Assembly (NCBI GenBank): GCA_035518915.1
Contig: DATIXE010000051.1
Span: 5,314-29,313, forward strand
Length of the DNA stretch: 24,000 nucleotides
Source: Candidatus Eiseniibacteriota bacterium
GTDB lineage: Bacteria; Acidobacteriota; Terriglobia; Acidiferrales; UBA7541
Direction of reading: 5' to 3'
How positions within the stretch are numbered: position 1 is the first letter of the stretch; each line of letters begins with the position of its first letter. This document shows positions 1 through 24,000 of this stretch, piece after piece. A model generated the notes under the pieces. The model worked only from the letters and a program-made list of their open reading frames with translations. It was not told the DNA's origin and ran no database searches. Made by a program: the position numbers and the translations under genes.

Positions 1-269
<269 letters not shown>

Positions 270-276
270 CGAAGCC

Positions 277-705
277 ATGCTGCCCGATGCCATCCAGCTC
301 GTTCTCGTCACCCCAGAGCGCCAGTTGCTCCGCGAAACGGTCGTGGAAGTGGAAATCCCCGGGCGGGAAGGGCAATTGGGCATTCTGCCGGGCCACGCGC
401 CACTGATGACCGAGCTGGGGATTGGCGAGCTTTCCTACAAAACCAGCGCGTCGAGCGCGCCCGTGATCCTGGCGGTGATTCAGGGTTTCGCGGAGGTATT
501 GCCGGATCGCGTGACCGTGCTTGCGGAAACCGCCGAGCGTGCCGAGGAGATCAATCTGGCGCGCGCCGAGGCGGCCAAGGCCAGGGCCGAGCAGCGGCTC
601 GCGTCGAACGACAGCAATGTCGATTGGGACCGCGCCGTGATTGCGCTGGAACGAGCCCTGATTCGCATCCAGATCGCCCAGCGGTATCAGGGCGTGCCCC
701 GATAA
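277..705 (+). CDS. atpC: F0F1 ATP synthase subunit epsilon
   Basis: 142-aa ORF starting at ATG 277. LVLVTPERQLL..VEIPGREGQLGILPGHAPLMTEL..FAEVLPDRVTVLAETAERAEEI matches the epsilon beta-sandwich plus C-terminal helical hairpin. It lies directly after atpD. Confidence 0.93.
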   Translation: MLPDAIQLVLVTPERQLLRETVVEVEIPGREGQLGILPGHAPLMTELGIGELSYKTSASSAPVILAVIQGFAEVLPDRVTVLAETAERAEEINLARAEAAKARAEQRLASNDSNVDWDRAVIALERALIRIQIAQRYQGVPR

Positions 706-779
706 GACATGAAAGAGCTGAAAATCTCGCGGGAAAGGCGACGTGCGCTTTCGGCCATGTCCAACGCCTCGATGAATCC

Positions 780-1034
780 ATGGAAATGGTAACGGTGTAC
801 AGCGCCGGGTGGTGCCCGGACTGCTGGCGCACAAAGAAATTTCTCAACGAGCGCGGCGTCGAATTCCACGAAATCAATATTGAAGAAGACGTCGAGGCCG
901 CTGCGCTAGTGATGCGGGTGAACCATGGACGACGGCGAATTCCCACGCTGAAGATTGGCGAACGCTACATTGCCTGCAGCCCATTCAACGCGCAAAAGCT
1001 TGCCGATGAACTGCGAATACCGCTCAATTTCTAA
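780..1034 (+). CDS. Glutaredoxin/NrdH/mycoredoxin-like thioredoxin-fold protein (CPDC active site)
   Basis: I chose ATG 780 (or ATG 786) inside the longer 624 ORF because the upstream part overlaps atpC and is Arg/Pro-rich. The 84-aa product VTVYSAGWCPDCWRTKKFLNERGVEFHEINIEED..RRRIPTLKIG has the CxxC motif and the cis-Pro (IPT) layout of glutaredoxin-like proteins. Confidence 0.8.
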   Translation: MEMVTVYSAGWCPDCWRTKKFLNERGVEFHEINIEEDVEAAALVMRVNHGRRRIPTLKIGERYIACSPFNAQKLADELRIPLNF

Positions 1035-1048
1035 CATCGCGTGCGAAG

Positions 1049-2212
1049 CTAGAGGGGAACGCCGCGGGTCCACACGCGGGTAACTTGGAGCGAATCGTCG
1101 AGGAGCAGCAGATCGGCATCGGCCCCGGCGCGCAGCACACCTTTTTTGAATTCGAGGCCGAGTAGCGTGGCGGGGTTCAGCGTGAGCATGCGCAGGGCGT
1201 CTTGCAGCGGAGTGCCCAGATTCACGATGTTGCGGAGGGCGCGGTCGAGCGTGAGGGTACTGCCAGCGAGTTTTCCCTCGGCATTGCGGGAAACCCCGCC
1301 GCTGACAGTGACTTCGAACGTCCCCAGCATATATTTTCCATCCGGCATGCCTGTTGCGGCCGTCCCGTCGCTGACGAGGATCACCCCGGTTGCTCCCTTG
1401 GCCTGAAGAAGGAGACGCATGGCGGTCTCATCTACGTGAACTCCATCGGCGATCAGTTCGGCGGTGACCTCTGGCGTGGTAAGGACCGCGCCGATGACAC
1501 CCGAATCACGGTGAGAGAAGGGGCGCATCGCATTGTAAACGTGTACGGCGTGGCGCGCTCCGCGAGCGAAGGCAGCGCGCGCCTGCTCATAGGTGGCGTC
1601 AGTGTGACCGATGGCAACTATGAGACCGGCATTCCGCGCGGCGTCTATGCAGGGCATTGCGCCGAGGAGCTCCGGTGCAATGGTGAGGATCTGCGCGCGG
1701 CCTCTTGCGGCAGCGATAAATTGCTCGAGAAGTTCGGCCGAAGGCAACTGCAGAAATTCCGGGGGGTGCACACCGCGGCGGACGGGGCTGATGAACGGGC
1801 CTTCGAAATGAACGCCGAGAGCTTCGGCCCGAAAATCCGCAACACTGTGCTGCAACGCGATGTAACGAGCCACGCCCTCGGCGCCGCGGCAAATGGCTTC
1901 GGGGCTGGCGGTGACGGTGGTGGCGACGAACGAAGTGGTGCCGTGGGCGGCGATAGTTGCGGCAATGGTCTTGAGCGCGGCTTCGGTGCCTTCCATGACG
2001 TCGTGGCCGGCGGCGCCGTGGATATGGACGTCCAGAAAGCCTGGGGCGGCGATTTTATCGAGGGCGACGATTTCCTCAGCATCGGCGGGCAACTCCACGG
2101 CACTTCGCGGTGTGATCGATTCGATTACGCCGTCGCGAATCAGAATTGCGGCATCCGGCATTTCCGAGGTGGGAGTGAAGGCGCGGCCTGCGTAAACGAG
2201 AGTGGTAGTCAT
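1049..2212 (-). CDS. nagA: N-acetylglucosamine-6-phosphate deacetylase
   Basis: 387-aa ORF. It has the metal-binding HxH (DVHIHGAAGHDVMEG), GHTDATYEQ, HVYNAMRPFSHR and an amidohydrolase-type C-terminus (GADADLLLLD) typical of NagA. Confidence 0.9.
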   Translation of the reverse strand: MTTTLVYAGRAFTPTSEMPDAAILIRDGVIESITPRSAVELPADAEEIVALDKIAAPGFLDVHIHGAAGHDVMEGTEAALKTIAATIAAHGTTSFVATTVTASPEAICRGAEGVARYIALQHSVADFRAEALGVHFEGPFISPVRRGVHPPEFLQLPSAELLEQFIAAARGRAQILTIAPELLGAMPCIDAARNAGLIVAIGHTDATYEQARAAFARGARHAVHVYNAMRPFSHRDSGVIGAVLTTPEVTAELIADGVHVDETAMRLLLQAKGATGVILVSDGTAATGMPDGKYMLGTFEVTVSGGVSRNAEGKLAGSTLTLDRALRNIVNLGTPLQDALRMLTLNPATLLGLEFKKGVLRAGADADLLLLDDSLQVTRVWTRGVPL

Positions 2213-2247
2213 GGCGAACGATTATCGTAACGGAAATCCGCGCGGCC

Positions 2248-2286
2248 ACAAAAGCAAAACGGGCAGGAAACGCGTTCCCACCCGTT
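2248..2286 (-). terminator. Candidate intrinsic terminator after the 109-aa secreted-protein gene
   Basis: The minus-strand RNA reads AACGGGUGGGAA-CGCG-UUUCCUGCCCGUU followed by UUGCUUUUG. That gives about 11 bp of stem (6 + 5 bp around a 1x2 internal loop), a 4-nt loop and a U-rich tail. It starts 26 nt after the stop codon at 2312. Confidence 0.55.
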
Positions 2287-2311
2287 CGGTCCATTGGGTT
2301 TGGCTTCGGAA

Positions 2312-2641
2312 CTACTTCGCCATCTCGACGCTGGTGAGCTTCAGCGTGTCGCCGTCGACGGTACCTTTGACGACGACATGGTGCCCGGCGTGCGCCGCGA
2401 CCATGTCTTGAGCATCGATAGCATAGACTTTCTTGTCGGCGTCGTTCACGAACACGTACTTGGCGCCATGTTCCTTAACGCATTTGCTGGTGCACTCGGC
2501 GCCGCCCTCATGGGCGTTTTTCGCGCCGCACATGCTGTCGGAAATCCACCCGGTCCAGCTGCCGTCGGCTGCAGCCACGACCGAGGCCGCCAAAAGGGCG
2601 AGGGCAGGCAGGAAGAAGAATCGCGATTTCATGGTGAGCAC
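2312..2641 (-). CDS. Small secreted Cys/His protein of unknown function (signal peptide; C-x11-C-x3-C)
   Basis: 109-aa ORF with AGGAG 9 nt upstream of the ATG. The N-terminus MKSRFFFLPALALLAASVVAAA looks like a signal peptide. The mature part is WTGWISDSMCGAKNAHEGGAECTSKCVKEHGAKYVFV..GHHVVVKGTVDGDTLKL. By eye it shares a domain with the C-terminus of the 250-aa island protein at 14526-15278. Confidence 0.75.
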   Translation of the reverse strand: MLTMKSRFFFLPALALLAASVVAAADGSWTGWISDSMCGAKNAHEGGAECTSKCVKEHGAKYVFVNDADKKVYAIDAQDMVAAHAGHHVVVKGTVDGDTLKLTSVEMAK

Positions 2642-2828
2642 TCCTGAGAAGATTCGTCTGGAGGAAACCAGACCTGGTTAGGCTCCCACAATCTAAGTGG
2701 TGTGTCCAGTCAAAGAACGCGACGCAATGAAAGCGGCGAAGCGTAGGGTATACAATGAGACAAAAGCGGGAAAAGGACGTGGAGACGAGACGCGTGATGA
2801 GAAAAATTAACTTTTCCGGTGGACTTGC

Positions 2829-4610
2829 GTGCGCCAGCTTTTGAGTCAATGCGGGCTGGTATTTCTGGGAATGTTGACGGTCGCTTCGAACGGATCGGCA
2901 CAAGGAATCGCTCAGGGGCCTCCTCCACCGGCTTCGGCGAAGACGATCAAGTGCAAGAATCGAGTTGTACCACAATTCGAGGACATCACGGAGAAGGCCG
3001 GAATTCGTTTTTCGCACACGTCCTCGCCGGAAAGCCGCTACATCGTCGAATCGATGAGCGGCGGCGTCTTGCTGCTGGATTACGACCGCGACGGCTGGCT
3101 GGACATTTACTTTACGAACTCCCCGACGGTGGACATGGCACTGAAAGGGCAAACGGCACGCGGGGCGCTTTATCACAACAATCACGACGGAACGTTTACA
3201 GATGTGACTGATCAGGCGGGAATCGGGAAACCCTGTTTTGCGATGGGAGGCGCCGTCGGCGACTACGACAATGACGGCTGGCCGGATATCTATGTGACCT
3301 GCTATGGGCACAACGTGCTCTATCACAACAATGGCGACGGCACGTTCACGGACGCAACAGCGAAAGCGGGCGTGGGGGACTCGCGTTTTTCGACGGGTGC
3401 CGCGTTCGGTGATTATGACGGCGATGGCTACCTGGATCTGATGGTGACCAACTACGTGGATCTGGACATCCACAATCTGCCGGCATTTGGCAGCACGGTC
3501 ACGTGCAAATATATGGGAATCGAAGTGCAGTGCGGTCCGCGCGGCTTGAAAGGCGCCGGAGACACTTTGTATCACAACAATGGCGACGGTACCTTCACGG
3601 ACGTTTCCAAGAAAGCCGGAGTCGACGATCCCAACGGCTACTACGGACTGACGACGGTGTGGGCGGACTTCAACAATACGGGGCGGCCGGACATCTATGT
3701 TGCCAATGATTCGACGGCGGGATTTCTGTATCAGAACGAGGGCAACGGAAAGTTCACCGACATTGGACTAGAATCCGGAACGGCGCTGGGGGAAGACGGA
3801 CACGAGCAAGCGGGAATGGGAGTGGCGCTCGGCGACTACCTGCATACGGGGCGGCCGTCGATCGTGGTGACAAACTTCGCGCTCGACAATTCGCCGCTTT
3901 ACCGCAACGACGGAAAGTGGGACTTCCAGGATGTTTCGTATCCTTCGGGAATCGGCTTGCCTTCGGTGCCGTACGTGAAATGGGGCGTGGCCTTCGTGGA
4001 TCTGGACAACGATGGCTGGCTCGATCTGGTTACGGTCAACGGACACGTCTACCCGCAAGTGGATCAATTACAATCCGGCGCACGCTATCGCGAGCCGAAG
4101 CTGGTGCAATACAACCGGGGCGACGGGACATTTTGCGACGCCAGCGATCAGTCCGGCGCGGCCATCCTGGAACCGCGGGTTTCGCGAGGGCTCGCAGTCG
4201 GCGACTTATTCAACGACGGCAATATGGATCTGGTAGTGGAAGACCTTCAGGGTGTTCCCATGGTGCTGCGCAACCGGGGACTTCCGGGGCAGCACTGGGT
4301 GAGCTTCGAGCTGGCGGGAACGAAGAGCAACCGGCTGGCGATCGGGGCGCGTGTGAAGATTGTGGCGGGTGGGATGACGCAGACGGATGAAATTCACAGC
4401 GGGGGCAGCTATCTTTCGCAGAACGATCTGCGTGTGCATTTCGGATTAGGCGGCGCAAAGAAGATCGACAGCGTTGAGATTCACTGGCCTTCGGGCGCCG
4501 TGGACACGCTGAAGAATCTGGAAGCGGATCAGTTTTACAGCGTGCTGGAAGGGAAGGGCGTTGTGCCGGCGGAGAAGATCCGCCCGGCAGCCCCGGCGAA
4601 GAATCCATAA
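2829..4610 (+). CDS. CRTAC1-family FG-GAP/VCBS repeat protein with C-terminal ASPIC/UnbV domain, secreted
   Basis: 593-aa ORF with a GTG start and a signal-like N-terminus. It carries at least six repeats of the type LYHNNGDGTFTDVT..AG..GD(Y/F)DNDG(W/Y)(P/L)D. The C-terminus GARVKIVAGGMTQTDEIHSGGSYLSQNDLRVHFGLGGAKKIDSVEIHWPSG is typical of the ASPIC/UnbV domain. Confidence 0.9.
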   Translation: MRQLLSQCGLVFLGMLTVASNGSAQGIAQGPPPPASAKTIKCKNRVVPQFEDITEKAGIRFSHTSSPESRYIVESMSGGVLLLDYDRDGWLDIYFTNSPTVDMALKGQTARGALYHNNHDGTFTDVTDQAGIGKPCFAMGGAVGDYDNDGWPDIYVTCYGHNVLYHNNGDGTFTDATAKAGVGDSRFSTGAAFGDYDGDGYLDLMVTNYVDLDIHNLPAFGSTVTCKYMGIEVQCGPRGLKGAGDTLYHNNGDGTFTDVSKKAGVDDPNGYYGLTTVWADFNNTGRPDIYVANDSTAGFLYQNEGNGKFTDIGLESGTALGEDGHEQAGMGVALGDYLHTGRPSIVVTNFALDNSPLYRNDGKWDFQDVSYPSGIGLPSVPYVKWGVAFVDLDNDGWLDLVTVNGHVYPQVDQLQSGARYREPKLVQYNRGDGTFCDASDQSGAAILEPRVSRGLAVGDLFNDGNMDLVVEDLQGVPMVLRNRGLPGQHWVSFELAGTKSNRLAIGARVKIVAGGMTQTDEIHSGGSYLSQNDLRVHFGLGGAKKIDSVEIHWPSGAVDTLKNLEADQFYSVLEGKGVVPAEKIRPAAPAKNP

Positions 4611-4738
4611 GCGGCAATCTTCAGTTTGTGTGCGAACTTTGCGGCGAGATTCTTCGCGCTTTTGCTTTGGGGCTGCCGGAAGAAGATGCAACAAGTTTTT
4701 CAGAACCACTGGACGAGGCGAGGTCCGAACCCAAGAGG

Positions 4739-6514
4739 TCAGGGCACGATGGGAAGCACCAGAGCGGAGGGATGCTCGCTATCGTGATAAATCGTATTGG
4801 TCGCGACCTTCATTTTCGAACCAGTGGCCGAGTCTTCGCCGCTATTCAGGTTGCGAGCGAAGCGCGGGAAGTTGCTGCTGGAGACTTCCAGACGCAGCCG
4901 GTGTCCGGGAAGAAAAACGTTGCTGGTGGCCCAGAGATCGAGCGCCAGGTGATAGATTTCGCCGGGGTTGGCGAAGTCCGGCTTTTCCCTTGAGTCGCGG
5001 TAGCGCAAGCGGAGAATACCTTCGGTCAAGTTCTGGGCGAAACCATCGGGCCAGACGTCTACGAGTTTGCCCGTGAAATCGGTGTCTTTCGCGGAAGTCG
5101 CCGCAAAAAGGTCAAGCGTGATTGGGCCGGTGACCTCGGTCTCCTTCGTGAATGCGGGGGTCGTGTAGACCAGGACATCCGTGCGCTCTTCCGCAGGCCG
5201 CTGATCACGCGGACCGGGAGCGAGGTGCTTGCTGTCGCAACAAAGTGGTCCTCCGATGGTTGGAACGGGATTGGCTGGATCATATCGGAAGGAGTCTTTG
5301 GGTTCCGACGCAGGGAGATCGGTACTTAGGAGGCCATCGCCAGTTGATCCGTTGGCCCTTCCGGAAGAGTGCAGGAAGTATTTTGTAGACCGAGCGCGAG
5401 CCAGGGGCCAATCGTCTTCGTCACGCCACTGATTTTTTCCCATGACGAATAGACGCACGCGCTTGGGACCTGCGAAAGTGTTCTGAACACCCTTGAAGAG
5501 ATAGTCGTACCAGTTGATGACGATGTCGTCGAGGTCGTGCGGCGCATCGGGGCCGAAGTCCACGTCGCCGATTTTGCGTGCGGTAGACCACCCGGAATGG
5601 CCCCCGATCTCGACCAACAAGCGCTGTCCGTTGCGAGCCGCATCGCTGCCCGCCCTTGTTTTGAGCAGTGTGTAATTTCGGAGAGTCCCGCCGAGAAAAA
5701 TGTCGTACCAAGCGCCGATATTCAGAACCGGAACCTGGATGTGGGAATAGGATTCTTCGATGGAAAGCGCTTTCCAATAGTCGTCGTAATTCGGGTGCGC
5801 CAGCCAATCCTGATAATAGGGCGCTAGGCCACGGAGATCGGGAACCTCAAGAACGGGATAGTCCTTGAGCGGCAAGGTGTTTTTCCAGACGAGCGGATTG
5901 GAATCCTCCACAACGGTTCGCGTCAACGTATTCTGCGCCAGTTGGCTGGTCCATGATTGGTCGAACCATTGTTCGAACGCGCCGCCCTGGTAGGTCCAGT
6001 TTTCATGGTAGTTGGAGGCGGTGACGTGGGGGGCGATTCCGGCGAGGTGCGGAGGGCTGGCGATGGCGGCAAGAAATTGCGTGGCTCCAACGTAGGAACC
6101 GCCAAACATGCCTACTTTACCGTTCGATTGTGGCAATGCAGCAGCCCATTCGACGGTGTCGTAGCCGTCCTGCGCTTCGTGGCGGAAGGGATACCATTCG
6201 CCTTCCGAGGTGTAACGGCCGCGGACGTCCTGCACGACGACGAGGTATCCTCGTGCGGCGGCCCGCATGCCGAAGGCTCGTGCACCACTCTTGTTGTAAG
6301 GGGTGCGCTGGAGGAGGACGGGATATTTTCCGTCGGTTCTGGGGCGATAGATATCGGCCTTGAGCACAACGGCGTCGCGCATCTTTGCCGGGACATCCTG
6401 CTCGACAATGACCGAATCGGATTGCGCATGAGAAATCGCAGGCGCCAGAAAAATCGAAGTCAGGACAGCAACGGCAACTACATGCGGGAACAATCGGTTA
6501 CCGAACCATTGCAA
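4739..6514 (-). CDS. CocE/NonD-family hydrolase (S15 X-Pro dipeptidyl-peptidase-like), secreted
   Basis: 591-aa ORF with a TTG start and a GGGGG Shine-Dalgarno-like run upstream. It has a signal peptide (..FLAPAISHAQS), YRPRTDGKYPVLLQRTPYNK, the nucleophile elbow GMFGGSYVGATQ and a C-terminal galactose-binding-like domain (LRLRYRDS..GHRLRLEVSSSNFPRF). Confidence 0.9.
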   Translation of the reverse strand: MQWFGNRLFPHVVAVAVLTSIFLAPAISHAQSDSVIVEQDVPAKMRDAVVLKADIYRPRTDGKYPVLLQRTPYNKSGARAFGMRAAARGYLVVVQDVRGRYTSEGEWYPFRHEAQDGYDTVEWAAALPQSNGKVGMFGGSYVGATQFLAAIASPPHLAGIAPHVTASNYHENWTYQGGAFEQWFDQSWTSQLAQNTLTRTVVEDSNPLVWKNTLPLKDYPVLEVPDLRGLAPYYQDWLAHPNYDDYWKALSIEESYSHIQVPVLNIGAWYDIFLGGTLRNYTLLKTRAGSDAARNGQRLLVEIGGHSGWSTARKIGDVDFGPDAPHDLDDIVINWYDYLFKGVQNTFAGPKRVRLFVMGKNQWRDEDDWPLARARSTKYFLHSSGRANGSTGDGLLSTDLPASEPKDSFRYDPANPVPTIGGPLCCDSKHLAPGPRDQRPAEERTDVLVYTTPAFTKETEVTGPITLDLFAATSAKDTDFTGKLVDVWPDGFAQNLTEGILRLRYRDSREKPDFANPGEIYHLALDLWATSNVFLPGHRLRLEVSSSNFPRFARNLNSGEDSATGSKMKVATNTIYHDSEHPSALVLPIVP

Positions 6515-6774
6515 CGGCGCACCCCCAAAGGCGCATCGTATGTTGGGCGCCCCAGATCGTCAACCAAGTATCGGCGCCCTCTGGCGCGAGCTCAGGTCAG
6601 GATATCTTTCGCGGGCTGGAGCCTCAGGATGGCGCAGGGGAAAAATCCAAGACTCAGCTCAGCGCGAATCGCCTGATGGAAGATCGGAGCGGATGGATTG
6701 TAGTGAGCGGAACTTGCCATCCATGGCCACAGGCCACAGACTGCTTGAAGTAACACCTGGCAAGGAGCATTTTG

Positions 6775-7227
6775 ATGAATGACACGCTGGAGGCTGCCGA
6801 ACCGGTGCGGGAGAACGAGGCGACCCAAACGAATTCACAATTCCGATGGATAGGGTGGTCGAGCCTGTTTATCGCGATGGTGCAGAGCGTATGCACGATG
6901 TTTGTCGCACTGAGCGGGATGAGATTGTTGCTCGGCGCGGCGGCGTTTGCATCGGCGCTCGGCGCGATGCAGATCCTCGACAAGATCCATACCGATGCGA
7001 TTCGCTTGCCCATGGTATTGTTCGCGCTTGCCGGGGCGATGTTCAATCTGGCGGCATTGTGGCAGGTGCGGCGATTGCGGAGACGCGCGGCGTCAGCGTG
7101 GAGACAAAAGTCCGTGTCCAGCAGCAAGTTTGCTTCGGAAAAAGTGCAACTCGCCTTGTCCCTGCTGACTCTGGGGCTGCTGCTGGTGGAATCGTATTTT
7201 CACTTCCAGAAGACGCATCATTTCTGA
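6775..7227 (+). CDS. Hypothetical integral membrane protein (about 4 TM segments)
   Basis: AAGGAG at 6762-6767 lies 7 nt before ATG 6775. Hydrophobic segments are WSSLFIAMVQSVCTMFVAL, LLLGAAAFASALGAM, LPMVLFALAGAMFNLAALW and LALSLLTLGLLLV. I recognise no family. Confidence 0.7.
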   Translation: MNDTLEAAEPVRENEATQTNSQFRWIGWSSLFIAMVQSVCTMFVALSGMRLLLGAAAFASALGAMQILDKIHTDAIRLPMVLFALAGAMFNLAALWQVRRLRRRAASAWRQKSVSSSKFASEKVQLALSLLTLGLLLVESYFHFQKTHHF

Positions 7228-7252
7228 AGACGACGGTACAGATCGTAGAGTG

Positions 7253-7516
7253 TTAGACCGGTTTTTCGGGGGAAGTGGTTCCTTCCCGCAGGATTCTTTC
7301 CAGTCGCTTGTGCAGGCGCTCGCTGTAGCCCACCGGCAACTCGTAGGTGCGATCATCCGCAGTCAAAACCAGAATATTTCGCGTGGAATCCAAAATGGCG
7401 GAGCACACTTCGCAGTTTTCCAGGTGGTTCTCGATATCCGTGAGCAGGGCGGCATCCAGCTGATGGTCAAGGTACTCGGAGATGTGCTCCCAGACGTGTT
7501 TGCACTCCAGCTTCAT
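7253..7516 (-). CDS. Soluble zinc-binding (ZAS, zf-HC2) anti-sigma factor
   Basis: 87-aa ORF whose ATG overlaps the stop codon of the upstream sigma gene (ATGA). It has an H-x3-C-x2-C motif (HLENCEVC) and a Cys 26 residues upstream of that His. There is no hydrophobic segment. Confidence 0.85.
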   Translation of the reverse strand: MKLECKHVWEHISEYLDHQLDAALLTDIENHLENCEVCSAILDSTRNILVLTADDRTYELPVGYSERLHKRLERILREGTTSPEKPV

Positions 7517-8142
7517 CCGAAGAACCTCCCGAAAAAGCCCTTTCTGGCCGGCACGGCGGTTTTCAAATAAGGAGCCAGAAGCTTCTGCAGCATCATGCGA
7601 GCCCGGTGCAGCCGTACTTTGACCAGATTAATACTTATGCCCAGTGCGGCGGCAGTTTCCACCTGGTTGAGTTCCTCAAGGTCACGCAGGACCAAAACCT
7701 CTCGATAAAGGGGCGGCAGATGGTCCACCGCTTCCCGTAATTTCAATCGCAACTCCTTCTTCTCGAGGGCTGCGGAAGGAATTTCGCGCCAGTCGGTGAG
7801 AACCGCAGGCGTGAAATCCCCTTCCTTCTCCGCGATCATTTCTTCGAGCGAATCCTGAGGGACGAGTTTCGCCCTGCGGAGCCGCTGCCGGGCTTCGTTC
7901 ATGGCGATGGTCACGAGCCAGGTGCTGAATTTCGCATCGCCCCGGAAACCCTTCAAGTGGCGAAAGGCGCTAATCATCACGTCCTGGGCCGCATCCTCCG
8001 CTTCGGCCTCATTCCTCAGCATGGTGAAAACGGTCACGTAGACCAGCTTTTCATAAGGCCGTACGAGTTCATGGAAAAGGTTGGTTTCGCCCGCGAGGAT
8101 GCGGGCGATGAGTTCCTTCTCCTGCTCGGTAGCTGCCGGCAT
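7513..8142 (-). CDS. ECF-family RNA polymerase sigma-70 factor
   Basis: 209-aa ORF. Region 2 is LFHELVRPYEKLVYVTVFTMLRNEAEAEDAAQDVMISAFRHLKGFRGDAKFSTWLVTIAMNEA. Region 4 is LPPLYREVLVLRDLEELNQVETAAALGISINLVKVRLHRARMML. It is translationally coupled to the anti-sigma gene. Confidence 0.93.
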   Translation of the reverse strand: MPAATEQEKELIARILAGETNLFHELVRPYEKLVYVTVFTMLRNEAEAEDAAQDVMISAFRHLKGFRGDAKFSTWLVTIAMNEARQRLRRAKLVPQDSLEEMIAEKEGDFTPAVLTDWREIPSAALEKKELRLKLREAVDHLPPLYREVLVLRDLEELNQVETAAALGISINLVKVRLHRARMMLQKLLAPYLKTAVPARKGFFGRFFG

Positions 8143-8172
8143 GAGGCCCGAACGTCTCCCTTCGGCTCCTTT

Positions 8173-8202
8173 GTACGAGTCGGGTGACCGAGAAAGGTTA
8201 CA
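8173..8202 (-). promoter_or_regulatory. Candidate ECF-type autoregulatory promoter of the sigma/anti-sigma operon (Psig)
   Basis: The minus strand reads TGTAACCTTTCTCGGTCACCCGACTCGTAC and ends 30 nt upstream of the sigma ATG (8142). It has the same 30-nt register and the same ACTCGTAC box as the plus-strand copy at 8337-8366. Confidence 0.55.
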
Positions 8203-8336
8203 GGACCAAAGCTCTGGGGTAAATGGCGGGGTTGACGAGTGTTTGGGGCCGAGTTCGCGGAGGGGAGCTTGAGACGCGCTCGCAAATGCGGCAGGGGGAC
8301 AGGCGGACGACTTGGGCGTCTAATGAACGAAAACCT

Positions 8337-8366
8337 TGAAACCTTTTCGCGGGTGGCCACTCGTAC
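8337..8366 (+). promoter_or_regulatory. Candidate ECF-type promoter P1 for the YHS-DoxX-DinB-like-ATP-grasp-NRDE unit
   Basis: TGAAACCTTTTCGCGGGTGGCCACTCGTAC ends 42 nt upstream of ATG 8409. It has an AAC-type -35 and a CGTA-type -10 like known ECF promoters. It mirrors the copy facing the sigma gene in the same intergenic region. Confidence 0.6.
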
Positions 8367-8408
8367 TGCCTGCCACTAGACTTTTTTGGGATCGGAAAGG
8401 GGAAGCGA

Positions 8409-8873
8409 ATGAGGGCCATAGTGAAAAGAGCGATCGTGCTGACGATGCTGCTTTGGGGATTTCCGGCGCTTCCGCAGGGCGGAAAGACGTTGCAGAACCT
8501 GGATAGAAATGGAGTGGCCATTCAGGGGTACGATCCGGTGGCGTTTTTCACCCAGAACAAGCCCGTGAAGGGGGACAAGCGCTTTGAAAGTACTTACAAG
8601 GGCGCAACGTATTACTTTGTGTCGGGGGAAGACAAAGCGGCCTTCGACGCATCTCCGGGGAAGTACGAGCCTGAGTTCGGAGGATTCTGCGCGTATGGGG
8701 TTTCCAGGGGGAAGCTCGTGCCGGTGGATGTACAAGCATTCCAGATTGTCAACGGCAAGCTGTTACTCCAGTACGACCTCGACATCAAAGAGAAATTCAA
8801 CAAGGACCAGGCCGGCAATCTGGACAAGGCGAACCAGAATTGGCCGCAGCTGGTGGAAAAGAAAGGCCGCTAA
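8409..8873 (+). CDS. YHS-domain-containing exported protein (Cys form of a family I recall as containing selenoprotein members)
   Basis: 154-aa ORF with GGGGAAG before the ATG and the signal peptide MRAIVKRAIVLTMLLWGFPALPQG. It contains AIQGYDPVAFF..KG..YKGATYYFVSGEDKAAFDASPGKYEPEFGGFCAYGV, the typical YHS-domain pattern with a single conserved Cys. Confidence 0.82.
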   Translation: MRAIVKRAIVLTMLLWGFPALPQGGKTLQNLDRNGVAIQGYDPVAFFTQNKPVKGDKRFESTYKGATYYFVSGEDKAAFDASPGKYEPEFGGFCAYGVSRGKLVPVDVQAFQIVNGKLLLQYDLDIKEKFNKDQAGNLDKANQNWPQLVEKKGR

Positions 8874-8930
8874 TTCGAGGGGATCGGCGAAGGCTCGAAC
8901 CGGAGCGCCATCCAATCGGGAGAGGACACG

Positions 8931-9320
8931 ATGGGGACTAGCATTTTGAGCTGGATTTTGCGCCTGATTGCCGCAGTCATTTTGTTACAGACTTTGTTTT
9001 TCAAGTTCACCGGGGCTCCAGAGTCCATCTACATCTTCACAAAGGTGGGGGCCGAGCCTTGGGGGCGCATTGGTTCAGGTATCGTTGAACTTGTCGCGGC
9101 CATACTGCTTCTTTGGCCGCGATTCACTTGGCTCGGTTCGGCTCTGGCGCTGGGGATGATGGCCGGTGCAATCGTGAGTCACCTGACGGTGCTCGGGATT
9201 GAAGTCCAAGGGGATAAGGGGCTCCTGTTCGGGTTGGCACTGACCGTTTTTATTGCCTCGGCCATCAACTTGTTTCTCCATCGAGCGGAAATTCCAGTGA
9301 TCGGCGGGAGGCTGGCATGA
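8931..9320 (+). CDS. DoxX-family membrane protein
   Basis: 129-aa ORF with GGGAGAGGA before the ATG. It has four hydrophobic helices, and ILRLIAAVILLQTLFFKFTG..G..ELVAAILLLWPR..GAIVSHL resembles DoxX/DoxX-like proteins. Confidence 0.78.
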   Translation: MGTSILSWILRLIAAVILLQTLFFKFTGAPESIYIFTKVGAEPWGRIGSGIVELVAAILLLWPRFTWLGSALALGMMAGAIVSHLTVLGIEVQGDKGLLFGLALTVFIASAINLFLHRAEIPVIGGRLA

Positions 9321-9901
9321 ACCGGGCGATGGCAGGCGTGGCGAGAACTCCGGAAGCGGAGCCGGCGGCGGTTGGTTCGGACTTGCCGGAGTTGGTCGCT
9401 GCCGCAGGGGAAGTGCTCCAGCAAGGGCTGAATTTGCTTTCCCGGCTGGACGACGAGAAATATTCACGGATCGCGAGAGACCCCTTTAACGCCTCGGTCG
9501 GCGGGCATTACCGCCATGTGCTGGAACACTTCCAGTGCCTGATCGAAGGGATGTCCCAAAGAGTCGTCAACTACGACGCGCGGCGGAGAAATCCGCGCAT
9601 CGAGAACGAAGTGGGCTATGCGTCCGCTTCCACGGGCGAAGTTTTGAGGATTCTTCGAGGCTGGCGCGGAGAGACATTGCAGCAATCGTGCAAAACAATG
9701 AGTAGCGTCGGGTATCATTCCGGGCTTCCGGCGACAATCGATTCCAACGCCGGGCGAGAACTGGCCTACTGCGCAGCCCATGCGGTACACCATTTCGCCA
9801 TCATCCGCTTGATCTGCAACGAAGTGGGGATTGAAGTCTCCAAGGAATTCGGATACGCGCCTTCGACACTAAAGCACCAATCTTTGCTCGCCGCCGATTA
9901 G
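9317..9901 (+). CDS. Hypothetical cytoplasmic protein, DinB/YfiT-like helical-bundle candidate (His-rich motifs)
   Basis: 194-aa ORF whose ATG overlaps the DoxX stop (ATGA). GGHYRHVLEHFQCLIEG and YCAAHAVHHFAIIRLI look like the spaced His ligands of DinB-superfamily proteins. The assignment is by eye and tentative. Confidence 0.55.
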   Translation: MNRAMAGVARTPEAEPAAVGSDLPELVAAAGEVLQQGLNLLSRLDDEKYSRIARDPFNASVGGHYRHVLEHFQCLIEGMSQRVVNYDARRRNPRIENEVGYASASTGEVLRILRGWRGETLQQSCKTMSSVGYHSGLPATIDSNAGRELAYCAAHAVHHFAIIRLICNEVGIEVSKEFGYAPSTLKHQSLLAAD

Positions 9902-9912
9902 TGGGGAATCGA

Positions 9913-11526
9913 ATGAGCCTCCTGCCGTTACAAGTTAGTGGGAGTGTCGCAACGGCGATTGCCATCATTGTGGGAGCATTCGTCTCCGAGGATGCCGCTA
10001 CGATTACCGCGGCAACTCTAGCTGCGGGCAGCGTACTTGATCCCCGGCTTTCTTTTTTCAGCGCAGCTACTGGCTTGTGGGCGGGTGACCTTGGCGTATA
10101 CGCGGTGGCGCGCATTTGGGGCGAGAAGGCGCGTCGCACCTCGTGGCTGGGGCGCGCGGCCTCCTCGGCCGAGCAGGCGACTGCTGGTACGGCTGGCGGC
10201 TGGGCTTTGGCGCTGAGCCGATTTTTCCCTGGGGCACGGTTGCCCGCGTATGTTGCGGCAGGTCTAAATCGAATGCCGTTTCCTCGTTACGCGGGGATTA
10301 CGGCGCTGACGGCGTCGATCTGGACGTCCATCGTTTTCACCGCGATCTGGTTGTTCCCTGGTCAGGCGCAGACGGCTCGAGAACGGCTTGCGCAGGTAGG
10401 GATGGCGGGTTTGACGATTTTCGGGATTGTGTTTCTTTGGAAACGATTCGGCCATCACTTGCAGTTCTCATTGCGGAATCTCTGGCAGCGCGTGACACGT
10501 TGGGAGTTCTGGCCACCGTGGCTTTTCTACACTCCCGTGGCGTTGATGTGCGCCTGGCTGAGCGCGCGATTCCGCGGCATTTCCCTTCCGACCGTCGCCA
10601 ATCTGAATCAGAAAAACGGCGGGATCATTGGAGAATCCAAATACGAGATCTTGCGCGAACTGATGGAAAGCTCCCCGGAGGCCACGGCCGCCGCTTATTT
10701 GATTCCTGCCGGAGGTGACGAAGTCCGGTTTGGGAGGATTCAGGATCTCCTGGCCCGGCACGAGATTTCGTTCCCCTTCGTCTTGAAACCAGACACGGCG
10801 CAGCGAGGCGCGGGCTTCCGAAAAATCCGTTCGCTGGGCGAAGTGCAGGAATATCTGCAGCGGATTTCGCAGTCGCTGGTTCTGCAAAGATATGTGCAAG
10901 GCCCGCAGGAGGCGGGAATTTTCTATTACCGGTTTCCGGGACAACTTGAGGGGCAGATTTTCGGCATTACCCGAAAACGGTTTCCCGTGCTGGCCGGGGA
11001 TGGAATTCATTCCCTCAAGCAGCTGGTCGAATTGGATGATCGAGCGCGCTTCCTCCGTGGCGTTTACCTGAAACGCCTGGGCGCAGAGGCGAAACGAGTT
11101 CCCGCCGCGGGCGAACTTGTGAGACTGGTGGAAGCCGGAAACCACTGTCAGGGCTGCATCTTTGAGGACGGGTGGGACCTTGATTCCGAGGAGTTGCGCC
11201 GGGCGATGGACCGGATCAGCCTGCCACTGAACGGGTTCTATGTCGGGCGGTTCGACGTGCGTTATACCGATGACGACTCGCTGCGTGCCGGGAAAGGCTT
11301 CCAGGTGATTGAGTTGAATGGGGCTGCCTCGGAAGCCACGAATCTCTACGATGCAAAGAACTCCCTGTGGGCCGCCTATCGCACTCTATACCGCCAGTGG
11401 CGGCTGATTTACGCGATCGGTGCGGAAAATCGGAAGCGCGGTGCGGTGCCGCGCGCGGCGCTCAGTGTCTGGCGCGACTGGCGGGAGTTTTCATCGCATG
11501 CTTGCGAATTCCCTATCGCAGATTGA
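9913..11526 (+). CDS. Fusion protein: N-terminal DedA/VTT (SNARE-associated) membrane domain plus C-terminal ATP-grasp ligase domain
   Basis: I prefer ATG 9913 (GGGGA 5 nt upstream) over GTG 9901. The N-terminal part has FVSEDAATITAATLAAG, GLWAGDLGVYAVARIWG and LSRFFPGARLPAYVAAGLNRMPF (DedA-like), followed by two more TM segments. The C-terminal part has FPFVLKPDTAQRGAGF, LVLQRYV, GDGIHSL and FQVIELNGAASEATNLYD (ATP-grasp carboxylate-amine ligase pattern). Confidence 0.8.
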   Translation: MSLLPLQVSGSVATAIAIIVGAFVSEDAATITAATLAAGSVLDPRLSFFSAATGLWAGDLGVYAVARIWGEKARRTSWLGRAASSAEQATAGTAGGWALALSRFFPGARLPAYVAAGLNRMPFPRYAGITALTASIWTSIVFTAIWLFPGQAQTARERLAQVGMAGLTIFGIVFLWKRFGHHLQFSLRNLWQRVTRWEFWPPWLFYTPVALMCAWLSARFRGISLPTVANLNQKNGGIIGESKYEILRELMESSPEATAAAYLIPAGGDEVRFGRIQDLLARHEISFPFVLKPDTAQRGAGFRKIRSLGEVQEYLQRISQSLVLQRYVQGPQEAGIFYYRFPGQLEGQIFGITRKRFPVLAGDGIHSLKQLVELDDRARFLRGVYLKRLGAEAKRVPAAGELVRLVEAGNHCQGCIFEDGWDLDSEELRRAMDRISLPLNGFYVGRFDVRYTDDDSLRAGKGFQVIELNGAASEATNLYDAKNSLWAAYRTLYRQWRLIYAIGAENRKRGAVPRAALSVWRDWREFSSHACEFPIAD

Positions 11527-11529
11527 GTT

Positions 11530-12279
11530 ATGTGTACTCTGAGCTTTTTGCCGGTACATGGTGGCTACGTGGCGGCGATGAACCGCGATGAAGAGCGCGC
11601 GCGGCCTTTAGCGCTGCTCCCAGCTGTTCATTCAATCGGCGAGTTGAACGCTCTCTACCCCAGGGAAGCTGGCGGGGGGACGTGGATCGGAGCGAACGGC
11701 GCGGGCACTCTATTCGGGCTGCTGAACTGGTATGCCAGAGAAACGGAGAATCTCCCGAAAAAAGCGAGGTCCCGCGGCGAGGTCATTCCGCATCTGCTGG
11801 GAGATCTGGATGCGGCAACTTCGGAACGTGCGTTGTGGCAGCTGGATCTCGAGGGAATCCATCCGTTCCGCTTGATTGGTGTTTATCCCGGGGAGCGGCA
11901 AATCCGGGAATGGCGCTGGGACGCACGGCAGCTGGTCCATAAATCTCATGATTGGGGACGGCAGCACTGGTTCTCCTCCAGCCGTTCCGATACCATCGCG
12001 GAACGGGAGCGCGGAGCGGCGTGCGAACGCACGTGGAGGGGGGAGCCAAACGATCCGGCAATCTGGCTTCGCACGCTGCACTCCGGCCATATCCCCGAGC
12101 CAGGACCGTTTTCAATTTGCGTCCATCGTGCAGACGCGGCTACGGTCAGCTACACGGAAGTGATTTGGGATGGCACCCAACTCCAGATGCGCTACCTGGC
12201 AGGAAATCCTTGCCAAGCCGTGGAAATGCCCGGAGCATGGACGCTCCCTGTTTCCGCCAGCGCGCCGGGACGCGGATAG
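11530..12279 (+). CDS. NRDE-family (TANGO2-like) protein
   Basis: 249-aa ORF starting 3 nt after the previous stop codon. It has the N-terminal MC, the family-defining AMNRDE motif, GGTWIGANGAGTLFGLLN and SRGEVI. Confidence 0.88.
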   Translation: MCTLSFLPVHGGYVAAMNRDEERARPLALLPAVHSIGELNALYPREAGGGTWIGANGAGTLFGLLNWYARETENLPKKARSRGEVIPHLLGDLDAATSERALWQLDLEGIHPFRLIGVYPGERQIREWRWDARQLVHKSHDWGRQHWFSSSRSDTIAERERGAACERTWRGEPNDPAIWLRTLHSGHIPEPGPFSICVHRADAATVSYTEVIWDGTQLQMRYLAGNPCQAVEMPGAWTLPVSASAPGRG

Positions 12280-12293
12280 ACCACCCGGCCAGC

Positions 12294-12323
12294 TGAAACC
12301 TTTTGTCCCTTCGGGACTCTCAT
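12294..12323 (+). promoter_or_regulatory. Candidate ECF-type promoter P2 for the SDR-to-250-aa-protein unit
   Basis: TGAAACCTTTTGTCCCTTCGGGACTCTCAT lies in the 78-nt gap after the NRDE gene. Its first 11 nt are identical to P1, the ACTC box is in the same register, and it ends 34 nt before ATG 12358. Confidence 0.5.
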
Positions 12324-12357
12324 CCGCCAAGGAGAGTTCCGGGAAGGATTGGCGTCC

Positions 12358-13047
12358 ATGAAAGACAAGGTTGTTTTCATCACCGGCGCGAATGGAGGAC
12401 TCGGAGGTTCCGTAACGCGGGCATTTTTGCAAGCAGGCGCGAGAGTCATTGGGAGCTCGCTGCGCATCACTGCTGCGGACTTTCCGGAACCCAATTTTGA
12501 AGCCATGAGAATGGACTTCAATCAGCTTGAAGAGATTCGCCGCGGGGTGAGCAAACTTATTGAGCGATATGGCCGATTAGACGTGCTAGTGCACGTGCTG
12601 GGCGGATTCGCCGGCGGCCCCACGGTGGCGGAAACTCCCGATTCCATGTGGGAACAGATGCAGGGTCTTAATCTGACGGCCGCGTTTAAGGTATTCCGCG
12701 AATGCATTCCGCATCTTCGGAAGTCCGGGGCTGGCAGGCTTATCGCGATCGGCAGCTTGACGGCGGCGCAGCCGCACGCCCATCTGGGAGCGTACGTGGT
12801 CTCGAAGGCCGCGCTTGCGATGCTGGTGCGAACGGTTGCGCTGGAAAACGCCGACGCTAGCTTGACTGCGAATGTAATTCTGCCTGGAACGATGGATACT
12901 CCCGCAAACAGAAAATCCATGCCCGACGCAGATTTTTCAAAATGGGTGAAGACGCGGGATGTTGCGGAAATCGTATTGTCGCTGGCAGGCGAAGGCGGAA
13001 AGCATCTCACGGGCCTAGAAATCCCCATCGAGGGCGGACATGGCTGA
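12358..13047 (+). CDS. Short-chain dehydrogenase/reductase (SDR) family oxidoreductase
   Basis: It has VVFITGANGGLGGSV (TGxxxGxG), an NVL-type region, S..YVVSKAAL (YxxxK) and PGTMDTP. I prefer ATG 12358 (GGAAGGA upstream) to the TTG at 12349 given in the ORF track. Confidence 0.9.
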   Translation: MKDKVVFITGANGGLGGSVTRAFLQAGARVIGSSLRITAADFPEPNFEAMRMDFNQLEEIRRGVSKLIERYGRLDVLVHVLGGFAGGPTVAETPDSMWEQMQGLNLTAAFKVFRECIPHLRKSGAGRLIAIGSLTAAQPHAHLGAYVVSKAALAMLVRTVALENADASLTANVILPGTMDTPANRKSMPDADFSKWVKTRDVAEIVLSLAGEGGKHLTGLEIPIEGGHG

Positions 13048-13282
13048 ACGTGTCGCCGGATGGGTGATCTGGGGCATGTACACCTATGTGCTGGCCGGAA
13101 GTATTTTTGCGGGATGTTTTGTTGCTCGCGGCGTGCAGAAGGTGGATTCGGAGGCGCGAAGTGCAGGGATCGGCTTTCGATTGCTGATTTTTCCCGGAGC
13201 GGTGGCGTTCTGGGCTCTATTACTGAAGCGGTGGGTCGCAGCGGCGGGTGAACCGCCGGGAGAGAGGAACCCGCACCAATGA
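13040..13282 (+). CDS. Small membrane protein (80 aa, 2 predicted TM segments), unknown function
   Basis: Its ATG overlaps the SDR stop codon by 8 nt (ATGGCTGA). It has two hydrophobic helices (WVIWGMYTYVLAGSIFAGCFV and FRLLIFPGAVAFWALLL). Third codon positions are G/C-rich in this frame. Confidence 0.65.
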   Translation: MAERVAGWVIWGMYTYVLAGSIFAGCFVARGVQKVDSEARSAGIGFRLLIFPGAVAFWALLLKRWVAAAGEPPGERNPHQ

Positions 13283-13479
13283 TTCAGCCGCTCCGAACCG
13301 TGCATCGGCAAGTGTTCCTGTTGCTCACGCTGGCGCTTCCCCTCTTGTTTGTCGCGGGGATTCGGGCGCGGCACTGGGTGCTGACGCCGAAACCCGAATC
13401 CGGACAGCGCGCTCTTGCGGCGCCGAAGACGCGGAAGGAATTGGCCGCCACGGCTGCTCGCGGAGAGGGGCGGCCGTGA
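13279..13479 (+). CDS. Small membrane protein (66 aa, 1 predicted TM segment), unknown function
   Basis: It has an ATGA overlap with the previous gene and a GTGA overlap with the next. The TM helix is VFLLLTLALPLLFVAGI. Third-position G/C bias favours this frame over the competing 13248 frame. Confidence 0.55.
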   Translation: MIQPLRTVHRQVFLLLTLALPLLFVAGIRARHWVLTPKPESGQRALAAPKTRKELAATAARGEGRP

Positions 13480-14516
13480 GTCACGGATATGTGGCAGTCG
13501 GATGGAACGCGCAGAAGCGCGGGTACGATGTGACACTGGCGTGTGGAGTAATTTTGTACGTTGGAACTTTTGTCGGGCTAAGCGCAGTGCTGTATCCAAC
13601 GGCGACTGCGGAAACGCTTCTGATCCGCGCCTTGGGGTCCTGCGCATTTCTGATGCTCAATGTCGTGTTGTGCATTGGTCCGCTCTGCCGCCTGGATTCG
13701 AGATTTCTGCCGCTTCTCTATAACCGGCGGCATCTAGGCGTGACGACATTTCTTCTGGGCCTGGGACATGGCGCTTTCGGACTGATTCAATTTCACAGGC
13801 TGGGAAACATGGATCCCCTGCTCAGCCTGTTCACCGCAAATCGAAATTATTTCAGCCTGGCCGATTTCCCGTTTCAGCCGCTTGGTTTTCTGGCCTTAAT
13901 CATCCTGTTCCTGATGGCGGCCACGAGTCATGACTTCTGGTTGCGCAACCTGACGCCTCCCGTCTGGAAGAGCTTGCACATGCTGGTCTATTTGGCTTAC
14001 GCGCTGCTGGTGGCTCACGTCACTCTGGGACTGTTGCAATCGGAACGGAGCCGATGGCTAGTGGGAGCAATGGCGATCAGTTTGTCCGCCGTAATTTCGC
14101 TGCACCTGGCCGCGGCGCTGCGTGAGCGGAAAACGGACGATGCGAGACTCTCGCCCAGCGGCACGGGCTACTTGGCTGCATGCCCAGTCGAGGAAATCCC
14201 CGAAAAATACGCAAAAGTCGTTTCCGTTCATGGGGAGCGGGTGGCGATCTTCAAATTCGATGGGAAGATCTGCGCGCTTTCCAACGTCTGCCGGCACCAG
14301 AATGGCCCGCTGGGCGAGGGAAAGATCGTGGACGGTTGCGTGACGTGTCCATGGCACGGGTATCAATATTTGCCGGAATCCGGCGCTTCGCCGCCACCAT
14401 TCACCGAGAAGGTCTCCACGTTTCGGACGAAGCTCGCGGATGGCATGGTCTGGCTGGACCCGAATCCTCTGCCGCCGGGAAGTCGTGTGGAACCATCCAG
14501 GATTGAAAGCGTCTGA
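13476..14516 (+). CDS. Fusion protein: ferric-reductase-like (MsrQ/YedZ-type, dihaem b) 6-TM domain plus C-terminal Rieske [2Fe-2S] domain
   Basis: I chose GTG 13476 (GTGA coupling) because the ORF-track start at 13248 adds an Arg/Ala-rich, non-membrane extension that overlaps the two mini genes. There are six TM segments with conserved His residues (RRHLGV, LGLGHGAF, TSHDFW, SLHMLVYLAYALLVAHV). The C-terminus has CRHQNGPL...CPWHGYQY, which is the Rieske C-x-H / C-x2-H pair. Confidence 0.85.
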   Translation: MSHGYVAVGWNAQKRGYDVTLACGVILYVGTFVGLSAVLYPTATAETLLIRALGSCAFLMLNVVLCIGPLCRLDSRFLPLLYNRRHLGVTTFLLGLGHGAFGLIQFHRLGNMDPLLSLFTANRNYFSLADFPFQPLGFLALIILFLMAATSHDFWLRNLTPPVWKSLHMLVYLAYALLVAHVTLGLLQSERSRWLVGAMAISLSAVISLHLAAALRERKTDDARLSPSGTGYLAACPVEEIPEKYAKVVSVHGERVAIFKFDGKICALSNVCRHQNGPLGEGKIVDGCVTCPWHGYQYLPESGASPPPFTEKVSTFRTKLADGMVWLDPNPLPPGSRVEPSRIESV

Positions 14517-14525
14517 GGGATACGC

Positions 14526-15278
14526 ATGAAGGAGTTTTACATCGGGTATCTGCCCAGCGCTCCGCCCGCGATTCGCAGGCGCGTGGGGATTCTTGTGGGA
14601 CTAATTGTTCTGTTTGGCGTTGCCAGCGGGGCCTTGTTTGCGGTTGCCCAAAGCGGATTCGCGAAATCCTATTTTGAATTCGGAAAGCCAAGGGAATTTA
14701 CCGGAGTGCTGCGCCGGCACCCGTTTCCTACGTTGGTTGCGGACGACACGATTCGCGAAGGAAGTTCCTCGCCTTCCGTTTATCTTCTGGTGGCTCCCGG
14801 GAAATTTGGGGCCGATTCTCTCGTGGGCGGCAAGGATGATTGGCATGTCCGGCTGCGGGGAACGCGGATCCATCGCACGGAAGGGGAAATGATCGAGATC
14901 GAACCCGGATCCATTGTGGAAACGCCAGACTCGCGAACTTCCGCATCCCTGGAACGCGATTTGGGATATGCGCGACTATCGGGCGAGATCGTGGACACGA
15001 AATGCTACCTGGGCGTGATGAATCCTGGTGAAGGGAAAGTGCACCGTGAATGCGCAGCCCTGTGCTTAAGGGGCGGCATCCCTCCGGCTCTGGTTTCTTC
15101 AGATTTAGATGGCAAGCCGCGACTGTTTATCCTGATTGGTCCAGAGGGCGAACCGATGGCTAAAGAGGATTACTTACAACGCGTTGGACAGCCAGTTTCG
15201 ATGGAAGGCCGCATCGTGGAGAAGGATCAACTCTATTATCTGCAAGCCGATCCAGCCAGCATCGTGGCGCTTCCATAG
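14526..15278 (+). CDS. N-terminally membrane-anchored protein of unknown function with C-x12-H-x2-C-x3-C motif
   Basis: 250-aa ORF with GAGGGA 5 nt before the ATG. It has a single N-terminal TM segment (RRRVGILVGLIVLFGVASGALFAV). The C-terminal region GEIVDTKCYLGVMNPGEGKVHRECAALCLRGGIPP..GQPVSMEGRIVEKDQLYYL resembles the 109-aa secreted protein at 2312-2641. Confidence 0.75.
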   Translation: MKEFYIGYLPSAPPAIRRRVGILVGLIVLFGVASGALFAVAQSGFAKSYFEFGKPREFTGVLRRHPFPTLVADDTIREGSSSPSVYLLVAPGKFGADSLVGGKDDWHVRLRGTRIHRTEGEMIEIEPGSIVETPDSRTSASLERDLGYARLSGEIVDTKCYLGVMNPGEGKVHRECAALCLRGGIPPALVSSDLDGKPRLFILIGPEGEPMAKEDYLQRVGQPVSMEGRIVEKDQLYYLQADPASIVALP

Positions 15279-15293
15279 CTCCCTGCAGTTCCC

Positions 15294-15323
15294 GGAAACC
15301 TTTTCGATTCCCGCCACTCAAAT
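15294..15323 (+). promoter_or_regulatory. Candidate ECF-type promoter P3 for the DUF1223 gene
   Basis: GGAAACCTTTTCGATTCCCGCCACTCAAAT shares GAAACCTTTTCG and CCACTC with P1 in identical register. It ends 48 nt upstream of the TTG start at 15372. Confidence 0.45.
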
Positions 15324-15371
15324 GGAAGCTGGCTTGGTTCCTCGGCCGGCAGCATCAGGGAGGTAACTATC

Positions 15372-16196
15372 TTGATTCCGAATCTAGTACGCTCACCGTT
15401 GGTTTACGCTTCGGTCGTTGGAACCTTAGGATTGCTCGCACTTTTCCAGTTCGGCCGGAACACCAATGCGAAGGGGACCTTGCCAAGCGGCACCGCGACG
15501 GGGCCGGTACTGGTGGAGCTATTCACTTCCGAAGGATGCTCGAGTTGCCCACCAGCGGATGCTTTGTTGAAGCACTTGAGCGAACAACAGCCCGCAGATG
15601 GGATCCGGATCGTGGCGCTTGAAGAACATGTGGACTACTGGAATCACCTTGGCTGGGCGGATCCTTTTTCGTCGAGTGAATTTTCCGAACGGCAGAACGC
15701 GTATGCCGAGACCTTTGGTCGCGACGGGGTCTATACGCCGCAGATGGTAGTGGACGGGCAATTCGAGTTTGTGGGGAGCCGCAGCGGCGCCGCGCGCGAC
15801 GCCATTCGGAAGGCTGCCGCAGAACCGAAGCTGAATGTCGCGCTCACTCTGAGTGGAAGCGCCACGACGGAAGCACCGGTCGTAGACATACAGATCAGCA
15901 ATGCGAGCGGAGTTGTTCCTCATGGCGAATCGATGCTCTGGCTGGCGATTACGGAAAAGAATCTGCAATCCGACGTGAAGGCCGGAGAAAACTCAGGAGA
16001 ACTCTTGAAGCACGCCGACGTGGTCCGAAGTCTGCGAAAAGTGACCGCGCTCCCCGTGCCTATCAATTACAAGGCGCAGGTGAAGCTATCGCTCAACTCC
16101 AAATGGAATCGAGATAGTCTCACGGCGGTTGCATTCGTGGCAGAGCAAGAGTCGCGCCGGATTATCGGCGCGGGCACGGTGGCCCTGCATCGTTGA
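15372..16196 (+). CDS. DUF1223-family thioredoxin-like protein (CxxC), exported or membrane-anchored
   Basis: 274-aa ORF with a TTG start and GGGAGG 8 nt upstream. It has a hydrophobic N-terminus. VLVELFTSEGCSSCPPAD, EEHVDYWNHLGWADPFSS, FSERQNAYA and VYTPQMVVDG are the characteristic DUF1223 motifs. Confidence 0.85.
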   Translation: MIPNLVRSPLVYASVVGTLGLLALFQFGRNTNAKGTLPSGTATGPVLVELFTSEGCSSCPPADALLKHLSEQQPADGIRIVALEEHVDYWNHLGWADPFSSSEFSERQNAYAETFGRDGVYTPQMVVDGQFEFVGSRSGAARDAIRKAAAEPKLNVALTLSGSATTEAPVVDIQISNASGVVPHGESMLWLAITEKNLQSDVKAGENSGELLKHADVVRSLRKVTALPVPINYKAQVKLSLNSKWNRDSLTAVAFVAEQESRRIIGAGTVALHR

Positions 16197-16249
16197 CGCC
16201 AGGCAGTCGTTCTTGCTGATGGTTCGAATCAGGGAGACGCGCGCAGTCC

Positions 16250-17161
16250 CTAGTGGCGGATCGTCAAGACGGGGCACCGCGCTTGGCAGGCGAGCCTGTA
16301 AGCGACGGCCGAAGGTAATTCTCCGGTCGCGTGCTTTCCAGAGCGCATTCCGATGACGATCAAGTCGGAATTGGCTTCCCGCGCGTATTCGAGAATCTGT
16401 TCGCTGGGTTCGCCAACGCGCACCTGGAAGGATGCGGCGGTCTTTTCTGCCCAAGGTGAAGGGATGCCTTTTTTCATTCGCTGAACAAGGAAATCGCGCA
16501 CGATCTCGCGGCCGGCAGTCTGGGGATCCTCTCGATCCTCCACGACGTGAAGGACGGTTAACTCCGCGCCATGTTCGCTTTCCAGACCATACGCGAGAGC
16601 GGCAGCGCGTTCCGCGTGCGGCTTGAAATTAGTGGCATACAGGATTTTGCGGAGTTCGGTGGAGCTGGCGGGAGAAGTCTCCGCACGCATCCCCACTGTG
16701 AGAATCGGCCGTTCCGCAACTCGAAAAATCTCCTCGGCCACTGGGCCCAGTAACTGCTTCTTCGCTTGAGTGTGTCCGTGAGTTCCCAGCACGATCAGAT
16801 CGATTGAATTAGCGACCGTGAATTCCTGCAACGCCGGCCAAACTCTCTCGCCGCATAGAATCTCCGACCGTAGTTGCTCGGCGCAGCCAGTCTCTTCCAC
16901 CAGGCGTTGCATTTCTGCGCCGGCGACGGCTTTGGCCTGACGCGCGGCTTCTTCCGGGCCTACAGACGATACGTAGCGAAGAAGGCCTGACGGTATGGCA
17001 TGCACCAGAAAAATCCTGCTATCGAAATGCCGGGCGAGCGGGAGCGCGCACTGCAACGCAGCCCGGGCGCCCGCGGAAAAATCCGTGGCAACCAAGATTC
17101 TCTGGAAATTGACGCCCGAGGTCGCCAAGGCGTTTTTTGCGGTGAGTCCGCCAGTTGACAT
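16250..17161 (-). CDS. Universal stress protein, tandem UspA domains
   Basis: 303-aa ORF with two Usp repeats. The first is ILVATDFS..LVHAI..DLIVLGTHGH..LLGPVAEEIFRVAERPILTV. The second is ILYATNF..LTVLHVV..DLIVIGMRSG..LPSAVAYRLACQARCPVLTI. Confidence 0.9.
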   Translation of the reverse strand: MSTGGLTAKNALATSGVNFQRILVATDFSAGARAALQCALPLARHFDSRIFLVHAIPSGLLRYVSSVGPEEAARQAKAVAGAEMQRLVEETGCAEQLRSEILCGERVWPALQEFTVANSIDLIVLGTHGHTQAKKQLLGPVAEEIFRVAERPILTVGMRAETSPASSTELRKILYATNFKPHAERAAALAYGLESEHGAELTVLHVVEDREDPQTAGREIVRDFLVQRMKKGIPSPWAEKTAASFQVRVGEPSEQILEYAREANSDLIVIGMRSGKHATGELPSAVAYRLACQARCPVLTIRH

Positions 17162-17208
17162 GCTCTTTTGCCAGGGCCTCCCGAAGTTCGCCGAACCTAT
17201 CGGGCAGA

Positions 17209-17222
17209 GTGATGCACATCAC
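17209..17222. promoter_or_regulatory. Inverted repeat GTGATG-CA-CATCAC (TGAT-N4-ATCA core), candidate CRP/FNR-family operator
   Basis: Perfect 6-2-6 inverted repeat in the divergent region between usp and the globin-coupled kinase gene. Its centre is about 54 nt upstream of the usp ATG. Confidence 0.3.
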
Positions 17223-17384
17223 ATGCCACGGTTCAAGCTTGTAACTGATTGATACTAAGGCAGGTAGGTGGCTTGTTGTAATGCCTCTGCGGGCGCTTGG
17301 GCCAGATGACCCATTCGGCGTGGAATTTCACGCTTTGCGCGAGTGCCGCCGGTTTCTGGCCTTGGGCGAGAACACTTGCCCCCG

Positions 17385-17413
17385 TTGGGGAGCATTGGGG
17401 CCAGTGGTATTAT
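17385..17413 (+). promoter_or_regulatory. Candidate sigma-70-type extended -10 promoter that would give a leaderless kinase mRNA
   Basis: TTGGGG (17385-17390), then 17 nt ending in TGg, then TATTAT (17408-17413). The -10 hexamer ends 7 nt before ATG 17421, and there is no Shine-Dalgarno sequence in front of that ATG. Confidence 0.3.
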
Positions 17414-17420
17414 CCTCAGG

Positions 17421-18707
17421 ATGTCCGCGCCCGAGCCGACTCGTTTGCCGTTGGAAAGCTTCGTCGACGAGATGAAGCGGTATCTTCATCTGTTGCCCGA
17501 GGATGCCGCGCTGCTGAAGGAACTTCGTCCGCTCATGGAAAAATACCTTCCGGAAATGGCGGAGAGGTTTTATGCGCAGATTCCCCATCATCCGGGAGCG
17601 AGCCGGGTATTCACTGGCGGCGAAGCGCAGGTGCAGCGCCTTAAATCGACCTTACAGGTTTGGGGCCGCGGTCTGTTCAACGGCGTATACGACGAAGACT
17701 ATGCCGAGGACCGGTATCGCATCGGCTTCCGCCACGTGCGGATCACCCTCGATCAGAAATACGTTATCAGCGCCATGGGCGTGGTGCGGGCGTTCCTGAT
17801 GGAAAAGCTTTTCGACGAGTTTCCGGCGCGCGAGCAGCGGCTGGCCTACTCGCAGGCGCTCGGGAAAATCCTGGATCTCGACCTCAACCTGATGTGCGAT
17901 TCGTATTTCCGCGCTACGATGGCGCACCTGCACACGCTCAATCAGGAACTGGAACAGGCGAGCGCGCAGCTTGCCGAAGCCAACGCAATCAAGGATGAGT
18001 TCCTCGCGCAAGTGTCCCACGACCTGCGCACGCCGCTAAACTCCATCCTGAGTTTTACCAAGATGGTTCTGGACGGGTTTTGCCGGGACCCGGAAGAGGA
18101 AAAGGAGGTACTGCGCGACGTTTTTAGTAGCGGACAGTTACTACTGCGGCTGGTAAATGATCTGTTGGACATTTCGGCGATCGAAGCGGGCAAGCTGGCT
18201 CTGGATCTCGAGGAAATCGAGCCACGTACGGTGTTGGATTCGACATTGCCGCTGGTGGCCATTCAAGCCGCCTCCAAGAATATCCGACTGATTGACGAGA
18301 CGCTGGATCAGACGCTACCGACAGTCAAGAGCGACGAGATCCGTTTTCGCCAGGTGCTTCTGAATTTGCTTTCGAACGCAGTGAAGTTCACGGCGCAAGG
18401 ATATGTGCTGGTCCGGGCGTTACATAATAAACACGAACGGCATTTGCGAATCGAGATTGAAGACACGGGGATCGGTGTTCCGATAGAGAAACGCAACGTT
18501 GTATTCGAAAAATTTGTGCGGCACGACCCGAAAGCGCTGCGTGGAGTCACCGGTTCGGGCCTGGGGTTGGCTATCGCCAAGAGACTTGTTGAAATGATGC
18601 AAGGAAAGATTGGATTGGAGGCCGGGCCAGGAGGTAAAGGCTCCGTCGTGTGGTTTACGCTGCCGCTGGCGACACCCATGTCGACGCCGGAGGCACCCGA
18701 CCGGTGA
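17421..18707 (+). CDS. Globin-coupled sensor histidine kinase (protoglobin/sensor-globin domain + HisKA + HATPase_c)
   Basis: The N-terminal domain aligns by eye with HemAT-type sensor globins: MAERFYAQI (distal Tyr), VQRLKSTLQVWGRGLFNGVYDEDYAEDRYRIGFRHVRITLDQKYVISAM (proximal His in RHVRI). It is followed by a coiled coil, the H-box FLAQVSHDLRTPLNSI, the N-box LLNLLSNAVKF, and the G-boxes DTGIGV and GSGLGLAI. I prefer ATG 17421 to GTG 17343. Confidence 0.88.
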   Translation: MSAPEPTRLPLESFVDEMKRYLHLLPEDAALLKELRPLMEKYLPEMAERFYAQIPHHPGASRVFTGGEAQVQRLKSTLQVWGRGLFNGVYDEDYAEDRYRIGFRHVRITLDQKYVISAMGVVRAFLMEKLFDEFPAREQRLAYSQALGKILDLDLNLMCDSYFRATMAHLHTLNQELEQASAQLAEANAIKDEFLAQVSHDLRTPLNSILSFTKMVLDGFCRDPEEEKEVLRDVFSSGQLLLRLVNDLLDISAIEAGKLALDLEEIEPRTVLDSTLPLVAIQAASKNIRLIDETLDQTLPTVKSDEIRFRQVLLNLLSNAVKFTAQGYVLVRALHNKHERHLRIEIEDTGIGVPIEKRNVVFEKFVRHDPKALRGVTGSGLGLAIAKRLVEMMQGKIGLEAGPGGKGSVVWFTLPLATPMSTPEAPDR

Positions 18708-19126
18708 ACCGAGATACGCAACCCTTGCGCGGGAACCGCATCCTCATTGTGGAGGATAATGCCTTGGTGGCCAAATTCTTCCGCATGGCTCTGGAACGCG
18801 CAGGGGGATGCGAGTGCATCATCTCCGAGGACGTTCCTGAGATTCTCAGCCATGTTGCTGCAGGAGAAGTCGACCTGGTTTTGCTAGACGTGTCGCTAAC
18901 GAATTCGGAGTGGAAAGGCCAGGCGATTAACGGCATCGAGCTTTGCCGCCTACTGAAAGAGAGATCAACTCGACGATTGCCGGTGCTGCTGGCCACGGCG
19001 CACGCAATGAGTGGCGACCGCGAACGTTTTCTGGAATCCTCCGGCGCGGACGGATATCTTGAAAAGCCGGTGTACGATTCCTCTGTGCTCGTCGAGAAGG
19101 TCCGCAGCCTCATCAACCCCTCCTGA
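18704..19126 (+). CDS. Single-domain response regulator (receiver only)
   Basis: GTG 18704 overlaps the kinase stop codon (GTGA). The receiver features are RILIVEDN, DLVLLDVSL (phospho-acceptor Asp), LPVLLATAH and GYLEKP. Confidence 0.87.
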   Translation: MNRDTQPLRGNRILIVEDNALVAKFFRMALERAGGCECIISEDVPEILSHVAAGEVDLVLLDVSLTNSEWKGQAINGIELCRLLKERSTRRLPVLLATAHAMSGDRERFLESSGADGYLEKPVYDSSVLVEKVRSLINPS

Positions 19127-19162
19127 TGCCTTTGAGCGGTTTCGTACCCACTCCCGAAATGC

Positions 19163-19190
19163 AGGATTAGGAACGTAGTCCTTTCGATTT
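19163..19190 (+). terminator. Weak candidate intrinsic terminator after the response regulator gene
   Basis: AGGATTA-GGAACG-TAGTCCT forms a 7-bp stem with one G-U pair and is followed by TTCGATTT. The stem is AT-rich, so support is modest. Confidence 0.3.
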
Positions 19191-19263
19191 CCAGAGATCA
19201 GTTCCCATCTGTGAAACAATCGAAGCATCTTTCCAAGTCACTAAGGAGTGGTGAACACCGATT

Positions 19264-21561
19264 ATGCTGGCCGTTCCAGTATTGTTACTTCTAGGCCTCG
19301 ATCTGTTGATTTTCATCGCGGCAGGTCTCCTCTGGGATATTTCTCCTCAGAAAAAAGAAAACCTCCTGCTTTCCGGCCTGTTCCTGTGTTCTGGAATGCC
19401 TGCGCTGATATACCAGGTGGTTTGGCAACGCGCGCTGTTCGCGATCTATGGGGTGAACGCCGAATCTGTGGCCGCGGTTGTCAGCGCGTTCATGTTGGGA
19501 TTGGGTCTGGGCGGGCTGCTTGGCGGATGGCTTTCTTCGCGGTTCCCCAGACTGGCGCTCATCTTGTTCGGTTTGTCGGAGCTAGGCGTCGCCGTATTCG
19601 GTCTGCTGTCGCTGCGGATCTTCCATTGGGTCGCCACGCTCACCGCAGGCGCTGGCTTGCCCTCGGTAATCGTATTTTCCATTCTTCTCCTGATATTTCC
19701 CACTCTCCTGATGGGAGCGACACTGCCGTTGCTGGTAGAACATTTCGTCTCGCGTTCCGGGCGAGTTGGTCTTTCCGTTTCGCGGCTGTACTTCGCCAAT
19801 ACCCTAGGTTCCGCGATTGCCTGCTACGTTTGCGCGACTTTTCTATTGCGTGCTTTCGGTCAGAGTGGTTCGGTCACGATGGCAGCCTGTCTGAACACCA
19901 TAGTTGGCGCTTCCGCTTATCTCTACGGGCGTCGCGCCCAGGCTCAAGGGCAGGTTGTCCATGAATTCGCCTCCGAAACAGCGGGAGCGCCTCCTGCGAT
20001 TAAGCTGCCGACCGCCCTGCTGCTGGCCGCCCTCTCCGGTTTCCTGGGTCTTGGATTCGAAATCGTCTGGTTTCGTGTGTTTTCACTGGCTTCCTCCGAT
20101 CGTGCCCCGGCTTTTGCCTTGCTCCTGGCGACCTATCTTGGAGGAATTGCAGCTGGCGCTTACGTGTCCGAGAAATTAACGGAGCGCGCCGACTCGCAGG
20201 ACGTATTACGCACGATGGGAATTCTGTTGCTGGCTTCTGGAGCGCTATCTCCATTCCTTCCGCCGATGGTGGCCCAGCTCGTACACAGAAACATTTCCTA
20301 TCTCTGGAGCGCGCCAGCCTTTTTCGCCATCGCCGCGATGACCGGAAGCGTGCTACCGCTCCTCTGTCAGGTTTCTGTTGCTGCCGATAAGGAAGCTGGG
20401 CGCCACGTGAGCCTGATCTATGCTGCAAACATTGCGGGCGCGGTTGCCGGTAGCCTGGGGATCGGGTTCGCATGGCTACAAGTCTTCGGATTGCGCGCGG
20501 TGTGTTTGCAGCTCGCGGCGCTGGGCGCGATCACAGGCGTCATCGTCCTCTGCTTGGCTCAACAAGCCAATTTCCGGAAACCGGCCTGGATCTGGGGATT
20601 GGTTCTAGTGTGCTTCACTCTGATTCCTCTTGCAGAGGGACAATATCATTTGCTTTTTGAACGGCTCATTTTTGGAGATCGTCCAGAATCCGGGTTGGAT
20701 TTCGCGCACATCGTGGAAGGACGGAATGGGGTCATCTGTGTTACGGGAGACGGCGCCGTCTTCGGCGAGGGAGTGTATGACGGGCATTTCAATATCAACC
20801 CCCTACATGATGTGAATTATGTCGTTCGTGCCTATGCCGTCCTCGGAGTGCATCCATCACCGAAGCGCATGCTGATGATTGGGCTGGCGTCCGGTTCCTG
20901 GGGGCAAATCTTTGCGAATGATCCGCGAGTTTCGCATTTCGACGTCGTGGAAATCAATCCAGGCTACCTCAAGCTGATTCCACAATACGCTGCAATTCGA
21001 TCGTTACTTTCAAACCCAAAAGTGAGCGTATACATTGACGACGGCCGGAGATGGGTGATAGCCCATCCAAATGAAAAATACGACCTTATCGTCGTAAACT
21101 CGACCTATCACTGGAGAAATCACAGCACAACGCTGCTTTCCAGAGAGTTTCTTCGATTGATTCGGCAACACCTGAATCCTGGCGGGATCTATTATTTCAA
21201 CACGACGGAATCGAACGAATCGATGGCCACGGCGCTGAGCGTGTTTCCTCACGGTTTGCGGATCATAAACTTCCTGGCCGTGAGCGATTCTCCGATCGCT
21301 CTGGACCGCGAACGGTGGCTTCAGGAAATGATCGCGTTCCGCATTGACAACGACGAAGTGTTTAAGCCAGAGGCACCGGAAGGACAGAGAGTTCTTGCGG
21401 CGTATAGCGCGCTTGCAGAGACGGTTCACGCGCCCCCCCGCTTCCTCAGCCTGGAGAGCGGAGCCTCCTTGCGCGCACGGCTCGGGAGCTTGAGGATCAT
21501 CACCGATGACAATATGGGAAGCGAATGGGAGTCCAGGAGTGAGATGCCCTGGCGTCAATGA
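19264..21561 (+). CDS. Fused polytopic membrane domain / spermidine-synthase-like (class I methyltransferase fold) protein
   Basis: 765-aa ORF. The N-terminal two thirds are multi-TM with PALIYQVVWQRALFAIYGVNAESVAAVVSAFMLGLGLGG and a second EIVWFRVFSLA repeat. The C-terminus has MLMIGLASGSWGQ, DVVEINPGY, VYIDDGRRWV, YDLIVVNST and LNPGGIYYFNTT, as in SpeE-like aminopropyltransferases. Confidence 0.87.
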   Translation: MLAVPVLLLLGLDLLIFIAAGLLWDISPQKKENLLLSGLFLCSGMPALIYQVVWQRALFAIYGVNAESVAAVVSAFMLGLGLGGLLGGWLSSRFPRLALILFGLSELGVAVFGLLSLRIFHWVATLTAGAGLPSVIVFSILLLIFPTLLMGATLPLLVEHFVSRSGRVGLSVSRLYFANTLGSAIACYVCATFLLRAFGQSGSVTMAACLNTIVGASAYLYGRRAQAQGQVVHEFASETAGAPPAIKLPTALLLAALSGFLGLGFEIVWFRVFSLASSDRAPAFALLLATYLGGIAAGAYVSEKLTERADSQDVLRTMGILLLASGALSPFLPPMVAQLVHRNISYLWSAPAFFAIAAMTGSVLPLLCQVSVAADKEAGRHVSLIYAANIAGAVAGSLGIGFAWLQVFGLRAVCLQLAALGAITGVIVLCLAQQANFRKPAWIWGLVLVCFTLIPLAEGQYHLLFERLIFGDRPESGLDFAHIVEGRNGVICVTGDGAVFGEGVYDGHFNINPLHDVNYVVRAYAVLGVHPSPKRMLMIGLASGSWGQIFANDPRVSHFDVVEINPGYLKLIPQYAAIRSLLSNPKVSVYIDDGRRWVIAHPNEKYDLIVVNSTYHWRNHSTTLLSREFLRLIRQHLNPGGIYYFNTTESNESMATALSVFPHGLRIINFLAVSDSPIALDRERWLQEMIAFRIDNDEVFKPEAPEGQRVLAAYSALAETVHAPPRFLSLESGASLRARLGSLRIITDDNMGSEWESRSEMPWRQ

Positions 21562-21653
21562 TCACGGGGGCTAGTGTTGATAAAGGCCAAGCTGCGCCGC
21601 GCTGGTACATGAGCCGACCGGCCAAGGAGCATCGAGTCAGTCAAGGCGCTGAT

Positions 21654-24000
21654 CTAACCCAACGTTGCGTCCAGAACTTCGCGGAGAAGGTCCTTTTTTT
21701 GCGGCGAAAGCTTCGTTCCCTGGGCAGTCAGATAAAAGACGTCAATTGCCTTCTGTCCCTCGGTATCGATTAGTGCAACGTCGATGTTGCATCCCTGCCT
21801 TGCCAGCGCGGATCCAACTTCATAGAGCAAACCTGGCCGATCCTGCGTGACCACTTCCATTAGCGTGGAGTGATCCGACGAATTGTCATCAAACTGAATG
21901 GACGTACGGAAGGTAACCTTGGGTGGCTTCGCCAAGGCAGCGGCCAGGCGGCCCTTCAAGAGCGGCTCCAGGGGTTGCTCGCCGTTGACTACGTCCGCAA
22001 TGCTTTGCTGTAGCCGGGTGTGTTCGCTGGGATTGAGCTCCAGCGTGTGGTGGAGATCCACGAAATGAAATGTATCCAGCACCACACCCGCGGAATTTGC
22101 GAAAGCATCCGCCTTGACGATATTCATCCCCCACGCGGCCAATGCGCCGGAGATCGCGGCGAACAGAGCGGGGCGGTCCGCGGAAAGCAGCGTAAGCTCG
22201 AACGCATGCTGGCGTTCCTTTAGATGGGTTTGCACCGGCTGTTCTCCAAGCTTCTCGTACAGCGAAAAGTGCAAGGCAATCTCTTCGGGCGAATGCACGG
22301 AGAGATACCGCCGGGGGAAGCCTTCGAGGAACCGCTCCATCTCCGCTTTCGATGCCTGTCCGGATTGCTGCTTCACTTCTTCGAGTAGCAGGGCTTCGTC
22401 CGAAACGTGCAAACGATCGCGATCGACGGTGCGACTGAAGTGGTTGGACGTGGCGACGAAGAGCTGCCAGAGCATTTCCGATTTCCAGGGAGTCAACGCC
22501 TCTGGATTTACAGCGTGAATGTCCGCATAGGTCAAGAGGCAGAGCCGCTGGAGGCGCTCCTGAGAGTTGACCACGGCCGCGAACCCGGAAACCGTCGCGG
22601 GGTCGAAGATGTCGCGGCGCTGCACAGTGGCAGACATATCGAGATGGTGTTCGATGAGAAAATGGACCTCGTTCTTTTCTTCCGGAGTCAGGTCCAAACG
22701 GGCGGCCGCAGTTTCGAGAGCCTGCAGGCTGCCGGCCACGTGGCTTTCCACGGGCATCCCCTTGCCCACATCGTGGAGCAGCAAAGAAAGAATCAGCAAA
22801 TCCCGGCGCTCGACGGTCCGCCACAGCGGAGCGAATTGTGTGGCGCGCGCGTCCGCCGGGGCCCCGAGTTCCTGCAGGTGTTCGATGGCCCTGAGCGAAT
22901 GTTCGTCCACAGTGTAGCGGTGATAAAAATCACGGACCACCAGGGAATCAATTGCCCGGAATTCTGGCAGCACCTCGATCAACAAACCTAGGCGGTGCAT
23001 TGGCCGCAGTGCGAGCGACGGAAAGTCGCCACCGAGGATGTCACTCAACACCGGCCACGTGATGCGCGTATTTTTCTGCGGTATCTCGGGATGGGTCATG
23101 ATGTAGGCAATCCCGCGCTCTGCTTCGCGGCTTAACGAGACGCCAAGGTGCGCCGATTCCGTGAGGAATCCGTAGATGGCCTGGCGGTCCGAAAAAGCCT
23201 GCTCATTGGATAGCTCGAGCAGGCCGTCGCGGACAGTAAATGGTTTCCCGTTTGGAGCCTCGGCCTTCGTGCCGGGCATCGCGTTCATGAGCCGCTGGCG
23301 CAAAGAAAGCGCCGTGGCGGGGCGTTGCTCCATATATCTGAGCAATTGGCGGTTGAGCGTGCGGGCATGGCGGAAATAGAGGCGCATCCATTCGGCGGCG
23401 TTGCGACGAAGGTTGTCGTCAACCCCGAGCAGGCGCTCTGCAGCCTCGGCCTGGAGTTCGTAGGTGAGGGTATTGTCGTTGCGGGCGTTGCTGTAGTGCA
23501 GGAAACAACGGATGCCGCTCAAAAACTCGACCGCGCTCCGGGTCATCTCGTCTTCGTTCAGTGGGCTGATCCGGGGATCGCGGCGGTCCCCCGCGAGCTG
23601 CCGCATCCAGACCGTGGTGTGGTAATCGCGGAGGCCACCGGGTGCTTCCTTCACGTTCGGTTCCAGGTGAAAAATTGTATTGCCGTACCGCGAAAGCCGT
23701 TCGCGGGTGAGTCTCTGCAGTTCCGAGAGGAGGAGCGGCCGGGCTTGCTTTTCGGGGCCCGCCAGGATTTTGGAATTTAGTCTTTCGAAGAGTTGCAGAT
23801 CGCCGTCCAGAAACCGGCGGTCCAGCATAGCAAGATGGAATTCCGCGTTGGATTCTTCTATGGATTTGCACTCGTCCAGCGTGCGTCCCGCAGAACTCAC
23901 GCGAAAGCCCAGGTCCCAGAGGGTGCGGGAAAATTCCGAAATCAACGGCCTGAATTCGCCCTCAGCTTTTTCACTCCCGAACAAAAACAGGAGGTCCAGA
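21654..24000 (-). CDS. glnD: [Protein-PII] uridylyltransferase/uridylyl-removing enzyme, N-terminus outside the window
   Basis: The ORF stays open to the window edge (..LDLLFLFGSEK belongs to the nucleotidyltransferase motif). It has the HD domain (LLLHDVGKG) and two C-terminal ACT domains (ELTLLSADRPALFAAISGALAAWGMNI and LMEVVTQDRPGLLYEVGSALARQGCNI). Confidence 0.92.
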   Translation of the reverse strand, partial: LDLLFLFGSEKAEGEFRPLISEFSRTLWDLGFRVSSAGRTLDECKSIEESNAEFHLAMLDRRFLDGDLQLFERLNSKILAGPEKQARPLLLSELQRLTRERLSRYGNTIFHLEPNVKEAPGGLRDYHTTVWMRQLAGDRRDPRISPLNEDEMTRSAVEFLSGIRCFLHYSNARNDNTLTYELQAEAAERLLGVDDNLRRNAAEWMRLYFRHARTLNRQLLRYMEQRPATALSLRQRLMNAMPGTKAEAPNGKPFTVRDGLLELSNEQAFSDRQAIYGFLTESAHLGVSLSREAERGIAYIMTHPEIPQKNTRITWPVLSDILGGDFPSLALRPMHRLGLLIEVLPEFRAIDSLVVRDFYHRYTVDEHSLRAIEHLQELGAPADARATQFAPLWRTVERRDLLILSLLLHDVGKGMPVESHVAGSLQALETAAARLDLTPEEKNEVHFLIEHHLDMSATVQRRDIFDPATVSGFAAVVNSQERLQRLCLLTYADIHAVNPEALTPWKSEMLWQLFVATSNHFSRTVDRDRLHVSDEALLLEEVKQQSGQASKAEMERFLEGFPRRYLSVHSPEEIALHFSLYEKLGEQPVQTHLKERQHAFELTLLSADRPALFAAISGALAAWGMNIVKADAFANSAGVVLDTFHFVDLHHTLELNPSEHTRLQQSIADVVNGEQPLEPLLKGRLAAALAKPPKVTFRTSIQFDDNSSDHSTLMEVVTQDRPGLLYEVGSALARQGCNIDVALIDTEGQKAIDVFYLTAQGTKLSPQKKDLLREVLDATLG

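Follow-up and report, generated by a model that had tools for sequence, protein, structure and literature searches.

A recurrent, uncharacterised gene island of soil bacteria combining an ECF sigma/anti-sigma pair with a candidate amino-lipid ligase module and a putative transmembrane electron module

Introduction

What common task, if any, could unite an ECF sigma factor, its anti-sigma partner and 11 adjoining genes for mostly membrane-bound or exported proteins? The question is raised by part of a 24,000-nucleotide stretch of DNA (the window), for which a first-pass annotation had proposed a self-contained, stress-induced system for either envelope redox repair or the modification of thiols or lipid head groups. 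All 13 genes and their domain calls are borne out by the analysis. The predicted layout is also found, with intergenic spacings of -8 to +57 nt inside the transcription units, four start/stop overlaps (ATGA at 9317, ATGGCTGA at 13040, ATGA at 13279 and GTGA at 13476) and hydrophobic segments in 8 of the 11 products. In agreement with the first-pass annotation, the set could be assigned to no characterised pathway from family libraries, solved structures or the literature, in which no paper describing the island was found.

The island is real, uncharacterised and recurrent in soil bacteria of at least four labelled phyla; its genes, the folds of their domains, the invariant residues, the promoter motifs and the conserved neighbourhood are shown directly. 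Regarding its function, the interpretation offered earlier is partly supported. The best reading, to which we give slightly less than an even chance, is a regulon of an ECF sigma factor and a zinc-type anti-sigma factor that comprises an amino-lipid head-group ligase/translocation module (module A) and a transmembrane electron module (module B). The island would then couple a membrane ligase system, probably for amino-acid lipids, to an electron path reaching exported cysteine proteins.

The Sigma/Anti-Sigma Pair and Its Promoters

The two regulatory genes are encoded on the minus strand and overlap by 4 nt. The ECF (group IV) sigma factor (209 aa, 7513..8142) matches Pfam Sigma70_r2 and Sigma70_r4_2 as well as NCBIfam TIGR02937 (108, cut-off 42.9). 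Its 87-aa partner (7253..7516, Pfam zf-HC2 36.5 bits) matches the RsrA model weakly (34.7 against a cut-off of 62.5), and its description as a zinc-type anti-sigma factor agrees with the presence of Cys5 and a His31-x3-Cys35-x2-Cys38 motif and with the absence of a membrane segment. The region would form a local regulon in which the sigma factor is held by a soluble anti-sigma factor until it is freed, probably by oxidation or alkylation of the Cys/His zinc site, whereupon its own operon and the three units would be transcribed from TGAAACCTTTT-N11-ACTC promoters.

The shared promoter motif that had been proposed is indeed present: GWAACCTT-N13-ACTC occurs four times (0.00 expected), once ahead of every unit and once ahead of the sigma gene, and exact copies of GAAACCTTTT occur three times (0.02 expected). 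On the plus strand, unit i is preceded by GAAACCTTTT-N11-ACTC (8338..8362), 47 nt before the YHS start and kept in relatives L001, L019, L036, L007 and L010; unit ii by a site (12295..12319) located 30-39 nt before the start of the short-chain dehydrogenase/reductase (SDR) gene, with an equivalent ahead of the SDR in 15 Acidobacteriota-labelled loci; and unit iii by a site (15295..15319) 53 nt before the DUF1223 start, kept in L019. On the minus strand, GTAACCTTT-N12-ACTC (8177..8201) lies 35 nt upstream of the sigma gene, with the same site in L001 and L019, which implies autoregulation. This fourth site (8201..8177, minus strand) is absent from the earlier list. No excess of sigma-70-type promoters was seen in the region.

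A related motif, G[AT]AAC(C)TTT-N10-14-CTC, can be found in 35 copies in 29 Acidobacteriota-labelled loci (0.4 in shuffles), nearly all ahead of unit i or unit ii. The 43 remaining loci, mostly Verrucomicrobiota-labelled and including Nitrospirota locus L027 and Pseudomonadota locus L041, carry 91 copies of a different ECF-type motif, TGTAAGG-N13-16-CGAC (1.2 in shuffles), which precedes YHS, DoxX, 80-aa, DinB, OlsB and sigma/anti-sigma units. A shared ECF-type promoter is kept in relatives, and ECF-type motifs precede the units in both phyla that harbor module B.

The Ligase Module

The ligase fusion of module A (541 aa, 9901..11526, plus strand) combines a DedA/VTT membrane domain (Pfam VTT_dom 41.9 bits) with an ATP-grasp carboxylate-amine ligase domain; since its relatives have 537 aa, it may start at ATG 9913. 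Pfam ATP-grasp models do not match the fusion protein of the window. The ATP-grasp fold of the C-terminal domain is confirmed by an AlphaFold2 model (pLDDT 81), for which Foldseek gives matches (E 5e-9 to 1e-7) to the corresponding domains of GshF glutathione synthetase, cyanophycin synthetase and D-Ala-D-Ala ligase. Relatives of the DedA/VTT-ATP-grasp fusion form 3342 representative clusters at E<=1e-3. Various architectures can be found among them, such as DedA-ATP-grasp with an added alpha/beta-hydrolase or TANGO2, alpha/beta-hydrolase, DedA and ATP-grasp in one protein, and in L086 DedA and ATP-grasp are encoded by separate genes on either side of TANGO2.

The ligase gene is followed on the same strand by that of a cytoplasmic TANGO2/NRDE-family protein (249 aa, 11530..12279, Pfam TANGO2 35.4 bits), a bacterial relative of the human disease protein TANGO2. 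Cys2 and N18-R19-D20-E21 are invariant over 74 relatives, and human TANGO2 structures 8sv7 and 9bwa are matched at E 1e-4. In human TANGO2, which has an Ntn-hydrolase fold, the position of Cys2 coincides on superposition with that of the catalytic Cys in bile-salt hydrolase and N-acylethanolamine amidase, and acyl-CoA binding requires the NRDE motif (PMC12359130; PMC11867700). Upstream of the ligase, also on the plus strand, lie genes for a DoxX-family membrane protein (129 aa, 8931..9320, Pfam DoxX 31.5 bits) and a cytoplasmic DinB_2-superfamily protein (194 aa, 9317..9901, Pfam DinB_2 31.1 bits) with six His (64, 67, 71, 155, 158 and 159) invariant over 79 relatives.

Conservation and Separation of the Modules

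Relatives of the ligase fusion are encoded in 316 stretches from a species-level genome scan, the best 80 of which, labelled Acidobacteriota, Verrucomicrobiota, Nitrospirota and Pseudomonadota, were examined as loci; counts over loci are given out of 82. All carriers seen are metagenomic contigs or metagenome-assembled genomes of uncultured organisms. Co-localisation in related genomes, proposed as a check in the first-pass annotation, is observed: the gene neighbourhood is conserved across several labelled phyla. The core trio of DinB-like, DedA/VTT-ATP-grasp and TANGO2/NRDE genes is near-universal in the examined loci, usually with DoxX (adjoining the trio in 51/82) and often with the YHS protein; the ligase gene is directly preceded by the DinB-like gene in nearly all loci and followed by the TANGO2-like gene in 72/82. 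The 80-aa, ferric-reductase-Rieske and 250-aa genes of module B recur in two phyla with shuffled gene order.

The modules can nevertheless be separated, and the label "self-contained" has to be abandoned: L088 keeps DoxX, DinB, TANGO2 and module B without the ligase, Pseudomonadota-labelled loci consist mainly of the trio (to which DoxX, DUF1223 and a sigma gene are added in L041), and the window has no lipid synthase gene. This free separation, including the absence of module B from Pseudomonadota-labelled loci, would also be expected if one ECF sigma factor simply controlled unrelated stress genes, each acting alone, namely the trio, the electron module, the exported Cys proteins and, elsewhere, lipid synthases, glycosidases, a GMC oxidoreductase, a glyoxalase-fold protein and an aquaporin. 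A broad regulon is indicated by Verrucomicrobiota- and Nitrospirota-labelled loci, whose ECF-type motif stands also ahead of GDE, GMC, SDR and glyoxalase genes. We consider co-regulation alone rather unlikely, however, given that DinB, ligase and TANGO2 are adjacent in nearly all loci with parts fused into one protein, that the 80-aa, ferric-reductase-Rieske and 250-aa proteins are always together, and that the OlsA and ligase genes overlap in L091, all of which indicates functional coupling at least within each module.

Association with Ornithine-Lipid-Type Synthases

Genes for ornithine-lipid-type synthases (OlsB/OlsA-like or OlsF-like) accompany the trio in 32/82 loci, where they lie next to it, within it or downstream. 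An OlsB-like gene lies within 10 kb in 21/29 Acidobacteriota-labelled and 11/41 Verrucomicrobiota-and-other loci (total 32/82), and the best family matches of the products are OlsB and OlsA. The gene can be divergent, in the operon (L040, L060 and L068), downstream (L055) or, as in L069, directly downstream of sigma/anti-sigma on their strand. In L091, genes for OlsB, OlsA, a hydrolase-DedA-ATP-grasp protein and an ECF sigma factor are co-directional and overlapping, and the TANGO2-alpha/beta-hydrolase-DedA-ATP-grasp protein of L089 has as neighbours a TMEM164-type membrane acyltransferase and an OlsF-like synthase (full length, 408 bits). Lipid head-group modification, one of the two readings proposed initially, gains independent support from these ligase-linked genes and the further lipid-type domains.

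DedA/VTT proteins have been implicated in lipid translocation. Module A (DoxX, DinB-like, DedA/VTT-ATP-grasp and TANGO2-like proteins) would most likely act on ornithine-lipid-type membrane amino-acid lipids, the cytoplasmic ATP-grasp domain forming an ATP-driven amide bond on the head group, most likely between its free carboxylate and an amine or ammonia. The fused DedA domain may hold or translocate the lipid, and the TANGO2-like protein, with its N-terminal-Cys hydrolase fold, may supply or remove the amide-linked group. The logic is similar to that of MprF, a synthase fused to a flippase, to which there is no homology. The OlsB-, OlsA- and OlsF-like proteins all score under the NCBIfam equivalog cut-offs and hence do not define the amino acid of the lipid. 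Ornithine lipid is known from biochemical work to receive taurine on its carboxyl group in an ATP-dependent transfer, the gene for which is unknown (PMC12971839).

Against the lipid reading counts that the window has no OlsB-, OlsA- or OlsF-like gene; the closest relatives, L001 and L019, likewise have none within 10 kb. Adjacency to lipid genes could stem from shared regulation instead of a shared pathway, the roles of DinB and DoxX are left unexplained, and L088 has DoxX, DinB and TANGO2 but no ligase. Moreover, GshF, CphA and Ddl, the nearest ATP-grasp structures to the model, ligate soluble amino acids or peptides, so that a small-molecule product would fit equally well.

The substrate might also be a polyprenyl-phosphate-linked cell-wall precursor, with DedA as undecaprenyl-phosphate translocase and ATP-grasp together with a glutaminase-like TANGO2 amidating or extending the peptide stem as in MurT/GatD. 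Recycling of undecaprenyl phosphate is a function of some DedA proteins, the closest structures include D-Ala-D-Ala ligases, and an Ntn Cys protein beside an ATP-dependent ligase resembles glutamine-dependent amidation systems. Such a role appears improbable, as peptidoglycan or polysaccharide synthesis genes do not recur in the 82 neighbourhoods, where the recurrent partners are ornithine-lipid-type acyltransferases.

The Electron Module

Module B, encoded on the plus strand, would consist of two small membrane proteins, a ferric-reductase-Rieske protein and a 250-aa protein, with an SDR added in Acidobacteriota. The FabG-like SDR (232 aa, 12349..13047, Pfam adh_short 123.6 bits), whose start is more likely at ATG 12358, has FabG models as best NCBIfam matches, all under their cut-offs. 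Its suggested role in feeding electrons to the Rieske domain finds no support; it accompanies module B mainly in Acidobacteriota.

The 80-aa protein (13040..13282) has two hydrophobic helices and the 66-aa protein (13279..13479) one, and neither has a family match in Pfam or NCBIfam. The former is always found together with the ferric-reductase-Rieske gene and has homologues in loci labelled Acidobacteriota and Verrucomicrobiota; the latter is poorly conserved, with lengths of 59-154 aa in relatives. Small ORFs and an ATP-grasp gene in one island could recall a graspetide-type system, in which the ligase cross-links a ribosomal peptide and one of the two small proteins is the precursor. This scheme, already disfavoured, is hardly credible for hydrophobic membrane proteins that co-occur with the ferric-reductase-Rieske gene and not with the ligase, which is present where they are absent, e.g., in Pseudomonadota-labelled loci.

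The ferric-reductase-Rieske protein (346 aa, 13476..14516) joins a six-helix ferric-reductase (haem b) domain (Pfam Ferric_reduct 48.8 bits) to a C-terminal Rieske [2Fe-2S] domain (58.5 bits), with invariant His86/His98 and His168/His181 and Rieske ligands C272, H274, C291 and H294 over 35 relatives. The charge pattern suggests that both of its ends are cytoplasmic. The membrane-anchored 250-aa protein (14526..15278) is modelled as two OB-like beta-barrels (pLDDT 83) and has invariant Cys160, His173, Cys176 and Cys180; its 1196 homologues have no Pfam domain, and its model has no PDB match at E<=1e-3, the fold search giving weak OB-fold matches only. Electrons might pass from the cytoplasmic Rieske centre over two haems to this Cys3-His protein, whose soluble domain would face the periplasm. 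Neither a donor of electrons to the Rieske domain nor a cofactor of the 250-aa protein could be identified, which counts against the best reading. Redox repair itself would be an inference from domain content.

Exported Cysteine Proteins

The exported YHS and DUF1223 proteins, both encoded on the plus strand, may act in the same compartment as the soluble domain of the Cys3-His protein. The former (154 aa, 8409..8873) has a signal-like segment (residues 3-21), scores 140.5 (cut-off 70) with NCBIfam NF041384, titled "YHS domain-containing (seleno)protein", and falls slightly below the Pfam YHS cut-off (28.7 against 30.3). Presented earlier as a Cys protein, it has a single Cys, C94, which lies in a G-x-C motif and is invariant across 43 relatives. 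This position is selenocysteine in some NF041384 members, for which GxU is listed (PMC13188914). The DUF1223 protein (15372..16196, Pfam DUF1223 204 bits), exported or anchored, has an invariant Cys56-x-x-Cys59 in the conservation alignment and matches PDB 2axo, an uncharacterised Agrobacterium protein (E 2.5e-25).

Such Cys, CxxC or selenocysteine-family partners would suit a module A that makes or processes a soluble low-molecular-weight thiol or a small peptide, as in glutathione, glutathionylspermidine or ergothioneine chemistry, while the exported proteins and the electron module maintain reducing conditions in the envelope. ATP-grasp would ligate amino acids, the TANGO2-like Cys hydrolase would trim an amide and the DinB-like protein would be a thiol transferase. 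The ligase's best structural matches (the GshF glutathione-synthetase domain, cyanophycin synthetase and Ddl) are in line with this, as are the DinB_2 superfamily, which includes thiol-dependent transferases and the EgtB N-domain, the regulator's zinc-thiolate motif, resembling that of RsrA, whose regulon includes thiol biosynthesis, and the DsbD/ResA-like fusion added in Pseudomonadota-labelled loci. We nonetheless regard this reading as unlikely: a gene for a cysteine or glutamate ligase partner is absent, and neither the DedA membrane domain fused to or adjoining the ligase in thousands of relatives, nor the alpha/beta-hydrolase fusions, nor the recurrent OlsBA/OlsF adjacency in several arrangements would be explained.

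The DsbD-like/ResA-like thioredoxin fusion, which also speaks for the electron module, is encoded shortly downstream of TANGO2 in 9/11 Pseudomonadota-labelled loci. In L084, one gene lies between TANGO2 and this fusion.

Gene content and surroundings of the island

The regulatory pair lies on the minus strand, where the genes of a zf-HC2 anti-sigma factor of 87 aa (7253-7516) and an ECF sigma factor of 209 aa (7513-8142) share a 4-nt overlap. On the plus strand, unit i encodes an exported YHS protein, DoxX, a DinB_2 protein, a 541-aa VTT/DedA protein with a large C-terminal domain (the ligase, or fusion) and a TANGO2/NRDE protein; unit ii encodes an SDR, two small membrane proteins of 80 and 66 aa, a Ferric_reduct-Rieske fusion and a 250-aa protein of no family; and unit iii encodes DUF1223. 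DoxX, DinB-like, ligase and TANGO2-like proteins are referred to here as module A, the last three being the trio, and the proteins of unit ii as module B, which the SDR accompanies mainly in Acidobacteriota. The first-pass annotation had described a candidate 11-gene envelope redox or small-molecule island apparently driven by the sigma factor, and its parts list is almost exactly reproduced by the ORF list and profile scans. Its overlaps (ATGA at 9317, ATGGCTGA at 13040, ATGA at 13279, GTGA at 13476) and spacings are correct, and hydrophobic segments occur in 8 of the 11 products, the number that it had considered membrane-bound or exported. No RNA family was found in the window by an Rfam scan.

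Several genes surround the island. The region 1049-6514, encoding an amidohydrolase, an FG-GAP/ASPIC protein and an S15 X-Pro dipeptidyl-peptidase, is syntenic with the related locus L001, although the YncE-like gene of L001 is missing from the window; no link of these genes to the island was seen. Just past the anti-sigma gene, 6772-7227 (+) encodes a 151-aa protein that matches no family and has about four hydrophobic segments; beyond the closest relatives, L001 and L019, it is not conserved. Directly downstream of the island are found a tandem universal-stress protein (16250-17161, -), a protoglobin-domain histidine kinase (17343-18707, +) and a probable response regulator (~18700-19126, +). 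Since these genes also follow the island in L001 and L019, a heme-based gas or redox sensor is a stable neighbor in this clade.

With regard to taxonomy, the 250-aa protein is 100% identical to that of an NCBI metagenome-assembled genome labeled 'Candidatus Eisenbacteria'. The source record (P0121) and locus L012 bear this label, yet the close relatives of the locus are without exception labeled Acidobacteriota, e.g., 'Acidoferrum' and Acidoferrales. The labels of some metagenome-assembled genomes are doubtful, including those of L039, L051, L052 and L064, and several loci with a Verrucomicrobiota-type gene order and promoter motif are labeled Bifidobacterium or Akkermansia.

Sigma factor, anti-sigma factor and promoters

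The sigma factor contains regions 2 (Pfam Sigma70_r2, 62.6 bits) and 4 (Sigma70_r4_2, 57 bits), lacks region 3 and matches NCBIfam TIGR02937 at 108 against a cut-off of 42.9. The anti-sigma factor (zf-HC2, 36.5 bits) has the zinc motif H31-L-E-N-C35-E-V-C38 (H-x3-C-x2-C) plus C5 and no hydrophobic segment, as in a soluble protein; against the RsrA equivalog TIGR03988 it scores 34.7 bits, below the cut-off of 62.5. Judged by architecture, the regulator is an ordinary ECF/ZAS pair, and, judged by score, it is not an RsrA orthologue. It resembles SigR-RsrA in having an ECF sigma factor with regions 2 and 4 only, a small, soluble and, to judge from the sequence, co-transcribed anti-sigma factor with an extra N-terminal Cys, and a motif repeated upstream of both the sigma gene and the target units. 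However, the promoter consensus in the window is unlike the GGAAT-N18-GTT of SigR, and the regulon content is unrelated, without thioredoxin or mycothiol genes.

The shared promoter motif noticed at first pass is real: GAAACCTTTT occurs exactly three times in the 24 kb, against 0.02 expected, and GWAACCTT-N13-ACTC four times, against 0.00 expected. Three sites on the plus strand precede the YHS gene (by 47 nt), the SDR gene (by 30-39 nt) and the DUF1223 gene (by 53 nt). A fourth, absent from the first list, lies on the minus strand (8201..8177), 35 nt upstream of the sigma start, a position which would imply autoregulation. Sigma-70 promoter and terminator scans of the window gave counts at or below chance, without excess. 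Within its spacer, the promoter of unit ii has a perfect inverted repeat, GTCCC-TTC-GGGAC (12305-12319, +), which the other two plus-strand promoters lack.

In relatives, all four sites are found in L019, where the ligase is 66% identical, and two in L001. As a first strict pattern missed most relatives, looser clade-specific patterns were used for counts. G[AT]AAC(C)TTT-N10-14-CTC-N-[ACT]A has 35 copies in the 29 Acidobacteriota-labeled loci, against 0.4 in shuffles, almost all upstream of unit i (YHS/DoxX/DinB) or unit ii (SDR). In the 43 remaining loci, another ECF-type motif, TGTAAGG-N13-16-CGAC, has 91 copies, against 1.2 in shuffles; these loci are mostly Verrucomicrobiota-labeled and include L027 (Nitrospirota) and L041 (Pseudomonadota). 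Its copies precede YHS, DoxX, 80-aa, DinB, OlsB and sigma/anti-sigma units, as well as GDE, GMC, SDR and glyoxalase genes. Thus, ECF-type promoters front the same genes in two phyla, though the sigma recognition sequence differs, and the comparative evidence for a predicted sigma-driven regulon is strong.

Six loci (L022, L025, L027, L029, L041, L059) with Verrucomicrobiota, Nitrospirota and, in one case, Pseudomonadota labels have a near-identical order, namely GDE glycosidase, SDR, GMC oxidoreductase, DUF1223, sigma, anti-sigma, DoxX, DinB, ligase, TANGO2, glyoxalase-fold protein and MIP channel, with up to eight copies of TGTAAGG-N-CGAC per locus. This points either to the movement of a larger regulon island between phyla or to mis-binning of contigs.

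Conservation of the neighborhood

In a scan of one genome per species, relatives of the ligase fusion were encoded in 316 stretches; of these, the best 80 were examined as loci and carry Acidobacteriota, Verrucomicrobiota, Nitrospirota and Pseudomonadota labels. ORFs were mapped homology-first, greedy ORF calling having produced antisense shadow ORFs in GC-rich loci. The DinB, DedA-ATP-grasp and TANGO2 genes form a near-universal trio, TANGO2 being present in 72 of 82 loci; DoxX is found in 51, YHS in 41, the ferric-reductase-Rieske fusion in 36, the 250-aa protein in 33 and DUF1223 in 21 of them, and 40 have an adjacent ECF sigma gene. Co-localization in other genomes, on which the first-pass annotation had made its reading depend, holds across the labeled phyla. 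The order varies: in L069 and L072, a minus-strand sigma gene is followed on the plus strand by 80-aa, ferric-reductase-Rieske, 250-aa, DUF1223, YHS, DinB, ligase and TANGO2 genes. Such differences between phyla favor functional linkage over inherited synteny.

The proposal that the island is self-contained is not supported, since its modules are separable. L088 harbors DoxX, DinB, TANGO2, SDR, 80-aa, ferric-reductase-Rieske, 250-aa and DUF1223 genes without the ligase, and mainly the trio is kept in Pseudomonadota-labeled loci. In two Rhizomicrobium-like loci, L084 (13567-17620) and L085 (10466-14561), the genes after the trio encode a trypsin-like protease and a MoxR-DUF58-BatA/VWA set, i.e., a 'Bat' aerotolerance-type operon, and L085 also has two upstream rhodanese genes.

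The carriers seen are all uncultured genomes or metagenomic contigs. The first-pass view that the combination matches no characterized pathway stands: no curated family, solved structure or paper in the library searched gives a function to the trio, the 250-aa protein or their combination, and literature searches by domain-name combinations returned no paper on this cluster. The enzyme core is uncharacterized, and the wider kinds to which it belongs, an ECF envelope-stress regulon and lipid head-group modification, are known. The ligase system is unnamed and widespread, and the island occurs in dominant, poorly cultured soil lineages (Acidobacteriota, Verrucomicrobiota and Rhizomicrobium-like labels).

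The DedA-ATP-grasp fusion and its partners

The VTT domain of the fusion (residues 38-149) scores 41.9 bits against a cut-off of 33.9, with E30/D31, D63, R107 and R113 invariant among relatives. Of the domain calls made at first pass, ATP-grasp alone lacks the backing of a curated sequence model. The window protein has no Pfam match there and reaches cyanophycin synthetase at E 2.3e-5, far under the cut-off; RimK and ATP-grasp_3 match weakly in relatives, and a profile search of solved structures (PDB) with the fusion alignment gave non-significant ATP-grasp matches (E 0.18). The call is nonetheless borne out at the level of the predicted fold, and can be taken as settled because the AlphaFold2 model (pLDDT 81) matches GshF, CphA1 (cyanophycin synthetase) and the D-Ala-D-Ala ligase Ddl at E 5e-9 to 1e-7 with a probability of 1.00. 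An exact look-up of the window protein returned no record, probably owing to a differently called start codon.

The TANGO2-like protein (PF05742, 35.4 against 22.6) has C2 and N18-R19-D20-E21 invariant in 74 bacterial relatives and matches human TANGO2 structures at E 1e-4 over residues 14-97. The DinB-like protein has six invariant His, and a sequence search of solved structures gave no relative of it.

An exhaustive search of 1.84 billion representative proteins (clusters at 50% identity) gave 3342 relatives of this fusion, including 1128 with E<=1e-30, publicly named just 'VTT domain-containing', 'DedA family' or 'hypothetical'. Many are 800-1120 aa long, with a Pfam alpha/beta-hydrolase ahead of the VTT and ATP-grasp domains. 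TANGO2, alpha/beta-hydrolase, VTT and ATP-grasp are all united in a single polypeptide in the relative P0394; L093 encodes DinB_2, TANGO2 and a hydrolase-VTT-ATP-grasp protein; and in L086 DedA (206 aa) and ATP-grasp (381 aa) are encoded separately with TANGO2 between them. These fusion and fission events indicate that DedA, ATP-grasp and TANGO2 act together, often with a hydrolase. They also bear on the idea that the island is merely a co-regulated 'bag of stress genes', which fits in part: separable modules and the broad regulon of Verrucomicrobiota-labeled loci agree with it, but it cannot account for the fusions of module A or for the fixed trio of module B.

Link to amino-acid lipid synthases

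Flanking ORFs were clustered de novo into families absent from the window. The most frequent is an Acetyltransf_5 protein with best NCBIfam matches to the ornithine-lipid enzyme OlsB, its gene being often paired with that of an OlsA-like acyltransferase. An OlsB-like gene lies within 10 kb of the ligase (<=10 kb) in 32 of 82 loci, i.e., 21 of 29 Acidobacteriota-labeled and 11 of 41 Verrucomicrobiota-and-other loci. It can be divergent and directly upstream (L003, L030), in the operon within the DoxX/DinB interval (L040, L060, L068), downstream of TANGO2 (L055), or on the sigma/anti-sigma strand directly downstream of that pair (L069). Two further loci extend the link. In L091, OlsB, OlsA, hydrolase-VTT-ATP-grasp and ECF sigma genes are co-directional and overlapping; in L089, DinB_2 is followed by a single TANGO2-hydrolase-VTT-ATP-grasp protein, and its neighbors are a bifunctional synthase that is OlsF-like over its full length (408 bits) and a membrane acyltransferase of the TMEM164 type. 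Two non-identical kinds of amino-lipid synthase are repeatedly recruited beside DedA/ATP-grasp/TANGO2.

All the OlsB-, OlsA- and OlsF-like proteins of related loci score under equivalog cut-offs. The 24-kb window encodes no OlsB-, OlsA- or OlsF-type acyltransferase, none of its proteins shows homology with OlsB, A, C, D, E, F or G, and no adjacent lipid synthase is present in the two closest relatives, L001 and L019. The carriers are not known to produce a modified amino-lipid. A search with an alphaproteobacterial ligase for cultured carriers, in view of a possible cerilipin link, listed no Gluconobacter or other cultured carrier among the homologues; the named records are all metagenome-assembled genomes, mostly Rhizomicrobium and Chthoniobacterales.

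Some OlsBA-bearing loci hold additional genes. Many Acidobacteriota-labeled loci, L003 (6183-7182), L004, L012 and L013 among them, have a second zf-HC2 anti-sigma-like gene and an AhpD/CMD-family gene upstream of the OlsBA pair. Downstream of the 250-aa gene they have a further sigma/anti-sigma pair, so that two pairs may take part in regulation there. In L091, two large proteins without family match (607 and 605 aa; 11345-14982) follow the ECF sigma gene.

A possible role in lipid head-group modification

ATP-grasp enzymes use ATP to activate a carboxylate, which is then joined to an amine, and ornithine-type lipids retain a free alpha-carboxylate. Their head groups are modified by OlsE, OlsG and an ATP-dependent taurine transferase; Gluconobacter makes a taurine-ornithine lipid, and ATP-dependent modification of the carboxyl has been known biochemically since the 1970s. 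According to a recent review, taurine transfer to the ornithine-lipid carboxylate is ATP-dependent and its gene is unknown (PMC12971839). ATP-dependent amidation of this carboxyl is thus a reaction without an assigned gene and, because of the genetic link to OlsBA/OlsF, the trio is a candidate for a reaction of this kind and, more generally, for a new stress-induced envelope change.

From ATP-grasp chemistry, the free carboxylate, the ATP-dependent taurine transfer and the TANGO2 fold with its invariant Cys2/NRDE, a three-step proposal can be drawn. The ligase would amidate or extend a lipid head group at the cytoplasmic face; the fused DedA domain would hold or flip the lipid; and the TANGO2-like protein might be an amidase reversing the ligase step, or a supplier of ammonia or of an acyl group. 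A comparable arrangement is seen in MprF (lysyl-phosphatidylglycerol synthase and flippase), where, again in connection with stress or resistance, a cytoplasmic enzyme that modifies head groups is joined to a membrane domain from a family of lipid translocators. However, the resemblance is one of architecture only, since MprF uses aminoacyl-tRNA rather than ATP-grasp chemistry and its synthase and flippase families are absent from the Pfam and NCBIfam scans.

The lipid assignment is the best-supported hypothesis, held tentatively, as it seems slightly more apt to be wrong than right. A soluble-thiol or peptide pathway for module A fits in part, being in agreement with the nearest structures of the ligase, the DinB domain and the zinc-thiolate regulator, but it leaves the DedA, hydrolase and OlsBA/OlsF links unexplained. 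Modification of a cell-wall precursor finds no support in the recurrent neighbors. Graspetide synthesis was rejected because both the nature of the small proteins and where they occur contradict it. The lipid reading can be extended further, to a missing enzyme type that amidates or extends ornithine-type head groups and moves the product across the membrane, giving a new stress-induced class of envelope lipid, possibly thiol-bearing or charge-changed, which, or the environment of which, the heme/Rieske conduit and exported Cys/selenocysteine proteins would service; in this full form it is rather unlikely.

Relation to human TANGO2

Like human TANGO2, the window protein has the invariant Cys2 and NRDE, although sequence similarity is low, and the window VTT/DedA protein recalls the VTT scramblases TMEM41B and VMP1, some bacteria joining TANGO2 and VTT in one polypeptide. 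No joint action of the human TANGO2 and VTT-domain proteins is known. Human TANGO2 adopts an Ntn-hydrolase fold in which Cys2 takes the place of the nucleophile when bile-salt hydrolase or N-acylethanolamine amidase is superimposed on it, and its NRDE motif is needed for acyl-CoA binding (PMC12359130; PMC11867700); its molecular function is disputed (PMC12359130). Bacterial TANGO2 being fused to or beside VTT/DedA, alpha/beta-hydrolase and ATP-grasp, near N-acyl-amino-acid lipid synthases, a role as 'lipid-amide hydrolase or transferase' becomes testable in a simple system. If the extended lipid reading is true, the TANGO2 family would originally have carried out lipid-amide chemistry in concert with a lipid-handling VTT/DedA domain, which would offer a concrete biochemical hypothesis for this human disease protein.

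A predicted electron module and exported cysteine proteins

The ferric-reductase domain of module B (PF01794, 48.8 against 28) contains the invariant pairs H86/H98 (H-x11-H) and H168/H181 (H-x12-H), such pairs being typical of two-heme conduits. The fused Rieske domain (PF00355, 58.5 bits) has intact ligands, C272, H274, C291 and H294 (C-x-H ... C-x-x-H) being invariant, and charge distribution suggests that it is cytoplasmic. The SDR was considered as its electron donor and rejected, as this idea found no support. In its model (pLDDT 83), the 250-aa protein consists of two OB-like barrels on a membrane anchor, and the alignment shows an invariant Cys160/His173/Cys176/Cys180 cluster; comparison of the fold with solved structures gave no significant match. 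The exported YHS protein (NF041384, 140.5 bits against 70) has an invariant G-F-C94, Cys94 occupying the selenocysteine position of a family for which a GxU motif is listed (PMC13188914). DUF1223 (204.3 bits against 30.7) has an invariant C56-S-S-C59 (CxxC) and matches PDB 2axo at E 2.5e-25. We infer that electrons would flow outward to the 250-aa protein, with a role for the YHS and DUF1223 proteins.

Module B resembles MsrQ in its ferric-reductase-family heme b membrane domain with four invariant His, and MsrPQ and DsbD in being co-encoded with membrane-anchored or exported proteins. However, the window protein scores 37.6 on the MsrQ equivalog NF003831, far below the cut-off of 130, no molybdopterin partner MsrP is found in the window or the loci, and no description of a counterpart to the fused Rieske domain with a Cys3-His OB-like partner was found. 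This combination is a further undescribed membrane electron module. In 9 of 11 Pseudomonadota-labeled loci, a DsbD-like/ResA-like thioredoxin fusion, recalling DsbD/CcdA-ResA, lies shortly downstream of TANGO2, near the same position.

Follow-up and report, generated by a model that had tools for sequence, protein, structure and literature searches.

In an uncultured Acidobacterium from soil, does an ECF sigma factor encoded beside an island of 11 genes control that island as well as its own operon? The question arose from a sequence-only reading of the 24 kb window (the whole stretch of DNA analysed here), which described four intergenic copies of a 30-nt ECF-type promoter motif and proposed that they link a sigma/anti-sigma pair to the adjacent genes. 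The analysis confirmed the motif and showed that relatives conserve it. Judged from sequence comparison, the probability is roughly 85% that all four copies act as promoters for RNA polymerase bound to the ECF sigma factor encoded next to them (7513-8142). This factor most likely switches on the operon that encodes it and three operons nearby, whose genes serve envelope redox functions and metal handling. Such a circuit would be an ordinary type of regulation of a known kind.

Four motif copies in the window

The four 30-mers read exactly as they had first been written down. Their scores come from a weight matrix built from the sigma-upstream sites of orthologous loci only (core columns, A permitted at position 3, maximum 32.7 bits).

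Psig, 8202->8173, minus strand: TGTAACCTTTCTCGGTCACCCGACTCGTAC; 31.0 bits; predicted autoregulatory ECF promoter of the sigma/anti-sigma operon
P1, 8337-8366, plus strand: TGAAACCTTTTCGCGGGTGGCCACTCGTAC; 31.0 bits; predicted ECF promoter of the YHS-DoxX-DinB_2-VTT/DedA-TANGO2 unit
P2, 12294-12323, plus strand: TGAAACCTTTTGTCCCTTCGGGACTCTCAT; 29.0 bits; predicted ECF promoter of the SDR-orf80-orf66-Ferric_reduct/Rieske-orf250 unit
P3, 15294-15323, plus strand: GGAAACCTTTTCGATTCCCGCCACTCAAAT; 22.2 bits; predicted ECF promoter of the DUF1223 gene

In the window, each copy is placed ahead of the leading gene of a transcription unit, with 30-48 nt between motif end and start codon: 30 nt for Psig (sigma ATG), 42 nt for P1 (YHS ATG), 34 nt for P2 (SDR ATG) and 48 nt for P3 (DUF1223 TTG). 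These distances and the pattern of gaps between the genes agree with the original description, the gene calls of the source contig concur, and the count of 11 island genes holds. The island consists of three modules, as follows.

8409-12279, plus strand: transcription unit 1 (YHS, DoxX, DinB_2, VTT/DedA, TANGO2)
8409-8873, plus strand: YHS (seleno)protein family, with a signal peptide
8931-9320, plus strand: DoxX
9317-9901, plus strand: DinB_2
9913-11526, plus strand: VTT/DedA, with a long C-terminal domain
11530-12279, plus strand: TANGO2
12358-15278, plus strand: transcription unit 2 (SDR, orf80, orf66, Ferric_reduct/Rieske, orf250)
12358-13047, plus strand: SDR
13040-13282, plus strand: orf80
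13279-13479, plus strand: orf66
13476-14516, plus strand: MsrQ-like Ferric_reduct membrane domain fused to a Rieske domain (FRD/Rieske)
14526-15278, plus strand: orf250
15372-16196, plus strand: transcription unit 3, a DUF1223 protein (Pfam DUF1223, 2.7e-60) whose N-terminal segment is hydrophobic and which contains a CSSC (CxxC) motif

Four similar sites might have arisen by chance, or be what is left of a small dispersed repeat without a regulatory role. The pattern AACCTTT-N12-ACTC, with at most one mismatch, had exactly four matches on both strands of the window against an expected mean of 0.21, and 0 of 100 dinucleotide-preserving shuffles reached four. That pattern was taken from the four sites themselves, a point in favour of chance, and the independent weight-matrix test weighs more: its scan of the window gave nothing of at least 10 bits besides the four sites. 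Pattern and matrix searches both bear out the claim that the window holds no further intergenic copy. Scanning 9.7 kb more of the source contig gave no matrix match of at least 16 bits, and one 10.0-bit site at its far end is at background level. The P2 spacer forms a hairpin (12305-12317, GTCCC-TTC-GGGAC) resembling those in some repeat elements, but this hairpin is missing from orthologous P2 sites, and the copies have only the two core blocks in common while their spacers differ.

Conservation and architecture of the motif in relatives

Phylogenetic footprinting, which the sequence-only reading had put forward as a check, was positive at all four positions. The sample comprised 160 related loci (1.94 Mb) picked around sigma and YHS genes, and is not an unbiased whole-genome scan. 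Matches of at least 20 bits in related loci numbered 102, against 0.33 in shuffles, and the consensus is TG[T/A][A/T]AC[C/T]TTT-N12-ACTCnnA. The motif stood in front of the sigma gene in 64 of 96 orthologues, and in 18 more it headed a DM13-DM13-sigma-anti-sigma operon. In 37/75 loci it preceded YHS by about 30 nt (32 more had the variant TGTCACTTC..GAGTCTCA), and in 13/15 it stood upstream of DUF1223. The canonical form preceded SDR in 16/35 loci, and several SDR orthologues had copies that were decayed or had shifted spacing. By comparison, internal or flanking genes had it in front in 3/449 cases, including unit 1 (DoxX 1/63, DinB 0/49, VTT 0/20, TANGO2 0/32), unit 2 (orf80 1/28, orf66 0/6, FRD 0/27, orf250 0/25) and other controls (anti-sigma 1/98, Usp 0/8, globin kinase 0/7, PepX 0/10, FG-GAP 0/14, amidohydrolase 0/10). 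The same motif also precedes DoxX genes in related loci and, in one locus, MsrA.

All four positions are kept in orthologous loci amid flanking DNA that cannot be aligned. In an alignment of the sigma-YHS intergenic region from 15 loci, the conserved elements were two -35/-10 pairs, the ribosome-binding sites and, following the P1 -10 element, a short GCTG. The reading as chance or repeat remnant is effectively refuted by this footprint alignment together with the conservation, rigid spacing and placement of the motif.

The gene order of unit 1 is kept in many metagenome loci, and the three modules are shuffled or lie elsewhere in relatives, each retaining its own motif copy. The proposed link between the sigma pair and the island is supported by a motif conserved before each unit, with the refinement that relatives do not keep the island together as a single block next to the sigma gene. 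In one locus (L104) the motif accompanies target genes with no sigma gene within 6 kb; L102 and L103 resemble it by gene homology, yet have a Psig-type site at the sigma position.

Within the motif, spacer sequence is scrambled and spacer length rigid, with 156 matches at N14 and 0-9 at any other spacing from N9 to N20. The gap from GWWACYTT to CTCnnA is fixed at 14 nt, which places the C of AAC 18 nt from the TC of the -10 element. G2, T3, A5, C6, T8, T25 and C26 are invariant in 54 unique sigma-upstream sites, and A29 is present in 53/54. The -35 element is G-W-W-A-C-Y-T-T; position 3 is always T in the promoter of the sigma gene itself and mostly A in the YHS, SDR and DUF1223 promoters. The conserved -10 element, (A)CTCnnA, is an RpoE-like TCnnA box in which T25, C26 and A29 are essentially invariant. 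A CGT/TC-containing -10 element had been cited as typical of ECF promoters; here the TC is conserved, whereas the CGT of Psig (-35 TGTAACCTTT, -10 ACTCGTA) and P1 is not.

A conserved sequence ahead of co-regulated genes might also be the operator of a repressor or activator that binds DNA. We consider an operator very unlikely, as the motif is asymmetric and two-part, has neither dyad nor direct-repeat symmetry, and always points towards the downstream gene. A rigid spacer of free sequence, the promoter-like distance to the gene and blocks matching the ECF -35 (AAC) and -10 (TCnnA) consensus likewise speak for a promoter. Nor was a sigma-70-type promoter detectable nearby for an operator to control (0 matches in 7000-17400, 3.1 expected).

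The sigma/anti-sigma pair and the predicted circuit

The adjoining pair had been named as an ECF sigma factor and its anti-sigma factor, and domain searches confirmed this.

7513-8142, minus strand: ECF (group 4) sigma-70 factor of 209 aa, RpoE/SigW-like; its short C-terminal tail is conserved
7253-7516, minus strand: soluble zinc-binding (ZAS) anti-sigma factor, 87 aa, zf-HC2, overlapping the sigma gene by 4 nt

The sigma factor has Pfam domains for regions 2 and 4 (Sigma70_r2 and Sigma70_r4_2) and scores 108 bits against TIGR02937 (cutoff 42.9). All equivalog models fell below cutoff; the best specific NCBIfam model was NF008888 (168 bits, cutoff 204), followed by SigW. Its best PDB matches were 8z6g_B, 6in7_B (1.3e-23; deposited as 'sigma-H factor', which we take to be AlgU) and SigW 5wuq (1.7e-23), with RpoE 1or7 (2.4e-16) and SigH 5zx2 (1.2e-11) weaker. 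Homologues number in the thousands at 77-89% identity. The anti-sigma factor matches Pfam zf-HC2 (5e-09), and across 80 orthologues (78-92 aa) C5, H31, C35 and C38 never vary, giving the zinc motif C-x25-H-x3-C-x2-C of RsrA. Redox sensing is not common to all ZAS anti-sigma factors.

A paralogous sigma factor encoded elsewhere, or several sigma factors with overlapping specificity, might read these ECF-type promoters, with the adjacent sigma gene a target and not the reader. Acidobacteria hold many ECF paralogues, and one of similar specificity could read some sites; in distant relatives, 43-46% identical sigma paralogues lie beside YHS-DoxX-DinB clusters with related but different motifs. The Caulobacter sigF promoter, too, is not exclusively sigmaF-dependent (PMC3511200). 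Against this, the motif heads this sigma/anti-sigma operon in at least 82/96 orthologues at 62-89% protein identity, and target genes repeatedly adjoin this sigma gene. Such retention is the usual signature of autoregulation, and ECF sigma factors usually autoregulate and adjoin their regulators and targets (PMC7826278). Reading by paralogues is therefore unlikely, if less so than an operator, and we infer from sequence that the four sites depend on the adjacent sigma factor.

If the adjacent sigma factor is the reader, its region 4 would contact the -35 block TG[T/A][A/T]AC[C/T]TTT and its region 2 the -10 block (A)CTCnnA, and transcription would begin about 6-8 nt after A29. Psig would drive the sigma/anti-sigma operon in positive autoregulation, and P1, P2 and P3 the YHS, SDR and DUF1223 units, respectively. 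At rest, the 87-aa soluble anti-sigma factor would hold the sigma factor through its C5/H31/C35/C38 zinc site. A thiol-reactive signal (an oxidant, an electrophile or a thiophilic metal such as copper) may attack this site and free the sigma factor, and all four promoters would then fire. The physiological role would be an envelope redox/metal stress response.

Comparison with known systems

The anti-sigma factor most resembles those of the thiol-oxidative stress systems sigmaR-RsrA and SigH-RshA. It is likewise small and soluble and shares the cysteine-histidine arrangement of RsrA, whose zinc-site residues are C11/H37/C41/C44. RsrA gave both its top NCBIfam match (TIGR03988 antisig_RsrA, 34.7 bits, below the 62.5 cutoff) and its best, weak, PDB match (5frf, E 0.32). 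Redox proteins are among the targets in both cases. The sigma factor itself resembles RpoE/SigW far more than SigH, the promoter is not the GGAAT-N18-GTT consensus of Streptomyces sigmaR and mycobacterial SigH, and most of the predicted targets are exported or sit in the membrane, in contrast to cytoplasmic thioredoxin or mycothiol systems.

E. coli RpoE, Pseudomonas AlgU and B. subtilis SigW are the closest solved or curated relatives of the sigma factor by sequence (PDB, NCBIfam), and in those systems, as is predicted here, the sigma and anti-sigma genes are co-transcribed and autoregulated. The E. coli RpoE consensus, GGAACTT-N16-TCAAA, has the same geometry, with -35 AAC and -10 TCnnA 18 nt apart, although the -35 element here is extended to TGWWACYTTT. 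RseA, MucA and RsiW span the membrane and are released by regulated proteolysis, whereas this anti-sigma factor is soluble.

The sigmaF-NrsF regulon of Caulobacter crescentus/vibrioides combines an ECF sigma factor, metal stress and bufferin clusters (PMC3511200, PMC11626156, PMC12452194). SigmaF, which responds to copper, chromium and cadmium, recognises GTAACC-N16-CGAA; under metal stress it governs YedY and operons of the type DUF2282-DUF692-DUF2063-DoxX (PMC3511200, PMC11626156). Our best functional guess is a regulon for metal or redox stress at the envelope, because bufferin-like MNIO-DUF2063-DoxX clusters, divergent from the sigma gene and under the same promoter type, occur in 21/80 orthologous loci and parallel this system. 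The window itself contains no bufferin cluster, and the metal-stress reading is therefore borrowed from relatives. The two systems differ in the anti-sigma factor (87-aa soluble zf-HC2 here, the six-helix membrane protein NrsF (DUF1109) there), in the -10 element (CTCnnA versus CGAA) and in the precursor peptide, which in relatives is a CKG-repeat protein without a DUF2282 Pfam match; YHS, DinB, VTT, TANGO2, SDR and DUF1223, predicted targets in the window, are absent from the sigmaF regulon. Both motifs are two-part with a fixed spacer, and the -35 core GTAACC is identical to that of Psig and orthologous sigma promoters. Each sigma gene neighbours target operons that run divergently from it, and the two regulons share MNIO(DUF692)-DUF2063-DoxX peptide clusters (in 21/80 orthologous loci here) and DoxX proteins. 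Methionine-sulfoxide-reductase parts recur as well (YedY/MsrP there, the MsrQ-like Ferric_reduct protein and MsrA here), and conserved anti-sigma cysteines are the likely sensor in both.

Four copies of a two-part motif in the window

The sequence-only reading proposed that one 30-nt ECF-type promoter motif occurs four times and links a sigma/anti-sigma pair to an adjacent island of 11 genes. We found the four 30-mers in the window with the sequences and at the positions it gave, and measured the distance from the end of each site to the start codon that follows.

Motif copies and regulator genes (window coordinates)
8173-8202, minus strand: Psig, 30 nt before the sigma gene
8337-8366, plus strand: P1, 42 nt before the YHS gene
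12294-12323, plus strand: P2, 34 nt before the SDR gene
15294-15323, plus strand: P3, 48 nt before the DUF1223 gene
7513-8142, minus strand: ECF sigma, 209 aa, Pfam Sigma70_r2 (3e-17) and Sigma70_r4_2 (1.5e-15)
7253-7516, minus strand: anti-sigma, 87 aa, zf-HC2, overlapping the sigma gene by 4 nt

A search of both strands for AACCTTT-N12-ACTC with up to one mismatch returned only these four sites, as the earlier reading by eye had held, and the gene calls of the source contig agree with a dense string of 11 genes whose gaps are confined to the places that reading gave. In shuffles preserving dinucleotide composition the mean expectation for this pattern was 0.21, and none of 100 shuffles reached four. 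GAAACC by itself occurs 28 times; it is thus the two-part register, not the hexamer, that carries the signal. Because the pattern was derived from the same four sites, we also made a weight matrix in which orthologous loci alone were used. With this matrix the four window sites scored 31.0, 31.0, 29.0 and 22.2 bits (maximum 32.7). The rest of the 24 kb window contained no other site of at least 10 bits, and an extra 9.7 kb of upstream source contig contained none of at least 16 bits; one 10.0-bit site at the far end of this extra sequence is at background level. Sigma-70-type promoter-like sites were absent from window positions 7000-17400 (0 found, 3.1 expected from shuffles), and a scan of the whole window against Rfam at gathering thresholds returned no known RNA element.

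The source contig derives from soil metagenomes. Behind P1 lie genes for a YHS protein with a signal peptide (NF041384, "(seleno)protein" family), DoxX, DinB_2, VTT/DedA and TANGO2. P2 is followed by SDR, two small membrane ORFs, an MsrQ-like Ferric_reduct-Rieske fusion and a 250-aa ORF without a family, and P3 by DUF1223, which has a CSSC motif past an N-terminal hydrophobic segment. The VTT/DedA protein (9913-11526) combines a membrane domain (residues 38-149) with a C-terminal region of about 330 aa that has no Pfam family, contains a CQGC motif and weakly matches part of cyanophycin synthetase (residues 285-473, 2.3e-05). On the other side, a plus-strand gene at 6775-7227 without a Pfam match is convergent with the sigma operon and outside the system. 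Several flanking genes also look stress-related, namely those for a tandem-Usp protein and a protoglobin-sensor histidine kinase (16250-18707) and for a glutaredoxin directly after the ATP synthase operon (780-1034; 10504-10758 in related locus L165). All three are without the motif.

Two local features were also seen at the sites. The -35 sequence is partially duplicated immediately 5' of P1 (8330-8347, AAAACCTTGAAACCTTTT). The P2 spacer contains a perfect 5-bp hairpin, GTCCC-TTC-GGGAC (12305-12317), directly past the TANGO2 stop codon; we considered it as a terminator or structural element and attribute it to chance, as it has no T-run, was unreported by a terminator scan and is absent from orthologous P2 sites.

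Conservation of the motif in related loci

A genome scan with the sigma alignment yielded 80 orthologous sigma/anti-sigma loci (62-80% identity), and a metagenome scan with the YHS protein yielded 80 more. The relatives are Acidobacteriota MAGs of the Acidoferrales/Sulfotelmatobacter type. Because these loci were picked around the sigma and YHS genes, we used control genes within them, in place of whole genomes, to test whether the motif is biased towards positions upstream of genes. Phylogenetic footprinting, which had been proposed as a check, found the motif kept upstream of sigma, YHS, SDR and DUF1223 orthologues.

Within 400 nt upstream of sigma, the motif was present in 55 of the 80 orthologous loci, representing 54 unique sequences. 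G2, T3, A5, C6, T8, T25 and C26 were invariant in these 54 sites and A29 was found in 53; position 4 was A or T, and twelve spacer positions were essentially random. Matches of at least 20 bits across the orthologous loci numbered 102, against 0.33 in shuffles. The spacer length is fixed: the 1.94 Mb of related DNA contains GWWACYTT-N14-CTCnnA 156 times, whereas each of the other gaps from 9 to 20 gave 0-9 occurrences. With an AAC-type -35, a TCnnA -10 and this fixed spacing, the motif has the make-up of an ECF promoter of the RpoE/SigW kind. As for the -10 element, first described as CGT/TC-containing, the TC part persisted within a conserved (A)CTCnnA, and the CGT of Psig and P1 was not conserved in orthologues.

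When the stretch between sigma and YHS was aligned for 15 loci, conservation was confined to both -35/-10 pairs, the ribosome-binding sites and a short GCTG; the remainder was unalignable. This GCTG directly follows the P1 -10 and may mark the start region.

The short blocks are asymmetric, the free spacer has a fixed length, and the sites are strictly co-oriented with the genes downstream, lie at promoter distance and include one before the sigma operon itself, all of which argues for a sigma-factor promoter over an operator or repeat. That the motif is instead an operator bound by a transcription factor is very unlikely, since both its asymmetry and its spacing behaviour speak against this, and a chance or repeat element is effectively excluded.

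To the counts for sigma (64 of 96 orthologous sigma genes have the motif upstream) can be added 18 gp2-type loci in which it lies about 1.2 kb upstream of sigma, before a DM13 gene. In one of these (L054, 8734-10860) the order is site-DM13-DM13-sigma-anti-sigma, on one strand and with short gaps. From this arrangement, the predicted promoter of sigma itself would lie about 1.2 kb upstream in gp2-type lineages, and two exported DM13 'electron transfer' proteins would be co-transcribed with the regulator pair. One locus had a sigma promoter spacer longer by one nucleotide (L099).

For YHS, the canonical motif was found about 30 nt upstream in 37 of 75 loci. A variant, TGTCACTTC[TC]-N12-GAGTCTCA[CT], was found in 32 of 75, all from lineages further removed, where the genes run SDR-...-orf250-YHS-... 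The variant occupies the same place, about 30 nt upstream of a YHS gene whose product is 58-62% identical, and in these lineages SDR is preceded by CGTCACCTTT-N12-GAATCAGAT.

Related loci with the variant motif
L110, L113, L116-L123, L125, L126, L129-L131, L133, L134, L136
L139-L144, L146, L147, L149-L154, L156, L157, L161, L162, L164

The P2 motif was kept before SDR in 16 of 35 loci, and in several relatives the SDR promoter is degenerate or shifted by one base. In L007-L014, several SDR orthologues are preceded by copies of the motif that have gained or lost one nucleotide in the -35 or the spacer (e.g. TGAAACCTTAGGCCTTGCAGGACGCTCAT), as if the promoters were decaying or being re-spaced. 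The P3 motif was kept before DUF1223 in 13 of 15 loci.

Other genes of the neighbourhood served as controls. We had also compared sites with random positions: 46% of sites and 73% of random positions fell inside a long stop-to-stop ORF, a measure too crude because such ORFs extend upstream of true starts in GC-rich DNA, and the per-gene table replaced it. The control genes were almost without the motif, so it marks only the first genes of transcription units.

Orthologous control genes with a canonical motif (at least 16 bits) within 250 nt upstream
DoxX: 1/63
DinB: 0/49
VTT: 0/20
TANGO2: 0/32
orf80: 1/28
orf66: 0/6
FRD/Rieske: 0/27
orf250: 0/25
anti-sigma: 1/98
Usp: 0/8
globin kinase: 0/7
PepX: 0/10
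FG-GAP: 0/14
amidohydrolase: 0/10

Position 3 of the motif (window 8200 in Psig, 8339 in P1, 12296 in P2 and 15296 in P3) is specific to the promoter class across orthologues despite scrambled spacers. It is T before sigma (59/59) and A before YHS (29/32), SDR (13/14) and DUF1223 (11/13). The base there may set how strong the autoregulatory promoter is relative to the target promoters.

The sigma/anti-sigma pair as predicted reader of the sites

The sigma gene product contains only regions sigma2 and sigma4 in about 200 aa and matches the ECF superfamily model (TIGR02937, 108.1 bits, cutoff 42.9), which places it among the ECF (group 4) sigma-70 factors. Among specific models, NF008888 (168 bits, under its cutoff of 204) and SigW match it best; among solved structures, the top relatives are 8z6g_B, 6in7_B (entered in the PDB as 'sigma-H factor'; we take it to be AlgU), SigW and RpoE. 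Identity among the closest homologues is 77-89%. The C-terminal tail past region 4 (residues 190-209; window 7516-7575, minus strand) has the consensus PAKKGFFGRMFQ, in which P198, A199, K201, G202, F204, G205 and F208 are invariant in 17/17 aligned homologues.

The anti-sigma matches Pfam zf-HC2 with 36.5 bits (cutoff 22.2), and the pair was kept in 80/80 orthologous loci; with the 4-nt gene overlap, this fits a cognate anti-sigma co-transcribed with sigma. All 80 orthologues are 78-92 aa long, with C5, H31, C35 and C38 invariant and no hydrophobic segment visible. Such a small soluble protein with H-x3-C-x2-C and an upstream Cys ligand belongs with the ZAS anti-sigma factors, and the C-x25-H-x3-C-x2-C spacing is that of RsrA. 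RsrA is also its best match in NCBIfam (TIGR03988, 34.7 bits, under the 62.5 cutoff) and in the PDB (E 0.32). Judged by its sequence, the anti-sigma is RsrA-like in layout and outside the RsrA equivalog.

We predict, with a probability of about 0.85, that the adjacent sigma reads all four sites and, through Psig, positively autoregulates the sigma/anti-sigma operon. A thiol-reactive signal would free sigma from the soluble zinc-thiolate anti-sigma, as the RsrA-like layout of the latter suggests. The promoter geometry agrees with the kind of sigma. From the C of AAC to the TC of the -10 is 18 nt, and the E. coli RpoE consensus, GGAACTT-N16-TCAAA, has the same geometry, which fits a sigma of RpoE/SigW-like sequence.

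It is unlikely that a paralogous ECF sigma is the true reader, although five loci (L124, L135, L138, L145 and L158) have sigma/anti-sigma pairs, only 43-46% identical to that of the window, adjoining YHS-DoxX-DinB clusters. These pairs suggest an old link between this ECF lineage and the gene cluster. The variant motif in distant lineages can be read as co-evolution with the cognate sigma or as the mark of a paralogous one. In one locus (L104) the P1 motif persists in the absence of any sigma gene within 6 kb; by gene homology L102 and L103 are like it, but a Psig-type site stands at their sigma position. Conservation of the whole island beside sigma was rejected, as only L011 among the 80 genome loci has YHS-to-TANGO2 next to sigma. 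Several close metagenome relatives do have the island adjoining sigma.

Possible stress signal and comparison with known systems

Bufferin-type RiPP clusters were found in related loci only, the window itself having none. In 21 of the 80 orthologous loci (L020, L024, L025-L027, L029, L032-L034, L036, L038-L042, L044, L046, L048, L049, L051 and L053), sigma is divergent from a cluster encoding an exported Cys-rich peptide with CKG repeats, MNIO, DUF2063 and DoxX, the layout known from bufferin clusters. About 19 of these 21 clusters sit behind TGTAACCTT[GC]-N12-[AG][CG]TCACAC. The cluster in L024 (about 6941-9802) encodes MNIO (PF05114, 1.8e-107), DUF2063 (5.4e-17) and DoxX (3.1e-16), together with a precursor whose N-terminus resembles a signal peptide, whose CKG repeats contain 8 Cys and for which Pfam gave no DUF2282 match. 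The same type of motif precedes MsrA in L082.

Our best functional guess, held at slightly under even odds and partly borrowed from relatives because the window is without a bufferin cluster, is a response to metal or thiol-redox stress of the envelope. One predicted stress circuit would connect DUF1223, the YHS seleno-family, bacterial TANGO2, DM13 and the Ferric_reduct-Rieske fusion, and related genomes would connect them to bufferin-like copper-binding peptides too; these ties suggest test conditions and possible roles for the proteins. A full-text literature search for DUF1223 and ECF sigma together found no paper linking them. The analysis also provides a testable regulon and a promoter model, TGWWACYTTT-N12-ACTCnnA, for a highly conserved ECF sigma of Acidoferrales/Sulfotelmatobacter-type soil Acidobacteria, hosts for which neither cultures nor genetics exist, and should be useful for annotating uncultured Acidobacteria.

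We consider the finding real, well supported by the comparison of sequences and ordinary in kind. Autoregulated ECF sigmas with neighbouring targets are textbook and motif-based regulon prediction is routine (PMC7826278). The predicted system would likewise operate in the manner of any standard ECF module with autoregulation (PMC7826278), and the main text of that source gave no ECF group matching the window sigma. In Caulobacter, bufferin clusters belong to the copper-stress regulon of the ECF sigma SigF, whose gene lies beside buf1, whose binding motif is GTAACC-N16-CGAA and whose regulon also includes DoxX and YedY (PMC3511200, PMC11626156). Buf1 clusters typically include genes for sigma and NrsF (PMC12452194).

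The predicted system functionally resembles Caulobacter sigmaF, with an RsrA-style sensor on an RpoE/SigW-like sigma. The -35 core GTAACC is identical in Psig and its orthologues. Outputs overlap as well: here they are DoxX, the MsrQ-like protein, MsrA (L082) and, in relatives, bufferin-like clusters, and YedY in the Caulobacter regulon is MsrP. In contrast, the -10 is CTCnnA here and CGAA there, and the anti-sigma is a soluble zf-HC2 ZAS protein here, whereas NrsF is a six-helix membrane protein (DUF1109); the anti-sigma had no DUF1109 match and does not qualify as NrsF. Because NrsF membership and the SigW, RpoE and RsrA equivalog thresholds all failed, we file the system under none of them.

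We tentatively propose that the pair could be the equivalent, widely conserved in Acidobacteria, of the sigmaF metal-stress system of Caulobacter, with a different sensor. If so, the uncharacterised island genes (the YHS (seleno)protein family, DinB_2, DedA with an ATP-grasp-like domain, bacterial TANGO2, the Ferric_reduct-Rieske fusion, orf250 and the CxxC protein DUF1223) would be new parts of a copper/thiol-redox envelope defence in abundant uncultured soil bacteria, and position 3 of the -35, T for autoregulation and A for most targets, would be a built-in expression hierarchy. Such a counterpart may have the same GTAACC -35 and bufferin/DoxX/Msr outputs as the Caulobacter system, with a cytoplasmic RsrA-like zinc-thiolate anti-sigma replacing NrsF.

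Follow-up and report, generated by a model that had tools for sequence, protein, structure and literature searches.

A putative membrane-bound ATP-grasp ligase, fused to a DedA domain and linked to TANGO2-like proteins and aminolipid synthases

Genes at the locus

The window (the stretch of 24,000 nucleotides that we analysed) contains a gene that joins a DedA-type membrane domain to an ATP-grasp ligase domain. The gene, its domains, and the genes around it are:

8931..9320, + strand: DoxX-family membrane protein (Pfam DoxX, E = 2.8e-7), in the same operon and overlapping the start of the DinB_2 gene
9317..9901, + strand: DinB_2-superfamily protein of 194 amino acids (Pfam DinB_2, E = 3.6e-7), directly upstream of the fusion
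9901/9913..11526, + strand: DedA-ATP-grasp fusion ORF, 541 amino acids from a GTG start or 537 amino acids from an ATG start
9913..10500, + strand: DedA/VTT membrane domain (residues 1–196), from Pfam VTT_dom, conserved residues, and the AlphaFold2 model
10501..10569, + strand: Trp/Pro-rich hydrophobic hairpin (residues 197–219, WEFWPPWLFYTPV...), from conservation
10570..11526, + strand: ATP-grasp carboxylate-amine ligase domain (residues 220–537), from Foldseek, a PDB profile search, and invariant residues
11530..12279, + strand: NRDE/TANGO2-family protein of 249 amino acids with an N-terminal Met-Cys (Pfam TANGO2)
13040..15278, + strand: accessory module with ORFs of 80 and 66 amino acids, a Ferric_reduct (transmembrane) plus Rieske protein (Pfam Ferric_reduct and Rieske), and a familyless protein of 250 amino acids

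The ATG of the fusion at 9913 is preceded by GGGGAA and lies 11 nt past the end of the DinB_2 gene (9901). The stop codon (TGA) is at 11524–11526 and the ATG of the NRDE gene is at 11530, which leaves a spacer of 3 nt. All of the motifs quoted for the membrane domain in a first-pass annotation of this DNA are present (FVSEDAA at residues 23–29, GDLGVY at 58–63, and RFFPGARLP..AG at 103–117), as are those of the ligase domain (KPDTAQRGAGF at 292–302 and VIELNGAASEATNLYD at 465–480) and the MC..AMNRDE..GGTWIG motif of the NRDE protein. That annotation described one product with two domains, tightly coupled to a Met-Cys NRDE gene. Both descriptions hold up: no frameshift separates the domains, and the same arrangement is seen in about 1,000 clusters made at 50% identity (1,074 clusters for the ATP-grasp domain family at E ≤ 1e-30); besides the short spacer, the initial Met-Cys of the NRDE protein is invariant in 47 aligned neighbours.

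The fusion, or its linkage to its neighbours, might in principle be an artefact of assembly, of gene calling, or of chance adjacency, but this idea is refuted and we give it virtually no weight. The exact 537-residue protein was called on 12 independent metagenome contigs, there are over 2,200 full-length homologues of about 537–540 amino acids, the junction between the domains is conserved and carries an invariant motif, and the neighbours are kept across phyla. The ATP-grasp domain family is found in Acidobacteriota, Verrucomicrobiota, Planctomycetota, Gemmatimonadota, and other phyla. The homologues of the fusion that we encountered were all from MAGs or were otherwise metagenome-derived, and the only database names for the family are "DedA" or "alpha/beta hydrolase." We found no description of the fusion and its cluster in the literature; the amidoligase survey of Iyer et al. 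2009 might mention the fusion.

Domains of the fusion and its NRDE partner

Residues 34–145 match Pfam's VTT_dom (E = 1.7e-10, 41.9 bits versus a cut-off of 33.9), while the NCBIfam DedA match has an E value of only 0.0012. An AlphaFold2 model of the fusion has a mean pLDDT of 79.6 (mostly 80–97 in the C-terminal domain), and its helix pattern, together with the VTT_dom match, agrees with the earlier description of a DedA/VTT domain with extra transmembrane helices. In the model, the domain has three transmembrane helices and two re-entrant loops, whose helix pairs are at 8–24/26–38 (tip at E26-D27) and 96–102/109–118 (tip at R103..R109). Eight residues of the domain are at least 97% conserved across 81 sequences: E26, D27, G58, D59, R103, P106, G107, and R109. 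In YqjA, the conserved membrane-embedded residues are E39/D51 and R130/R136, and we take the six-residue spacing of R103-F-F-P-G-A-R109 to be the same as that of R130..R136.

The known DedA transporters, such as B. subtilis PetA (PE), UptA and P. aeruginosa PA4029 (C55-P), and E. coli YqjA, share with the fusion an above-threshold VTT_dom, the two re-entrant loops, acidic residues in the first loop, and R-F-x-P-x-x-R in the second. (Transport of PE and C55-P by DedA members is described in PMC10193950 and PMC12893004.) Unlike these transporters, the fusion has a short start that is predicted to be outside and lacks a leading transmembrane helix, and it carries a C-terminal enzyme domain that is predicted to be cytoplasmic.

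We prefer two re-entrant loops and three transmembrane helices because the charge statistics fit. By positive-inside counts, the loops at 67–95 and 178–196 have 7.6 and 6.3 lysines plus arginines, as compared to 0.75–0.9 for 39–45 and 149–158. The predicted topology is N-out and C-in, with the ligase domain and the NRDE protein inside. The alternative of four transmembrane crossings was rejected: some relatives have a fused hydrolase domain (discussed below), which that topology would make impossible.

The hairpin that follows probably acts as a monotopic anchor that sits in the membrane at the ligase entrance. Its flanks are both positively charged, and W197, E198, F199, W200, P201, W203, Y206, and P208 are at least 97% conserved across the 81 sequences. 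The hairpin is kept in forms of about 350–390 amino acids that lack the DedA domain (P0129, P0137, P0162, and P0190), and also in P0237, which is a single DinB_2-hairpin-ATP-grasp protein. Retention of the hairpin without the DedA domain argues for a membrane-resident substrate.

The C-terminal domain matches no Pfam ATP-grasp family even at E ≤ 10 (the exception is Ins134_P3_kin, at E = 0.31) and no NCBIfam model at threshold (cyanophycin synthetase scores 22.7 bits versus a cut-off of 850). As no curated family model matches, it represents an undescribed subfamily. Nevertheless, its fold is clear. Foldseek with the model of the fusion hit 288 PDB chains at E ≤ 0.001, and the nearest matches were the G domain of cyanophycin synthetase (CphA1, E = 2.6e-8), GshAB (4.4e-8), and Ddl (6.6e-8), each with probability 1.0. 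A profile built from diverse sequences matched cyanophycin synthetase 2 (7ta5, E = 7.6e-9) and CphA1 (E = 4.6e-8) among PDB sequences, with an alignment that spans the KP motif through GDG to E-x-N. (Significance was reached only with the diverse profile: phmmer with the single sequence gave E = 0.1 and a profile of close homologues gave E = 0.08.) Furthermore, K292, R298, G299, Q325, E333, R446, D448, E467, and N469 are invariant across the 81 sequences, which are from at least five phyla. These include all of the ATP and Mg2+ ligand motifs (K292, R298-G299, R446-x-D448, and E467-x-N469), which align with those of CphA1 and CphA2. So the ATP-grasp assignment and the integrity of its ATP-binding residues are borne out, and the charge counts place the domain in the cytoplasm, as had been suggested.

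The fusion shares with GshAB and with the G domain of CphA1 and CphA2 the ATP-grasp fold, the KP lysine, the glycine-rich loop, "GDG..T..eLI," R-x-D, and E-x-N. CphA and GshAB phosphorylate the alpha-carboxylate of an amino acid or peptide and then add the amine of an amino acid. But the similarity does not extend beyond the ATP-grasp (G) domain, and identity is just 15–18%. The fusion has neither the M (Mur-ligase-like) domain nor the N domain of CphA, nor the gamma-glutamylcysteine ligase domain of GshAB, and its N-terminal ATP-grasp subdomain is cut to about 65 residues and follows the hairpin and the DedA domain.

The NRDE protein matches Pfam's TANGO2 (PF05742; E = 1.7e-8, 35.4 bits versus a cut-off of 22.6), and a profile of 47 NRDE neighbours matches structures of human TANGO2 (8sv7 and 9bwa, E = 7.2e-8). 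Across these 47 sequences, M1, C2, R19, D20, E21, R25, G50, W52, N66, R82, and R200 are invariant, and N18 is at least 90% conserved. As in human TANGO2, there is a Met-Cys N-terminus (loss of the Met would leave Cys2 as an N-terminal nucleophile), an NRDE motif, and a GGTW motif; Asn66 corresponds to the human Asn75, and Arg25 and Arg82 correspond to the anion-binding Arg32 and Arg88. The HMM alignment ends around residue 120 and the C-terminal half is unaligned; the conserved residues in the region where the equivalents of the human oxyanion Asn157 and of Lys166 would be expected are S149, S150, and R161. By its structure, human TANGO2 is a Cys-Ntn hydrolase with proposed fatty-acid-derivative substrates (PMC13044924), and it binds acyl-CoA via the NRDE motif (PMC11867700). 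The bacterial protein is putatively a cytoplasmic Cys-Ntn hydrolase or acyl-handling partner. It differs from human TANGO2 in being bacterial, cytoplasmic, and 249 amino acids long, in lying in an aminolipid-type operon, and in being fused to the ligase protein in some species.

Conserved neighbours across 80 loci

We surveyed the gene neighbourhoods of 80 species-level loci. An NRDE gene adjoins the fusion on the same strand in 52 of them. It switches from one side of the fusion to the other between loci, yet the linkage is kept; where it follows the fusion, the gap is 3–16 nt in all 14 loci measured. Three proteins (P0145, P0309, and P0318), which are only 41% identical to one another, combine NRDE, alpha/beta-hydrolase, DedA, and ATP-grasp domains in a single polypeptide, with the NRDE domain at the N-terminus and beginning with MC. 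The first-pass annotation had proposed a survey of this linkage, and it proves to be conserved.

The commonest partner is DinB_2 (54 of 80 loci, in 52 of which it is upstream on the same strand). HMMs identify an alpha/beta-hydrolase as a fused domain in 28 cases and as a separate gene in four. (A count with regular expressions, which gave 21 fusions, was discarded as an undercount.) From the topology of the fusion, this domain is predicted to face outside.

A further linkage was not anticipated by the first-pass annotation. OlsB-like genes adjoin the fusion in 47 of the 80 loci and OlsA-like genes in 35; either NRDE or OlsB is next to the fusion in 73. The canonical gene order is OlsB-OlsA-DinB-NRDE-fusion. 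The OlsB-like proteins match Pfam's Acetyltransf_5 (PF13444, E = 2.4e-26) and their best NCBIfam is OlsB (1.4e-34); the OlsA-like proteins match Pfam's Acyltransferase (PF01553, E = 6.6e-16) and their best NCBIfam is OlsA (4.3e-35). These scores are far under the NCBIfam cut-offs for equivalogs (120 versus 350 bits). In Bryobacterales, Solibacter, and one planctomycete contig, bifunctional synthases of the OlsF type are present instead (L087 and L088 show linkage to OlsF-like genes), and judging by homology, these loci keep the linkage with a second, different architecture of the synthase.

We considered that the fusion might act on an envelope precursor linked to polyprenyl phosphate, such as the lipid II peptide or a uronic-acid lipid-linked glycan. 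DedA would bind C55-P, the ATP-grasp domain would amidate a carboxylate or attach an amino acid to it, and NRDE would supply ammonia or trim the product. Capsular uronic acids and the precursors of peptidoglycan are both modified by known ATP-grasp enzymes. D-Ala-D-Ala ligase is among the nearest folds, and some DedA members are C55-P flippases (PMC12893004). However, no gene for the synthesis of peptidoglycan, LPS, or glycans recurs among the conserved neighbours; the biosynthetic genes that do recur are the OlsB/OlsA/OlsF-type synthases (47 of 80 loci). We think that this explanation is unlikely.

We found no homologue of OlsB, OlsA, or OlsF within the window, nor within 6 kb on either side of the fusion in the two closest loci (L007 and L008) or in most of the loci from Verrucomicrobiota. 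In L009 and L010 (53% identity), OlsB is divergently upstream. As the window lacks Ols genes, the link to aminolipids in its lineage rests on homology to relatives.

This pattern would fit another explanation: the ATP-grasp domain might form an acyl-phosphate from a (hydroxy)fatty acid and N-acylate an amino acid with it, which would be another way to begin the synthesis of an aminolipid or an N-acyl-amino acid. NRDE would then be an acyl-transferase or hydrolase. Besides the loci without a nearby OlsB, precedents include an ATP-grasp route to N-acyl histidines, cited in a review of aminolipids (PMC11631085), and a third, ATP-dependent OL pathway (OlsH) in planctomycetes (PMC12971839); also, TANGO2 binds acyl-CoA. 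But most loci contain a full set of OlsB and OlsA, or OlsF, in the same operon, so the activity would be redundant, and the nearest relatives (the CphA G domain, GshAB, and Ddl) activate the alpha-carboxylates of amino acids, not fatty acids. We view fatty-acid activation as quite improbable.

The other recurrent neighbours are DoxX (near the fusion in 26 of 80 loci), YHS, the Ferric_reduct-Rieske module (in 27 of 80 loci, including L089, and often directly upstream of OlsB), AhpC-TSA, and an ECF sigma factor with a zf-HC2 anti-sigma factor. The connection of the Ferric_reduct-Rieske module to the ligase is positional only. These genes hint at a redox or envelope-stress context that is outside what a role in aminolipid synthesis explains. 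They would fit a cluster that both produces a small thiol or peptide and uses it in defence against redox stress or electrophiles, with a glutathione-synthetase-like ATP-grasp domain, DinB_2 as a thiol S-transferase, NRDE as an amidase that acts on the conjugate, and DedA as an exporter or anchor. The presence of DinB_2 would fit as well, as would the place of the GshAB ATP-grasp domain near the top of both the structural and the sequence matches. This explanation also seems improbable to us, as it accounts neither for the linkage to OlsB/OlsA/OlsF (47 of 80 loci) nor for the invariant hairpin, which is kept even in DedA-less forms. Furthermore, the recurrent genes of the cluster do not include any cysteine or gamma-glutamyl ligase, and the redox genes are rarer (10–27 of 80 loci) than OlsB, NRDE, or DinB.

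Unsupervised clustering of six-frame ORFs from the 80 loci turned up no further real conserved neighbour. Most of the clusters were off-frame "shadow" ORFs of conserved genes. Single linkage also lumped families together.

A proposed role in aminolipid modification

We propose, with moderate confidence, that the fusion is a membrane-embedded, ATP-dependent ligase that forms an amide bond on an amino-acid lipid (an acyloxyacyl lipid of the ornithine-lipid type) made by OlsB/OlsA or OlsF. These synthases would assemble the lipid in the cytoplasmic leaflet and leave the carboxylate of the head group free. The ATP-grasp domain, held at the membrane by the invariant WEFWP hairpin, would phosphorylate this carboxylate, as suggested by its fold, its conserved residues, and its nearest relatives; by analogy to CphA, GshB, and Ddl, which activate amino-acid alpha-carboxylates, the activated group would most likely be the alpha-carboxylate of the head group. 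The domain would then join an amine or an amino acid to it. By analogy to PetA, UptA, and MprF, the DedA domain might present the lipid to the ligase, move the product to the outer leaflet, or both. In about a third of lineages, the fused alpha/beta-hydrolase would be at the outer leaflet. NRDE might be a cytoplasmic enzyme, with cysteine as its N-terminal nucleophile, that hydrolyzes or transfers an acyl or amide bond, either in the lipid or in its precursor; this could serve turnover or editing, or provide the amine. DinB_2 may be a metal-dependent accessory.

The first-pass annotation had guessed at the synthesis and turnover of an amide-linked lipid head group. This guess gains independent support from the presence of the fusion in operons with OlsB/OlsA-like or OlsF-like synthases (47 of 80 loci); turnover might fall to NRDE. 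More tentatively, the products might be head-group-extended amino lipids (for example, dipeptide-type or amide-capped, cationic, ornithine-type) that are made at the cytoplasmic face and flipped by the enzyme's own DedA domain. The NRDE proteins would then be Cys-Ntn amidases or acyl-transferases with N-acyl-amino-acid lipids as substrates. This version is possible but doubtful. The best-documented substrate of DedA proteins is C55-P, which weighs against an aminolipid cargo.

A reaction of the proposed type is known. In Gluconobacter cerinus, taurine is transferred onto the carboxyl group of an ornithine lipid in an ATP-dependent reaction (forming cerilipin), but no gene has been assigned (PMC12971839). 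Like the activity that we propose, this reaction uses ATP to form an amide at the carboxylate in the head group of a lipid of the OlsBA type. As the taurine transferase has no known sequence, the likeness is in the type of reaction, and there is no homologue from Acetobacteraceae among the listed matches to the fusion. The ATP-dependent amidation of ornithine lipids at this carboxyl has been without an assigned gene for about 50 years, and the fusion family is a concrete candidate type. If the more tentative version above is correct, this would be the first type of gene for amidating the carboxylate of an aminolipid at the expense of ATP, which has been known to occur since the 1970s.

More broadly, the family is large, phylogenetically broad, and unannotated, and it figures prominently in soil phyla, about whose membrane lipids little is known. 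As proposed, the fusion would be the first case of an ATP-grasp enzyme that is devoted to an amino lipid of the membrane, and also the first of a DedA protein joined covalently to the enzyme that makes its own cargo, which would give a handle on both the modification of amino lipids and their inner-membrane movement. The survey also places bacterial homologues of TANGO2 in a defined lipid operon, and sometimes in the same polypeptide, which bears on whether TANGO2, a human disease protein, acts on haem or on acyl groups and lipids. If the more tentative version of our proposal is right, it would provide the first genetically anchored class of substrates for the TANGO2 family.

The proposed arrangement is also reminiscent of MprF, the aminoacyl-phosphatidylglycerol synthase-flippase, in which a cytoplasmic head-group enzyme is fused to a lipid-translocating module. 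This is an analogy of architecture and logic only: MprF uses aminoacyl-tRNA and has a different flippase fold, while the fusion would use an ATP-grasp domain (via an acyl-phosphate) and DedA, and no MprF-family model is among its Pfam or NCBIfam matches. Hydrolases accompany both systems (AcvB/VirJ and PA0919 are examples of MprF partners), and in the case of the fusion, they are predicted to be on both sides of the membrane.

A conserved DedA-ATP-grasp fusion

In the window (58–60% G+C), a 537-amino-acid fusion protein, with a DedA (VTT) domain, a tryptophan-rich membrane hairpin and an ATP-grasp domain, is encoded within a co-directional string of genes on the + strand. A regulatory gene pair lies upstream in the opposite direction:

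7253-8142, - strand: ECF sigma factor and zf-HC2 (ZAS-type) anti-sigma factor, divergent from the YHS-DoxX-DinB-fusion-NRDE string
8409-8873, + strand: YHS protein
8931-9320, + strand: DoxX protein
9317-9901, + strand: DinB_2 protein (stop at 9899-9901)
9913-11526, + strand: the fusion (GGGGAA precedes ATG 9913; TGA at 11524-11526)
11530-12279, + strand: NRDE/TANGO2 protein (ATG at 11530)
12349-13047, + strand: FabG-like SDR, start ambiguous
13040-15278, + strand: two small ORFs (80 and 66 amino acids), a Ferric_reduct(TM)+Rieske protein (346 amino acids, ending at 14516) and, after it, a 250-amino-acid protein with an N-terminal TM helix and without a family match
last of the string, + strand: DUF1223 protein

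The SDR begins at TTG 12349 in the ORF list (232 amino acids), whereas public gene calls give a 229-amino-acid product that begins 9 nt further downstream. Every motif quoted in the first-pass annotation is present in ORFs of the window, and the Met-Cys NRDE gene does begin 3 nt after the fusion, as stated there. Three further neighbours, at 17343-19126 (+), 16250-17161 (-) and 21654-23984 (-), are unrelated: a protoglobin-HisKA-HATPase sensor kinase plus response regulator, a protein with tandem Usp domains, and a GlnD-like uridylyltransferase that carries ACT domains.

The identical 537-amino-acid protein, with the same neighbours, was called on 12 independent soil-metagenome contigs. Its best named relatives are from Candidatus Acidoferrum/Acidoferrales (Acidobacteriota). 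A word-indexed search found over 2,200 full-length homologues. When only the ATP-grasp domain was used in an exhaustive search, 1,074 clusters (50% identity) passed E ≤ 1e-30, and 2,703 passed E ≤ 1e-3. Together with the conserved residues described below, the 12 contigs, the homologues and the 1,074 clusters exclude an artefactual fusion. The homologues' source annotations are "DedA", "VTT domain-containing protein" or "alpha/beta fold hydrolase".

Among the best 150 proteins, 107 match DedA-ATP-grasp only; several are ~350–390 amino acids and begin just ahead of the WEFWP hairpin. In another 41, an alpha/beta-hydrolase domain (Pfam Abhydrolase_1, 1e-31) and one more TM helix are added at the N-terminus. 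One (P0145, 1121 amino acids; Pfam TANGO2, Abhydrolase_1 and VTT) also includes NRDE. Two further four-domain proteins, P0309 and P0318, come from other contigs, and identity to P0145 and to one another is only 41%. All three (1121–1158 amino acids) have the order NRDE (with the MC start), TM helix, alpha/beta-hydrolase, DedA, ATP-grasp, and a four-domain protein is encoded at L089:7320-10796. In the last of the 150 (P0237, 543 amino acids), which lacks DedA, DinB_2 is joined directly to the WEFWP hairpin and the ATP-grasp domain, and this arrangement implies that DinB_2 and the ligase would cooperate directly.

Scanning one genome per species gave 171 carriers, and we took the best 80 of these, L007 to L086, as loci. 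They are all MAGs, from several classes of Acidobacteriota and from Verrucomicrobiota, Planctomycetota, Gemmatimonadota, Haliangiales and Lentisphaeria. The hydrolase domain and extra helix are present in 28 of the 80, or about a third of lineages (e.g., L038:4654-7623 and L040:4876-7551). The hydrolase domains of the fused forms have the motifs HGSPG, GxSMGG, D and H.

The ligase domain and predicted membrane topology

The N-terminal part of the fusion scores above the gathering threshold for Pfam's VTT_dom, while a Pfam scan of the ~340 C-terminal residues gave zero matching models. NCBIfam's match for this part, cyanophycin synthetase, is weak. With 48 homologues as input, AlphaFold2 gave a model whose mean pLDDT is 79.6, with most of the C-terminal domain at 80–97. 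Foldseek matched it to PDB structures of cyanophycin synthetase 1, the bifunctional glutathione synthetase GshAB and D-Ala-D-Ala ligases (E ~1e-8 to 1e-6, probability 1.0). A sequence profile from 42 diverse C-terminal domains matched cyanophycin synthetase 2 (7.6e-9), CphA1 (4.6e-8), GshAB (4.2e-6) and Ddl (4.8e-5), and the alignment spans the KP lysine, the common GDG..T..eLI segment and the E-x-N motif. The domain falls in the CphA-G/GshB/Ddl branch of enzymes, which activate the α-carboxylate of amino acids. This bears out the earlier identification of a C-terminal ATP-grasp carboxylate-amine ligase domain, with its catalytic residues kept.

Across 81 sequences from several phyla, these residues are at least 97% conserved: K292, R298, G299, Q325, E333, R446, D448, E467 and N469 in the ATP-grasp domain; E26, D27, G58, D59, R103, P106, G107 and R109 in the DedA domain; and the linker motif W197-E-F-W-P-x-W..Y..P. 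Given this conservation, the ligase domain looks catalytically competent.

In the AlphaFold2 model, the helix pairs 8-24/26-38 and 96-102/109-118 are consistent with two re-entrant hairpins, whose tips carry E26-D27 and R103..R109. Over the 81 sequences, the mean number of lysines and arginines is 0.75 in loop 39-45, 7.6 in loop 67-95, 0.9 in loop 149-158 and 6.3 in segment 178-196. From these charges we infer an N-out/C-in topology with three TM crossings, which would place the ATP-grasp domain in the cytoplasm, in keeping with its need for ATP. The WEFWP segment is hydrophobic with basic residues flanking both ends, which fits a monotopic hairpin. In 102 proteins with the hydrolase domain, the extra TM helix has 3.8 K+R in its N-terminal flank and 1.5 K+R and 2.0 D+E in its C-terminal flank. 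These charge statistics predict that the hydrolase domain is periplasmic and that the NRDE domain of the four-domain proteins is cytoplasmic.

NRDE proteins and aminolipid synthases as neighbours

We compared the window's proteins to six-frame ORFs of the 80 loci by iterative HMM searches. DinB_2 was found in 54 loci (upstream and co-directional in 52 of these), NRDE in 52, OlsB-like genes in 47, OlsA-like genes in 35, the Ferric_reduct-Rieske module in 27, DoxX in 26, an ECF sigma-like gene in 19 and YHS in 10. The SDR adjoins the fusion in only 12. Cell-wall or glycan genes do not recur among these neighbours, which argues against a rival substrate, an envelope compound linked to C55-P.

NRDE is a conserved neighbour of the fusion: it is on the same strand in every locus that has it, upstream in 31 and downstream in 21. 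In the 14 measured loci that share the window's arrangement of the two genes, 3–16 nt separate the fusion's stop from the NRDE start. The window's NRDE protein scores above the Pfam threshold for TANGO2, and a profile of 47 neighbouring NRDE proteins matches crystal structures of human TANGO2 at 7.2e-8. M1, C2, R19, D20, E21, R25, G50, W52, N66, R82 and R200 are invariant. R25 and R82 align to human Arg32 and Arg88, which are two of the three anion-binding residues reported with the crystal structure. The authors of that structure argue for TANGO2 being a Cys-Ntn hydrolase that acts on fatty-acid derivatives (PMC13044924); TANGO2 also binds acyl-CoA via the NRDE motif (PMC11867700).

The key lead was the loci without NRDE. 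In Longimicrobiales locus L038, two genes lie directly upstream of the hydrolase-DedA-ATP-grasp gene. One encodes a GNAT N-acyltransferase (Pfam Acetyltransf_5, 2.4e-26) whose top NCBIfam match is the L-ornithine N-α-acyltransferase OlsB (1.4e-34). The other encodes an HX4D acyltransferase whose top NCBIfam match is the lyso-ornithine-lipid O-acyltransferase OlsA (4.3e-35). Extending the search for both gene types to every locus gave the 47 OlsB-like and 35 OlsA-like loci counted above. The canonical order is [small ORFs-Ferric_reduct/Rieske-250-aa protein]-OlsB-OlsA-DinB-NRDE-(hydrolase)fusion-[DoxX]. In Bryobacterales and Solibacter loci and one planctomycete contig (from independent gene calls and precomputed Pfam), OlsB and OlsA are replaced by OlsF-type bifunctional synthases, with the HX4D acyltransferase and GNAT in one ~600-amino-acid protein:

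L032:6662-8725, - strand: OlsF-type synthase
L068:8590-10419, - strand: OlsF-type synthase
L087:4535-6352, - strand: OlsF-type synthase

An NRDE or OlsB-like gene adjoins the fusion in 73 of the 80 loci, and several of the other seven are truncated contigs. Because a genome of several Mb has roughly one or two such genes, we estimate (rather than compute) that chance would place one within ±6 kb at well below 1% per locus.

A proposed role in aminolipid modification

We observe known domain families with intact motifs, conservation of both the fusion and its neighbours, and links through further domain fusions. From these we infer that the fusion may be an ATP-dependent ligase acting on an amino lipid made by OlsBA or OlsF. 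The ligase would most likely activate the free head-group carboxylate and then add an amine, by analogy to its nearest relatives, which activate α-carboxylates. The DedA domain might present the lipid and/or flip the product; DedA proteins have been implicated in translocating PE and C55-P (PMC10193950, PMC12893004). NRDE would be a putative cytoplasmic Cys-Ntn amidase or acyl-handling partner, and the alpha/beta-hydrolase domain, predicted to be periplasmic, a putative outer-leaflet hydrolase. The logic is similar to that of MprF and its partner hydrolases, but there is no homology. In a less likely rival reading, fatty-acid activation by the ligase would serve as an alternative first step in making aminolipids, which would be redundant where the same operon holds OlsBA.

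This aminolipid function is an unproven proposal. In the lineage of the window no synthase gene lies close to the fusion: the 24 kb hold no OlsB, OlsA or OlsF homologue. In the relatives L009 and L010, at 53% identity, OlsB is divergent and upstream. A March 2026 review names just three modifications of ornithine lipids: hydroxylation, N-methylation and taurine transfer. It states that no gene has been assigned to the ATP-dependent transfer of taurine onto the carboxyl group of ornithine lipid, although the biochemical activity is established (PMC12971839). In the literature searched, we found no paper that ties DedA, ATP-grasp or TANGO2 to amino lipids. The parts are members of known superfamilies. 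What appears to be undescribed is how they are combined, the ATP-grasp subfamily with a membrane hairpin, and the setting among aminolipid genes.

The four-gene module (the 80- and 66-amino-acid ORFs, Ferric_reduct+Rieske and the 250-amino-acid protein) lies beside the fusion/OlsBA cluster in 27 of the 80 loci. The module also occurs at L089:3517-5733, with an AhpC-TSA gene alongside. It might supply electrons, oxidise lipids or repair the envelope. Another rival reading is a redox system based on a soluble thiol or peptide, which would be consistent with the GshAB-like fold and with the DinB, DoxX, Rieske, AhpC and ZAS-sigma neighbours. However, this would not explain the linkage to OlsBA or the invariant membrane hairpin. 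The ECF sigma-like genes near the fusion (19 of the 80 loci) suggest regulation by envelope or redox stress.

The window also encodes a 765-amino-acid protein (19264-21561, + strand) with an MFS-like membrane domain and a spermidine/spermine-synthase-like domain (Pfam 5.8e-7). Via this protein, a polyamine-type amine is a conceivable donor to the ligase.

Follow-up and report, generated by a model that had tools for sequence, protein, structure and literature searches.

A widespread four-gene membrane module built around a ferric-reductase-domain-Rieske protein, with a likely role in electron export to a periplasmic redox or metal site

It is known that E. coli MsrQ (YedZ), which acts in the MsrPQ system of periplasmic methionine-sulfoxide repair, has a six-transmembrane (six-TM) ferric-reductase domain (FRD) with Arg in place of the first canonical haem His, as does the protein considered here. 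MsrQ is now described as carrying one haem and FMN (PMC12525009), the haem b being held by H91/H164 and the FMN pocket being formed by R77, R78, L131, S135, W147 and H151. It exports electrons to an adjacently encoded periplasmic partner; likewise, a partner gene is adjacent here, with predicted export. On the other hand, MsrQ uses the soluble flavin reductase Fre, whereas the FRD here carries its own C-terminal Rieske domain and is accompanied by two additional small membrane subunits; its partner, of 250 aa (p250), is a Cys/His protein with a TM anchor and beta-barrels. No MsrP/Oxidored_molyb gene is present in the locus. The Caulobacter MsrP homologue YedY belongs to the ECF sigma-F regulon, together with DoxX (PMC3511200). 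STEAP1-4 share the FRD subgroup with the module and have one outer haem and an inner flavin site, but these proteins are eukaryotic, with FAD and an NADPH/F420-type domain at the N-terminus; free metal ions are their direct substrates, and they lack both a Rieske domain and a p250-like partner.

The combination of an FRD with a Rieske domain was catalogued as architecture M4 among bacterial FRD extensions by Zhang et al. (2013, PLoS One 8:e58126; PMC3591440), who stated that YedZ was the sole characterised bacterial member; M4 was listed as an architecture only, without the partner genes, the fusion to p250, the MsrQ-type pocket or a function. The Sco3746-type haem-MoCo proteins, which are MsrQ-MsrP fusions with dual Sec/Tat insertion (Tooke et al. 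2017, PMC5449189), parallel the arrangement described below in joining an FRD-type haem domain, an extra TM helix and an extracytoplasmic partner; there, however, the partner is a MoCo domain, and a conserved twin-arginine precedes the last TM helix. The "MsrQ-like" flavinylation-associated systems (Meheust et al. 2021, PMC8238504) use PF01794 proteins as modular transmembrane electron conduits; as in the proposed module, the donor part is cytosolic, either fused or encoded next to the conduit, and the acceptor is extracytosolic. They are mainly actinobacterial. Finally, the Rieske ferredoxins of ring-hydroxylating oxygenase systems (CarAc, BphA3, T4moC) and NirD have the same CxH...CPWHG motif of the low-potential shuttling type. 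The oxygenase-system ferredoxins are soluble and shuttle electrons from reductase to oxygenase, while the Rieske domain described here is part of a membrane haem protein, in a locus without an oxygenase. In the literature we found the module itself nowhere described, in agreement with the original prediction, which knew of no characterised example.

We analysed a window of 24,000 nucleotides from Candidatus Eiseniibacteriota bacterium (contig DATIXE010000051.1); its features are listed in Table 1. Five co-directional genes, encoding a short-chain dehydrogenase (SDR), an 80-aa protein (m80), a 66-aa protein, the FRD-Rieske protein and p250, are joined by 8-, 4- and 4-nt overlaps and a 9-nt gap. 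The 8-nt overlap at the SDR/m80 junction reads ATGGCTGA; the next two junctions are ATGA and GTGA, and the gap separates FRD-Rieske from p250. The starts are preceded by GA-rich Shine-Dalgarno-like runs. The open reading frames and their chaining by start/stop overlaps, as originally proposed, were borne out. The conserved unit, in turn, is not the five-gene one proposed, but consists of four genes, m80, the 1-TM middle gene, FRD-Rieske and p250, often linked to a second gene set (8409-12279 in this window).

Table 1. Features of the window (positions are those of the whole 24,000-nt stretch).
Feature	Position	Strand	Basis and remarks
ECF sigma factor, divergent	7513-8142	-	Pfam Sigma70_r2/r4_2
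Secreted YHS-domain (seleno)protein homologue	8409-8873	+	NCBIfam NF041384, 140.5 bits vs cut-off 70; Cys94 in GGFCAYG
DoxX	8931-9320	+	Pfam; linked second gene set
DinB_2	9317-9901	+	Pfam; linked second gene set
VTT/DedA + ATP-grasp fusion	9901-11526	+	Pfam; linked second gene set
TANGO2	11530-12279	+	Pfam; linked second gene set
SDR (FabG-like), accessory	12349-13047	+	Pfam adh_short, E 9e-36; overlaps m80 by 8 nt
m80, 80-aa membrane protein	13040-13282	+	two hydrophobic segments; starts the conserved core
66-aa single-TM protein, short form of the middle gene	13279-13479	+	N-terminal motif M-I-x-P-L-R-x-x-H-R, then one TM
FRD-Rieske, 346 aa, six-TM MsrQ/STEAP-type FRD (probable) and C-terminal Rieske [2Fe-2S] (predicted cytoplasmic)	13476-14516	+	GTG start; Pfam
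Transmembrane FRD, aa 12-222	13509-14141	+	residue mapping onto E. coli MsrQ
Rieske domain, aa 226-340	14151-14495	+	Pfam; ligand conservation; C272-x-H274-x16-C291-x2-H294 (CPWHG type)
p250, 250 aa	14526-15278	+	conserved N-terminus, one TM (~20-40), two beta-barrels (OB-like), predicted outward
p250 conserved site	14994-15065	+	homologue alignments; GEIVD157-x-K-C160-x-x-G-V-M165-N-P-x-x-G-x-V-H173-R-x-C176-A-x-x-C180
DUF1223 protein	15372-16196	+	Pfam DUF1223, E 2.7e-60; N-terminal hydrophobic segment, C-S-S-C motif; last gene of the array

The module is widespread and uncharacterised. Relatives of the FRD-Rieske protein were found in at least 598 species genomes, and the 81 loci examined represent at least seven phyla, the module occurring in Acidobacteriota, Bacteroidota, Planctomycetota, Verrucomicrobiota, Gemmatimonadota, Rhodothermia, Kiritimatiellae and KSB1. 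The m80 gene lies upstream of FRD-Rieske in 81 of 85 loci and the p250 gene downstream in 82 of 85, always on the same strand.

The fusion of an FRD with a Rieske domain in one protein is confirmed by Pfam for both parts. Ferric_reduct matches residues 53-179 (E 5.8e-13; 49.4 bits vs a cut-off of 28), and Rieske matches residues 234-303 (E 5.4e-16), with all four cluster ligands kept in 39 of 39 sequences of the diverse-relative alignment. The best PDB matches of the Rieske part, by both sequence and fold, are the low-potential Rieske ferredoxins CarAc, NdoA-type and BphA3 (TM-score 0.84-0.89 to dioxygenase ferredoxins, rmsd ~2 Å; sequence E 5e-15 to 1e-10). A longer reading of 422 aa (start at 13248) is not supported, as most homologues have 343-356 aa, with a start that corresponds to 13476.

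The eight MsrQ haem and FMN residues named above (R77, R78, H91, L131, S135, W147, H151 and H164) map one-to-one onto the FRD, and all are conserved or conservatively replaced. Given the residue roles described for MsrQ (PMC12525009), H98/H181 are the predicted ligands of an outer haem b, and R84, R85, M147, S151, W164 and H168 would form an inner flavin pocket. The five His, R84, R85, D153, W155 and W164 are kept in 38-39 of 39 diverse relatives (alignment A4), while the M147 position, examined in the six-sequence alignment A5 only, is M or L; H86, H152, D153 and W155 are invariants specific to this family and additional to those of MsrQ. The first canonical TM3 haem His is replaced by Arg (R84). 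The FRD is thus probably of the MsrQ/STEAP type rather than a canonical dihaem one, and the originally proposed dihaem-b protein with four haem His is probably wrong. The protein scores 37.6 bits against the NCBIfam MsrQ model (cut-off 130) and is 23% identical to E. coli MsrQ; STEAP1 and STEAP2 were the sole FRD structures matched in the PDB sequence search (E 0.002-0.03).

p250, with 1196 homologues, belongs to no Pfam family. Its AF2 model (mean pLDDT 82.9) has a TM anchor and two beta-barrels, for which comparison with PDB folds gave OB-fold matches only, all weak. The N-terminus, predicted to be cytoplasmic, is conserved at M1, F4, G7, Y8 and P13. As to the Cys/His motif noticed originally, C160, H173, C176 and C180 are invariant in 28 homologues with 43-60% identity; in 39 diverse fusions C160, H173 and C176 are present without exception, and at least 90% keep D157 and C180. 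RR precedes the p250 TM helix in 9 of 32 diverse fusions, with no conserved motif, hence the outward domain probably crosses the membrane unfolded, which would preclude an Fe-S cluster put together in the cytoplasm. The site could also be a purely structural Zn one.

A single chain comprises both FRD-Rieske and p250 in P0058 and P0087, in about 37 of the 150 best representatives of the family, and in 7 of 82 genome loci, these seven belonging to at least two phyla. Such natural fusions in many lineages support the functional coupling of the two proteins (Rosetta-stone fusion), in line with the original prediction. In the AF2 model of the fusion P0058 (mean pLDDT 88.5, pTM 0.88) six TM helices are followed by the Rieske fold, a seventh TM helix and two beta-barrels, and since this seventh helix separates the Rieske and p250 domains, they are placed on opposite sides of the membrane. 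In the alignment the MsrQ counterparts of R84/R85 are R77/R78, residues of the cytosolic side (PMC12525009), and we counted 12 K+R near the membrane on the predicted inner side vs 5 on the outer one. The predicted topology thus agrees with the proposal of a cytoplasmic Rieske domain and an outward Cys/His domain.

Both mini-genes are conserved coding genes. m80 has no Pfam or NCBIfam match; among 80 sequences G20 and W58 are kept in all 80, D36 in 79, F27 and P52 in 78, and Y16 in 77. As conserved His or Cys are absent, m80 is probably a structural subunit. In 70 of 79 loci, m80 and the FRD gene flank an ORF that starts with x-P-L-R-x-x-H-R and continues with one TM helix; it is short (31-81 aa) in 28 and long (at least 100 aa counted from the motif) in 42. 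The long ORFs among those listed have 126-192 aa and a C-terminal beta-rich "PDLLVYW" domain. Thus, the 66-aa gene is real, but it represents the short form in a family whose members mostly have 126-192 aa.

The second gene set is a common companion of the module, often with an ECF sigma gene in the vicinity: the genes at 8931-12279 have counterparts near it in 24-34 of 85 loci from several phyla, in varying order and orientation. The YHS homologue is found in 25 of 85 loci, immediately after p250 in three (L015, L055, L079); the NF041384-type family has a GxU selenocysteine site (PMC13188914; PMC1976440). The DUF1223 gene, present in 6 of 85 loci only, is a lineage-specific accessory, and since YHS, DoxX and DUF1223 are missing from most loci, none is an obligatory partner. 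An ECF sigma gene lies within 9 kb of the module in 21 of 85 loci, and a zf-HC2 anti-sigma gene adjoins in L001 and L004. A protoglobin sensor kinase is also encoded nearby in the window, and a weak Metal_resist-like protein is seen in the Flagellimonas locus.

With a probability of about 0.55, the products of the four core genes form one inner-membrane complex that carries electrons one at a time out of the cytoplasm to the periplasmic face, and its likely function is to supply them to a redox or metal site in the periplasm. As to its cofactors, donor, acceptor and direction of flow, we infer the following route. A cytoplasmic donor would reduce the low-potential Rieske cluster, which would pass electrons to the inner pocket, most likely to a flavin held by R84, R85, S151, W164 and H168 or, less likely, to a second haem bound via H86. 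The outer haem b (H98/H181) would come next, followed by the membrane-anchored p250 site (D157/C160/H173/C176/C180, with M165), which may be a bound transition-metal centre or a redox-active thiol site. The periplasmic acceptor may be encoded nearby, the candidates being the YHS homologue with its predicted redox Cys and the DUF1223 CxxC protein, or it may be a metal ion. Outward flow is assumed by analogy with MsrQ, STEAP and NOX. Rieske-fused pyruvate-oxidase-like, GltS-like and FMN-reductase proteins adjoin the module in 15 loci and are probably the donors in other phyla; no Rieske-flavoenzyme or other obvious reductase is encoded in this window.

Alternatively, the complex could be a STEAP- or FRE-like reductase of periplasmic Cu2+ or Fe3+, with p250 binding or presenting the metal rather than relaying electrons to another protein. 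STEAPs, which reduce ferric and cupric ions (PMC3591440), are structurally the closest class with Arg in place of the His, and D157-x2-C160-x15-C176-x3-C180, plus His and Met, shares the ligand pattern of YHS/TRASH metal sites, the Cu-sensing cyclase of M. phlei having D-x2-C-x22-C-x3-C (PMC4626032). The recurrence of YHS genes beside the module, the Flagellimonas protein and the response of Caulobacter ECF regulons with YedY and DoxX to heavy metals (PMC3511200) point the same way. However, neither of the Pfam families YHS and TRASH matches p250, even at E up to 1, so that the likeness is in the spacing only; the neighbouring YHS proteins are of the Cys/Sec subfamily without the TRASH cysteine set, and no metal transporter is consistently linked to the module among the loci surveyed. 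We consider this reading rather unlikely.

If electrons flowed inwards, a periplasmic reductant would be oxidised at p250 and the haem and Rieske centres would feed cytoplasmic Rieske-tagged enzymes, such as the GltS-like reductase, whose FMN domain (Pfam Glu_synthase) normally consumes reducing equivalents. The sequence does not fix the direction, but electron transfer is outward in all characterised FRD proteins (NOX, FRE, STEAP, MsrQ; PMC3591440; PMC12525009), the remaining linked Rieske-flavoenzymes belong to donor types (pyruvate-oxidase-like, NADPH-dependent FMN reductase), and haem b would not readily pass electrons to a low-potential Rieske domain of the dioxygenase type, all of which makes inward flow improbable.

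The version proposed originally, a dihaem-b wire with four His ligands that receives NAD(P)H electrons via the overlapping SDR in a five-gene unit, is likewise improbable. Binding of an inner haem by the invariant H86 and H168 is conceivable in principle, yet the inner TM3 position is R84, and H86, two residues off, would face a different side of the helix; the FMN-pocket residues of the single-haem MsrQ are kept as well. The SDR stop does overlap the m80 start, and clustering places an SDR near the module in 27 of 81 loci from three phyla (Acidobacteriota, 15; Bacteroidota, 10; Planctomycetota, 1; uncertain label, 1), but about two thirds of the loci have no adjacent SDR. Enzymes of the SDR family pass hydride to substrates and have no flavin, Fe-S, haem or other one-electron cofactor. 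For both reasons the SDR is an unlikely NAD(P)H input, the more so as Rieske-fused flavoenzymes adjoin the module in other phyla.

Least probable of all is a redox or metal sensor or assembly factor tied to the ECF sigma/anti-sigma pair, as the linkage to these genes and the nearby sensor kinase could suggest, since the sigma factor is missing near most loci, and the full set of haem, flavin-pocket and Rieske ligands, together with the linkage to catabolic flavoenzymes, fits sustained electron transfer better.

The window contains eleven co-directional genes on the + strand (8409-16196) that, as read from the junction sequences, overlap or are separated by very short gaps. The start/stop overlaps of the original prediction are exact: ATGGCTGA between the SDR gene and the gene of m80, an 80-aa membrane protein with two hydrophobic segments; ATGA between the latter and the middle gene, encoding a 66-aa single-TM protein; and GTGA between the middle gene and the gene of FRD-Rieske, a ferric reductase domain (FRD) with a C-terminal Rieske domain. 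The 9-nt gap between FRD-Rieske and the following Cys/His protein, p250, is likewise found in the junction sequence. A promoter scan (0 promoters) and a terminator scan (12 terminator-like sites vs 12.1 expected) did not exceed the chance level, and an Rfam search of the window yielded no riboswitch and no other RNA. An upstream start of FRD-Rieske, giving a 422-aa protein (13248-14516), was rejected, as the extension is not conserved and most homologues begin at the equivalent of 13476. Two database homologues, P0011 (418 aa) and P0055 (444 aa), are over-long gene calls, starting 70-100 codons upstream and crossing the middle gene in another frame.

Genes of the array in the window and Rieske-tagged flavoenzyme genes in related loci (domain assignments of the window genes are from Pfam and NCBIfam)
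Feature	Location	Coordinates	Strand
ECF sigma factor, divergent to the array	window	7513-8142	
YHS-domain protein	window	8409-8873	+
DoxX	window	8931-9320	+
DinB_2 protein	window	9317-9901	+
VTT/DedA + ATP-grasp fusion	window	9901-11526	+
TANGO2	window	11530-12279	+
SDR	window	12349-13047	+
m80, 80 aa	window	13040-13282	+
66-aa protein (middle gene)	window	13279-13479	+
FRD-Rieske, 346 aa, GTG start	window	13476-14516	+
p250, 250 aa	window	14526-15278	+
DUF1223 protein	window	15372-16196	+
Rieske-tagged flavoenzymes	L079	6478-8430, 3529-5202	
Rieske-tagged flavoenzymes	L050	5678-8146, 4134-6071	
Rieske-tagged flavoenzymes	L056	8747-10840, 3633-5276	
Rieske-tagged flavoenzyme	L067	6968-8251	

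Synteny was assessed by BLASTP of the window proteins against six-frame ORFs of 85 related loci (81 after removal of duplicates). A homologue of m80 is encoded upstream of the FRD gene on the same strand in 81 of the 85 loci, the spacing ranging from approximately 80 to 730 nt, and a homologue of p250 directly downstream in 82; of the three loci without it, two (L070, L074) lie on contigs stopping just past the FRD gene. In the m80 alignment (80 sequences), G20 and W58 are invariant, and Y16, F27, D36 and P52 are present in 77-79 sequences; residue 59 of the window protein (13214-13216), following the invariant Trp, is Ala, Pro being present in 75/80 homologues. Between the m80 and FRD genes, 70 of 79 loci have an ORF starting with x-P-L-R-x-x-H-R-x-x-W and continuing into one TM helix, which is short in 28 loci (31-81 aa) and long in 42, where the ORFs listed have 126-192 aa and an extra beta-rich domain with a 'PDLLVYW' motif. 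As this motif and TM helix are common to so many loci, the 66-aa gene is a short form of a conserved family, although its basic tail is not conserved. Thus, both predicted mini-genes are real conserved genes. The five-gene unit had to be reduced to a conserved core of four (m80, the middle gene, FRD-Rieske and p250, hereafter the module), since in the clustering the SDR gene is adjacent in only 27 of 81 loci. The DUF1223 gene adjoins the module in 6/85 loci. Three of the four module proteins have no family assignment.

The FRD-Rieske family is large, with at least 8000 relatives at E ≤ 1e-5 in a collection clustered at 90% identity; the closest 120 all have both domains and are mostly 344-356 aa long, some longer calls and fusions being the exception. 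When each 50% identity cluster is reduced to one representative, there are 6409 matches at E ≤ 1e-3 and 273 at E ≤ 1e-30, and with one genome per GTDB species at least 598 stretches encode a relative. The best 80 loci are distributed over Acidobacteriota, Bacteroidota, Planctomycetota, Verrucomicrobiota, Gemmatimonadota, Rhodothermia, Kiritimatiellae and KSB1. Cultured strains are among them, namely Spongiimicrobium salis, as well as Flagellimonas flava DSM 22638, F. aquimarina, Pseudotenacibaculum haliotis and Engelhardtia mirabilis Pla133, the latter four being hosts that make the module tractable. The loci closest to the window are Acidobacteriota MAGs, with FRD-Rieske identity of 76% (L006) and 73% (L007, a Candidatus Acidoferrum MAG). 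The NCBI record P0121, whose p250 is 100% identical to that of the window, is labelled Candidatus Eisenbacteria, so that one of the two labels may be wrong.

Approximately 37 of the best 150 family representatives are fusions of 583-668 aa with the layout FRD-Rieske, linker, FYVGYLP motif, TM helix and a p250 domain with GEIVDxKC...H..C...C; two close relatives, P0058 and P0087 (72-73% identity), are also fusions of this kind. Among the genome loci, FRD-Rieske and p250 form a single ORF in 7 of 82, including Acidobacteriota and Planctomycetota. Judging by these sequences, FRD-Rieske and p250 are evidently parts of one machine, and the natural single-chain fusions could serve directly as constructs for spectroscopy and cryo-EM.

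In the AF2 model of the P0058 fusion (39 fusions as the alignment; mean pLDDT 88.5, pTM 0.88), six TM helices (12-39, 45-73, 84-107, 134-148, 161-184, 193-222) are followed by a Rieske fold (226-340), a seventh TM helix (367-394) and two beta-barrels (401-602). Since one TM helix lies between them, the Rieske and p250 domains are predicted on opposite sides of the membrane, and the original placement of Rieske inside and p250 outside agrees with two further observations. R84 and R85 align with R77 and R78 of MsrQ (YedZ), the E. coli FRD protein that passes electrons to periplasmic MsrP, and these residues are on the cytosolic face (PMC12525009). Lysines and arginines at or near the helix ends number 12 on the predicted inner side (K14, R15, R72, R76, R84, R85, R157, K165, R216, R218, K219, R224) and 5 on the outer side (R51, R108, R122, R190, R192), as counted from the sequence with the helix limits of the P0058 model; with strict loop limits the signal is weak. 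The p250 N-terminus is also basic ahead of its TM helix (IRRRV).

A twin-arginine precedes this helix in 24 of 28 close relatives of p250 and in only 9 of 32 diverse fusions. Hence, Tat-dependent export of a cofactor-loaded domain was rejected as a family feature, and the module lacks the conserved twin-arginine before the last TM helix that marks the class of dual Sec/Tat-inserted polytopic redox proteins (Tooke 2017). The outward domain of p250 is probably exported unfolded, and therefore a cytoplasmically assembled Fe-S cluster is unlikely there.

The FRD matches PF01794 at residues 53-179 (49.4 bits vs the cut-off of 28). Six helices precede the Rieske domain in the AF2 model, and H98 in TM3 and H181 in TM5, which match the surface-proximal haem His pair of the FRD superfamily, are conserved in 39/39 fusions. 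In canonical dihaem FRDs of the NOX/FRE type, the histidines are 14 residues apart in TM3 (H101/H115) and 13 apart in TM5 (H209/H222), and the substitution of Arg for His is a signature of the YedZ/STEAP group, according to Zhang et al. 2013 (PMC3591440). FRD-Rieske has the TM5 pair (H168/H181), but the residue 14 positions before H98 is R84 (39/39), and H86 is only 12 before. Thus, the original assignment of four haem histidines as in dihaem FRDs fails at the first TM3 position, as confirmed by the alignment of the family with E. coli MsrQ (from NC_000913; residues mapped by script). The MsrQ residues R77, R78, H91, L131, S135, W147, H151 and H164 correspond to R84, R85, H98, M147, S151, W164, H168 and H181, respectively; all but M147 are conserved in 38-39 of the 39 fusions, and M147 is M or L in a six-sequence alignment. 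In MsrQ, a single haem b is bound on the periplasmic side, and FMN in a cytosolic pocket formed by R77, R78, H151, W147, L131 and S135, R77 being situated where NOX has a haem-binding His (2025 FEBS J, PMC12525009). The Arg-for-His substitution (R84) and the predicted flavin pocket (R84, R85, M147, S151, W164, H168), with M for L as the sole change, place the protein in the YedZ/MsrQ-STEAP subgroup.

The family is also invariant at H86, which lies two positions beyond R84, and, where TM4 ends on the cytoplasmic side, in H152-D153-x-W155. H86 and H168 could be ligands of a second haem; on the other hand, the two-residue offset would turn H86 to another face of the helix. The FRD cofactors are probably a flavin and one haem; two haems are possible, though clearly less so, and a small remainder is left for an inner pocket holding neither flavin nor second haem.

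The Rieske domain matches PF00355 (58.7 bits vs the cut-off of 20.3) with the CxH...CxxH set, and its ligands, C272, H274, C291 and H294, are retained in 39/39 relatives, as the original prediction required. In sequence it is closest to low-potential dioxygenase ferredoxins (CarAc, E 4.8e-15), and in fold to CarAc and BphA3 (Foldseek TM 0.84-0.89). High-potential Rieske proteins of the bc1/b6f type have CTHLGC...CPCHGS boxes with an extra disulfide Cys pair and a Tat signal anchor, whereas here the boxes are CRHQNG...CPWHGY, and the domain follows six TM helices with no N-terminal Tat signal.

The p250 family (1196 detected members) has no Pfam or NCBIfam model. In 28 members with 43-60% identity, the invariant positions are M1, F4, G7, Y8 and P13 of the cytoplasmic N-terminus and the block G153-E-I-V-D157-x-K159-C160-x-x-G-V-M165-N-P167 ... 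V172-H173-R174-x-C176-A-x-x-C180-x-x-G-G-x-P; in the 39 diverse fusions, C160, H173, C176 and M165 are invariant, and D157 and C180 are retained in at least 90%. The AF2 model of p250 (pLDDT 82.9) has a long TM helix and two beta-barrels, and the Cys and His residues are carried by two short helices, both insertions in the second barrel. Foldseek against the PDB gave only weak OB-fold matches, the p250 profile gave none among PDB sequences, and Pfam on the 28 members gave only weak matches to DUF4131, DUF4431 and DUF5818. A protein search with the C-terminal Cys/His barrel alone retrieved only truncated or frameshifted family members and no new architectures. A c-type haem motif is ruled out, as there is no CxxCH. 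The arrangement of the ligands, D-x2-C-x15-C-x3-C, is reminiscent of the YHS/TRASH metal site of the Cu-sensing M. phlei cyclase, D178-x2-C181-x22-C204-x3-C208 (PMC4626032), in the D-x2-C...C-x3-C spacing only; as none of the 28 members matches PF04945 or the TRASH family at E up to 1, this likeness is a lead and not membership. The p250 site may bind a transition metal (Cu, Fe or Zn) or consist of redox-active thiols.

We suggest, with a probability of roughly 55%, that the module forms an outward electron path from a cytoplasmic donor to a periplasmic acceptor. Electrons would pass from the donor to the fused Rieske domain, then to an inner flavin (or second haem), to the outer haem b, to the Cys/His site of p250 and finally to the acceptor, m80 and the middle protein being accessory subunits. 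The module would thus be similar in working principle to MsrQ, STEAP and other FRD conduits. A STEAP-like metal reductase, with p250 itself as the metal site, is an alternative that we consider rather unlikely. Electron flow in the inward direction along the same components is improbable.

The original prediction had a dihaem wire with the SDR protein as a possible NAD(P)H input. SDR enzymes transfer hydride and hold no one-electron cofactor. This donor is not plausible, also because its gene is not adjacent to the module in most loci; with Arg at the canonical His position as well, we give the SDR-fed dihaem wire little credence, even though the SDR and m80 genes overlap in the window. A sensor or assembly role of the module is the least probable alternative.

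For the outward path, there are other candidate donors in related loci. Large cytoplasmic enzymes starting with a Rieske domain adjoin the module in 15 loci (Bacteroidota, Planctomycetota, Verrucomicrobiota, Rhodothermia and one Acidobacteriota locus). We observe three types: Rieske with TPP_enzyme_N/M/C (a pyruvate-oxidase-like TPP/FAD enzyme, approximately 650 aa; the top NCBIfam match is pyruvate oxidase, 418 bits, under its cut-off); Rieske with Glu_synthase/FMN_dh (GltS-like, approximately 550 aa); and Rieske with NADPH-dependent FMN reductase (L067). Their Rieske domains are 31-42% (TPP type) and 22-28% (GltS type) identical to the FRD-fused one. In Flagellimonas flava, the order is ECF sigma factor, 105-aa protein, Metal_resist-like protein, Rieske-GltS-like enzyme, Na/H exchanger, Rieske-pyruvate-oxidase-like enzyme, m80, middle gene, FRD-Rieske, p250, YHS, LysE, DinB-like, TANGO2 and ATP-grasp. 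These enzymes are the best candidates for the electron donor, and we know of none of the three architectures as a characterised enzyme. The Pfam scan found no Rieske-tagged flavoenzyme among the window genes.

Genes upstream of the originally predicted region recur near the module in 24-34 of the 85 loci from several phyla in differing order and orientation; this variability favours a functional link over inherited synteny. In several phyla, the VTT/ATP-grasp fusion (541 aa, VTT N-terminal; the ligase-like ATP-grasp part has weak cyanophycin-synthetase/Ddl-like matches) is conserved close to the module along with the genes of DinB_2 and TANGO2; Flagellimonas encodes the ATP-grasp part separately, as a 347-aa protein. 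The TANGO2-family protein of the window starts with M-C-T-L-S-F, and Cys at position 2 would presumably fit an N-terminal-nucleophile hydrolase. The DUF1223 protein, the last in the array, has an N-terminal hydrophobic segment and a C-S-S-C motif (EGCSSCPP) and is possibly a thioredoxin-like periplasmic protein. Clustering of neighbours within 9 kb in Acidobacteriota and Bacteroidota yields Acetyltransf_5 (OlsB-like GNAT, 20 loci), GMC oxidoreductase (16), MIP channel (14), glycogen-debranching enzyme (GDE, 13) and GH63/MGH-like hydrolase (13), and a few Bacteroidota loci share a Na/H exchanger. Together, these neighbours suggest a larger stress-related supercluster, or island. An ECF sigma factor is encoded within 9 kb of the module in 21/85 loci. 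A loose precedent for such gene sets in envelope stress may be the chromate- and cadmium-induced ECF sigma-F regulon of Caulobacter, comprising the MsrP homologue YedY and a DoxX protein (PMC3511200).

The YHS protein of the window is assigned to the NCBIfam family NF041384, 'YHS domain-containing (seleno)protein' (140.5 bits vs the cut-off of 70), a family for which we know of no function. The family, first reported as one of selenoproteins in 2007 (PMC1976440), contains selenocysteine in a GxU motif (PMC13188914). In the window protein, the N-terminus is signal-peptide-like, and Cys94 is at the GxU position (GGFCAYG). Such a Cys/Sec pair is a mark of a redox-active residue. The YHS gene is directly 3' of p250 in L015, L055 and L079 (the last two from Flagellimonas); the protein is a candidate periplasmic acceptor, although in most loci its gene is not near the module.

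More tentatively, the module may represent a phylogenetically broad new class of transmembrane electron-export machine, in which cytoplasmic catabolic flavoenzymes with a Rieske 'plug' dock on the Rieske domain of FRD-Rieske, and p250 keeps periplasmic Cys/Sec proteins (YHS) or metal ions reduced in envelope stress. If so, it would be a haem-based, quinone-independent counterpart to DsbD and MsrPQ, and would provide a first function for the p250, m80 and middle-gene families and for the Rieske-tagged flavoenzymes.

The module is broad and tractable, and as an FRD electron conduit it works on a familiar principle. It does not qualify as MsrQ proper (NCBIfam NF003831, 37.6 bits vs the cut-off of 130): MsrP/Oxidored_molyb is absent from the Pfam-scanned window genes, no molybdoenzyme is found among the annotated subset of recurrent neighbour clusters, and the Pfam domains defining the flavinylation-associated MsrQ-like systems (Meheust 2021) are absent from the scanned window genes. 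The FRD + Rieske architecture itself was catalogued in 2013 as model M4 by Zhang et al. (PMC3591440). In the literature outside subscription-only papers, the four-gene module, the p250 family, the fusion and the Rieske-tagged flavoenzyme neighbours are not described, and a search there for combinations of Rieske, FRD, DoxX, TANGO2 and YHS returned this catalogue only.

Few bacterial routes for periplasmic reducing power are known, namely DsbD/CcdA, MsrQ, NapH-like, PepSY-like and Nqr/Rnf-like systems. The module, shared by hundreds of soil and marine species from Acidobacteriota, Bacteroidota, Planctomycetota, Verrucomicrobiota and Gemmatimonadota, could, if worked out, add one more, provide a testable partner for the orphan YHS selenoprotein family and explain why several flavoenzymes in these phyla have an N-terminal Rieske domain.

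Downstream of the array, the window encodes a protoglobin-sensor histidine kinase (17343-18707; Protoglobin + HisKA + HATPase_c), followed by a response regulator (18650-19126); this pair, a haem-based gas or redox sensor beside the cluster, is also downstream of the module in L001-L003. At 19264-21561, a 765-aa protein is encoded in which an MFS-like membrane domain is fused to one resembling spermidine synthase/methyltransferase.
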